Translations under genes and position numbers: made by a program
Shown: positions 1 through 24,000 of the stretch, in pieces
How positions within the stretch are numbered: position 1 is the stretch's first letter
How the letters are laid out: the number at the start of each line of letters is the position of its first letter
Notes under the pieces: model-generated
Database searches by the model: none
Seen by the model: only the letters and a program-made list of their open reading frames with translations
Told to the model about the DNA's origin: nothing
From: Coxiellaceae bacterium
GTDB taxonomy: Bacteria > Pseudomonadota > Gammaproteobacteria > Coxiellales > Coxiellaceae
Assembly: GCA_965214015.1 (NCBI GenBank)
Contig: CBDCAS010000022.1
Coordinates: forward strand, 274,175 to 298,174
Length of the DNA: 24,000 nucleotides
Direction: 5' to 3'

Positions 1-105
1 CGTTGTTATGCTAGCATCACGACGGATAACACGTAATTGATCTGGTTCAGTGGCATCCACTATTTTGGGGTCTGAAAGAGTCGTTGTATCAATCAATTTA
101 GTCAT
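1..105 (-). CDS. N-terminal 35 codons of a gene leaving the left edge. Possibly a class Ia ribonucleotide reductase alpha (nrdA-like) N-terminus.
   Basis: ATG at 105-103 lies 5 nt downstream of AGGAG (reverse complement of 111-115). Translation is MTKLIDTTTLSDPKIVDATEPDQLRVIRRDASITT. The '..QLRVI(K/R)R(N/D)G..' pattern is how I remember the ATP-cone of long-N-terminus NrdA proteins starting. Only 35 aa are visible, so the product call is weak. Confidence 0.4.
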   Translation of the reverse strand, partial: MTKLIDTTTLSDPKIVDATEPDQLRVIRRDASITT

Positions 106-158
106 GTTCACTCCTGTTATTGTTTGAAATGAGTCGTATGACGCTCCCAAAGAAAATC

Positions 159-340
159 TGGGGATAACTTTGCATTGCAGCAACCCTGCTAACTTTGCTC
201 ATTCCCTTTAAACCCTACATAGTGGGTAATTTTTATCGTACAACCACAAAATAATGTGTTTATCTTTCTAATGCAAGAGAATATCATGGGGGAATATTGT
301 GGATAACCTGTTTATATTTTGTTATTGTTTTTGTGGATTA
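159..340 (-). promoter_or_regulatory. Three DnaA-box-like 9-mers in one orientation, upstream of the minus-strand gene
   Basis: TGTGGATAA at 298-306 is a perfect TTATCCACA on the minus strand. TGTGGATTA at 332-340 and TGGGGATAA at 159-167 each have one mismatch. Sequence motifs only. Confidence 0.35.
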
Positions 341-554
341 AAGTCATTTAAAACTTTTCAATGGCTTACTTAGAATAGTTATTTAGTTTTCGCTAAAGCT
401 CTAGTAAATGACCTCTCGTAAAGATGGTGAGTTTGACGATAGTGTGGAACAATAAAAAAGTACTTGCTGTTGCCAGTAGAGTTTTTTCTGTTTTATGTAT
501 CGATATGAGGCATTTATTGAGAGGGTAGAAAATAGATTAATTAAGGAGAGTTTG

Positions 555-1031
555 TTGATTGATAAAGGCGGTTATAGACGCAATGTTGGCATAATTTTAG
601 TCAATTCGATAGGGCAAGTACTGTGGGCAAGACGGTTGAATGAGCGATCGGCTTGGCAATTTCCTCAAGGAGGTGTAGATCAGGGTGAAACTGTTGAGCA
701 GGCATTATTTCGTGAATTAAAAGAGGAGTTAGGTTTAGAGTCGCAGGATGTTAAATTACTTGCCAAGACACAGGGCTGGCTATTTTACAAAATACCGAAA
801 CCGTATCAACGTAGGCGTTCAGGATTTCAATGTTATGGGCAATGGCAAAGATGGTTTTTGCTGAAATTAATCACTCATGAATCCAGAATTTGTCTCGATA
901 GCAGCCCTTATCCTGAATTTGATAAGTGGTGCTGGGTCGATTATTGGTATCCATTGGATCACATTGTTGCATTTAAACGGGATGTTTATCGGAAAACATT
1001 AGACACATTTTCTTCATTAATGGGTCAATAG
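555..1031 (+). CDS. rppH: RNA pyrophosphohydrolase (NUDIX hydrolase) RppH
   Basis: NUDIX box '[22 protein letters not shown]' is present. The sequence is collinear with E. coli RppH as I recall it (MIDDDGYRPNVG.. versus (M)[11 protein letters not shown]..). I prefer the TTG at 555, which lies 4 nt after AAGGAGAG (543-550). The ORF-track start at 495 adds 20 non-homologous residues. Confidence 0.9.
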
Positions 1032-1167
1032 AAATCTTTAGCGTTAGCCAAGAGAGTTTTTGTTTATAATTAATGAGATTATATAAAGTTTTGTAGGGCT
1101 TTTAAAAAGTATAAATACCTATGTTGAGATCACTTACGTGGTGGTGTAGACGATTTGAGGAGCATGG

Positions 1168-3438
1168 ATGGAGTTAAAAACACTTCAGAGCATATTGCAA
1201 GAAGTTAATGTAGCTTCTGATTTATCTGAGGCACTACAAGTTGTTGTTGGGCGTATTAGAGAAGTATTACAGGCAGATACCTGCGGTATCTTTATTAGTA
1301 ATGAAGAGCGTGGTGAATATATTTTAATGGCAGTAGAGGGTTTAGATACTGCATTAGTAGGTAAGACAAAAGTAAAGTATGGACGAGGTATCATTGGTTT
1401 AATTGGTGAGCGTGAAGAACCCATTAATGTCGATAAGGCTACTGAGCATCCTAGTTATTATCACTGTCCATCAATGCACGAGGATCATTATAACGCTTTT
1501 TTAGGTGTGCCTATGATTTATCGTGGCCAGTTATTGGGTGTTTTGTTTGTACAACAAAAAGAGCTTCGTTGTTTTTCTGAAGAAGGAGAAGCTTTTCTTG
1601 TTACTCTGGCAGCACAACTAGCAGGTCAGATTGCTGATGCACGTGCTAAAGGAGCTCTACGAAGTTTAAAAAAATACGGTCGCAAGAAAGTAGCCCCTTT
1701 GTTGGATGGAGTCCCTGGAGCCCCAGGTATTGCAATAGGTAGAGCGACTGTTGTATTTCCACCTGCTGATTTAGAAGCAGTCCCTGATCGATTGACAGAG
1801 GATATTGATGGAGAAATTAAGCTTTTTGAGAAAGCAATTATAGAGGCACGTGATGAGGTGCATCAATTGCAGGTGCGTGCTAGGTCGACGTTTTCTATTG
1901 CAGAGCAAGCATTATTCGATGCGTATTTGCGTATTTTAGATAGCCGCACTTTAATGAAAGCAGTTGAAGATGAAATCCGTAGTGGTTTATGGGCTCAAGC
2001 TGCATTAAAGCGAGTGATTAAGAAACAGGTGTTGCAGTTTGAATCTTTGAAAGATCCCTATTTACAAGAACGAGCTGCTGATTTTCGTGATTTAGGACGA
2101 CGCATATTGGCTCAGTTGCAGACTAGTAAAAAAGATGTGCCAATCTACCCCAAAAAAACAGTTCTAGTCAGTCATGAAGTGGCTGCTACTGCGATACTGG
2201 AAGTACCTGAGGGTTGTTTAGTAGGGATTGTATCTGGTTCAGGGTCAGCTAATTCACATGTCGCTATTCTAGCCAGTGCTTTAGGGATTCCTACAGTGAT
2301 GGGGGTCACAGGAGCACTATTAGCTGAGCTTGCGGGTAAAGAACTGATTGTGGATGGCTATAATGGTCAGGTGTATGTCTCACCAGCTGCTGTGCTGAAA
2401 AAAGAATTTAAAGAACTCATAGTAGAGGAGCAGCAGCTCGATAAAGAGTTGCAGACCTTAAGAGATTTACCCGCAAGAACTCAAGATGCTCATTCTTTTT
2501 CATTATATCTCAATACGGGCTTAGCGATGGATGGGGGCTTGTCATTAAGTGTTGGTGCAGAAGGTGTTGGGCTCTATCGTACAGAGATGCCTTTCATGTT
2601 GAGAGACCGTTTCCCCAGTGAAGAAGAGCAGCGAGTGATGTATCGTCAATTATTAACGACTTTTTCGCCGCGTCCGGTTGTTATGCGCACTTTGGATATT
2701 GGTGGTGATAAGAATTTATCTTATTTCCCGATTGTGGAGGAGAATCCATTTTTGGGTTGGCGTGGGATTCGCATTACACTTGATCATCCTGAGGTTTTTT
2801 TACAACAAGTGCGTGCCATGTTGCAGGCTAACGAAGAATTAGGCAATTTATCGATTATGCTGCCGATGATTTCATCAATTCATGAGGTGGAGTCTTCCCT
2901 TTGTTTAATTCGACAGGCACATCAGGAGCTCAAAGAGGAGGGGCTTCACGCCAAAATGCCAAAAATCGGTTTGATGGTTGAAGTACCTGCTGTAATCTAT
3001 CAAAGTTATGAGCTTGCCAAACAAGTGGATTTTTTATCAGTAGGAAGTAATGATTTAATTCAGTATTTATTAGCAGTAGATCGAAATAACCCTCGTGTCG
3101 CTGAATTATATAATGGGCTACACCCTTCAGTTTTACTGGCTTTACAGCAAGTAGTTCAATCAGCTCATAGAGCAGGAAAAAAGGTCAGTATTTGTGGAGA
3201 GCTTGCCAATGAGCCTGTGGCTGTTTTACTCCTGATAGCAATGGGGTTTGATGCGCTGAGCATGAATGCGCGCAGTATACCGCGCGTTAAATATATTATT
3301 CGTAATTTCACCTTGAAAAGAGCTAAAGTGTTACTCAAAGAAGTATTGGCGATGGACGATCCAAAGGATATCCGTAACCATATGGAGTCAGCACTAGAAA
3401 AAGCCGGTTTAGGTGGATTAATTCGTGCAGGTAAATAA
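1168..3438 (+). CDS. ptsP: Phosphoenolpyruvate-protein phosphotransferase PtsP (EI-Ntr, N-terminal GAF domain)
   Basis: 756 aa. It has an N-terminal GAF-like region, the phospho-His motif 'GSGSANSHVAILASALGIPTV', and a PEP-utilising TIM barrel with 'GVGLYRTE', 'SVGSNDLIQY' and 'ICGELA'. GAGGAG lies 5 nt upstream of the ATG. The rppH-ptsP adjacency matches other gammaproteobacteria. Confidence 0.92.
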   Translation: MELKTLQSILQEVNVASDLSEALQVVVGRIREVLQADTCGIFISNEERGEYILMAVEGLDTALVGKTKVKYGRGIIGLIGEREEPINVDKATEHPSYYHCPSMHEDHYNAFLGVPMIYRGQLLGVLFVQQKELRCFSEEGEAFLVTLAAQLAGQIADARAKGALRSLKKYGRKKVAPLLDGVPGAPGIAIGRATVVFPPADLEAVPDRLTEDIDGEIKLFEKAIIEARDEVHQLQVRARSTFSIAEQALFDAYLRILDSRTLMKAVEDEIRSGLWAQAALKRVIKKQVLQFESLKDPYLQERAADFRDLGRRILAQLQTSKKDVPIYPKKTVLVSHEVAATAILEVPEGCLVGIVSGSGSANSHVAILASALGIPTVMGVTGALLAELAGKELIVDGYNGQVYVSPAAVLKKEFKELIVEEQQLDKELQTLRDLPARTQDAHSFSLYLNTGLAMDGGLSLSVGAEGVGLYRTEMPFMLRDRFPSEEEQRVMYRQLLTTFSPRPVVMRTLDIGGDKNLSYFPIVEENPFLGWRGIRITLDHPEVFLQQVRAMLQANEELGNLSIMLPMISSIHEVESSLCLIRQAHQELKEEGLHAKMPKIGLMVEVPAVIYQSYELAKQVDFLSVGSNDLIQYLLAVDRNNPRVAELYNGLHPSVLLALQQVVQSAHRAGKKVSICGELANEPVAVLLLIAMGFDALSMNARSIPRVKYIIRNFTLKRAKVLLKEVLAMDDPKDIRNHMESALEKAGLGGLIRAGK

Positions 3439-3513
3439 GCATACCTGCGCAGAAAGTGCCTGCCTTAGTTTCTTCTTTTCTCATGCCTGACTAATTTGAT
3501 ACACTGCCTCACC

Positions 3514-6330
3514 ATGACTGACTATAAAAATACCTTAAATCTACCGCAGACTGACTTTCCTATGAAAGCAGGTTTGGCGCAACGTGAGCCTAACACTTTG
3601 GCATTTTGGGAGCGTATGGGTCTTTATGATCGTCTACGCCAGCAAAGCCAAGGTCGGCCTCGTTTTATTCTTCATGATGGGCCGCCTTATGCTAACGGTC
3701 CGATCCATTTAGGCACCAGCCTTAATAAAATATTGAAAGATATTATTGTAAAATCAAAAACACTCAGTGGTTTTGATGCGCCTTTTGTACCAGGCTGGGA
3801 TTGTCATGGGTTACCGATTGAATTAAATGTTGAGAAGAAGATAGGGAGACCAGGTCAAAAAAAATCAGTCACTGAGTTTCGGCGTGCTTGTCGTCAGTTT
3901 GCAGGCTCACAAGTTAGGCGACAGTGTGAAGATTTTAAGCGTTTGGGTGTGGTGGCTGATTGGCAGCATCCTTATCTGACAATGGATTATGATTTTGAGG
4001 CTAATACCATCTGTGGCTTAGCTAAGATGATTGATAATGGCCACCTGCATCGAGGATACAAACCAGTGCATTGGTGTACTGATTGTAGATCGGCATTGGC
4101 AGAAGCAGAAGTAGAGTATCGTGATAAATCATCTTTAGCGATTGATGTCGCTTTTACAGCAGTTGATCCTGAGGCTTTATTATCCATTTTTCATTGTGAT
4201 AAAACCATTCAATCGATTGCTTTTCCTATATGGACCACTACTCCCTGGACCTTGCCAGCGAATGAGGCAGTGTCAGTGAATCCAATGCTAAACTATGCGT
4301 TAGTAGCGTGTAGATTAGAACAGCGCAAGCAGTGCTTAGTGATAGCAAGTGACTTGGTCGCTGATGTCATGAGCCGTTATGCAGTCTCTGATTATCAAGT
4401 ATTGGCCGAAATACAAGGTAACAAATTAGAATACGTGCCGTTGCAACATCCCTATCTAGATCGGGTAGTGCCGATTATTTTAGGAGATCATGTCACTACG
4501 GATACTGGTACTGGTAATGTCCATACCGCACCAGCGCATGGTCAGGAAGATTATGTAGTGGGTGAAGCTTATGAGCTGCCGATGAACAATCCGGTAAATG
4601 CGAATAGTTGCTTTGTTGAAGGAACGCCTTTAGTGGCTGGTTTACATGTGACACAAGCGAATGATCCTATTATCAAGAATTTGCGCGAATCAGGTCATCT
4701 TCTGCATCAAATGGTGCTTGAGCATGCTTATCCCCATTGTTGGCGTCATCAAACACCACTGATTTTTCGTGCGACACCACAATGGTTTATTTCGATGGAG
4801 CAAAAAGGTTTGCGTACCTTAGCATTAGCAGCCATTGATCATGTGTGTTGGATTCCAGAGTGGGGGAAAAAACGCATTCACAATATGATGGATTCACGTC
4901 CAGATTGGTGTATTTCACGACAACGTGCCTGGGGTATTCCAATTCCCTTGTTTGTGCATAAAGAAAGTGGTGCATTACATCCTCGCACCTTAGATCTTAT
5001 GTATAAAGCAGCTGATGTGGTGAGTCAAGGTGGTGTAGAAGCTTGGTTTGATCATGAGGCTTCCTATTTCATAGGAGATGAAGCCAATCAGTATGATAAA
5101 TCTACAGATGTATTGGATGTATGGTTTGATTCAGGACTCTCCCATACGGCGGTATTAGAGCACCGTCCTGAGTTATCAGTACCTGCTGATCTTTATTTAG
5201 AAGGCTCAGATCAGCATCGTGGTTGGTTTCAGACATCACTATTAACTTCTATTGCGATTCGTGATGTAGCTCCTTATAAAACTGTGTTAACCCATGGTTA
5301 TGTAGTTGATGGTCAAGGGTTGAAAATGTCCAAATCTGTAGGTAATACCGTGCTACCGAGTGAAGTGATTCAACAATATGGGGCTGATATTGTGCGTCTG
5401 TGGGTTGCCTCATCTTACTGTATCGATGATATTCGTTTTTCGCATGAAATTATAAAGCGAGTTGCTGATGGATATCGTCGTATTCGTAATACAGCTCGTT
5501 TCTTGCTGTCAAACTTATATGACTTCAATCCTGAAAAAGATCTCATTGCTATCCAAGACTTATTGGCACTTGATTTTTGGGCCATTCAAACAACTGTTGA
5601 TTTACAGAGGCGTATTTTAAAAGCCTATGAAGAGTATAATTTTCCCTCAATTTACCAAATGATCCATAATTTCTGTGCCGTAGAGATGGGTAGTTTTTAT
5701 CTAGATATTATTAAGGACCGGCAATATACCAGTAGGGCAGAAGGGCGAGCGCGACGTTCATCACAAACAGCACTCTATTATATTTTGGAGGCTTTAGTCC
5801 GTTGGTTAGCGCCCATTCTTAGTTTTACCAGTGAGGAGATTTGGCAACATATGTCGGGAGAGCGAATGGAGTCAGTCTTCTTATCCAGTTGGTTTGATGA
5901 GTTTCCAGCCTTAGCCCAGCGACCTTCCGATAATATAGATTGGGTGCAATTAATGCTTGTGCGCGATGAGATCAATAAAGTGCTAGAACAGCATCGGCAT
6001 CGTGGTGAGATTCGCTCAGCTCTCGATACGCAGGTTGTTTTATATGCTGATGGTGCTCTGTTTCAGCTATTAAGCACGCTTGGCGATGAATTGCGCTTTC
6101 TGCTCATTACCTCAGAAGCGCATGTAGCTGCTGTTCAAAATAAAACAACCTCAGCTGAGGCCACCGAAATACCAGATTTATTTGTTGATGTGCTTGTGTC
6201 GCATTGTGAAAAATGTCAGCGTTGTTGGCAGCGTCGACCTGATGTGGGTCAATCTAAACAGCATCCTACATTATGCCAGCGTTGTGAAGAGAATGTATGG
6301 GGTGTGGGGGAGCAACGAGAGTATGCGTAA
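3514..6330 (+). CDS. ileS: Isoleucine--tRNA ligase
   Basis: The N-terminus '[17 protein letters not shown]' matches E. coli 'MSDYKSTLNLPETGFPM'. 'PPYANG', 'KMSKS', '[10 protein letters not shown]' and the C-terminal Cys cluster 'CEKCQRCW...CQRC' are all present. The ATG at 3514 is preferred over the TTG at 3496 by homology. Confidence 0.95.
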
Positions 6331-6802
6331 AAATCAAAAAGCTTGGGTATGGTTGTGGGTCAGTGTGTTGATCCTTGTACTCGATCAAGGAGCTAAGATC
6401 ACGGTGGTTGCGCACATACCTTATGCTCAGCCTTATTTTGTGTTCCCTTTCTTGAACTTATACTTGCAATATAATTCAGGAGCTGCCTTTAGTATTTTAA
6501 ATAATGCAGGAGGTTGGCAGGTTATTTTATTCTCTATCATCTCTATCATTATGTCGCTTGTTATTTTGGTTTGGCTGATCAAAACACCACGAAGTGATAG
6601 ATTGCAAGCCCTAGCATTGAGTTTGATTTTAGGCGGTGCATTAGGTAATTTAATAGATCGTTTGTGCTGTGGTTATGTAATTGATTTTTTTGACTTCCAT
6701 TGGGGCCATTGGCATTTTGCGACTTTTAATGTGGCTGATCTAGCCATTACCTTAGGCGTTTGTTTTTTAATCATTCGATGGTTATTTTTTAAAGTTCGAT
6801 GA
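6323..6802 (+). CDS. lspA: Lipoprotein signal peptidase (signal peptidase II)
   Basis: 159 aa from the ATG at 6323, which overlaps the ileS stop as ATGCGTAA. It contains 'NSGAAFS' and 'FNVAD' motifs and four hydrophobic segments. The ORF-track start at 6182 would overlap ileS by about 150 nt. Confidence 0.9.
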
Positions 6803-7728
6803 AAGTGTTATTAGCGAATCCTCGTGGATTTTGTGCCGGTGTCGATCGCGCTATTGCCATTGTTGAGCGTGCCCTAGATCTTTTAGGGCCCCCAATTTAT
6901 GTGCGACATGAGGTGGTGCATAATCGGCTTGTGGTGGAACGTTTGAGCCGACAAGGTGTTGTCTTTACTGACTTTATTGAAGAGATTCCAGAATATGCAA
7001 CTGTTATTTTTAGTGCTCATGGCGTCTCAAAAGCGATACGTGATCAAGCTAATCAACGTCATCTTAGTGTTTTTGATGCGACATGCCCTTTAGTCACGAA
7101 AGTGCATATGGAGGTGGCACGTTGTGCCCGTTATGATATGGAATGTGTATTAATTGGGCATTTAGGGCATCCTGAGGTGGAAGGGACTATGGGTCAGTAC
7201 CATAGTAAAACAGCAGGGATCTATTTAGTAGAGACAGTAGAAGATGCTATAACGCTTAAGTTAAAAAACCCCAATCAATGTGCCTATGTTACCCAAACAA
7301 CACTATCAGTTGATGATGCACAGCAAGTTGTTAAAGCATTAAAGAGGCGTTTTCCAGCCATTCAAGGCCCTAAAAGAGATGATATCTGTTATGCAACCAC
7401 CAACCGTCAAGAAGCTGTCAAAACCTTAGCGATGCAATGTGATATAGTCATCGTTATTGGTTCGCAAGCCAGTTCCAATTCAAATCGTTTACAAGAATTA
7501 GCAGAGCGTTTAGGATGTCCTTCGTATTTAATTGATGAAGCAAGTGATCTGCAACATGCATGGTTGGATGGAAAAGAAGTGATCGGTGTGACTGCCGGTG
7601 CCTCTGCTCCGGAGAGCTTAGTACAAGAGCTTGTTCAACGTCTTCGTCAGTGGGGAGCAGATACGGTTGAAGAGTGTAGCGGTCGTGAGGAGTCGATTCT
7701 ATTTGCCTTACCTAGAGAACTGCGATAA
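6799..7728 (+). CDS. ispH: 4-hydroxy-3-methylbut-2-enyl diphosphate reductase IspH/LytB
   Basis: It has '[14 protein letters not shown]', '[11 protein letters not shown]' and '[11 protein letters not shown]', the three Fe-S Cys positions. A 4-nt ATGA overlap joins it to lspA. The ileS-lspA-ispH order matches other gammaproteobacteria. Confidence 0.95.
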
Positions 7729-7899
7729 AGAAATATAAGCTGGTCTAATTTTTTAATAAGGTAAGTTCAAAGGAATATTAAAGTTAATTGGTCTTGACTG
7801 TGGTGAAAGGTAAGGCTATCTTTACCCTCTTCCCAAAGAAAAATATTGGGTCAATGAATGGCTACAATTTATAGCTTTTTAGATGGATAGATATTTTGA

Positions 7900-7972
7900 G
7901 GGTCGTTAGCTCAGTCGGTAGAGCAGTTGGCTTTTAACCAATTGGTCGAAGGTTCGAATCCTTCACGACCCA
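7900..7972 (+). tRNA. tRNA-Lys (anticodon UUU)
   Basis: Cloverleaf folded by hand. Acceptor GGGTCGT pairs with ACGACCC. The D arm is GCTC-AGTCGGTA-GAGC. The anticodon arm is GTTGG-CTTTTAA-CCAAT, with TTT at positions 34-36. The variable loop is TGGTC and the T arm is GAAGG-TTCGAAT-CCTTC. The discriminator is A and CCA is not encoded. Confidence 0.9.
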
Positions 7973-8350
7973 AAACCATAAAAATCCGATAAAATCAATA
8001 AGTTAAAAAAGAATAAATCGTATACCAAAAAACGATGTTGGTCAGAAATAATTAAAAACACACTCTGAATATCCTAAAATTCGCTAGCATTACTGCTTAT
8101 GCTTATTTTTAAATCACAGAGGCTAAGGTTAAATGGAAGGTCTTTCATTATCCCAGATTGTCGCCAAATGATCCCTTGGTGATCCCACAGATTTGGGTAG
8201 ATTAGCTCAGAATCGTTTGCTTTCTGAGCACTCCAGTTTTCTATATTGTGCAATAATTGCTTGAACATAAGAAGATTGGTTAGGTGATGAAACATGCGCA
8301 TTTAGTGCTGGATTTTATTGAAGAGTCGGTGAGGCGGTTGGATTGAAGTA

Positions 8351-8380
8351 GGCTCTCTGTACAATCTGATACAGAGAGCC
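8351..8380. other. Perfect 11-bp stem / 8-nt loop hairpin (GGCTCTCTGTA-caatctga-TACAGAGAGCC)
   Basis: Read directly. It lies 15 nt past the stop of the minus-strand 39-aa ORF. There is no U-tract on either strand, so it is not a canonical intrinsic terminator. Confidence 0.5.
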
Positions 8381-8395
8381 CAACTGCTCTGCCTG

Positions 8396-8515
8396 CTATT
8401 TACATTTTTTAGGCAATTTAGCGGGTGTAGACCGCTTATGTGGTTTTACTGGTACCGTCTTTGGTCCTGGTTTTTTAGTCGTCCGAGTTGGACGACATTT
8501 CGTTTTAGTTGGCAT
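8396..8515 (-). CDS. Hypothetical 39-aa highly basic Lys/Pro/Thr-rich peptide
   Basis: It falls below the ORF-track length cutoff. ATG at 8515-8513 lies 4 nt after AAGGAGG (reverse complement of 8520-8526). Translation is MPTKTKCRPTRTTKKPGPKTVPVKPHKRSTPAKLPKKCK, with the stop at 8398-8396. I recognise no homology. Confidence 0.3.
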   Translation of the reverse strand: MPTKTKCRPTRTTKKPGPKTVPVKPHKRSTPAKLPKKCK

Positions 8516-8644
8516 GATGCCTCCTTAAACTTTTGTGGGCGCATTCCGGTATTGGGAAACTTTTGGTATGCTTCAGTTGCGAAATCGAAGCAATTCAAAA
8601 GAACCGTTACATGCGCCCGTTGCTATAACGGTTTTCCACTGTTG

Positions 8645-8673
8645 TTGAACTTTTTCGTTCGATATGGCATAAT
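8645..8673 (+). promoter_or_regulatory. Sigma70-like promoter TTGAAC-N17-CATAAT upstream of the XRE gene
   Basis: The -35 is at 8645-8650 and the -10 at 8668-8673, with a 17-nt spacer. It sits about 55 nt upstream of the ATG at 8731. Motif match only. Confidence 0.4.
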
Positions 8674-8730
8674 AACAATGCTTTATACTTTTGTAAAGAA
8701 CAGATTCGTTCAATATTTCGGTAAATATTT

Positions 8731-9051
8731 ATGGCTTCAACTCCATTGGGAACAAAAATTAAACAGCTTCGAAAGGCCAAGGGTTTTTCGCTAGAAGAGC
8801 TGGCCAGTCAAACTGGCATGAGTAAGAGTTACATTTGGGAGCTTGAAAACAGGCCTGCCAATCCCACCACAGAAAAGTTGAGTAAGCTTGCTGATGCGTT
8901 AGATGTAACCACTGCTTACCTTACAGAAAGCAGCAGTGAATTAACGAATGAGGTTTTACAAGAAGCTTTTTTTAGAAAGTTTAATCGGTTGATCGATGAA
9001 GACAAAAAGAAAATTGAGCAGATCATCGAGCTATGGGGTAAGAAAGAATGA
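8731..9051 (+). CDS. XRE-family helix-turn-helix transcriptional regulator
   Basis: 106 aa. It has a classic HTH_3 pattern: 'LGTKIKQLRKAKGFSLEELASQTGMSKSYIWELENRPANPTTEKLSKLADALDV'. A 4-nt ATGA overlap joins it to the next gene. Confidence 0.85.
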   Translation: MASTPLGTKIKQLRKAKGFSLEELASQTGMSKSYIWELENRPANPTTEKLSKLADALDVTTAYLTESSSELTNEVLQEAFFRKFNRLIDEDKKKIEQIIELWGKKE

Positions 9052-9920
9052 CTTTGCCAAACACACCAATAGCCTGGGCTGGTCGGTTGTCAATGATTCA
9101 CAAAACATTTTGTGTTGCTCATGCCATTGATCGTTTTCCATTAGATACTTCTACATTAGTACACGAATATTCAAAACAATTTTTCCCCAATGAGCCTATT
9201 ACAAAAGTGCAGGGTGAAAACTTTGGTGATCAATTTGAAGGTGCTTTAGTTCCTAACGATGATAAAAACGAATGGTTAGTTATTTACAACCAAGCAACTA
9301 AGAATGCTGGTCGTATTAATTTTACGATTGCCCATGAGTTTGGGCATTACCTTCTGCATAGACAAGATATCGTTATGCGAAAGCAGTGTACAAGGCATGA
9401 TATGTCTAGCTGGTATTCTAATGACAGTAATATTGAGATAGAAGCAAATACCTTTGCCGCTAGGTTTTTAATGCCTACAGAGGATTTTTTTAAACAAATT
9501 CACAGCCAAGAGATTTCTTTAAGTCTAATACAACAATTGGCTAATCGATATCAAGTATCATTAAACGCTTTAGTACTCCGGTTAATTAATATCATAAAAC
9601 AACCCGCTATGGTTGTGTCGACTGTTGATGGTTACATCAATTGGGCTTGGTCTAATGATCGGTTGATGAAGTTGGGTGTTTATTACCCTGCGAGACAAAA
9701 AACGATTGAACCTCCATCCAAATCATTAATCAATCGTGGAATTAATGGCACGATTGAATGTTTGCATAATGAGGGGGTTTGGATGGGTCCTGGTCAAGTC
9801 AAAGAAATTTTAGTTTACCACAAAGAAGAATTTTCATTGTCGTTGTTGCTTTACGATCCCAAGCTTAACAAAGACGATGTATGCAATGAATTAACTGAAA
9901 ATGAAGAGGAGTTCGCATAA
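9048..9920 (+). CDS. ImmA/IrrE-family (COG2856/DUF955) zinc metallopeptidase with an extra C-terminal domain of about 110 aa
   Basis: It has the HExxH motif 'FTIAHEFGHYLLH' followed by 'EANTFAARFLMP', the family's second signature. It is translationally coupled to the XRE gene. Residues from about 180 to 290 are unassigned. Confidence 0.85.
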   Translation: MTLPNTPIAWAGRLSMIHKTFCVAHAIDRFPLDTSTLVHEYSKQFFPNEPITKVQGENFGDQFEGALVPNDDKNEWLVIYNQATKNAGRINFTIAHEFGHYLLHRQDIVMRKQCTRHDMSSWYSNDSNIEIEANTFAARFLMPTEDFFKQIHSQEISLSLIQQLANRYQVSLNALVLRLINIIKQPAMVVSTVDGYINWAWSNDRLMKLGVYYPARQKTIEPPSKSLINRGINGTIECLHNEGVWMGPGQVKEILVYHKEEFSLSLLLYDPKLNKDDVCNELTENEEEFA

Positions 9921-10230
9921 ATAGCGATCAGATTAAAGAACTTGAAAAAAAATTATGGAATTCAGCCGATAATCTTCGTGCAAATTCCAAATTAACAGCG
10001 GCAGAATATAAAGATCCTATTCTAGACCTAATTTTATTATTTTATGTACTAAATGACAGGTCTGATTAATAATTGTTCAATTGAAAAACTTAATGGAGAA
10101 TAAGGATATTTGCGAAGCGGTTAATCAAGCCATGCTCAGGCTTAAAAAAATATAAAGATCTTGAGGAGGATTGTTGCCAAAAATTATCAATATAAATTTG
10201 TGAACAGTTACGCAGAAATTTTTAATTGGG
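9920..10230 (+). pseudogene. hsdM: Decayed 5' remnant of a type I restriction-modification methylase gene (hsdM, HsdM_N region only)
   Basis: There is no start codon. Positions 9920-10066 translate to NSDQIKELEKKLWNSADNLRANSKLTAAEYKDPILDLILLFYVLNDRSD*. That fits the HsdM N-terminal signature (..LW..AD.LRG....EYK...L.LIFLKY..). Positions 10093-10152 give MENKDICEAVNQAMLRLKKI*. With frame changes, '..KDL..' and 'AKNYQYKF' follow. These resemble the next conserved HsdM_N block as I remember it (..Am..IEkeN..LkgvlPknY..). No catalytic N6-methyltransferase domain follows. Confidence 0.55.
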
Positions 10231-10246
10231 AAATGGAACTTTACCA

Positions 10247-11770
10247 ATGGCGAAAAAACATAAATTATCAATCTATTTGCTTAAAGAAGAACTAAGCCCA
10301 GAAGATTGCTTAACAGAAGATACGGAAGTTTCCAATTTTGATAAGGTTAATAATTGGAAAATTATTATTAAAACAAAGCCTAAATATGAACCAGAATGGT
10401 CAAGTTATTTGGGCTTGAATATCAAACTAGTAAATGCAAGTGCTATTCTGTTTATTCTTTTTGATAAACGTTGGTTTGCTATAACATTTAATTATGCTCA
10501 TTACCTGCTTGATAAAAGTAAATTAATTACGGATTTTGGATTAATTACAGCTCTAAATATGCTTGATCCAAATAAAATAAAAAGTTCAGATGTTTTTGCT
10601 CCCTCCGATCACTCAAAGCAAAGAAGAACTCAGACGACACAATACTCTAATTTATATGGCCATGGTATGGATAGTTGTTCTAATATTCTAAAAAATATAA
10701 CAGGGAGAGTGCAAGATGAATATGAAAAATTATCTAAGAGTATTAGCGCAACACATAATAGTATAAAAATTAATACTACCTATCCAGTAGAACATTTAAA
10801 TAATCTTTGTAAAGATTTATTTGATATTTACTCTAAAAAAGATTACTGCAATAATTTTCCTGAAATATTTAATATTCAAGAGATCAAGGACATTTGTTTA
10901 ATTAATAAATTAAATGCTAAGCTGTTAAATTCTGTTAATAATAGAGAAGGTATATTTTATTTAGAAATACCTGAGTTAATTGATTTTCATCAAATTGATC
11001 ATTATCAAATTAATGTTAAAGATCATAAGCAACATAATTATGAAGAGATTTCTATATCAAATTTCTTTGAATCAATACAAGATAAAGTTAAAATTACAGT
11101 TGAAAATTTAAAAAAATGGCAGCTATTTATAATTGATCAAAGTGATAGAAAAATAAAATCTTTTTCAATTTTTGATTGCTTTGTATTCGATTGTGATATT
11201 GACAATGTTGAATTTCATTTATCACATGGAAAATGGTACTCTTTAAGTCATGATTTTTCTGAAGAACTTCAAAAAATAAATGAAAATAGGAAAGAAAAAA
11301 TTAATGGTGAAAAAATTCCAAACTTTAAATTTAATAATGAAGGTGAATATAATCAAGTGCTTGCTGATCATTTATCGGCACATTGCCTAGATAAACAATG
11401 TATTCCTATGGGAGGATACGATAAGATTGAGCCTTGTGATGTTTTATGTATTTCTCAAGACGATAAAAATATTTTTATCCATGTAAAAATTAAACATGGT
11501 GGATCATCAGGTTTAAGTCATTTATTTGAACAAGGCGATGTTTCTCTTATCCTGCTCAATAAAAAAGATCAAAAATTTATTAATGGCATCCGTAAAAAAG
11601 TTTCTAATTTTAATAGTGAAAACGTTAAAATTATCCATTATCTTATTATAGGTGATCCATTAAAAAAATTACCTCTATTCGCTAGAATTTGTCTTTTTAA
11701 ATATATAAAAAGTATTGAATCAAGAGGTGCAACTGTTTATTGGTCTATTGTTCCAAACCTAAGTAAATGA
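10247..11770 (+). CDS. TIGR04141/DUF6119-like 'sporadically distributed' protein with a C-terminal PD-(D/E)xK-like motif; function unknown
   Basis: 507 aa from the ATG at 10247; the ORF track begins at TTG 10226. It contains 'KLSIYLLKEE', 'WFAITFNYAHYLLD', 'DFGLITALNMLDPNKIKSSD' and the C-terminal 'IEPCDVLCIS..FIHVKIKHGGSSGLSHLFEQGDVS'. The family assignment is from memory of these motifs and is not a search result. The gene is extremely AT-rich. Confidence 0.8.
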   Translation: MAKKHKLSIYLLKEELSPEDCLTEDTEVSNFDKVNNWKIIIKTKPKYEPEWSSYLGLNIKLVNASAILFILFDKRWFAITFNYAHYLLDKSKLITDFGLITALNMLDPNKIKSSDVFAPSDHSKQRRTQTTQYSNLYGHGMDSCSNILKNITGRVQDEYEKLSKSISATHNSIKINTTYPVEHLNNLCKDLFDIYSKKDYCNNFPEIFNIQEIKDICLINKLNAKLLNSVNNREGIFYLEIPELIDFHQIDHYQINVKDHKQHNYEEISISNFFESIQDKVKITVENLKKWQLFIIDQSDRKIKSFSIFDCFVFDCDIDNVEFHLSHGKWYSLSHDFSEELQKINENRKEKINGEKIPNFKFNNEGEYNQVLADHLSAHCLDKQCIPMGGYDKIEPCDVLCISQDDKNIFIHVKIKHGGSSGLSHLFEQGDVSLILLNKKDQKFINGIRKKVSNFNSENVKIIHYLIIGDPLKKLPLFARICLFKYIKSIESRGATVYWSIVPNLSK

Positions 11771-11781
11771 GGAGTGCCTTA

Positions 11782-11919
11782 ATGCAAACATTTAACTTTA
11801 ATGAAGAATATCTATCACAAATTTCTAATTTAATTATAATTGACCAATATCTGAGTGCAATCTACAATATTCAACCAACCCATAAAAGTTATAACTTATT
11901 GATTTTGGTAGAAAATTAG
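11782..11919 (+). CDS. Hypothetical 45-aa ORF immediately downstream of the DUF6119-like gene
   Basis: The ATG lies 7 nt after GAGGAG (11769-11774) and 11 nt after the upstream stop. Translation is MQTFNFNEEYLSQISNLIIIDQYLSAIYNIQPTHKSYNLLILVEN. It may be a gene fragment. Confidence 0.3.
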   Translation: MQTFNFNEEYLSQISNLIIIDQYLSAIYNIQPTHKSYNLLILVEN

Positions 11920-12570
11920 TGAAAACTCAAAATTTAAACCCTTGTCACTGTGAATGCCCGCCTTATGATGCAAAAACACGCAGTGATAGAATAGGTAATT
12001 TACCGATTTTAAATAATTAATTTTTCAAATGACAACATATTTCACAAAATACCGCATGTCATGTAAGCGGTGAAAGGCGTAACGCCTTTGGCAATGAAGG
12101 CGATTATATTCGGATTGTCTGTTTACTGAAATTGTCATTTTCGGCAATATTTTTTTAAATATACGCTAAGTTCAGTGATAGCAATATCATTGGCTTTGTT
12201 TACCCTACCAAATATTAACTAACCACTATAAGTTAATGGTTATTATACTTTAAACGATTTCACTGCTATCTGAGCAATGCGCACATCAGATAACTTTAAC
12301 TATTCTTATTAACTTCGATATATCGAGTTAATGAAATTTTACTGTGAGCTATAAAGTTTACATCGTTTGATGCAACCAACTGGAAACAGATTAATAGTCT
12401 GGGTTTTACACCGAGATTATGAATAGGCTTACGGCCTTGGTTGTTAGGTTACGCCAAAGCAAGTTCTACTTGTCCGTTGATAAGCCTATCGGCTTATCGC
12501 GTGGTGTACCACCACTAAACAAGCACAAAAACGATAGTACAGTTCAAATTTTCAAAACAGCAAGCGCTTA

Positions 12571-12605
12571 GCGTCACGTTATGACAGAAATGTCTAACGT
12601 GACGC
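12571..12605. other. Long hairpin: 15-bp stem (one bulged T) with a GAAA tetraloop, about 80 nt upstream of the recombinase ORF
   Basis: GCGTCACGTTATGACA-GAAA-TGTCTAACGTGACGC, read directly. A second 6-bp hairpin, ACGCGC-AGA-GCGCGT at 12602-12616, overlaps its 3' arm. The two structures are therefore mutually exclusive. Confidence 0.5.
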
Positions 12606-12723
12606 GCAGAGCGCGTTATATAATAAATATTATGAATCAATAAGATAAACCACTTTTAAAGGACAAAATAACCATTACCATTCCGTGACAGTTTACAAAA
12701 CGACTTATTTATCGAGGTATAGT

Positions 12724-13602
12724 GTGAGTAAAAAACATCAAATGATTAGCTCAGTCATTACAACAATTAAAAATAACAAGGACGGCTCATATAGAACGCA
12801 GGACGATCGTCGGCATGCATTAATAAAAATTGCGAAAGATGTGCATGAGCTTGGATACAAGCTTGACCATATTCGTTATATGAAACCCAAGCATATTCAT
12901 GCTTTGGTGAAGTGCTGGAAATCTCATGGTGACAATCCAGGCAGCATGAAAAATCGCATGAGTCATTTACGATGGCTGATGTGCAAATTTGATGGAAAAA
13001 TTCACATGGTACCCAGCAATGATGAGCTAGATATTCCTAGACGAATCTATATCAGTAATCAGAATAAATCTGTACAGCTAACATCGGTAGATTTTGAGCG
13101 AATTAAAGATCCTATGATGTGCCATAGTTTGAAAGGTCAAACGTTGTTTGGGCTACGTATGGAAGAGAGTATTAAACTGGAACCTTTCATCGCAGATACT
13201 GGAGAGTTTCTGTATGTACAAAAGACGAAAGGGAATCGTGAACGGATGATCCCGATTTTAACTACCAAGCAGCGAGAATGGCTTGAAGCAGCAAAGCAGT
13301 TAGCTCAGCATAACAGCCATTCCCTCATCCCAGCGGATACCCACTATAAGACCTATCGCAGTCGTTTTGATAAGGCTTGTAAGCGGGCGGGTATTAACAG
13401 TCGACATGGTTTGCGGCACTGCTATGCGCAGTGCCGCTATAAAGAATTGACGGGTTGGGAACCACCGGTAAAAGGTGGCCCTAAATTGGCTGATATGAAT
13501 TCAGATCAAAAGTACTTGGATCGCGCTGCACGATTACAAGTGAGTCTGGAGTTGGGGCATAGTCGTCGGAATATACTAAGTGTCTATATTGGCACGACAT
13601 AA
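12724..13602 (+). CDS. Tyrosine recombinase / integrase (small, plasmid/island type)
   Basis: The catalytic pattern is R ('FGLRMEES'), H-x-x-R ('HGLRHCYAQ') and H...Y ('LGHSRRNILSVYIG'). The start is ambiguous: GTG 12724 lies 6 nt after GAGG, the ORF track uses GTG 12685, and an ATG at 12742 is also possible. Confidence 0.85.
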   Translation: MSKKHQMISSVITTIKNNKDGSYRTQDDRRHALIKIAKDVHELGYKLDHIRYMKPKHIHALVKCWKSHGDNPGSMKNRMSHLRWLMCKFDGKIHMVPSNDELDIPRRIYISNQNKSVQLTSVDFERIKDPMMCHSLKGQTLFGLRMEESIKLEPFIADTGEFLYVQKTKGNRERMIPILTTKQREWLEAAKQLAQHNSHSLIPADTHYKTYRSRFDKACKRAGINSRHGLRHCYAQCRYKELTGWEPPVKGGPKLADMNSDQKYLDRAARLQVSLELGHSRRNILSVYIGTT

Positions 13603-13615
13603 ATATGTCTTAACA

Positions 13616-13643
13616 TTGACCTAAAATATTAATATGATACAAT
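13616..13643 (+). promoter_or_regulatory. Sigma70-like promoter TTGACC-N16-TACAAT upstream of the excisionase-like gene
   Basis: The -35 is at 13616-13621 and the -10 at 13638-13643. A second ATTGACC copy sits at 13644-13650, and a 7-bp hairpin (CAGTAAG..CTTACTG) follows. Motif match only. Confidence 0.4.
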
Positions 13644-13697
13644 ATTGACCATTAACAGTAAGGACAACGATGCTTACTGATTGTAAGGTGCGAAGCT

Positions 13698-13910
13698 ATG
13701 AGCCATGAAAATAATATACAACAGTTTGATTTATTAACACAAAAAGAAGCAGCGACTATGATTCGCATGTCTGAAGCTTGGTTTGAGCGGCAACGCTGGG
13801 AGCACAAAGGGATACCTTATATTAAAATAGGGGGTCGTGTGTTTTATGAGAAAGAAGATCTAGTTAAGTGGGTTAAAAAGCAGAAAAGTAAGCCTAATAC
13901 TAAAAGTTGA
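13698..13910 (+). CDS. Excisionase/AlpA-like (MerR-superfamily HTH_17) DNA-binding protein
   Basis: 70 aa. 'LLTQKEAATMIRMSEAWFERQRWEHKGIPYIKIGGRVFYEKEDLVKWV' fits the excisionase-family HTH pattern (..kEaA..l.vs...l.r.r..g.gP.y.kiG.rv.Y...dl..W). It lies directly after the recombinase gene. Confidence 0.8.
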   Translation: MSHENNIQQFDLLTQKEAATMIRMSEAWFERQRWEHKGIPYIKIGGRVFYEKEDLVKWVKKQKSKPNTKS

Positions 13911-14234
13911 AACTGTTACAATGGTTGGTGCGTGTAAAGAGGGCATTGCTAAAATTCAGTAAGAGAGATGTATAGTCTCTAATTGGGTTAAAATACCTAT
14001 TTTCTAAATGCTTAAAGATTAAGCTTTTTTCAATTTTAGCTGAGAATCAAGCCTACTACCTTTAGATAGTAGTGTAGAGCGTTTGGATCAATAGAGTTGT
14101 TGTATTCACTAATTGTTGATTGAGTTAATATGAACATTGTAGTAGCTAATGAGTGAAATAATAGAGCAAAATATATTCAAAAAAACAATCTTCACCTTTG
14201 GTATTGGATGTATAGTTCAAAGAGGTAAATTTTG

Positions 14235-14960
14235 ATGAATAGAAGTTCTGAAAAAAAAGTTGCAGTCATCACTGGTGCTAGTGGAGGTATTGGTGAAGGA
14301 GTGGCACGTTATTTTCTTGAAAAAAATTATAAAACAATTTTGATTGGAAGGAATGTTAATCGAATAGAAAGTTTGAGCACAGAGTTTTCTGGAGAGAATG
14401 TGACAATATTGAGTTGTGATCTTAGAAATCATGAGGAAATAGTAAAAAATATAAATATAACTCTCGATGCGCAAGCTAGAGTTGATGTATTAGTTAACAG
14501 TGCAGGATATGTAAAGCGTGGTACTTCCGATCTTTCACATGAAGAATTTGTGAAAATGCTAGAAACTAATTTGGTTGGGTTATTTGATATCACTAATGCA
14601 GTTATTCCTATCATGAAGAAGCAGTCCGCTGGAAGAATTATTAATATATCTTCTTATTCAGGTGTTGTAGCAAGAGATTGTTTAGGTGGGTATGCGGCCT
14701 CTAAATTTGGCTTAATGGGTTTGAATGAATCTCTGCATAAAGAGTTAGCACCTTACGGTATTTATGTCACTGCTATTTGTCCTAACTTAGTAGATACAGA
14801 AATGACCAGGGATGTAACTTCAATTGAGCGAAGTGAGTTTATTCAAGTAGATGATATTGTGAAAACAATTAATTATCTTATGAATCTCACGCCTAGCGTT
14901 ATGGTAAAAGAGTTAGTTCTTAGATGTCGTGCGAAGTTGCTTAAAACAGTAGATGGGTAA
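14235..14960 (+). CDS. Short-chain dehydrogenase/reductase (classical SDR)
   Basis: It has 'TGASGGIG' (TGxxxGxG), 'NSAG' and the catalytic 'YAASK' (YxxxK). The ATG at 14235 lies 9 nt after AGAGG. Confidence 0.9.
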   Translation: MNRSSEKKVAVITGASGGIGEGVARYFLEKNYKTILIGRNVNRIESLSTEFSGENVTILSCDLRNHEEIVKNINITLDAQARVDVLVNSAGYVKRGTSDLSHEEFVKMLETNLVGLFDITNAVIPIMKKQSAGRIINISSYSGVVARDCLGGYAASKFGLMGLNESLHKELAPYGIYVTAICPNLVDTEMTRDVTSIERSEFIQVDDIVKTINYLMNLTPSVMVKELVLRCRAKLLKTVDG

Positions 14961-15407
14961 ATATTTAGATATGAATAAACTTCATAAATTATTTTCTGGA
15001 ATTATCGATTTTACTATTTTTTTATTCTTTATCTTAAGCTTTATACTTCTAATATAGAGTGACTGACTGCATAGGAAAATCAATTTATTCAATCAATAGA
15101 ATAGAAAATGATGACAGCTGATTAAGCTACTGAAAAATTTATTAACTTGAGGCAGCTTATGCAAAAAATAAAGATTTAATGAGTCATTTATCCATGAATA
15201 AATGTAACTCTTTATTTAAGAAAACTGTATCTAGTTATGATCTTATTTTAGTTTGATAGTCCTCTTATTGGGTTCAAACCCCCATTTTCCAGATGGTTTA
15301 AACACGTAAGACATGCGAAGCATGACATTGCAAACTTTAGTGCGCTAGCATATCCGGCTTACAGCCAAGATTTCCAACCCACCAACTTTTAGTTGGTGGT
15401 AGTTGAG

Positions 15408-15440
15408 TTAAGAGGATATTTTAGCTCCCTCTTAATTTTA
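15408..15440 (+). terminator. Terminator-like hairpin TTAAGAGG-(12 nt)-CCTCTTAA followed by TTTTA
   Basis: Read directly. It is preceded by a 9-bp hairpin, CCACCAACT-TTT-AGTTGGTGG, at 15379-15399. No intact upstream gene ends here. The loop is long and the stem AT-rich, hence the low confidence. Confidence 0.3.
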
Positions 15441-15454
15441 GTTATAATGAGCAT

Positions 15455-15760
15455 TTGAAAAAGCATCATGAAAAATTAAGTCCTAATACAGCATCTAGAA
15501 ATTTGAAAGTCTCTCTTAAGGAAGAAATCAAGGATTTGGGTTTTTCTTTAAATAAAGAAAGCTATTATTATGTCCCAAGTATTTTGCCATGTTATAAAAA
15601 GAAATATTATGAATATATGATAGAAACAAGTAAAATAATCGGTTGTGAGAAAAAAGTTTTGGATGATATTAACAATTGGTATGAGTTAACAAATGCTTTT
15701 GAACAGATAGGATTGTTCATAAATTACCACATAAGATCAGATGGAAAAAATAGATGTTAG
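15455..15760 (+). CDS. Hypothetical protein; possibly the detached N-terminal part of the downstream hydrolase
   Basis: It is a 101-codon ORF starting at a TTG with no SD. A TATAAT at 15443-15448 lies only 6 nt upstream, which makes this start doubtful. The C-terminus '..GLFINYHIRSDGKN' resembles the first beta-hairpin that normally precedes the GGPG motif of S33 hydrolases. Confidence 0.35.
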   Translation: MKKHHEKLSPNTASRNLKVSLKEEIKDLGFSLNKESYYYVPSILPCYKKKYYEYMIETSKIIGCEKKVLDDINNWYELTNAFEQIGLFINYHIRSDGKNRC

Positions 15761-16521
15761 ATGAACTGCAGTGGATAGTTGTGCCTGGAGGCCCAGGATT
15801 GTCAAATAGCTATTTAAGGTATGCTTTGGAAAAGATACCTATAGCGTGTAAGTTACATTTTTATGACGTGTATGGTTCTCCTGAATCTGATAATAAAAAT
15901 CCTAGCCTTAATGAAATGACTGATCAGATTGATCTTGTAGCTAATAAAAATAATCTAAGTGAATATGGTTTAATCACACACTCCTTTGGTAATTACCTTG
16001 TTATGAGAGCATTTCAAAAATCTAAAGGAAGTATTAAAGCAATTATTATGTTAAATCCTATTCCTTATGAATTTCATGCCTGGAAAGAAGCTTTATCTGG
16101 TATTATAAAAAGAGTTCCAGAAACTATTTTTAAGGAGATGATATCTTTATCAAGCTCTGATAAGCCTGATGCTGGAGTTAAGCTATTTCGTTTGATATTC
16201 CGTTACTATGTAGCAAATAGAGATTCAGATTTGCCAGTAGAAGTTCCTTTTGATAGTAATGTATGTAACACTATTGCGGGAAAAGTACCTAAATATAATG
16301 ATAAAGAGTTAGTTTCTTCAGCCTCTATTCCAATAGTAAGGATTGTTGGAGGTTCAGATCTTTTTTTTGATGATCATAAAATTTTGCTAGAAAGAACAAT
16401 TATCTTACCTAAAGTAGGACATTATCCGTTTTTTGGGGATCCAGACAGTTTTTACAAAGCTATAAGAAATGCAGGAGAATTGTTATGTCAGCAGATGGCA
16501 AAAATGACAAAAAAGTGCTGA
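15754..16521 (+). CDS. Alpha/beta hydrolase (S33 prolyl-aminopeptidase-like)
   Basis: The oxyanion motif 'VPGGPG' is only 10 residues from the N-terminus. The nucleophile elbow is 'THSFGN' and a C-terminal 'VGHYPFF' supplies the His. A 7-nt overlap joins it to the upstream ORF. Confidence 0.8.
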   Translation: MLDELQWIVVPGGPGLSNSYLRYALEKIPIACKLHFYDVYGSPESDNKNPSLNEMTDQIDLVANKNNLSEYGLITHSFGNYLVMRAFQKSKGSIKAIIMLNPIPYEFHAWKEALSGIIKRVPETIFKEMISLSSSDKPDAGVKLFRLIFRYYVANRDSDLPVEVPFDSNVCNTIAGKVPKYNDKELVSSASIPIVRIVGGSDLFFDDHKILLERTIILPKVGHYPFFGDPDSFYKAIRNAGELLCQQMAKMTKKC

Positions 16522-16706
16522 TAAGATTGCGTGATATTCGTAGATCCAAAGGTATGTCGCTTAATGCGTTGGCTGATGAGGTTATGGAAGTCATAGCCTT
16601 GATTGAAAATTTTGTTATTATTGATAACTCAGTGGAGGTAGATATGGAAAGTAAAGCAAGGTCTGACATCAAAAGGGAGTTAAAAGTTCTAACTGATGGT
16701 AGCTAA
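16485..16706 (+). CDS. Small (73 aa) XRE-like HTH protein, putative cluster-associated regulator
   Basis: The ATG lies 7 nt after AGGAG (16473-16477). 'LIRLRDIRRSKGMSLNALADEV..ALIEN' resembles the first two or three helices of HTH_3. It overlaps the hydrolase 3' end by 37 nt and the convergent methyltransferase 3' end by 18 nt. Confidence 0.4.
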   Translation: MSADGKNDKKVLIRLRDIRRSKGMSLNALADEVMEVIALIENFVIIDNSVEVDMESKARSDIKRELKVLTDGS

Positions 16707-17807
16707 AATTAATGCAGCATCACTGTGATGATTGTTAAAAAATACGGCGTGTGTTTTTTTATATCCAGTTAATTGCAATACAGTTTGCCAAGTATCAGCT
16801 GATATAAGTGGTGTAAATTTTCTCCAGTTATCATTAAACAACCACCATCCATGAGTTATACCCATGATTAAATTGTTCCAGCGACCGGTTGATGTAGTTT
16901 CTAAAAGACATAAGGTACCATTTTTTGATAATAACGTTTGTAGATTTTTAAGCGTTAATTCTAGATTTGGTGTGGCATGCACGATGTCTTGCCCAATGAT
17001 TATATCATATGAATTTGGAACTAAATTTTGCCCTAATGGCTCTCTTGTTACATCAAATTTGAAGCAATATAAATTACTAATTTGTTTTTTACTTCCATAA
17101 CGTTTCATGTCGATTACGAATCGCTTTGATAAGTCTGTGAAATGATATTTAAGGTTATGTGTAGGTTTGATATAGTCAAACAGTTGACGAGTAAAAAGAC
17201 CACGTCCACCACCTATCTCAAGAATTCGTAGAGGTATAGTATTGTTGATTTTTAATGTAGATTGTATGGCAATGTCTTGAATTATCGGCATTTCTGAGTA
17301 TGTATCTGTGTCTTGAGAGTAGAGTTTATCAAGAAAATTTGTATTGCCTGCGGGGAATAAAATACTAATAGATGGTACTGTTTCTGATAATGCTACTGGG
17401 TAATGATTGACACAGTGCTGGAGAAGTTCAAGTGTACCTTGGAACATCGGATAACTATTTTTCAAAGTTGCTATATCAATTGGTATTTTCTGGTTTGATT
17501 TGAATGTTAGAGAATTACTTTCAATCTTTATTAGGCCATCATCATTAAGAATTTTCAACATATACCTATAAAATTTGGTAAAATTGTTAGTAATGTTTAA
17601 TTTGTTTTTTAATGTATCAATGTTTATCTGTCGACTACAACCAGAAGAGAGCAGATAATTATAAACATAAGCAGCGCATAGCTGATTACACTTTTGAAAA
17701 AAATCGGGAAATTGTTTATCTAAATCAGGAACATTGCGATAAGTTGTTAAGTGAATATTTTCGGCGATATCCATGAAATAATGAAAGTTATTAGTTTCAG
17801 TACGCAT
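16689..17807 (-). CDS. Class I SAM-dependent methyltransferase (type 12-like, with an N-terminal helical domain)
   Basis: 372 aa. Motif I is 'RILEIGGGRGLFTRQL', followed by an acidic 'HFTDLS' post-I region. About 190 aa precede the Rossmann fold, as in natural-product methyltransferases. Confidence 0.85.
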   Translation of the reverse strand: MRTETNNFHYFMDIAENIHLTTYRNVPDLDKQFPDFFQKCNQLCAAYVYNYLLSSGCSRQINIDTLKNKLNITNNFTKFYRYMLKILNDDGLIKIESNSLTFKSNQKIPIDIATLKNSYPMFQGTLELLQHCVNHYPVALSETVPSISILFPAGNTNFLDKLYSQDTDTYSEMPIIQDIAIQSTLKINNTIPLRILEIGGGRGLFTRQLFDYIKPTHNLKYHFTDLSKRFVIDMKRYGSKKQISNLYCFKFDVTREPLGQNLVPNSYDIIIGQDIVHATPNLELTLKNLQTLLSKNGTLCLLETTSTGRWNNLIMGITHGWWLFNDNWRKFTPLISADTWQTVLQLTGYKKTHAVFFNNHHSDAALILATIS

Positions 17808-17816
17808 TAAATTTCT

Positions 17817-18791
17817 CTATAATTTGCTAGTTAACCTCATAACATCTTGGTGTTTGGGTCCTGGTAAACTATCTAAGTAGGCATTGATAGTATCGGTGAC
17901 GGCAGCTTCACAATCTCTGTATACCGGACTACCAGCACCTTTAAATAATTTATAAGTAAGTCTGTTACTTGGTATTGCACTTGCTGTTCGCTTAGCACTC
18001 GCAAGAGTATGAACGGGGTTTTGATCACCTGCCAAAACCAATATAGGACATTCTACATTAAGTAGATATGGCAAGAAGTTAAAGTAATTTAGCTCACGAT
18101 TATTAAAAATGTAAGCAACTTCAGGATTGGTGACACAATTGGTGATCATTTCTGGTTCATAAGGCTTGGTTGCACAATATGGGATACAGGTTCTAACATA
18201 CTCAGCATAGGTCTTAGCATTTGTATTAGAGAACATTTTTTTAGCAACAGAGCATACTTCAGTTACCCTAGTTTCATCATAGCCTTTGTCTCTGACCTTC
18301 TGTGCGAAGTGTTCTAATACTTCATCTAAATTAAATTGAGCATCGGTATCACAAAGAATTAGCCCACCAAGTTTACTTGGATATTGTGTGGCACAGGACA
18401 TTGCAACAAATCCACCAAACGAGACACCAGCTAAGATAGGTTGTTCAATTCCAAAAGCAGTAAAAAAAGTATGAACATCTTTACCCCATTGTTCTAATGT
18501 CCAGAGAGATTCATCACCATAGTCTCTAGTACCCTCTTTTTCATAGTAACTTCGGCCAGAACCTCGATGGTCAATAAATATAACTTGCAAAGGTAAACCA
18601 GATAGATTTTTAGTACTAAATTTAGACCAATAGGATTCATATAGTGTATGATCTACAACCCCTGGACCACCATGAAGAAATATTAAAGTGTGTTGCTTTG
18701 GATTAATTTTTTTATTTAATTCTTCTGTTGAACCATAGACTTTGTAAAATATTCTTATATCATTGGGAATTTCAAAATAATTAGTAAACAT
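17817..18791 (-). CDS. Alpha/beta hydrolase, prolyl aminopeptidase (S33) family
   Basis: 324 aa. It has 'LIFLHGGPG' and the nucleophile elbow 'GVSFGG'. GAGGATAG lies upstream of the ATG. It is 12 nt downstream of the transporter gene. Confidence 0.85.
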   Translation of the reverse strand: MFTNYFEIPNDIRIFYKVYGSTEELNKKINPKQHTLIFLHGGPGVVDHTLYESYWSKFSTKNLSGLPLQVIFIDHRGSGRSYYEKEGTRDYGDESLWTLEQWGKDVHTFFTAFGIEQPILAGVSFGGFVAMSCATQYPSKLGGLILCDTDAQFNLDEVLEHFAQKVRDKGYDETRVTEVCSVAKKMFSNTNAKTYAEYVRTCIPYCATKPYEPEMITNCVTNPEVAYIFNNRELNYFNFLPYLLNVECPILVLAGDQNPVHTLASAKRTASAIPSNRLTYKLFKGAGSPVYRDCEAAVTDTINAYLDSLPGPKHQDVMRLTSKL

Positions 18792-18803
18792 AACTACTAT
18801 CCT

Positions 18804-19514
18804 CTAAGTTTTATTTTTTGTGTCTAATGAAAATGGATTGAAATTTATATTTGATTCAACAACATTTAAGCCAAGCTTACGTTTAAGATAACTCACTAAA
18901 AAAGCTACTGGTATGCCACCAATTATTGTATAACTTAATCTTACTATAAGATCAGATAAAAATAATTTTTCAATTACAATGATAGGTACAGAACCCCAGA
19001 AAGATAATAGAAAGAACACTGCAAGGGCAATAGCACTACCTAGTAAAGTTGAGAATACACTTCGTAACCAAAAAAAACGTCCTTTTAATAAAATTTTCCA
19101 TTTAGTCATTAAAATAATGTTTGCAAATCTACCAATGAACATTGCTAGTACTGCTGCTGGAGCAGTTTTTAGAATGGGGTCAAATATTGCATCATAATTT
19201 GCTTGAGAGTGCCAATAGCTGGGTGATGGCAAGTGTACAATAAATACAACAGCAAGTGAGAAAATAATGGTGCTTGCAAAAATCATCCATAACAAATATC
19301 TTGATACTTTATAACCATATATTTCAACAATAATATCTTCAAGTAAAAAAATAAATGGTAGTATAGCTAATCCACCAGGGCCAACTAGGGGGCCCATAGC
19401 AATTAATTTATATGTGACAGGGATACCAATTAAATTAATGGTATAATAAAGCATAGTTAGAAATCCTAGCACTTTAGATTTTTTATCGAAGTTTAAAGCG
19501 TTATTTGGTTGCAT
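18804..19514 (-). CDS. VUT-family (DUF165, YhhQ-like queuosine-precursor transporter family) membrane protein
   Basis: 236 aa and polytopic. 'LPFIFLLEDIIVEIYGYKVSR' aligns with E. coli YhhQ 'FPFIFLATDLTVRIFGAPLAR'. 'FWLRSVFSTLLGSAIALAVFFLLSF' aligns with 'WWLAPTASTLFGNVSDTLAFFFIAF'. Both YhhQ segments are recalled from memory. GAGGATAG lies upstream of the ATG. Confidence 0.8.
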   Translation of the reverse strand: MQPNNALNFDKKSKVLGFLTMLYYTINLIGIPVTYKLIAMGPLVGPGGLAILPFIFLLEDIIVEIYGYKVSRYLLWMIFASTIIFSLAVVFIVHLPSPSYWHSQANYDAIFDPILKTAPAAVLAMFIGRFANIILMTKWKILLKGRFFWLRSVFSTLLGSAIALAVFFLLSFWGSVPIIVIEKLFLSDLIVRLSYTIIGGIPVAFLVSYLKRKLGLNVVESNINFNPFSLDTKNKT

Positions 19515-19534
19515 TACTCTATCCTCATTCTCAA

Positions 19535-22500
19535 TTATTTATTGAAAAGTTCTTCAAACATATTGTTATCTTGCATCATACTAATGATATTTTGATGTTT
19601 AGCATTGACGTTTATAACTTCAACTGTATTTGTAATTTCTCCCCAAAAGTTTGTGGCATTATTTTCTACGACCATCTCTAAATCAACAGCGTTAGCTTTA
19701 TAGAGTTTAATATGGTGATTAGAAATCTGAGGTTGATAGTTAATTAACATCTTTAAACGCATCCATAGCATTTTTTTCCATAATTCATCTTCAAAAATAT
19801 ATGATTTATCAAGCTTTTTATACCATATGTTTTTAAATAGTCTAAAGACATTGTATTTTTTAGGATACTTTGCCCAACTATCAAGCATAATAATTTGGTT
19901 TACAAAGATTCCTGATTTTTGTAGTTGGAGTGCCATTTCATAGGCTACGTTTCCACCAAATGACCAACCGCATAGTGTAATTTCGTTAGTTAGATGGTCT
20001 TTGAGCATATTGATATAGTATTGAGCCATATCTTCTATAGAATTGATATCAGAATTAATATCATTTAGAACCTGGTTTTCAACACTAATAATTCTAGTAT
20101 TAGGAAGGTAAAGCTCAGAAAAGAAATTATATTGATAACTACTTCCACTACCAGAATGAATCAATACCAGTATGTTTTGGCCATCTTTTTTAAGGATATT
20201 ATATGTAGGTAAATTTCTATTATCCTTTTTAAGAAGAATGGCTATCAATTCCTCAAAATTATTAGATTTATAAAAATCATCTATGCTAATTAATATATTA
20301 TATCTTATATGTATTTGAGTTATGATCCCTAGAGCTATTAATGAGTCACCATCTAAATTAAAAAAATTATCACTTAAATTAACTGAATCCATATCCAAAT
20401 CTTTCGCTATAATATTTAAAATATCTTTAATGATTTCTAAATGCTGCATTCCACTGATTAGTATATGCGTTTGACTGTTATTATTTATATTTTCCAATGG
20501 TTTATTTTTCTTATGCTCAATATTTACATTGTTAGTTTGATTATTAGATTCAAAAAAATATTTTTCTGTATTTTGAAAAATAGCAGTTGAGTCATGCTTT
20601 TCTCTGAAATTTGATGCAGTTTTTTCAGATTTTAATAGTACATGAACGTTGGTACCACCAATGCCAAACGAGCTCACTCCGGCATATAAAACATCTTTGG
20701 ATAAGTTTACAATTCTCGCGTTAATTATAAATTTTTCGGAAAATTCATGACATAGTGGATTCCATTTCTTAAAATTAATTTGTGGCGGGATGATCTTTTG
20801 GTTTAAAACTAGAGCTGTTTTAATTAATCCACATAAGCCAGCTGCTGCACCTGTATGACCAATATTTGCTTTACTTGCACCAAGATAAGTTATATTTCCA
20901 TTACTGTTTGTTATTGATTCAGATAAAGCTTTTAATTCAACTGCATCGCCAATTTTAGTACCTGTGCCGTGAGTTTCTATAAATTTTAATGACTCAGTAT
21001 TGAAATTTTGGTATATATTTTTTAGACAGTTACTTTGCCCTGAAATACTCGGTGCAATGTAACCAACTTTATCATTGCCATCATTATTAATTGAATAACT
21101 CTGGATGGTGGCAACTATGCTGTCACCATCTTGAATAGCAGCTTCATGTTTTTTAAGTGCAATGGCCACTACAGCAGAACCAGGTACAGTGCCTGACGAG
21201 TTTTCATCAAAAGGACAACACTTACCATCATTAGACATAATACCATCCGGCTCAAAATAGTATCCAGGCAAATATTCCTCGAGAACCATAGAAGCAGCGC
21301 AGACAATGGCAATCTCACATTCATTATTTTTTAGACTGTTTATCGCTTGAGTACATGCTGTAAGAGAGCTTGAACAGGCAGTACTCACAGTAACAGCAGG
21401 ACCATTTAAACCCAGCTTATAAGCAATTCGGGTTGCAATAAAGTCTCTAGAATTTCCATATTGAAGATTTCGTTTAACTTGCCAAGGTAAATTATTTTCG
21501 TGGATAAGTTTTTTATATTGTGAACTATCTATGCTTGCAAATACACCTATATTTTGATTTTTGATTGTAGTTTCAATGTTTGCATTTAGTAAACACGCGT
21601 AACAAATTTCTAACAACATTCGTTGTTGTGGATCAATATATTTTGCCTCTGAAGGTGAGATTTTAAAAAATTTAGCATCAAAAATATATGGATTATTCAG
21701 TACACCCGCAATGGGTATAAAAGATTCATCATACTTTGATAAACTCACGGATGTATTGAAATTTGTTAGGCAATTCTTTCCATCAAGTAAATTTTGCCAA
21801 AAATATGAGATGTTATCAGCGTCTGGAAATTTACCAGCCATACCAATTATTGCAACAGTTTGATTATCTGATGTATTCCTTGATAGTTTTGTGATTTCAT
21901 CGGTGTTTACTTGTGATGGATTATGTAGATAATGATTAAGTTTTTCTATGCTAGGATAGTTAAAAATATCTATTACACTAATCGATTTTTGAAGTGCTGC
22001 AGAAAGTTCGGCGGCTAGTTGAACGGCTAATATTGAATTCCCACCAATTTCAAAGAAATTATCATCAAGTTCAGAAGTCTCATGTTTCAGCAATTTTTCC
22101 CAGATATGTCTGATTATGTTAATATCAGTATTCACAGGCCATTTTTTTATATTTTTTTGCTTCTTCTTTGCTTTGCTATCTAAATAGGATTTAAGATTCT
22201 TAAAGTCTATTTTTCCATTCGTTGTTTTTGGAAGTTTTGCAATTATTTCAAAGCGACTAGGAAGCATGTATATCGGTAGCTTCATACTGGCGAAATTCTT
22301 GAGTGCTCTAATTAAGTCAGTTTCATCTGCCATTGGTAGTTGCAAGATTGGCAACTTGTTAATTTGATTGATAGACTTCCTACTAGCAAATACTATAAAT
22401 AAATTTGTTTCAGTCAAAGAGTCAATTTTATAACAATGTAGATTATATCCTTTTATTGTTAACAATTCTTTTATGGGAGTAAGTCTACTATCAACATTAT

Positions 22501-24000
22501 TGACTTCAATGACAATCGTTTGGATGATATTCCAGTGGTTATTTTTGATGCCAAGCAATATATCAAGCTCAGAACCTTCTGAATCTATTTTTAATAAATC
22601 AATTTGTTTGATATAGTGCTTCTCAATTTGATCTGATAATGTTTCGACATTACATTCAATAGATTTAGATTTTAATTTATAATTGACAATATCATTTTTT
22701 AAATGATTGTTATCAATATTTAGCGAAGACTTCAATAAATATTTCTGTTCGTCAGTATAGTTATATAATGTTGACATCGATGTTACATTTTCGAAATATG
22801 TAAATCGTTTTGTGCCAGATCTATTTGATAAACCTACAGTATTGATAGTGAGGTTAAGACTATATAGATTTTTATTAGTGTTAATACACTCGCAAAGTGG
22901 CGCAAAAGGTTCATAAGCATATATCTTTGCTTTGCTATTCATCAAGCCAACAAATAAGGAAAATAGCCCTATATTTGCACCCACATCAAAAATAACAGAA
23001 TCATCACTAATTTCTGTTTTACATCTCAAATAATCTTGATTAATGAAAATTTCTTTGTATAAAGAAAGTGTTTCGCTTGGATTTATATCAGAGACTAGTA
23101 AACCATTAGGTAATTTTGTTTTATGGGTAAAATCACTATTTTGTAGGCTCATAAGGTTGAGTATTGGCCTTGCTAAAGTATGGCTTGGGACAACAAATAC
23201 AATCAGTGATTTTTGAGAATCATTTTCATCATCAACATATATAGCTATATCATCAATATATTCAGAGGTAGCCAATATTGATTCTATCTCCTTCAACTCT
23301 ATACGGTAACCTCTAATCTTTACCTGTGAATCATTGCGACCAATATATGACACTAAAGAATTATTATCTTTAATCGCAATATCACCTGTTTTATAAAATG
23401 ATTTATCAGTGTAATTTGTTAATCTTAAAAATTGATCTTCAGTGAATTTTTTGTTGTTGATATATCCTTGTGCTACACAGTTTCCATAAATATATATTTC
23501 TCCAAAAAATCCAGGTGGAACTTCTAATTTTCTTTCATCTAAAAGTAGTATTGAATTACCATATAGTGGTTTCCCAATTGGTGTGCCAATTCTATTTTCA
23601 CGTATCACGTACTCATCAAGAAACTGGTAAGTGACATGTATCGTTCCTTCGGTAATACCATACATGTTAACTAAATATGGAATTTGAGAAGAAAAGTAAT
23701 TAAACCAATTTAGAATTACTTGATTATTAATTGCTTCACCACCAAAAATTATATACCGAAGCGGTAGCACTTTCTCATACCGCTGTTTAATAGCCTGCTG
23801 TGAGAAAATGCTAAATGCTGTTGGTGTTTGATTAAGTATGGTAATATTTTTGTCGATTATTAGCTGGTATAAATGATCAGGTGATTGAATGGTGATTTTA
23901 CTTGGGATAACTAGCTTAGAACCATGTAGTAATGCTCCAAAAATTTCCCAGATTGAAAAGTCAAAAGAGTATGAATGATATAGTAGCCAGCAATCATTGG
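19535..24000 (-). CDS. Hybrid NRPS-PKS megasynthase, 5'-truncated by the window edge. Visible domain order: A(interrupted by methyltransferase)-T-KS-T-TE.
   Basis: The ORF-track start at 23770 is only the first in-frame start codon. I translated the frame upstream and it stays open to position 24000 (..NDCWLLYHSYSFDFSIWEIFGALLHGSKLVIPSKITIQSPDHLYQLIIDKNITILNQTPTAFSIFSQQAIKQRYEK-VLPLRY..). That stretch is A-domain sequence. Domain motifs are listed in the sub-features below. Confidence 0.95.
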   Translation of the reverse strand, partial: NDCWLLYHSYSFDFSIWEIFGALLHGSKLVIPSKITIQSPDHLYQLIIDKNITILNQTPTAFSIFSQQAIKQRYEKVLPLRYIIFGGEAINNQVILNWFNYFSSQIPYLVNMYGITEGTIHVTYQFLDEYVIRENRIGTPIGKPLYGNSILLLDERKLEVPPGFFGEIYIYGNCVAQGYINNKKFTEDQFLRLTNYTDKSFYKTGDIAIKDNNSLVSYIGRNDSQVKIRGYRIELKEIESILATSEYIDDIAIYVDDENDSQKSLIVFVVPSHTLARPILNLMSLQNSDFTHKTKLPNGLLVSDINPSETLSLYKEIFINQDYLRCKTEISDDSVIFDVGANIGLFSLFVGLMNSKAKIYAYEPFAPLCECINTNKNLYSLNLTINTVGLSNRSGTKRFTYFENVTSMSTLYNYTDEQKYLLKSSLNIDNNHLKNDIVNYKLKSKSIECNVETLSDQIEKHYIKQIDLLKIDSEGSELDILLGIKNNHWNIIQTIVIEVNNVDSRLTPIKELLTIKGYNLHCYKIDSLTETNLFIVFASRKSINQINKLPILQLPMADETDLIRALKNFASMKLPIYMLPSRFEIIAKLPKTTNGKIDFKNLKSYLDSKAKKKQKNIKKWPVNTDINIIRHIWEKLLKHETSELDDNFFEIGGNSILAVQLAAELSAALQKSISVIDIFNYPSIEKLNHYLHNPSQVNTDEITKLSRNTSDNQTVAIIGMAGKFPDADNISYFWQNLLDGKNCLTNFNTSVSLSKYDESFIPIAGVLNNPYIFDAKFFKISPSEAKYIDPQQRMLLEICYACLLNANIETTIKNQNIGVFASIDSSQYKKLIHENNLPWQVKRNLQYGNSRDFIATRIAYKLGLNGPAVTVSTACSSSLTACTQAINSLKNNECEIAIVCAASMVLEEYLPGYYFEPDGIMSNDGKCCPFDENSSGTVPGSAVVAIALKKHEAAIQDGDSIVATIQSYSINNDGNDKVGYIAPSISGQSNCLKNIYQNFNTESLKFIETHGTGTKIGDAVELKALSESITNSNGNITYLGASKANIGHTGAAAGLCGLIKTALVLNQKIIPPQINFKKWNPLCHEFSEKFIINARIVNLSKDVLYAGVSSFGIGGTNVHVLLKSEKTASNFREKHDSTAIFQNTEKYFFESNNQTNNVNIEHKKNKPLENINNNSQTHILISGMQHLEIIKDILNIIAKDLDMDSVNLSDNFFNLDGDSLIALGIITQIHIRYNILISIDDFYKSNNFEELIAILLKKDNRNLPTYNILKKDGQNILVLIHSGSGSSYQYNFFSELYLPNTRIISVENQVLNDINSDINSIEDMAQYYINMLKDHLTNEITLCGWSFGGNVAYEMALQLQKSGIFVNQIIMLDSWAKYPKKYNVFRLFKNIWYKKLDKSYIFEDELWKKMLWMRLKMLINYQPQISNHHIKLYKANAVDLEMVVENNATNFWGEITNTVEVINVNAKHQNIISMMQDNNMFEELFNK
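19538..20188 (-). other. Type I thioesterase (TE) domain
   Basis: It has 'LVLIHSGSGSSYQY', the nucleophile 'LCGWSFGG', 'IIMLDSW' (Asp) and 'NAKHQNI' (His). It is the terminal domain before the stop at 19535-19537. Confidence 0.85.
20225..20458 (-). other. Carrier domain T2 (ACP-like)
   Basis: It has 'DNFFNLDGDSLIALGI'. It lies only about 60-90 Asn-rich residues after the end of the KS. Confidence 0.8.
20630..21862 (-). other. Ketosynthase (KS) domain with an intact Cys-His-His triad
   Basis: It has 'VAIIGMAGKFPDA', 'DPQQRMLLE', 'TVSTACSSSL' (Cys codon at 21374-21376), 'ETHGTGTKIGD' and 'SKANIGHTGAAAG'. Confidence 0.9.
21926..22138 (-). other. Carrier domain T1 (PCP)
   Basis: It has 'DDNFFEIGGNSILAVQL'. 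The phosphopantetheine Ser codon is at 22034-22036. Confidence 0.85.
22181..22375 (-). other. C-terminal A-domain subdomain (motifs A9-A10)
   Basis: 'LPIYMLPS' (A9) and 'NGKIDFKNL' (A10, with the invariant Lys) follow the methyltransferase insert. Confidence 0.85.
22376..23128 (-). other. FkbM-family (Methyltransf_21-like) methyltransferase domain inserted between A8 and A9
   Basis: It contains 'NPSETLSLYKEIFINQDY', 'VIFDVGANIGLFSLF', 'KIYAYEPFAPL', 'RFTYFENVTSMSTL' and 'IDLLKIDSEGSELDIL'. The DVGANiG and KiD.EG.E signatures are how I remember FkbM-family methyltransferases. Confidence 0.75.
23129..24000 (-). other. NRPS adenylation domain, core part (motifs A4-A8 visible)
   Basis: The motifs are 'FDFSIWE' (A4), 'NMYGITEGT' (A5), 'GEIYIYGNCVAQGYIN' (A6), 'YKTGD' (A7) and 'GRNDSQVKIRGYRIELKEIE' (A8). 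Confidence 0.9.

Follow-up and report, generated by a model that had tools for sequence, protein, structure and literature searches.

Why does an intact gene of very low G+C content stand in a decayed stretch beside a tRNA gene, and what might its product do? The gene occupies positions 10247 to 11770 of the window, which is the whole stretch of 24,000 nucleotides analysed here, and like the tRNA gene and the islet genes described below it lies on the forward strand. Our preferred reading, to which we give a probability of roughly 0.55, is that it is a candidate autonomous, horizontally mobile defence gene in which a sensor and a nuclease are joined in one protein. The initial annotation had proposed a candidate defence nuclease on the basis of the letters alone, and our analysis supports that interpretation.

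The gene and its surroundings

The ORF at 10247-11770 encodes 507 amino acid residues followed by a stop codon. As the initial annotation had described, it is poor in G+C (26.3%, or 0.263, against 0.420 for the core genes at 495-7728 and 0.362 for the remainder of the window). A stop-free run of 507 codons has a chance of about 6e-22 at the gene's own base composition. The ORF listing places the start at the ATG at 10247, with an alternative TTG at 10226 that would give 514 residues; the N-terminus read from the ATG (MAKKHKLSIYLLK) lines up with the N-termini of homologues. The peptides quoted in the initial annotation are all present, KLSIYLLKEE at residues 6-15, DFGLITALNMLDPNKIKSSD at 96-115, YDKIEPCDVLCIS at 391-403 and FIHVKIKHGGSSGLSHLFEQGDVS at 410-433, except that the spacer between CIS and FIH has six residues (QDDKNI) where eight had been claimed. 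The promoter-like TTGTGA-N17-TTTAAT is likewise found at 10198-10226, but it is not distinguishable from chance. A consensus scan of 8300-12700 gave 17 promoter-like sites, no excess over the 22.2 +/- 4.5 of shuffled sequences, and the -10 hexamer of this site does not satisfy the rule set in the scan. We rejected it as a promoter on these statistics.

The assignment of the protein to TIGR04141/DUF6119 was right, and comparison with the TIGRFAMs and Pfam profiles, which had been suggested as a check, gave very strong, full-length matches. TIGR04141 matched residues 7-498 over positions 1-512 of 516 of the profile (E 4.8e-100, 335.5 bits, cut-off 35) and Pfam DUF6119 (PF19614) matched residues 7-499 over positions 1-520 of 524 (E 1.1e-107, 361.3 bits, cut-off 27). 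The protein is a member of the family, with scores above the curated cut-offs and end-to-end coverage of both profiles. It retains all 24 of the 24 invariant columns of a 35-sequence family alignment, and 16 proteins encoded at independent loci, at 23-52% identity, have the same invariant residues. Its nearest relative is 52% identical, and at 90% identity the protein itself, IspH and CapP from the window are each singletons. At E<=1e-3 the family counts 5,014 cluster representatives (50% identity); nearly all of the best 150 of these are 510-560 residues long with one end-to-end matched stretch. It is spread over Proteobacteria, Firmicutes, Spirochaetota, Bdellovibrionota, Thermodesulfobacteriota and Dadabacteria, plasmids and one prophage.

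The gene had been said to occupy the slot of a destroyed type I restriction-modification (R-M) system, and the flanking sequences bear this out. Upstream, at 9917-10066, is a remnant of hsdM whose 50 codons correspond to the N-terminus of a type I methyltransferase subunit (INSDQIKELEKKLWNSADNLRANSKLTAAEYKDPILDLILLFY...). It passes the threshold of Pfam HsdM_N (E 1.6e-5; 26.0 bits, gathering score 24.5), lacks a start codon and is closed by two stop codons. Downstream, a 50-codon ORF at 11767-11919 overlaps the stop codon of the DUF6119 gene with its own start (ATGA). Its first 19 or so codons (MRSALMQTFNFNEEYLSQI) resemble the N-terminus of HsdR, and a tblastn search with the HsdR encoded next to the closest homologue (locus L010, MTSFPHNEKYLSQIPALQLL) aligned with 11782-11841 at 50% identity over 20 residues (E 0.8). 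The ORF had no match in Pfam because it is too short. It is probably a stub of hsdR, a reading in which the weak sequence similarity is joined by position and register. The initial annotation had allowed for a small partner gene; we rejected this ORF as a partner in favour of the hsdR stub, given its similarity to the L010 HsdR and the ATGA overlap. hsdS is absent from the window.

The XRE/ImmA pair noted earlier upstream of these genes is present and resembles CapH and CapP. The gene at 8731-9051 encodes a CapH-like XRE-family HTH repressor (PADLOC capH E 1.2e-28; Pfam HTH_3 E 1.4e-15), and that at 9048-9920, overlapping it by 4 nt, a CapP-like ImmA/IrrE (M78) metallopeptidase (PADLOC capP E 7.9e-57 over 4-241 of the 242 profile positions; Pfam Peptidase_M78 E 2.8e-18). 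A role for the pair as the switch of the DUF6119 gene did not hold up in the same way. Homologous pairs on plasmids face a divergent CBASS or multiubiquitin/ThiF operon, and control of the DUF6119 gene is unproven because it lies downstream of capH-capP in the same orientation, behind the hsdM stub, rather than divergently from them. We set the switch aside as unproven on that ground. At the divergent position, 7973-8730, nothing recognisable was found in the window.

The boundary between core genes and variable region is marked by the tRNA gene reported earlier, a tRNA-Lys(UUU) at 7900-7972 (ARAGORN). Upstream of it the core genes run in the order rppH-ptsP-ileS-lspA-ispH, and the base composition shifts at this boundary. 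On the far side of the islet are a tyrosine-recombinase-like integrase gene at 12685-13602 (Phage_int_SAM_2 E 3e-13, Integrase_1 E 4.8e-8) and an HTH_17 excisionase-like gene at 13698-13910 (Pfam HTH_17 E 9.7e-9). At the island ends no repeat of the tRNA 3' end was convincing, and the 15-nt AT-rich sequence shared by 7993-8007 and 12635-12649 may be due to chance. An exact-protein look-up for an intact copy of the island elsewhere matched no contig, and blastn of 8000-13700 against plasmids returned only fragments of 60-100 nt.

Domains and putative active site

The protein would consist of three domains. The N-terminal domain (residues 1-180, 10247-10786) is predicted to be rich in beta strands (AF2 model m51942a60dbad, pLDDT 89.5) and has the invariant residues W51, F97, G98, N104, Q129 and G153. 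The middle domain (residues 181-352, 10787-11302) is predicted by the AF2 model to be alpha/beta, with P242 and W330 invariant, the latter in the motif HxSxGxWY. Foldseek against the PDB recognised no known fold in either (nothing at E<0.001 for the N-terminal domain). We infer that the N-terminal domain is part of a sensor or regulatory half.

The C-terminal domain (residues 353-507, 11303-11767) is confidently predicted (AF2 model me89a2e0a0930, pLDDT 95.3, pTM 0.90). The order of its elements in the model is alpha-beta-beta-beta-alpha-beta-alpha-beta, with helices and strands at H14-24, E35-38/41-43, E48-51, E56-64, H69-87, E109-118, H126-141 and E145-153 of the domain. This contains the core order alpha-beta-beta-beta-alpha-beta of the restriction-endonuclease fold, as an agreement in the order of predicted elements rather than a superposition on a solved structure. 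The invariant polar residues of the family are concentrated here. Ten of them, spanning 11339-11533, are invariant in 35 homologues and in the 16 proteins from independent loci, and may form an active site: E365 (11339-41), D382 (11390-92), E395 with C397 and D398 in E395-P-C397-D398 (11429-40), H412 and K414 in H412-V-K414 (11480-88), and S420, H425 and Q429, the last at 11531-33.

In the domain model D398 stands at the start of beta-2 and H412-x-K414 in beta-3. In the canonical PD-(D/E)xK signature beta-2 begins with Asp and beta-3 carries (D/E)-x-K; here D398 and K414 are invariant, and H412 is invariant in place of Asp or Glu. The arrangement proposed by the initial annotation, D...(E/H)xK followed by a conserved Gln as in restriction-endonuclease-fold nucleases, is therefore present as an invariant D...HxK...Q with the expected order of elements, but with histidine at the acidic position. 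Because of this histidine, we say that the domain may work like a PD-(D/E)xK nuclease and not that it is a member of that group. A variant site is possible in which E365 or E395 acts with His and Cys, two residues that suggest use of a transition metal (Zn/Mn-type). No motif of the HKD/PLD, HNH or P-loop kind is found in the sequence, and these readings of the HVK region were rejected.

Fold comparison of the C-terminus gave named weak matches that include many PD-(D/E)xK nucleases, none of them significant. In the PDB all Foldseek matches were below threshold. The best was CdiA-CT of the EC869/YPIII type (4zqu_A, E 0.036, probability 0.84, TM 0.41/0.50), with the XPF/Hef nuclease domains (2bgw_B, E 0.040; 1j24, E 0.056) and the Avs4 nuclease domain (8dgf_B, E 0.077, probability 0.77) also among them. 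The CdiA-CT and XPF/Hef matches are below significance, at 9-15% identity and an rmsd of 6-8 A, and are to domains of unrelated larger proteins with other biology. Weak matches in BFVD were to T7 endo I-like, ERCC4, PDDEXK exonuclease and restriction endonuclease entries. Among profiles, the sole hhalign alignment was to HSDR_N and sets EPCDV...FIHVK on RPDIV...VIECK, with Asp on Asp and HxK on ExK; at P 0.026 and a probability of 1.9%, with His for Glu, it is not by itself evidence of homology. Sequence searches of the PDB gave noise only for the whole protein (phmmer) and no match at E<=10 for a C-terminal profile (hmmsearch). A permissive Pfam scan covered the C-terminal domain in 26 members and the whole protein in 35, and DUF6119 alone recurred; single stray matches among family members were to RE_endonuc in Pfam (0.03) and Cas4c in PADLOC (0.03). 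For this domain "PD-(D/E)xK-like" is a well-motivated inference, short of demonstrated membership.

Homologue loci

We surveyed the context of the family at 26 independent loci, a small set that is biased towards plasmids and metagenome-assembled genomes and has no matched background. The census rests on 26 loci and not on hundreds because scans of sequence collections with a 20-sequence family alignment returned few, namely four genome, three metagenome and one viral locus only. The DUF6119 gene lies between hsdS and hsdR of an intact type I operon at three loci (L006, L007, L010) and next to a type I system at three others (L005, L008, L014). For linkage at 6/26 loci the binomial P is 2e-7 at an assumed background of 1% and 1.5e-3 at 5%. 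The window gene, flanked by hsdM' and probably by hsdR', is of the kind carried inside type I operons between hsdS and hsdR, beyond its mere position in a vacant slot. This slot is a documented site of embedded defence genes, among them PrrC (PMC12707154), TgvAB (PMC11411939) and DarTG2 (PMC12255303), and guilt-by-embedding has validated new defence systems (10.1101/2024.01.29.577857).

In L006, L007 and L010 the stop of the DUF6119 gene overlaps the start of hsdR by 4 nt or abuts it; with the window, this holds for four of four embedded or remnant cases. L006 and L007 share 85% identity in HsdM and 79% in HsdR, whereas their embedded DUF6119 proteins are only 32% identical, which points to cassette exchange or rapid diversification. 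Five of the six linked type I systems are of related families, with HsdM identities of 57-67% among L006, L010 and L014 and of 35-38% to L008; the sixth, at L005, is of the EcoAI type. These overlaps, divergent alleles and related families would allow DUF6119 to be a new kind of type I restriction partner, a reading that we hold to be possible though improbable. DUF6119 would then form with hsdS the fast-swapping centre of the operon, be expressed in step with HsdR, use an unusual Cys/His variant of the restriction-endonuclease active site and be triggered by the condition of the R-M complex or by whatever the complex recognises, and stand-alone copies would have been rewired to other triggers.

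A little less probable is a guardian arrangement like that of PrrC, in which an HsdMSR complex would keep the DUF6119 protein silent. Once the complex was disabled by an anti-restriction protein of a phage (Ocr, ArdA or Stp type), the protein would be set free as a suicide nuclease; the copy in the window would then have been disarmed or left without its partners. Like DUF6119, PrrC of the type Ic EcoprrI system is a single accessory gene between hsdS and hsdR, with a regulatory N-terminal part and a C-terminal nuclease that serve as a second line of defence (PMC12707154), and DUF6119 would have the same layout. The overlapping or abutting genes in L006, L007, L010 and the window suggest expression coupled with HsdR, DUF6119 and hsdS make up a hypervariable centre between conserved hsdM and hsdR (L006 against L007), and the related families of five of the six systems fit as well. 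However, at the 20 of 26 loci with no type I R-M within 7-10 kb the protein keeps its full architecture and every invariant residue, and the L005 copy adjoins an unrelated system. PrrC, in contrast, is almost always embedded (10.1101/2024.01.29.577857, legend of Fig. 6C). At 20 of 22 loci the gene is lower in G+C than its flanks, the embedded copy of L010 being one of them (0.297 against 0.465), and low G+C within an operon of higher G+C argues for an imported cassette. A nuclease restrained by R-M alone should kill once hsdM, hsdS and hsdR are lost, yet the window gene is intact. Finally, PrrC, in which an RNase acting on tRNA-Lys is fused to an ABC-type NTPase, has no sequence or domain relation to DUF6119; the window protein has neither an NTPase domain nor a Walker A motif and so departs from the NTPase plus anticodon nuclease architecture of PrrC/RloC.

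Other defence genes stand near further copies. In E. coli, 61 of 5,426 complete genomes have the orthologue (WP_000694697) directly 3' of hxsDBCA and close to an AAA/RloB pair, and the HXS antiphage operon has been validated (PMC13128918). One copy has SMODS, ThsB-TIR, RhuM and a methyltransferase near it and another SIR2 and AbiEi; AbiEi/AbiEii, an OLD-like ATPase, TIR with a deaminase, and an Mrr_cat-methyltransferase fusion were each found near a copy. Loci L021, L025 and L013 showed no recognisable defence neighbour. The enrichment near defence genes that the initial annotation had suggested looking for was seen, R-M and defence neighbours being far above chance for an assumed R-M background of 1-5% and in a small, biased sample.

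Many copies are mobile. DUF6119 genes occur on conjugative elements (13 of the 26 plasmid records carrying one are conjugative), on integrative elements, and in a moron position between two integrase genes of a Pseudomonas prophage; a trio of a serine recombinase and two ParB/RepB proteins recurs next to the gene in E. coli and Rhizobium. Along with the sporadic distribution and low G+C, this would suit a selfish function of mobile elements rather than host immunity, which we consider about as unlikely as the guardian arrangement. The protein could then keep out rival plasmids, ICEs or prophages or compete with them, act as a nuclease of post-segregational addiction, or serve as a nuclease in the recombination or processing of a serine-recombinase/ParB-type element. 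Against it, immediate neighbours vary from locus to locus, no conserved antitoxin-like or immunity partner was found among the loci examined, and defence genes carried as cargo are a better fit to the embedding in R-M operons and to the HXS, SMODS/TIR and Abi neighbours. The selfish reading overlaps the main one without excluding it, because carriage by mobile elements is typical of defence genes.

The least probable reading is that the window copy is an inert relic, or the family's C-terminal domain a non-catalytic nucleic-acid-binding module. The surroundings are decayed (stubs of hsdM and hsdR, hsdS gone, no recognisable feature from the tRNA gene to capH), neither the promoter signal nor any fold match to a nuclease is significant, and histidine replaces the canonical acidic residue. 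Against this, a 1.5-kb ORF of 26% G+C would stay open only under selection or after very recent decay of its neighbours (P ~6e-22), all invariant residues are retained, and ten invariant polar residues at 23-52% identity are the signature of a catalytic site and not of a passive binding surface.

A candidate sensor-nuclease and its relation to known systems

As an autonomous sensor-nuclease, the DUF6119 protein would be a single chain of three domains in a fixed architecture. The first 350 or so residues, two domains of unrecognised fold, would sense a cue or regulate the protein, and the last 155 or so, the restriction-endonuclease-like domain, would carry a metal-dependent phosphodiesterase site formed by E365, D382, E395-x-C397-D398, H412-x-K414, H425 and Q429. 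The family would be an anti-phage or anti-plasmid nuclease that travels as a low-G+C cassette, its preferred landing sites being the hsdS-hsdR slot of type I operons, other defence islands and mobile elements. In the source genome a small island next to tRNA-Lys may once have held the genes in the order hsdM-(hsdS)-DUF6119-hsdR. Nearly all of hsdM, all of hsdS and nearly all of hsdR would then have been lost by deletion, which left the DUF6119 gene as the sole intact survivor, able to act apart from the R-M enzyme.

Like DUF6119, TgvAB/BrxU (GmrSD-like type IV) and DarTG2 use the hsdS-hsdR insertion slot. TgvAB and DarTG2 work without the R-M enzyme encoded around them and add to its protection (PMC11411939, PMC12255303). 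That DUF6119 proteins of 32% identity stand in operons that are 79-85% identical agrees with the view of this slot as a hotspot where defence cargo is exchanged by recombination. The protein families and chemistries differ, TgvAB/BrxU being DUF262/DUF1524 nucleases and DarTG2 an ADP-ribosyltransferase with a macrodomain, and both have phenotypes whereas none was found for DUF6119 in the literature searched.

In its logic the proposed protein resembles defence nucleases that join an N-terminal sensor and a C-terminal PD-(D/E)xK effector in one chain, such as Shedu SduA (DUF4263) and Avs4 with its nuclease domain. Shedu and Avs4 have no detectable sequence similarity to DUF6119. They carry D...(D/E)xK where DUF6119 has D...HxK and an invariant Cys, and, unlike theirs, the N-terminal half of DUF6119 is conserved and uniform and is not swapped between variants.

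Pfam, NCBIfam and PADLOC gave no match for the window protein besides DUF6119/TIGR04141; none of the 5,027 models of PADLOC-DB v2.0.0 matched it at E<=0.01, and 35 diverse family members gave nothing better than E 0.01. A literature search for DUF6119, TIGR04141, PF19614 and "sporadically distributed protein" returned few papers, none of which concerns defence by its title or abstract. No paper was found for five family protein accessions, nor any phenotype or experiment on a family member in the literature searched, and the family was not found in the accessible part of the supplements of the guilt-by-embedding preprint (10.1101/2024.01.29.577857).

A family of about 5,000 clusters at 50% identity, without a function for over a decade and absent from PADLOC v2, thus gains a testable candidate role from its ten-residue invariant site in a confidently modelled nuclease-like domain and its repeated embedding between hsdS and hsdR. 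Because the orthologue is present in 61 complete E. coli genomes, directly 3' of HXS, the proposal can be tested in the native species with standard phage panels. Should the protein prove protective, it would be a new single-gene system in which two sensor domains of unrecognised fold are joined to a non-canonical D...HxK site; should it need the R-M enzyme, it would be the second R-M-coupled nuclease after PrrC. The locus of this Coxiellaceae-like gammaproteobacterium suggests that an embedded passenger can outlast the restriction system that carried it.

The DUF6119 gene and its family

The open reading frame proposed in the initial annotation at 10247-11770 on the forward strand is real and intact. 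It encodes 507 amino acid residues from the ATG at 10247, and because the N-terminus (MAKKHKLSIYLLK) aligns with the N-termini of homologues, this codon and not the TTG at 10226 was taken as the start. A run of 507 stop-free codons has a probability of ~6e-22 in random sequence of the gene's own base composition. The gene has a G+C content of 26.3%, compared with 42.0% for the core genes at 495-7728 and 36.2% for the rest of the window, as had been noted before. The hexamers of the promoter-like element TTGTGA-N17-TTTAAT were found at 10198-10226, but promoter-like matches between 8300 and 12700 were no commoner than in shuffled sequence (17 observed versus 22.2 +/- 4.5) and the element therefore carries no weight.

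The family named in the initial annotation was confirmed by end-to-end matches to NCBIfam TIGR04141 (E 4.8e-100, 335 bits against a cut-off of 35) and Pfam DUF6119 (E 1.1e-107). The protein also matched PHROG 18579, whose function is unassigned, with an E value of 4e-22. It matched none of the PADLOC v2.0.0 models, and no PADLOC v2 model matched any of 35 diverse DUF6119 members. When a profile from 35 members was searched against 1.84 billion proteins, 5,014 cluster representatives (50% identity) were found at E<=1e-3 and 2,468 at E<=1e-30. Nearly all of the best 150 of these 5,014 representatives are 510-560 residues long and matched in one end-to-end stretch. These counts and the uniform length therefore describe a moderately large, widespread family of fixed architecture, and the window gene is an ordinary member of this known family without assigned function. 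The identical protein is recorded once, and its closest relative is 52% identical.

The IspH (6799-7728), CapP (9048-9920) and DUF6119 (10247-11770) proteins of the window are each the sole member of their own 90%-identity cluster. The closest IspH matches belong to uncultured Coxiellaceae-like Gammaproteobacteria at 74-75% identity; among those with a name, the best (74%) comes from a Coxiellaceae MAG. Judged by sequence, the source is a gammaproteobacterial lineage without close sequenced relatives.

Predicted C-terminal nuclease-like domain

The full-length AlphaFold2 model, built on a 35-sequence alignment, is confident, with a pLDDT of 89.5 and a pTM of 0.81, and consists of three parts: a beta-rich N-terminal domain (residues 1-180), an alpha/beta middle domain (181-352) and a C-terminal domain (353-507), which reached a pLDDT of 95.3 when modelled alone. 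In the predicted model the C-terminal domain runs helix, three strands with a hairpin, long helix, helix, strand, helix, strand. This order is that of the alpha-beta-beta-beta-alpha-beta core of restriction-endonuclease-like enzymes; D398 opens the second strand, and H412-V-K414 lies within the third. The family-invariant residues are concentrated here (E365, Y368, D382, E395, C397, D398, H412, K414, S420, H425, L426, F427, Q429 and G430). Nearly all of them are unchanged in 16 proteins from independent genomic contexts with 23-52% identity, and the ten putative active-site residues (E365, D382, E395, C397, D398, H412, K414, S420, H425 and Q429) are unchanged in all 16. A motif search of the window protein found no Walker A, HKD or HNH motif.

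The peptides quoted in the initial annotation were all located, with a spacer between CIS and FIH of six residues, not eight. Those of the C-terminus had been read as PD-(D/E)xK-like. The element order of the predicted model fits this reading, but no match was significant and a histidine replaces an acidic residue; the evidence points that way below significance. Foldseek searches of the PDB with the full model and with the C-terminal domain gave no match at E<0.001. The best PDB match of the C-terminal domain was the CdiA-CT nuclease toxin 4zqu (E 0.036, probability 0.84, TM 0.41/0.50), and the other top sub-threshold matches included XPF (2bgw), Hef (1j24), Zip2-Spo16, the Avs4 nuclease domain and the cap-snatching endonucleases of LCMV and SFTSV. 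Against BFVD the best E value was 1.2e-3, and the named weak matches include T7-endonuclease-I-like, ERCC4, PDDEXK exonuclease, restriction endonuclease and MmcB-like proteins. Nothing was found when PDB sequences were searched with a profile. With hhalign, one alignment to the HsdR nuclease domain was obtained (probability 1.9%, P 0.026), which places EPCDV...FIHVK over RPDIV...VIECK, the expected register.

The acidic residue of the canonical (D/E)xK motif is replaced in DUF6119 by an invariant histidine, next to which stand a cysteine and another histidine, both also invariant. For this reason we describe the predicted domain as one that would work like a restriction-endonuclease-fold phosphodiesterase, and stop short of calling its membership demonstrated. 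The putative nuclease domain possibly holds a transition-metal site.

The islet around the gene in the window

The core genes for a NUDIX hydrolase, ptsP, ileS, lspA and ispH are followed by tRNA-Lys(UUU) at 7900-7972. The next ~750 nt (7973-8730) contain no recognisable gene, only short ORFs without a Pfam match. The XRE/ImmA pair at 8731-9920 matches the PADLOC models capH, at E 1e-28, and capP, over its full length at E 8e-57. Directly 3' of the capP stop, in another frame, are 50 codons that start INSDQIKELEKKLWNSADNLRANSKLTAAEYKDPILDLILLFY, end in two stops and pass the Pfam HsdM_N gathering score (E 1.6e-5); they are what is left of the N-terminus of a type I methyltransferase subunit. 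On the other side of the DUF6119 gene, a 50-codon ORF starting MRSALMQTFNFNEEYLSQI has an ATG that overlaps the DUF6119 stop (ATGA). The HsdR located 3' of the closest homologue with known context starts MTSFPHNEKYLSQIPALQLL, and tblastn with this N-terminus matched exactly at the ORF (50% over 20 residues, E 0.8). This match is weak alone, but because position, ATGA overlap and register agree, an hsdR stub is the likeliest reading of the ORF, which had earlier been suggested as a small partner. Of the type I R-M system whose slot the gene was proposed to occupy, the window keeps one stub upstream and a likely one downstream.

The XRE/ImmA pair had been called a switch. The pair is intact, but nothing supports its control of DUF6119. 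Homologous capH/capP pairs on plasmids face an operon divergently, presumably the controlled one (CBASS in Rhizobium, multiubiquitin/ThiF in two Rhodobacterales plasmids), whereas in the window the divergent position has no recognisable gene and DUF6119 lies downstream, behind the hsdM stub. The two genes look like regulators left orphaned next to the tRNA gene, and on these grounds the pair is best regarded as another orphaned defence component, the second in the islet; control of DUF6119 through read-through is possible.

An integrase gene and an excisionase-like HTH gene follow downstream at 12685-13910. The AT-rich 15-mer AATCAATAAG(T/A)TAAA is present as a direct repeat, once at 7993-8007, 21 nt past tRNA-Lys, and again at 12635-12649, just 5' of the integrase gene. 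It brackets a 4.6-kb islet of capH, capP, hsdM', DUF6119 and hsdR', and could be att remnants or chance. The region at 14232-23770 is a secondary-metabolite-like cluster of low G+C (0.30-0.33), with genes for a short-chain dehydrogenase, two alpha/beta hydrolases, a methyltransferase, a Vut_1 transporter and a 1,411-residue hybrid enzyme with AMP-binding, FkbM methyltransferase, carrier protein, ketosynthase and thioesterase domains.

Homologue contexts and the role of DUF6119

We assembled 26 independent loci from plasmids, one phage record, genomes, metagenomes and E. coli. In three of them (L006 from Mesorhizobium, L007 from Mameliella, and L010) an intact type I operon holds the gene between its hsdS and hsdR, with stop and start codons overlapping or abutting; in L005, L008 and L014 it adjoins a type I system. 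The other 20 have no type I R-M within 7-10 kb. Proximity in 6 of 26 loci gives a binomial P of 2e-7 for a 1% background and 1.5e-3 for 5%, both backgrounds (the share of positions that close to a type I system) being estimates and not measurements. The metagenomic L010 protein, 52% identical to that of the window, is the closest relative with known context. Embedded defence genes are known from the hsdS-hsdR slot, namely PrrC (PMC12707154), TgvAB (PMC11411939) and DarTG2, and it has been called a potential recombination hotspot for defence systems (PMC12255303). Guilt-by-embedding has led to validated defence systems (10.1101/2024.01.29.577857).

Other neighbours include SIR2 with AbiEi; AbiEi/AbiEii; an OLD-like ATPase; TIR with a deaminase; an Mrr_cat-methyltransferase fusion; and SMODS, ThsB-TIR, RhuM and a methyltransferase. 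Conjugation genes are nearby in several loci, and a prophage copy is flanked by two integrase genes. The E. coli gene is present at >=99% identity in 61 of 5,426 complete genomes. It begins 18 nt 3' of hxsA in the hxsDBCA operon (10585-15608 of L034, strain AR_0128; also L018-L020), and the island, which lies at tRNA-Arg, has an AAA/RloB pair as well. A 2026 paper established HXS as an antiphage system of four genes and does not mention the gene downstream of hxsDBCA (PMC13128918).

We consider DUF6119 somewhat more probably than otherwise an autonomous defence nuclease (about 0.55), and three results favour an autonomous, mobile cassette. The 20 loci without type I R-M nearby keep the architecture and nearly all invariant residues, and the gene is below its flanks in G+C in 20 of 22 loci, including the embedded L010 copy (0.297 versus 0.465). 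Thirdly, between the alphaproteobacterial plasmids L006 and L007, HsdM, HsdR and SprT are 85%, 79% and 72% identical, whereas the embedded DUF6119 proteins (7995-9662 and 7986-9659) are only 32% identical and the hsdS genes unrelated. These operons thus have conserved ends and a hypervariable centre of hsdS and DUF6119, exchanged or diversified very fast. In the window the gene is intact after loss of hsdM, hsdS and hsdR, which also argues against a nuclease restrained only by an R-M complex. A guardian tied to the type I enzyme is unlikely, yet functional coupling is kept alive by other results: the DUF6119 stop and the hsdR start consistently overlap or abut, DUF6119 and hsdS vary in step, and five of six linked systems come from related type I families. 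A selfish mobile-element role is as unlikely as the guardian. A protein without function or without catalysis is a little less probable still.

The reading of the family as a candidate single-gene defence nuclease, recurrent type I R-M passenger and HXS neighbour appears to be new, and it is directly testable. Judged by titles and abstracts, the searched literature on DUF6119, TIGR04141 or PF19614 included no defence paper; five accessions of family proteins were not mentioned in the literature searched, and the part of the guilt-by-embedding supplements consulted (10.1101/2024.01.29.577857) does not list the family.

Some further neighbours recur. A large serine recombinase and two ParB/RepB-like proteins adjoin DUF6119 in E. 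coli (L018 2543-5878; L034 16108-19299) and on a Rhizobium plasmid (L005 10652-14059), and may serve to mobilise an element that has DUF6119 as cargo. A similar set of a TrlF/OLD-like AAA ATPase, a hypothetical protein, a TauD-like dioxygenase and a GIY-YIG nuclease is found near DUF6119 in two unrelated loci (L009 14597-17551; L011 1-3331 and 10866-11501), and may be another uncharacterised defence cluster. The Bdellovibrionales MAG OZ241865.1 has two copies ~230 kb apart on a 2.57-Mb chromosome, each 47-48% identical to the window protein and neither near type I R-M. Two of the nearest homologue loci have a RhuM-family gene not far from DUF6119 (L010 4920-5978; L040 7898-8947); in one it is part of the type I operon, with hsdM and hsdS on either side, and in the other it lies directly 5' of DUF6119 in a SMODS/TIR island.

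What the first reader, a model, noticed from the sequence alone, without database searches (positions are those of the whole stretch)
14235..24000. AT-rich hybrid NRPS-PKS biosynthetic gene cluster, only partly in view
The region holds two convergent gene sets. On the plus strand are the SDR, a hypothetical ORF, an S33-like hydrolase and a small HTH. On the minus strand is a tightly packed operon with intergenic gaps of 9-20 nt and recurring GAGGATAG SD sequences: NRPS-PKS, then VUT transporter, then S33 hydrolase, then SAM methyltransferase. The whole block is far more AT-rich than the core genome, which suggests horizontal acquisition. I cannot match the combination (interrupted A domain, AT-less KS, two prolyl-aminopeptidase-like hydrolases, a YhhQ-type transporter) to any characterised pathway. 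The product is probably a small modified amino-acid/ketide hybrid.
Basis: partly seen in the sequence, partly recalled or inferred. Interest (0 to 1): 0.7.

Follow-up and report, generated by a model that had tools for sequence, protein, structure and literature searches.

The report
Orphan mobile NRPS-PKS cluster with VUT transporter
The right end of the window carries most of a rare, mobile four-to-six-gene operon whose single giant enzyme should join an unknown starter, O-methyl-threonine and one malonate unit into a small, probably tetramic-acid-like molecule; the kind of cluster is ordinary, but its fixed accessory genes are unusual and its product is unknown.

Summary
A tightly packed minus-strand operon (16689 to beyond 24000) encodes an NRPS-PKS, a VUT/YhhQ-family transporter, an S33-like alpha/beta hydrolase and a SAM methyltransferase. 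It lies in a 32% GC block, against 41% GC for the core, downstream of tRNA-Lys.

- **Megasynthase.** A 100% identical public protein gives the full enzyme: 2207 aa, T0-C-A(O-MT)-T-KS-T-TE. Only T0, C and the first part of A lie off-window. All catalytic motifs are intact.
- **A domain.** The specificity code is DFWNIGMIHK, 9 of 10 to the threonine code. The inserted methyltransferase carries the KtzH-type Ser/Thr O-methylation motif.
- **Separate methyltransferase.** It is a homologue of PKS C-methyltransferases (CurJ, E=7e-35).
- **Closest characterised logic.** C-A-T plus AT-less KS-T-TE matches MucD/MucE and RtcN/RtcK, which make N-acyl tetramic acids (mutanocyclin, reutericyclin).
- **Conservation.** Megasynthase-VUT-hydrolase-MT recurs in five close relatives. 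The VUT pairing also recurs in three much more distant lineages with other gene orders.
- **Not supported.** The plus-strand genes (SDR, orf101, second hydrolase) are absent from relatives, and the "small HTH" has no HTH hit.

Verdict: a real, probably functional, uncharacterised variant of a known kind. Interest is moderate.

The parts
19535..24000 (-). 3' two-thirds of the NRPS-PKS megasynthase gene. These are residues 721-2207 of a 2207-aa protein with architecture T0-C-A(O-MT)-T1-KS-T2-TE. The gene continues beyond the window end.
   Evidence: The frame is open from 23998 to the stop codon at 19535-19537. It is 100% identical over 100% of its length to P0001, 2207 aa. All catalytic motifs are intact and conserved in relatives.
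23462..23998 (-). Adenylation domain core, motifs A4 to A6, with A7/A8 just downstream. The specificity code is DFWNIGMIHK.
   Evidence: PF00501 E=1.7e-30. The code was extracted by alignment to the GrsA PheA segment: 9/10 to the Thr code DFWNIGMVHK. Relative P0005 has the exact Thr code. PDB relatives include Thr1 (5n9w) and ObiF1.
22469..22987 (-). FkbM-type methyltransferase inserted between A8 and A9. This makes it an interrupted A domain of family 2a (type II M domain, O-methylation of Ser/Thr).
   Evidence: PF05050 E=2.5e-16. A8 lies at window-protein residues 220-239, the MT at 338-510 and A9 at 574-581. The SAM motif DVGANIG fits the DVGx(N/H)xG motif described for KtzH-type domains (PMC8341866).
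21929..22114 (-). Carrier domain T1 (PCP), motif GGNS.
   Evidence: PF00550; serine motif conserved.
20525..21859 (-). Ketosynthase domain with Cys-His-His (TACSSS, HGTGT, NIGHT). No AT domain follows it.
   Evidence: PF00109, PF02801 and PF16197. Motifs. The closest solved KSs come from trans-AT and hybrid lines: 7zma, ClbC, ClbK, PksL, PksJ.
20231..20431 (-). Carrier domain T2 (ACP), motif DGDS. Boundaries are approximate.
   Evidence: Second PF00550 stretch. The serine motif lies at window-protein residues 1214-1223.
19538..20173 (-). Thioesterase domain with GWSFGG, a conserved Asp (MLDSW) and His (AKHQN).
   Evidence: PF00975 E=7.5e-18; motifs conserved in relatives.
18804..19514 (-). VUT/YhhQ-family membrane transporter, 236 aa.
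   Evidence: PF02592 E=1.6e-28. TIGR00697 scores 85.5 bits against a cut-off of 51, but E. coli YhhQ model NF008406 scores 34.9 against 252. It is 71-72% identical in relatives L001-3 and 69% in L087. In every context read it lies close to, and usually directly beside, a C-A-T-KS-T-TE gene.
17817..18791 (-). S33-like alpha/beta hydrolase, 324 aa, with an atypical catalytic layout: Ser124, Asp256, His261, and Ser288 at the canonical His position.
   Evidence: Pfam and NCBIfam hits. PDB sequence hits are proline iminopeptidases and esterases. It is 60-65% identical in relatives. His261 and His288 are mutually exclusive across 117 representatives.
16689..17807 (-). Free-standing PKS-type C-methyltransferase homologue, 372 aa.
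   Evidence: PF08242. CurJ C-MT (5thy) E=7.2e-35 and DisA (6cca) E=1.9e-32, with the His of VHAT and the Glu of LLE aligned to CurJ's LHAT and LYE. It is 44-51% identical in relatives.
19519..19526 (-). Shine-Dalgarno-like GAGGATAG, 4 nt upstream of the VUT ATG.
18797..18804 (-). Shine-Dalgarno-like GAGGATAG, 5 nt upstream of the hydrolase ATG. It overlaps the VUT stop codon.
14232..16706 (+). Neighbouring plus-strand genes: SDR 14232-14960, orf101 15455-15760, weak alpha/beta hydrolase 15754-16521, unsupported 73-aa ORF 16485-16706. They share the AT-rich island, but their membership of the cluster is not supported.
   Evidence: Domains. No orthologues lie beside the operon in L001-3, L084, L085 or L087.
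7900..13910 (+). Mobile-element context: tRNA-Lys(UUU) 7900-7972, CapH/CapP-like pair 8731-9920, DUF6119 gene 10226-11770, tyrosine recombinase 12685-13602, AlpA-like HTH_17 gene 13698-13910.
   Evidence: GC falls from 0.41 to 0.25-0.34 after the tRNA.

Best explanation
This is a functional, horizontally mobile biosynthetic operon. Its core is one fused NRPS-PKS enzyme that works like MucD+MucE (or RtcN+RtcK) joined into a single polypeptide.

**Proposed steps**
1. T0 is loaded in trans with an unknown acyl or aminoacyl starter. This step is inferred, and the loader is not in the window.
2. The A domain activates L-threonine on T1, and the inserted type II methyltransferase O-methylates its side chain. 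This is inferred from the specificity code and the motif.
3. The C domain joins the T0-bound starter to the amino group.
4. T2 is malonylated by a trans acyltransferase, probably the housekeeping FabD, since no AT is present in the cluster. The KS then performs one decarboxylative extension, giving an N-acyl-gamma-amino-beta-ketoacyl thioester.
5. The free-standing C-methyltransferase methylates the alpha-carbon.
6. The TE releases the chain, most likely by lactam closure. The product would be an N-acyl-3-methyl-5-(1-methoxyethyl)-tetramic acid, or a close variant.

The conserved VUT transporter moves the product or a precursor across the inner membrane. The atypical alpha/beta hydrolase tailors, deacylates or detoxifies the product. 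A free-standing C-like enzyme and a small conserved protein encoded just upstream (off-window) also belong to the pathway.
For: **Shown here**
- Domain order and intact catalytic motifs.
- Thr-type specificity code, 9/10, and exact in relative P0005.
- MT inserted between A8 and A9, with the DVGx(N/H)xG motif of Ser/Thr O-methylating interrupted A domains.
- The separate MT is homologous to the CurJ and DisA C-MT domains, with aligned His and Glu.
- No AT domain is present, and only about 30 residues separate the KS from T2.
- The KS is nearest to KSs of trans-AT and hybrid lines.
- T0-C aligns end to end with the TycC PCP-C didomain.

**Shown in the literature**
- MucD (C-A-PCP) plus MucE (KS-ACP-TE) plus a trans malonyl transferase give an N-acyl tetramic acid by TE-mediated lactam closure (PMC10161427).
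- RtcN and RtcK have the same architecture (PMC13235161).

**Functional linkage**
- Megasynthase-VUT-hydrolase-MT is conserved at 44-72% identity in L001-3 and L087. The upstream C-like and small ORFs are conserved in L001-3; L087 is cut before them.
- The set also recurs in rearranged order. L084 has MT, VUT, the megasynthase and a hydrolase fragment. GCA_041443025.1 has VUT, a hydrolase, the megasynthase and an MT. L085/86 has the megasynthase and two VUT genes.
- The C-like protein has a homologue (P0127) on a contig of the same length, 399,892 bp, as the contig carrying the window's megasynthase and VUT.
Against: - No experiment or product is known for any member.
- TE chemistry (lactam closure versus hydrolysis) cannot be read from sequence, and orthology to MucE was not tested.
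- The C domain follows a carrier domain rather than being an acyl-CoA-using starter C as in MucD. The starter and its loader are unknown.
- No PPTase, AT or PhlABC-type genes are seen.
- C- versus O-methylation by the separate MT rests on homology only.
- The hydrolase lacks the canonical catalytic His.
- The right flank of this genome could not be retrieved.
Confidence: 0.6

Rival explanations
1. The assembly line is the same, but the TE releases the chain by hydrolysis. The product would be a linear N-acyl-gamma-amino-beta-keto acid, or the beta-hydroxy (statine-like) acid after reduction by a nearby SDR. The keto acid might then decarboxylate. No tetramate ring forms.
For: An SDR sits near the synthetase in several contexts. 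In the window it is at 14232-14960. In L085 an SDR/KR gene lies directly upstream of the megasynthase. In L001-3 an SDR lies in the divergent operon. TE domains commonly hydrolyse.
Against: The window SDR is only 25-30% identical to the SDRs of the relatives, which is generic SDR-level similarity, and it is not syntenic with them. The only characterised C-A-T plus KS-T-TE systems cyclise to tetramates.
Confidence: 0.22
2. Both convergent gene sets form one cluster. On this view the SDR, orf101 and the second hydrolase are tailoring enzymes for the same product.
For: These genes share the AT-rich island (GC 0.32) and lie immediately next to the operon's 3' end.
Against: None of them has an orthologue beside the operon in any relative. 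Downstream of the MT, relatives carry unrelated genes instead: an AlpA-like gene, a nucleoside hydrolase, or a 508-aa ORF.
Confidence: 0.12
3. The VUT gene is an ordinary queuosine-precursor (preQ0/preQ1) salvage transporter that merely hitch-hikes in the operon.
For: It passes the NCBIfam TIGR00697 'queuosine precursor transporter' cut-off, 85.5 against 51 bits. YhhQ is an experimentally shown preQ0 transporter (Zallot et al. 2017, cited).
Against: It scores far below the E. coli YhhQ equivalog model, 34.9 against 252 bits. No que genes or preQ1 riboswitch lie nearby. Its subfamily is tiny, with 21 homologues at E<=1e-10. Every context read is next to a C-A-T-KS-T-TE synthetase, across lineages only about 30-35% identical and with different gene orders.
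Confidence: 0.1
4. The KS does not extend the chain. It acts only as a cyclase or off-loading catalyst, like the terminal KS of fungal TAS1.
For: The TAS1 KS (6kog) is among the PDB relatives at E=1.4e-51. The distant relative P0006 has Ser in place of the KS cysteine.
Against: The window KS keeps Cys-His-His and is followed by its own carrier domain and TE. That is the layout of an extending module, as in MucE. TAS1 ranks well below many extending KSs.
Confidence: 0.05

Closest known systems
Mutanocyclin/reutericyclin synthetases: MucD+MucE (Streptococcus mutans) and RtcN+RtcK (Limosilactobacillus reuteri)
   Same: Both have one NRPS module (C-A-PCP) followed by an AT-less KS-ACP-TE. Malonyl is supplied in trans. 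The product is an N-acylated amino acid extended by one malonate and released as a tetramic acid.
   Different: Here everything is fused into one 2207-aa protein. An extra N-terminal carrier domain precedes the C domain, so this is not an acyl-CoA-using starter C. The A domain is Thr-type with an inserted O-methyltransferase. There are no PhlABC-type acetylation genes, no MucF (an HXXEE acylase), and no TetR or MFS genes. Instead the cluster carries a trans C-MT, a VUT transporter and an atypical alpha/beta hydrolase. The hosts are AT-rich Gammaproteobacteria, not Firmicutes. Sequence orthology was not tested.
KtzH-type interrupted adenylation domains (family 2a, A8-M(O,Ser/Thr)-A9)
   Same: The methyltransferase is inserted between A8 and A9. 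The SAM motif is DVGx(N/H)xG. The substrate is a hydroxy amino acid.
   Different: KtzH activates Ser and sits in a multimodular NRPS. Here the code is Thr-type and the module feeds a KS.
PKS C-methyltransferase domains (CurJ, DisA, AprA MT2)
   Same: Full-length homology (E=7e-35 to 1e-21), including the N-terminal helical subdomain and the aligned His and Glu.
   Different: Here it is a free-standing protein acting in trans rather than a domain embedded in the PKS module.
FkbH-primed NRPS starters (vioprolide, cystomanamide)
   Same: In the distant relative L084, T0 is fused to a Glyoxalase_4 plus FkbH-like (DxDxT) loader. That would place a glyceryl-derived unit on T0.
   Different: The window family has a bare T0 with no fused loader, so its starter may differ.
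YhhQ (E. coli preQ0/preQ1 importer)
   Same: Same Pfam family (Vut_1), and the protein passes TIGR00697.
   Different: It is a divergent subfamily with no queuosine context, and every context read lies near, usually beside, a C-A-T-KS-T-TE synthetase.

Membership tests
Hybrid NRPS-PKS assembly line | A, carrier, C, KS and TE domains with intact catalytic motifs in one reading frame | tested here: met
   Pfam hits. Motifs HHxxxD, A3-A10, GGxS x3, Cys-His-His and GxSxG/Asp/His are all present and conserved.
MucD/MucE (RtcN/RtcK)-type tetramate synthetase | C-A-PCP directly followed by KS-ACP-TE with no cis AT | tested here: met
   Domain order. Architecture of MucD/MucE and RtcN/RtcK.
MucD/MucE (RtcN/RtcK)-type tetramate synthetase | Starter C domain that takes a fatty acyl-CoA directly | tested here: not met
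   The C domain is preceded by a carrier domain, and T0-C aligns end to end with the internal PCP-C didomain of TycC (2jgp, E=4e-37).
MucD/MucE (RtcN/RtcK)-type tetramate synthetase | PhlABC-like C-3 acetylation genes (mucABC / rtcABC) in the cluster | tested here: not met
   None are present in the window or in about 10 kb either side in relatives.
MucD/MucE (RtcN/RtcK)-type tetramate synthetase | [quoted passage not shown] | not testable with these tools
Interrupted A domain family 2a (KtzH type) | M domain inserted between motifs A8 and A9 | tested here: met
   A8 at residues 220-239, MT at 338-510, A9 at 574-581 of the window protein.
Interrupted A domain family 2a (KtzH type) | SAM motif DVGx(N/H)xG and a Ser/Thr substrate | tested here: met
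   DVGANIG against the published motif. The code DFWNIGMIHK matches Thr at 9/10.
PKS C-methyltransferase | Full-length homology to solved C-MT domains with the catalytic His and Glu conserved | tested here: met
   5thy E=7.2e-35 and 6cca E=1.9e-32. VHAT aligns with LHAT and LLE with LYE. That these two residues form the catalytic dyad is from my own recollection of the CurJ work.
trans-AT PKS system | A dedicated trans-acting acyltransferase gene in the cluster | tested here: not met
   No PF00698 gene is present in the window or in the loci of relatives. Use of FabD is inferred.
VUT/YhhQ queuosine-precursor transporter | Passes the family model | tested here: met
   TIGR00697 at 85.5 bits against a cut-off of 51; PF02592 E=1.6e-28.
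VUT/YhhQ queuosine-precursor transporter | E. coli YhhQ equivalog score, or a queuosine context (que genes, preQ1 riboswitch) | tested here: not met
   NF008406 scores 34.9 against a cut-off of 252. Rfam finds only the tRNA. No que genes are present.
S33 prolyl aminopeptidase | Passes curated proline iminopeptidase models | tested here: not met
   TIGR01250 scores 55 against 168 and TIGR01249 scores 26 against 260. The PcaD enol-lactonase model scores higher, at 67 bits. Only the generic Pfam Hydrolase_4 and Abhydrolase_1 models pass.
S33 prolyl aminopeptidase | Canonical Ser-Asp-His triad with the His after strand beta8 | tested here: not met
   Ser124 and Asp256 are present, but the canonical His position is Ser288 in all five family members. 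His261 is invariant instead. The two positions are mutually exclusive across 117 representatives. The assignment of position 288 to the canonical site rests on alignment with canonical homologues carrying the GH motif, not on a structure.
tRNA-linked genomic island | Insertion next to a tRNA gene, a recombinase, deviant composition, and flanking direct repeats | tested here: inconclusive
   tRNA-Lys, a recombinase, an AlpA-like gene and the GC drop are all present. No repeat of the tRNA 3' end lies within the window, because the right end is off-window.

The most novel reading that the evidence does not exclude
The window samples a previously undescribed, mobile family of 'VUT-coupled' NRPS-PKS clusters. 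A fused MucD/MucE-like synthetase is partnered in every context read by a divergent YhhQ-family transporter. In most contexts it is also partnered by a trans C-methyltransferase and an alpha/beta hydrolase whose catalytic histidine has moved to a new loop. The transporter would be dedicated to the metabolite, either taking up or exporting a tetramate-like signal, metal chelator or antibiotic. That would be the first secondary-metabolite role for the VUT family. In the close relatives L001-3 (not in the window) the system may be wired to an adjacent AfsA-type butenolide pathway.
Probability: 0.3. Interest if true: 0.6.

Novelty: new variant of a known kind. Interest (0 to 1): 0.42.

Why it matters
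- If expressed, the operon should make a compact O-methyl-threonine/malonate heterocycle of a type so far known from Firmicutes (reutericyclin, mutanocyclin) and cyanobacterial pyrrolinones. Here it would come from an uncultured-type, AT-rich gammaproteobacterial lineage and sit on a mobile island.
- The strict co-occurrence of a YhhQ-family transporter with this synthetase architecture gives a testable lead on a second substrate class for a transporter family known only for queuosine-precursor salvage.
- The hydrolase offers a natural example of catalytic-histidine relocation in the alpha/beta-hydrolase fold.
- The cluster is small, about 11-13 kb with 4-6 genes. Heterologous expression is therefore realistic.

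Tried and rejected
- **Retrieving the right flank.** Exact look-ups of the window's VUT, hydrolase, IspH, P0001 and P0127 all returned nothing. The first genome-contig scan with the megasynthase found no relative.
- **Host identification.** The IspH scan gave at best 68% identity, and IleS 61%, to a Gammaproteobacteria MAG. The host stays unplaced.
- **Plasmid collection.** No plasmid carries the whole architecture, and all hits are at 32.5% identity or less. The recombinase has only about 40% relatives on small plasmids.
- **Hydrolase as a MucF analogue by homology.** Rejected. MucF is an HXXEE acylase, not an alpha/beta hydrolase.
- **orf101 as the counterpart of the 101-102-aa ORF next to the relatives' SDR.** Rejected: no similarity.
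- **The two hydrolases as paralogues.** Rejected: no significant similarity.
- **orf101 and the second hydrolase as one frameshifted gene.** Rejected on reading the sequence. The hydrolase frame has a TAG immediately before its ATG.
- **preQ1 or other riboswitch near the VUT.** None found.
- **Literature link between YhhQ/VUT and NRPS/PKS clusters.** None found.
- **AF2 model of the hydrolase.** Only a single-sequence run was allowed. It gave pLDDT 35 and is unusable, so no fold search was done on it.

Full report
**1. What is in the sequence**

On the minus strand there are four genes.
- A long gene ends at 19535 and encodes AMP-binding, Methyltransf_21 (FkbM), AMP-binding_C, PP-binding, KS (N, C and C-extension), a second PP-binding and a Thioesterase domain.
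- It is followed by a Vut_1 transporter (18804-19514).
- Next comes an Abhydrolase_1/Hydrolase_4 (S33) protein (17817-18791).
- Last is a Methyltransf_12 protein (16689-17807).

The intergenic gaps are 20, 12 and 9 nt. GAGGATAG occurs exactly twice in the window, 4-5 nt upstream of the VUT and hydrolase start codons. The MT gene has only AGAGAA.

The big gene's frame stays open to base 23998. The GTG start at 23770 is an artefact of the ORF lister, so the gene does run off the window.

On the plus strand lie an SDR (14232-14960), a 101-aa ORF with no family, and a weak alpha/beta hydrolase (15754-16521). There is also a 73-aa ORF (16485-16706) that overlaps both neighbours and has no HTH hit even at E<=10.

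GC is 0.414 in the core (1-7972), 0.323 over the plus-strand genes and 0.316 over the operon.

**2. Context**

The left third of the window is housekeeping: Nudix, ptsP, ileS, lspA, ispH. It ends at tRNA-Lys(UUU), 7900-7972.

Everything to the right of the tRNA is AT-rich and looks accessory:
- a CapH/CapP-like HTH and M78 peptidase pair;
- a 25% GC DUF6119/TIGR04141 gene;
- a tyrosine recombinase (12685-13602);
- an AlpA-like HTH_17 gene (13698-13910).

No repeat of the tRNA 3' end lies inside the window, so the island's right end is off-window.

The host could not be named. The best IspH and IleS matches among species representatives are 68% and 61%, to a Gammaproteobacteria MAG.

**3. The whole megasynthase**

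A public protein, P0001, is 100% identical over the whole in-window part. It is 2207 aa long and sits on a 399,892-bp NCBI/ENA contig. Its order is T0-C-A(MT)-T1-KS-T2-TE. Only a carrier domain, the C domain and the first part of the A domain are missing from the window. There are no further modules, and the gene is not disrupted.

Every catalytic motif is present and conserved in relatives:
- three carrier-domain serines;
- HHIIVD in the C domain;
- A3 to A10 in the A domain;
- DVGANIG in the inserted MT;
- TACSSS, HGTGT and NIGHT in the KS;
- GWSFGG, Asp and His in the TE.

No AT domain exists, and only about 30 residues separate the KS C-extension from T2.

**4. What each part should do**

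*Adenylation domain.* The Stachelhaus code was extracted by alignment to the GrsA PheA segment. I recalled that reference segment from memory; it reproduces DAWTIAAIC at the canonical positions, which serves as an internal check. The code is DFWNIGMIHK in P0001-P0004 and DFWNIGMVHK in P0005. From my own knowledge of the code table, DFWNIGMVHK is the canonical threonine code. Solved relatives include the Thr-specific Thr1 and the beta-hydroxy-amino-acid enzyme ObiF1.

*Inserted methyltransferase.* It lies between A8 and A9 and carries the DVGx(N/H)xG SAM motif. A systematic survey assigns that motif to family 2a interrupted A domains, which O-methylate Ser or Thr (KtzH type; PMC8341866). O-methyl-threonine is therefore the predicted building block.

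*T0-C.* It aligns end to end with the TycC PCP-C didomain (2jgp, E=4e-37). The C domain is thus fed from a carrier-bound donor, not from acyl-CoA.

*KS.* It is closest to KSs of trans-AT and hybrid lines: 7zma, ClbC, ClbK, PksL, PksJ.

*Separate 372-aa methyltransferase.* It is a full-length homologue of PKS C-methyltransferase domains: CurJ 5thy at E=7e-35, DisA 6cca at E=2e-32, and also AprA MT2, PsoF, and the citrinin and lovastatin synthase C-MT domains. A His (VHAT/LHAT) and a Glu (LLE/LYE) align. It most likely methylates the alpha-carbon of the beta-ketoacyl-T2 intermediate in trans.

**5. Closest characterised logic**

RtcN (C-A-PCP) plus RtcK (KS-ACP-TE) make reutericyclin (PMC13235161).

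For the homologous pair MucD and MucE, in vivo and in vitro work showed three things. MucE condenses the N-acyl-aminoacyl chain with malonyl-ACP. The malonyl unit is loaded by a trans malonyl transferase. [quoted passage not shown]

That paper also notes natural tetramates with a simple C-3 methyl group. The trans C-MT here would produce exactly that.

The window enzyme is architecturally MucD and MucE fused, with an extra T0 and an O-MT insertion. By analogy, I predict an N-acyl-3-methyl-5-(1-methoxyethyl)-tetramic acid. The ring closure and the identity of the N-acyl or aminoacyl group are inferred, not shown.

**6. Comparative genomics**

*Close relatives.* They share 48-55% identity in the megasynthase. 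Loci L001, L002, L003 and L087 come from metagenome and SRA assemblies with 33-37% GC.
- All four carry megasynthase-VUT-hydrolase-MT. Identity to the window is 69-72% for the VUT, 60-65% for the hydrolase and 44-51% for the MT.
- Where the upstream region is present (L001-3), it holds a LexA-like HTH-S24 regulator, a highly conserved 171-182-aa protein of no family and a free-standing 425-432-aa C-like protein with an intact HHxxxDG motif.

*The C-like family.* It has only nine close members among 5.8 billion proteins. One of them, P0127 (43% identical), lies on a 399,892-bp NCBI/ENA contig. That is the same length as the contig holding the window's megasynthase and VUT. The window's genome therefore very probably has the C-like gene just off-window. 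An AF2 model of P0127 (pLDDT 72, pTM 0.78) matches the condensation-domain superfamily. The best TM-scores are to AzeD dehydratase and the LgrA C domain, with Cy domains close behind and the AmbE dehydrating C slightly lower.

*The plus-strand genes.* The window's SDR, orf101 and second hydrolase have no counterparts beside the operon in any relative. Downstream of the MT, relatives carry an AlpA-like gene (L001, L003), a nucleoside hydrolase (L002) or an unknown 508-aa ORF (L087). I therefore place the left boundary of the cluster at 16689.

**7. The association reaches much further**

- **L084** (megasynthase 35% identical) has MFS, MT, VUT (47% identical), a Glyoxalase_4-FkbH-like-T0 loader, C-A(O-MT)-T-KS-T-TE and an S33 fragment (42% identical).
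- **NCBI assembly GCA_041443025.1** has an S24 regulator, a 163-aa ORF, VUT, an alpha/beta hydrolase, MFS, C-A-T-KS-T-TE and a Methyltransf_12 gene.
- **L085/L086** have SDR/KR, C-A-T-KS-T-TE (about 30% identical) and VUT, with a second VUT (40% identical) 4 kb away.

The VUT subfamily itself is tiny, with 21 homologues at E<=1e-10. Every context I could read is next to such a synthetase. This makes hitch-hiking of a housekeeping queuosine-salvage gene unlikely, for four reasons:
- the protein passes TIGR00697 but is far below the E. coli YhhQ model;
- there is no que gene or preQ1 riboswitch nearby;
- it is among the most conserved proteins of the operon;
- I found no literature linking VUT/YhhQ to NRPS or PKS clusters.

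**8. The hydrolase**

Sequence methods place it among proline-iminopeptidase-like, enol-lactonase-like and esterase-like alpha/beta hydrolases. It passes no curated model.

All five family members have Ser124 (GVSFGG) and Asp256. They carry Ser288 where canonical relatives have the catalytic His (GAGSPVY against xGH), and an invariant His261 (GDQNPVH).

Among 117 full-length representatives of the wider family, 40 have His261 only, 74 have the canonical His only, none has both and 3 have neither. This looks like a relocated catalytic histidine.

I could not test this structurally. Only a single-sequence AF2 run was allowed, and it failed with pLDDT 35.

The hydrolase's role is open. It could deacylate or detoxify the product as a functional analogue of MucF, open a ring, or transfer an acyl group. 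It is not a homologue of MucF, which is an HXXEE protein.

**9. Verdict**

- the cluster is the minus-strand operon only, plus two or three genes off-window;
- there are no extra upstream modules;
- the separate MT is a C-methyltransferase homologue;
- a characterised architectural analogue exists.

This is a new variant of a known kind, an orphan and rare NRPS-PKS family. No characterised homologue turned up in the collections and literature I could search; no MIBiG/antiSMASH comparison and no comparison with MucE/RtcK sequences was possible here. Orphan clusters are common, so interest is moderate. The features that lift it are the strict VUT coupling, the moved-His hydrolase, the small size, which suits expression, and the mobile tRNA-island setting in an unplaced AT-rich gammaproteobacterium.

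Noticed in passing
window 8731-11770: An HTH_3 gene (8731-9051) and an M78 peptidase gene (9048-9920) match PADLOC capH (1e-28) and capP (8e-57). This is the regulator pair known from CBASS and other defence systems. They sit directly upstream of a 514-aa DUF6119/TIGR04141 'sporadically distributed' gene of only 25% GC that has no PADLOC model. It may be an undescribed CapH/CapP-controlled defence gene.
   Followed up: partly
window 17817-18791: The operon's alpha/beta hydrolase lacks the canonical catalytic His (Ser288 in GAGSPVY) and has an invariant His261 five residues after Asp256. Across 117 representatives of the wider family, the two His positions are mutually exclusive: 40 against 74, with 0 having both. 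This suggests that the catalytic histidine has migrated.
   Followed up: partly
L084 3831-13117: In this distant relative, T0 is fused to a Glyoxalase_4 domain and an FkbH-like domain (VAVDCDDTLWSG). That implies a glyceryl-derived starter. A stop codon splits the C domain between two called genes. Its KS has Ser instead of the active-site Cys (TGSSTG).
   Followed up: partly
L001, L002, L003: about 1-7000: The close relatives carry a divergent operon next to the NRPS-PKS operon: AfsA, FAD monooxygenase, MFS (absent in L003), HAD hydrolase, a 101-aa ORF, SDR, AMP-ligase, ACP and KAS III (seen in L002 and L003; L001 is cut before it). This set resembles butenolide or gamma-butyrolactone biosynthesis. 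None of it is present in the window.
   Followed up: no
L001 8169-8717; L002 and L003 8142-8657: A lysine-rich 171-182-aa protein with no family is 75% identical between L001 and L002/L003, which is more conserved than the megasynthase. A 163-aa ORF occupies the same position next to the S24 regulator and VUT in GCA_041443025.1.
   Followed up: no
L001 19572-19787; L003 19567-19770; window 13698-13910: AlpA-like HTH_17 genes lie directly downstream of the MT gene in two relatives (72% identical to each other). The window's AlpA-like gene is a 32% relative. This hints that the operon travels at the edge of an integrative element.
   Followed up: partly
window 19535-24000: The ORF lister gives the megasynthase a GTG start at 23770, although the frame is open to the window end. 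Separately, the window's own proteins are present in the protein collection (P0001, P0131), but their contig cannot be retrieved by the exact look-up.
   Followed up: yes
window 6182-6802: The listed lspA ORF starts at a TTG 149 nt inside the 3' end of ileS (3496-6330). The Peptidase_A8 match begins only at residue 61, so the true start is probably further downstream.
   Followed up: no

Follow-up and report, generated by a model that had tools for sequence, protein, structure and literature searches.

Interrupted adenylation (A) domains of family 2a, A8-Ms(O,Ser/Thr)-A9, carry a type II methyltransferase (M) domain between motifs A8 and A9 and numbered 149 in NCBI in 2020 (Lundy, Mori and Garneau-Tsodikova 2020, PMC8341866). 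In the same study the type II M domain was described by a size of 290 +/- 13 aa, an A/M boundary of the form L(V/A/I)(A/G)(Y/F)xxx and a set of conserved motifs, among them motif i (EIFxxxxYxxxG), motif iii (EPdP(E/P)xxxxx(R/A/E)xN) and motif iv (FT(Y/F)YPxx(S/T)x(L/M)SG) (Lundy et al. 2020, PMC8341866). The closest described relative of the domain considered here is KtzH(A8-MII-A9)4 of kutzneride biosynthesis, an actinomycete enzyme that activates L-Ser. The insert of KtzH is itself a match to PF05050/FkbM (Paoli et al. 2022, Suppl. Table 5), so that "FkbM-type insert" is simply another name for the type II M domain already known from family 2a. A pairing with Thr is found in module 8 of FrsG (family 5c) from the FR900359 pathway, in which a type II M domain of the FkbM type follows a8 of a Thr-specific A domain; the substrate, L-Thr, and the product, N,O-dimethyl-Thr, were assigned from the structure of the natural product and not from an enzyme assay (PMC8341866; Paoli et al. 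2022, Suppl. Table 5). Among other peptides, puwainaphycins A-E contain O-methyl-Thr, and the cluster presented in the puwainaphycin paper has no O-methyltransferase domain.

The locus analysed here lies in a window of 24,000 nucleotides, the whole stretch of DNA under study, from a low-GC, Coxiellaceae-like gammaproteobacterium. A scan of genome contigs with IleRS placed the organism near Coxiellaceae MAGs at 59-60% identity, whilst one with the NRPS-PKS protein gave no relative and an exact look-up of the 236-aa neighbour had no match. The genes and domains given with coordinates below are all on the minus strand. A partial open reading frame (19535..24000) with 1487 visible codons was assigned to a hybrid NRPS-PKS from its translation and from Pfam and NCBIfam domain tables; its stop codon occupies 19535-19537 and its 5' end is outside the window. 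The strings quoted in a preliminary description of this DNA are all present in the frame 19535-23998, on a strand that the description had missed. The visible domain order is A(A4-A8)-M-A(A9-A10)-T-KS-T-TE, and the N-terminus beyond the window, as judged from the intact orthologue P0245 (2184 aa), consists of T-C-A(A1-A3), some 700 aa in all. The A core from A4 to A8 (residues 1-271, 23186..23998; PF00501 1.7e-30, TIGR01733 1.9e-61, GrsA alignment) includes A4 (FDFSIWE, 23945-23965), A5 (NMYGITEGTIH, 23636-23668) and A8 (GRNDSQVKIRGYRIELKEIE, 23282-23341), and the rest of the C-terminal subdomain (22184..22333; PF13193, GrsA alignment) carries A9 (LPIYMLPS, 22256-22279) and A10 (NGKID, 22205-22219). 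These are followed by a peptidyl carrier (T) domain (residues 629-690, 21929..22114; PF00550) with its phosphopantetheine serine within FFEIGGNSI (22031-22057), a ketosynthase (KS; 20591..21859; PF00109, PF02801, PF16197 and motif positions) with a Cys-His-His triad (TACSSS, ETHGTGT, KANIGHT) and, downstream, an acyl carrier protein (ACP) domain bearing DGDS within LDGDSL (20234..20431; a second PF00550 stretch) and a type I thioesterase (TE) domain (GWSFGG, 19538..20191; PF00975 7.5e-18). Motif inspection indicates that the carrier serines, the TE serine and the KS triad are all intact. Pfam placed no acyltransferase (AT) domain after the KS in the visible frame, where the gap between KS and ACP is only about 110 residues, and among the best relatives of the KS are some that are joined to A domains. 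This downstream T-KS-T-TE context was absent from the preliminary description; the NRPS module in the window is predicted to be the final one of a hybrid NRPS-PKS.

Automated column extraction from the alignment with GrsA gives the specificity code D-F-W-N-I-G-M-I-H-K, with the first nine residues in the A core and the lysine (equivalent to K517) in A10. The GrsA control in the same extraction returned DAWTIAAICK; the landmark sequence used for GrsA, which we take to be that of the published enzyme, reproduces the published code and numbering. Nine of the ten positions are identical to those of the Thr code DFWNIGMVHK, the sole change being a conservative Val to Ile at position 330, and the A domain is accordingly predicted to be Thr-type. 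The same pocket had been read by eye in the preliminary description, and MAFFT alignment with GrsA likewise bears out its identical FDxS-to-TPT spacing and its 7-residue insertion (net +7) before IIFGGEA; an extra 5-residue insertion before the A5 motif had gone unmentioned. The code can be read without upstream sequence, since all ten residues are inside the window.

The insert itself (residues 272-555, 284 aa, 22334..23185) was identified as an FkbM-type (type II, Ms(O,Ser/Thr)) methyltransferase by profile search, alignment and structure prediction, and is where the preliminary description had placed it, between A8 and A9. A search with profile models, as that description had proposed, scored it at 60.7 bits against PF05050 (Methyltransf_21; cut-off 22.7) and at 88.1 bits against the NCBIfam model TIGR01444 (fkbM_fam; cut-off 37.7). 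Its boundaries, taken from a MAFFT alignment with the GrsA landmark segment, put its start directly behind LIVFVVPS, the last beta-strand following A8, and its end before A9. Its size is within the published range, and the boundary LIVFVVP differs from the published form in having Val rather than Ala or Gly at the third position. The AF2 model of the insert (pLDDT 91.1) has a Rossmann-type order of strands and helices, and its top Foldseek matches are class I methyltransferases at a probability of 1.00; an alternating beta/alpha core, a DVGANIG Gly-rich loop after beta-1 and an acidic residue, E363, at the end of beta-2 are all present. The SAM-binding motif ii, VIFDVGANIGLFSL (22955..22996, with FDVGANIG inside), reads IFDVGANIGLFSL over the compared positions and is an exact match to the published (V/I)(F/I/V)DVGx(N/H)xG(L/M)F(S/T)L, and E363 belongs to YAYEP within 22874-22912. 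None of 97 homologues departs from D338, G340, G344 or E363. The SAM-binding residues on which the first reading depended are kept. Motif v, IDLLKIDSEGSE (22568..22603, with KIDSEGSE inside), spans beta-4 and the next loop and conforms to (I/V)DLLKdD(V/A)ExxE except for Ser at the V/A position; K470, E474 and E477 are conserved there, and Gly takes the place of the usual Lys475. Motifs i, iii and iv read EIFINQDYLRCK, EPFAPLCECINTN and FTYFENVTSMST, with their cores kept and with departures (Gly to Lys, Pro to Ala, Tyr-Pro to Phe-Glu and Gly to Thr) that all recur in P0245. Several conserved positions of the insert outside motif vi are changed, namely G327K, P366A, G410T and K475G.

Homologues of the insert are abundant, with 811 clusters at 50% identity matching it at E<=1e-30. 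The insert occurs together with a Thr-type code in at least 20 of 120 close homologues and in 20 of 138 representative segments, and dozens of database homologues pair it with DFWNIGMVHK, e.g., P0001 from Microseira, P0002, P0010 and P0012. These uncharacterised proteins resemble ours in the insert and in a Thr code that is the same or nearly so, and the exact code DFWNIGMIHK accompanies the insert in two, P0017 and P0245. The statement that no example was known of an FkbM-type insert with a Thr code therefore does not stand in view of these proteins, of FrsG and of the FkbM nature of the KtzH insert. Most A(FkbM) homologues in the databases are 31-44% identical and, unlike the module described here, belong to modules of the ordinary C-A(M)-T or A(M)-T-TE kind. 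P0245, by comparison, is intact, is 52% identical over all 1487 residues, and shares the architecture T-C-A(M)-T-KS-T-TE, the code DFWNIGMIHK and the clade-specific methyltransferase motifs, including an EVNN sequence in motif vi. In the orthologue L001 (GCA_040384165.1) the gene appears to be interrupted within the methyltransferase, where about 30 codons are missing and the frame is shifted, and the insert can thus apparently be lost in this lineage.

Three further genes follow the NRPS-PKS gene and are syntenic in L082, where P0245 is succeeded by the same three, making up a conserved four-gene cassette. Immediately downstream is a membrane protein of the Vut_1 / queuosine-precursor-transporter family (18804..19514; PF02592, TIGR00697; 72% identical in L082), then an alpha/beta hydrolase that resembles proline-iminopeptidase-family and lactonase models at scores below their cut-offs (17817..18791; 62% identical) and a stand-alone class I SAM methyltransferase assigned by Pfam to Methyltransf_12/23 (16689..17807; 44% identical). 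Neither an MbtH-like gene nor an AT was found in the window or among the neighbours in L082, whereas KtzH needs the MbtH-like protein KtzJ. The cassette lies in a low-GC region adjoining a tRNA-Lys island. In L082, AfsA-type butenolide genes adjoin it.

We consider it probable, at roughly 60%, that the module is a family 2a interrupted A domain, A8-Ms(O,Ser/Thr)-A9, that loads Thr, O-methylates it and passes it on to KS extension and TE release. That the module loads and O-methylates Thr had been put forward in the preliminary description and is still the best-supported reading from code and homology, although a departure in motif vi, from EVH to EVN, had escaped notice there. According to the code, the A domain would adenylate L-Thr and load it onto the downstream T domain, after which the embedded methyltransferase, by homology with the KtzH-type and FrsG-type M domains, would use SAM to methylate the beta-hydroxyl and give O-methyl-Thr-S-T. 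In KtzH and TioN the methylation reportedly takes place on the T domain, and we have carried this over by analogy. The upstream C domain, visible only in the orthologues, would acylate the amine, and the cis KS would condense the product decarboxylatively with malonyl-S-ACP. As there is no AT domain, the malonyl group has to be supplied in trans, for which no gene was identified. The chain would then be released by the TE. The hydrolase, the stand-alone methyltransferase and the Vut_1-type transporter of the cassette suggest additional tailoring and export, and one may speculate that these include enol O-methylation and lactamisation of the kind known from methoxypyrrolinone formation.

A feature that tells against this proposal is motif vi itself, WNIIQTIVIEVNN (22496..22534; homologue alignments), which reads WNIIQTIVIEVN and departs from the published WxxIxQdxxEVH by Gln to Thr and His to Asn, with Asp to Asn in the next position (Q494T, H500N and D501N). 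His is found at this place in 20 of 21 Thr-coded and 11 of 12 Ser-coded homologues, EVH(D) in about 95% of Ser/Thr-coded relatives and Gln in 93 of 97 homologues. In the AF2 model the His position is at the C-terminal end of beta-5, which faces the active site in class I methyltransferases, and the change could thus impair catalysis. The insert might therefore be a catalytically dead but structurally retained relic, in a module that hands Thr on to KS extension with its hydroxyl unmodified. That the three substitutions strike positions at which about 90-95% of Ser/Thr-coded relatives have His, Asp and Gln, that there are further non-conservative changes at conserved sites of the insert, and that the apparent deletion and frameshift of L001 are within the same domain would all fit such a relic, as would the AT-richness of the host region, given that His to Asn and Asp to Asn follow, at the codon level, the direction favoured by AT pressure. 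The SAM-binding elements are nonetheless all intact, and EVNN is found both in the intact P0245 (WHLIKQIVVEVNN; the corresponding stretch of L001 reads WNLIEQIVIEVHN) and in the unrelated P0261, which suggests a conserved variant rather than random decay. The insert is 49% identical between our protein and P0245, as compared to 24-30% for the linkers and 41-60% for the other domains, and its standing well above the linkers favours an active O-methyltransferase. In metal-dependent O-methyltransferases such as COMT, moreover, Asn can serve as a ligand or hydrogen-bond partner. We find a dead insert unlikely on balance, and it ranks second rather than first among the readings given the conservation of EVNN in P0245 and the pattern of site retention. 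That pattern shows no decay specific to the insert: the insert retains 41 of 52 highly conserved sites and the A core 41 of 50, so that the former is not disproportionately decayed and fares no worse than the latter. A literature search gave neither a structure nor mutagenesis work that assigns catalytic residues in a type II M domain, and one on the catalytic residues of FkbM-family enzymes gave nothing usable. Motif vi is, as published, a pattern of conservation, so that membership by homology stands. The domain is best described as a divergent member of family 2a.

Two other alternatives to the O-methylation of Thr concern the substrate and the atom that is methylated. Instead of Thr, the A domain may load Ser, allo-Thr, beta-hydroxy-Val or a comparable beta-hydroxy or small polar amino acid, which would then be O-methylated. 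Codes predict specificity and do not prove it, and the Ile at position 330 that departs from the canonical Thr code is kept in P0245 and P0017, with L001 departing at position 299 as well (DFWNFGMIHK, as read from the alignment). The agreement with the Thr code nevertheless takes in the D235 and K517 anchors as well as N278, M322 and H331, the positions that separate Thr codes from the Ser codes (DVWHxSLxDK) also used within this insert family, and we regard a substrate other than Thr as distinctly improbable. More remote still, and very improbable in our estimate, is methylation of some atom other than the Thr hydroxyl, e.g., the nitrogen of a backbone amide or the enol of the beta-keto product of KS extension. 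EreM, an enzyme of the FkbM family, does N-methylate backbone amides (PMC9259500), FkbM-type inserts are also found in A domains with Asn-, Asp- and Gln-type codes, whose side chains have no hydroxyl, and a clade-specific active-site variant such as EVNN could accompany altered chemistry. Every a8-a9 type II insert of known product, however, O-methylates Ser or Thr (KtzH, ColG, FrsG), and the stand-alone methyltransferase of the cassette is available for any methylation of an enol or carboxyl group.

With O-methylation of Thr retained as the preferred reading, the module resembles KtzH in its a8-a9 insertion point, its PF05050 family, its SAM motif DVGx(N/H)xG, the size of its insert and the predicted O-methylation of a beta-hydroxy amino acid side chain. 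It differs from KtzH, which activates L-Ser, in its Thr-type code, in a motif vi that ends in EVN and not EVH, in motifs i, iii and iv that are matched in part, in its gammaproteobacterial host and in feeding a KS, where KtzH feeds a C domain. FrsG likewise carries a type II M domain behind a8, in an A domain specific for Thr. It is set apart by a further M domain, of type I, that N-methylates and by two copies of the a9-a10 spacer, where the module described here has a single insert. The terminal logic recalls that of althiomycin and chalkophomycin, in which one malonyl-specific PKS module extends a peptidyl-aminoacyl thioester and genes for a stand-alone O-methyltransferase and for a hydrolase of iminopeptidase-like or thioesterase type lie close by (PMC11085572), much as KS-T-TE, an alpha/beta hydrolase and a class I methyltransferase are combined here. 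This likeness (to AlmB, AlmC, AlmF and ChmP/ChmQ) is an analogy of gene content only, and the PKS module described here, unlike theirs, has no AT and has its own TE.

Earlier work had already described this architecture, this methyltransferase family and its pairing with Thr, and the understanding of interrupted A domains is unchanged by this locus. It is tempting to go further and to view our protein, P0245 and L001 as a small clade in Coxiellaceae-like, probably intracellular bacteria, with a distinct sub-type of type II M domain (marked by EVNN and by motifs iii and iv peculiar to the clade), an unvarying T-C-A(M)-T-KS-T-TE order and the transporter/hydrolase/methyltransferase cassette, which could make a new small metabolite derived from O-methyl-Thr (e.g., a methoxypyrrolinone or a signalling molecule) or in which EVNN has changed or abolished methyl transfer; this is a tentative conjecture, with the odds clearly against it. 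If active, the domain would represent an unusual lineage in a family with very few assayed members (KtzH and ColG, both Ser-specific), as an A domain that is specific for Thr and O-methylates by means of a single insert. Its natural His to Asn variant could help to pinpoint the catalytic residues of type II M domains, and the conservation of the cassette suggests that Coxiellaceae-like bacteria make a small hybrid metabolite not yet characterised.

The NRPS-PKS gene lies on the minus strand and is translated as a single unbroken reading frame of 1487 codons (window 19535-23998), with its stop codon at 19535-19537 and its other end leaving the window at 24000. The AMP-binding match (residues 2-179; Pfam/NCBIfam profiles, as for the other domains) covers only the later half of the profile, which places the start of the window near motif A4. 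It is followed by an FkbM methyltransferase (residues 335-510; PF05050 at 60.7 bits with a cut-off of 22.7, TIGR01444 at 88.1 bits with a cut-off of 37.7), AMP-binding_C (560-596), a first PP-binding domain (629-690), the N- and C-terminal halves of a ketosynthase with the KS C-terminal extension (714-1158), a second PP-binding domain and a thioesterase (1276-1382). In orthologues the full-length enzyme reads T-C-A(M)-T-KS-T-TE, where A(M) is an A domain with an embedded methyltransferase. The query and 120 homologues were aligned to a GrsA-PheA landmark segment, which gives DAWTIAAICK at the published numbering. The A domain is colinear with GrsA up to the post-A8 strand LIVFVVPS, after which 284 residues are inserted before colinearity returns just before A9; the FDxS-to-TPT spacing is that of GrsA, with a net seven additional residues before IIFGGEA and another five-residue insertion before A5. 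At the ten specificity positions the sequence is DFWNIGMIHK, i.e., the Thr code DFWNIGMVHK with Val330 replaced by Ile. The preliminary description had proposed the same spacing and offset, the FkbM-type insert between A8 and A9 and the Thr-like code, all of which are borne out by the profile matches, the alignment and automated column extraction; every string that it quoted occurs where it was placed, and only the strand had to be changed, to minus.

In their classification of interrupted A domains, Lundy, Mori and Garneau-Tsodikova (PMC8341866) define a family 2a, A8-Ms(O,Ser/Thr)-A9, in which a type II M domain (290 +/- 13 residues) with the unusual SAM motif DVGx(N/H)xG is inserted between a8 and a9; the family counted 149 members in NCBI in 2020, and its assayed representative, KtzH, uses L-Ser. 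The query has the same insertion point and an insert of fitting size (284 residues), its motif ii (IFDVGANIGLFSL) matches the family motif exactly, its motif v (IDLLKIDSEGSE) does so nearly exactly, and motifs i, iii and iv are altered yet recognisable. KtzH and FrsG, the latter from the FR900359 pathway, are both listed as PF05050/FkbM matches (Paoli et al. 2022, PMC9259500, Suppl. Table 5), so the "FkbM-type insert" of the preliminary description is the known O-methylating insert and no new type. FrsG uses L-Thr and yields N,O-dimethyl-Thr, an assignment based on its product and not on an enzyme assay (PMC8341866; PMC9259500), and a Thr precedent has thus already been described. Of the earlier interpretation, the anatomy, the code and the likely formation of O-methyl-Thr stand; the claim that an FkbM insert with a Thr code lacks precedent does not, given FrsG and the frequency of this combination in databases.

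When the A(M) region was searched against 5.8 billion proteins, ~100 of the best 120 homologues carried both AMP-binding and PF05050. Column extraction from these 120 gave Thr codes in many (e.g., P0001-P0005, P0010, P0011, P0018, P0020 and P0021), exactly DFWNIGMIHK in P0017, and Ser codes in others. At E<=1e-30, the insert matched 811 clusters in an exhaustive HMMER search of 1.84 billion cluster representatives, and in almost every case it is embedded in a protein of 1000-7000 residues; Thr-type codes were read in 20 and Ser-type codes in 25 of 138 insert-bearing segments. Judged by such extracted codes, the pairing of an FkbM insert with a Thr code is routine in sequence space, and the query joins a known, abundant family as a divergent new member. 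Many FkbM-type a8-a9 inserts also occur in A domains with codes other than Ser/Thr (homologues P0036-P0110 and representative segments), such as DLTKIGHVGK, DLTKIGEVGK, DAWQFGLIDK, DAWTLGNVVK and SSRDLAMGIK, and in the DLTKxGHxGK group of one homologue set Asp replaces the His of methyltransferase motif vi; the published "Ser/Thr" label may not cover all type II M domains. A more distant homologue, P0261 (1842 aa), has a family 4 glycosyltransferase fused to C-A(FkbM)-T, the code DMYNMGMIHK and the rare EVNN ending of motif vi that is also seen in the query.

It appears probable (about 0.6), from conserved residues and homology, that the insert is an active O-methyltransferase. Its SAM-binding elements are intact, D338, G340, G344 and E363 being invariant in 97/97 homologues and all present in the query. 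An AlphaFold2 model of the insert (58-sequence alignment; pLDDT 91.1, pTM 0.89) has the strand and helix order of class I methyltransferases, which are also its Foldseek matches. The sole real anomaly is motif vi, which reads WNIIQTIVIEVNN as compared to the consensus WxxIxQdxxEVH(D), whose His is shared by 20 of the 21 Thr-coded and 11 of the 12 Ser-coded homologues and whose Gln is shared by 93 of 97. The His position is the final residue of beta-5 in the model, and in the general fold of class I methyltransferases that end of beta-5 faces the cofactor and substrate site. Our literature search turned up neither a structure nor mutagenesis data for a type II M domain that would assign a role to this His.

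That the insert has been retained in an inactive state seems unlikely, even though a third orthologue, at locus L001 of GCA_040384165.1, is broken inside the insert by a ~30-codon deletion and a frameshift (L001:3400-3600, contig JAWVHB010019664.1; an IS200-type Y1 transposase lies downstream). The split reflects either a pseudogene or an error in assembly, and motif vi there, EVHN, keeps the consensus EVH and the Gln. The query retains 41 of 52 highly conserved positions in the insert and 41 of 50 in the A core, so its divergence is uniform and the insert has not been specifically eroded. The intact orthologue P0245 (2184 aa; 52% identity across all 1487 residues) shares the code, EVNN and the clade-specific variants of motifs iii and iv, and its identity to the query is 49% in the insert as against 24-30% in the linkers, with 41-60% in other domains. 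Site retention, the shared EVNN and the insert identity together argue that EVNN is a conserved variant and not a sign of decay.

For the active enzyme, code and homology suggest that Thr would be adenylated and loaded on the T domain and its hydroxyl methylated there; from the domain order, the upstream C domain would acylate the Thr amine, the KS would add a C2 unit and the TE would free the chain. The Cys-His-His triad of the KS, the serines of both carrier domains and the TE motif GWSFGG are all present. The PKS module (window 19538-21859) is a KS-ACP-TE without an AT domain and with only ~110 residues between KS and ACP, so that malonyl has to be loaded in trans. Neither the window nor L082, the locus of P0245, shows an AT gene, and no candidate gene for malonyl loading was found; loading must come from elsewhere, for example from the fatty-acid FabD.

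Three minus-strand genes lie downstream of the NRPS-PKS gene: one for a Vut_1-type transporter (18804-19514; 72% identity to its L082 counterpart), one for an alpha/beta hydrolase (17817-18791; 62%) and one for a class I methyltransferase (16689-17807; 44%). In L082 their counterparts trail the orthologue in identical order; the four genes are therefore a conserved cassette. In gene content alone, the cassette is reminiscent of the terminal steps of the althiomycin and chalkophomycin pathways, in which the proposed route to a methoxypyrrolinone uses a PKS module, a stand-alone O-methyltransferase and an iminopeptidase-like hydrolase (PMC11085572). On the plus strand, an SDR gene (14232-14960), an ORF of 101 aa (15455-15760) and a weak alpha/beta hydrolase gene (15754-16521) run towards the cassette; of these, only the SDR has an L082 counterpart, a weak one (25% identity). 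The intact L082 cluster (L082:1-19984; JGI 3300045502, Ga0494960_00003806) is preceded by genes for an S24 repressor and a C-domain-like protein that stands alone. The locus also has a divergent operon encoding AfsA (butenolide/gamma-butyrolactone synthase family), an FAD monooxygenase, HAD, SDR, a stand-alone AMP-ligase, ACP and KASIII; these neighbours hint that the NRPS-PKS may be linked to an acyl starter unit or to a pathway for a signalling molecule.

The first 9 kb of the window (~40% GC) hold housekeeping genes (NUDIX hydrolase, GAF-PEP-utilising enzyme, IleRS, signal peptidase II and LytB/IspH), and IleRS has its best genome matches in Coxiellaceae MAGs, with an identity of only 59-60%. 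After tRNA-Lys(ttt) (7900-7972) comes a low-GC region (27-33% GC) with a capH-like HTH gene (8731-9051; PADLOC capH, 98 bits), a capP-like M78 peptidase (9048-9920; 190 bits), a 514-aa DUF6119 protein (10226-11770; no PADLOC match), an integrase (12685-13602) and then the NRPS-PKS cassette. The capH/capP pair directly upstream of the DUF6119 gene (window 7900-13602) looks like a regulated candidate defence cassette. The interest of the interrupted A domain itself is modest, and lies in its EVNN variant, its AT-less KS-T-TE continuation and its unusual host lineage.
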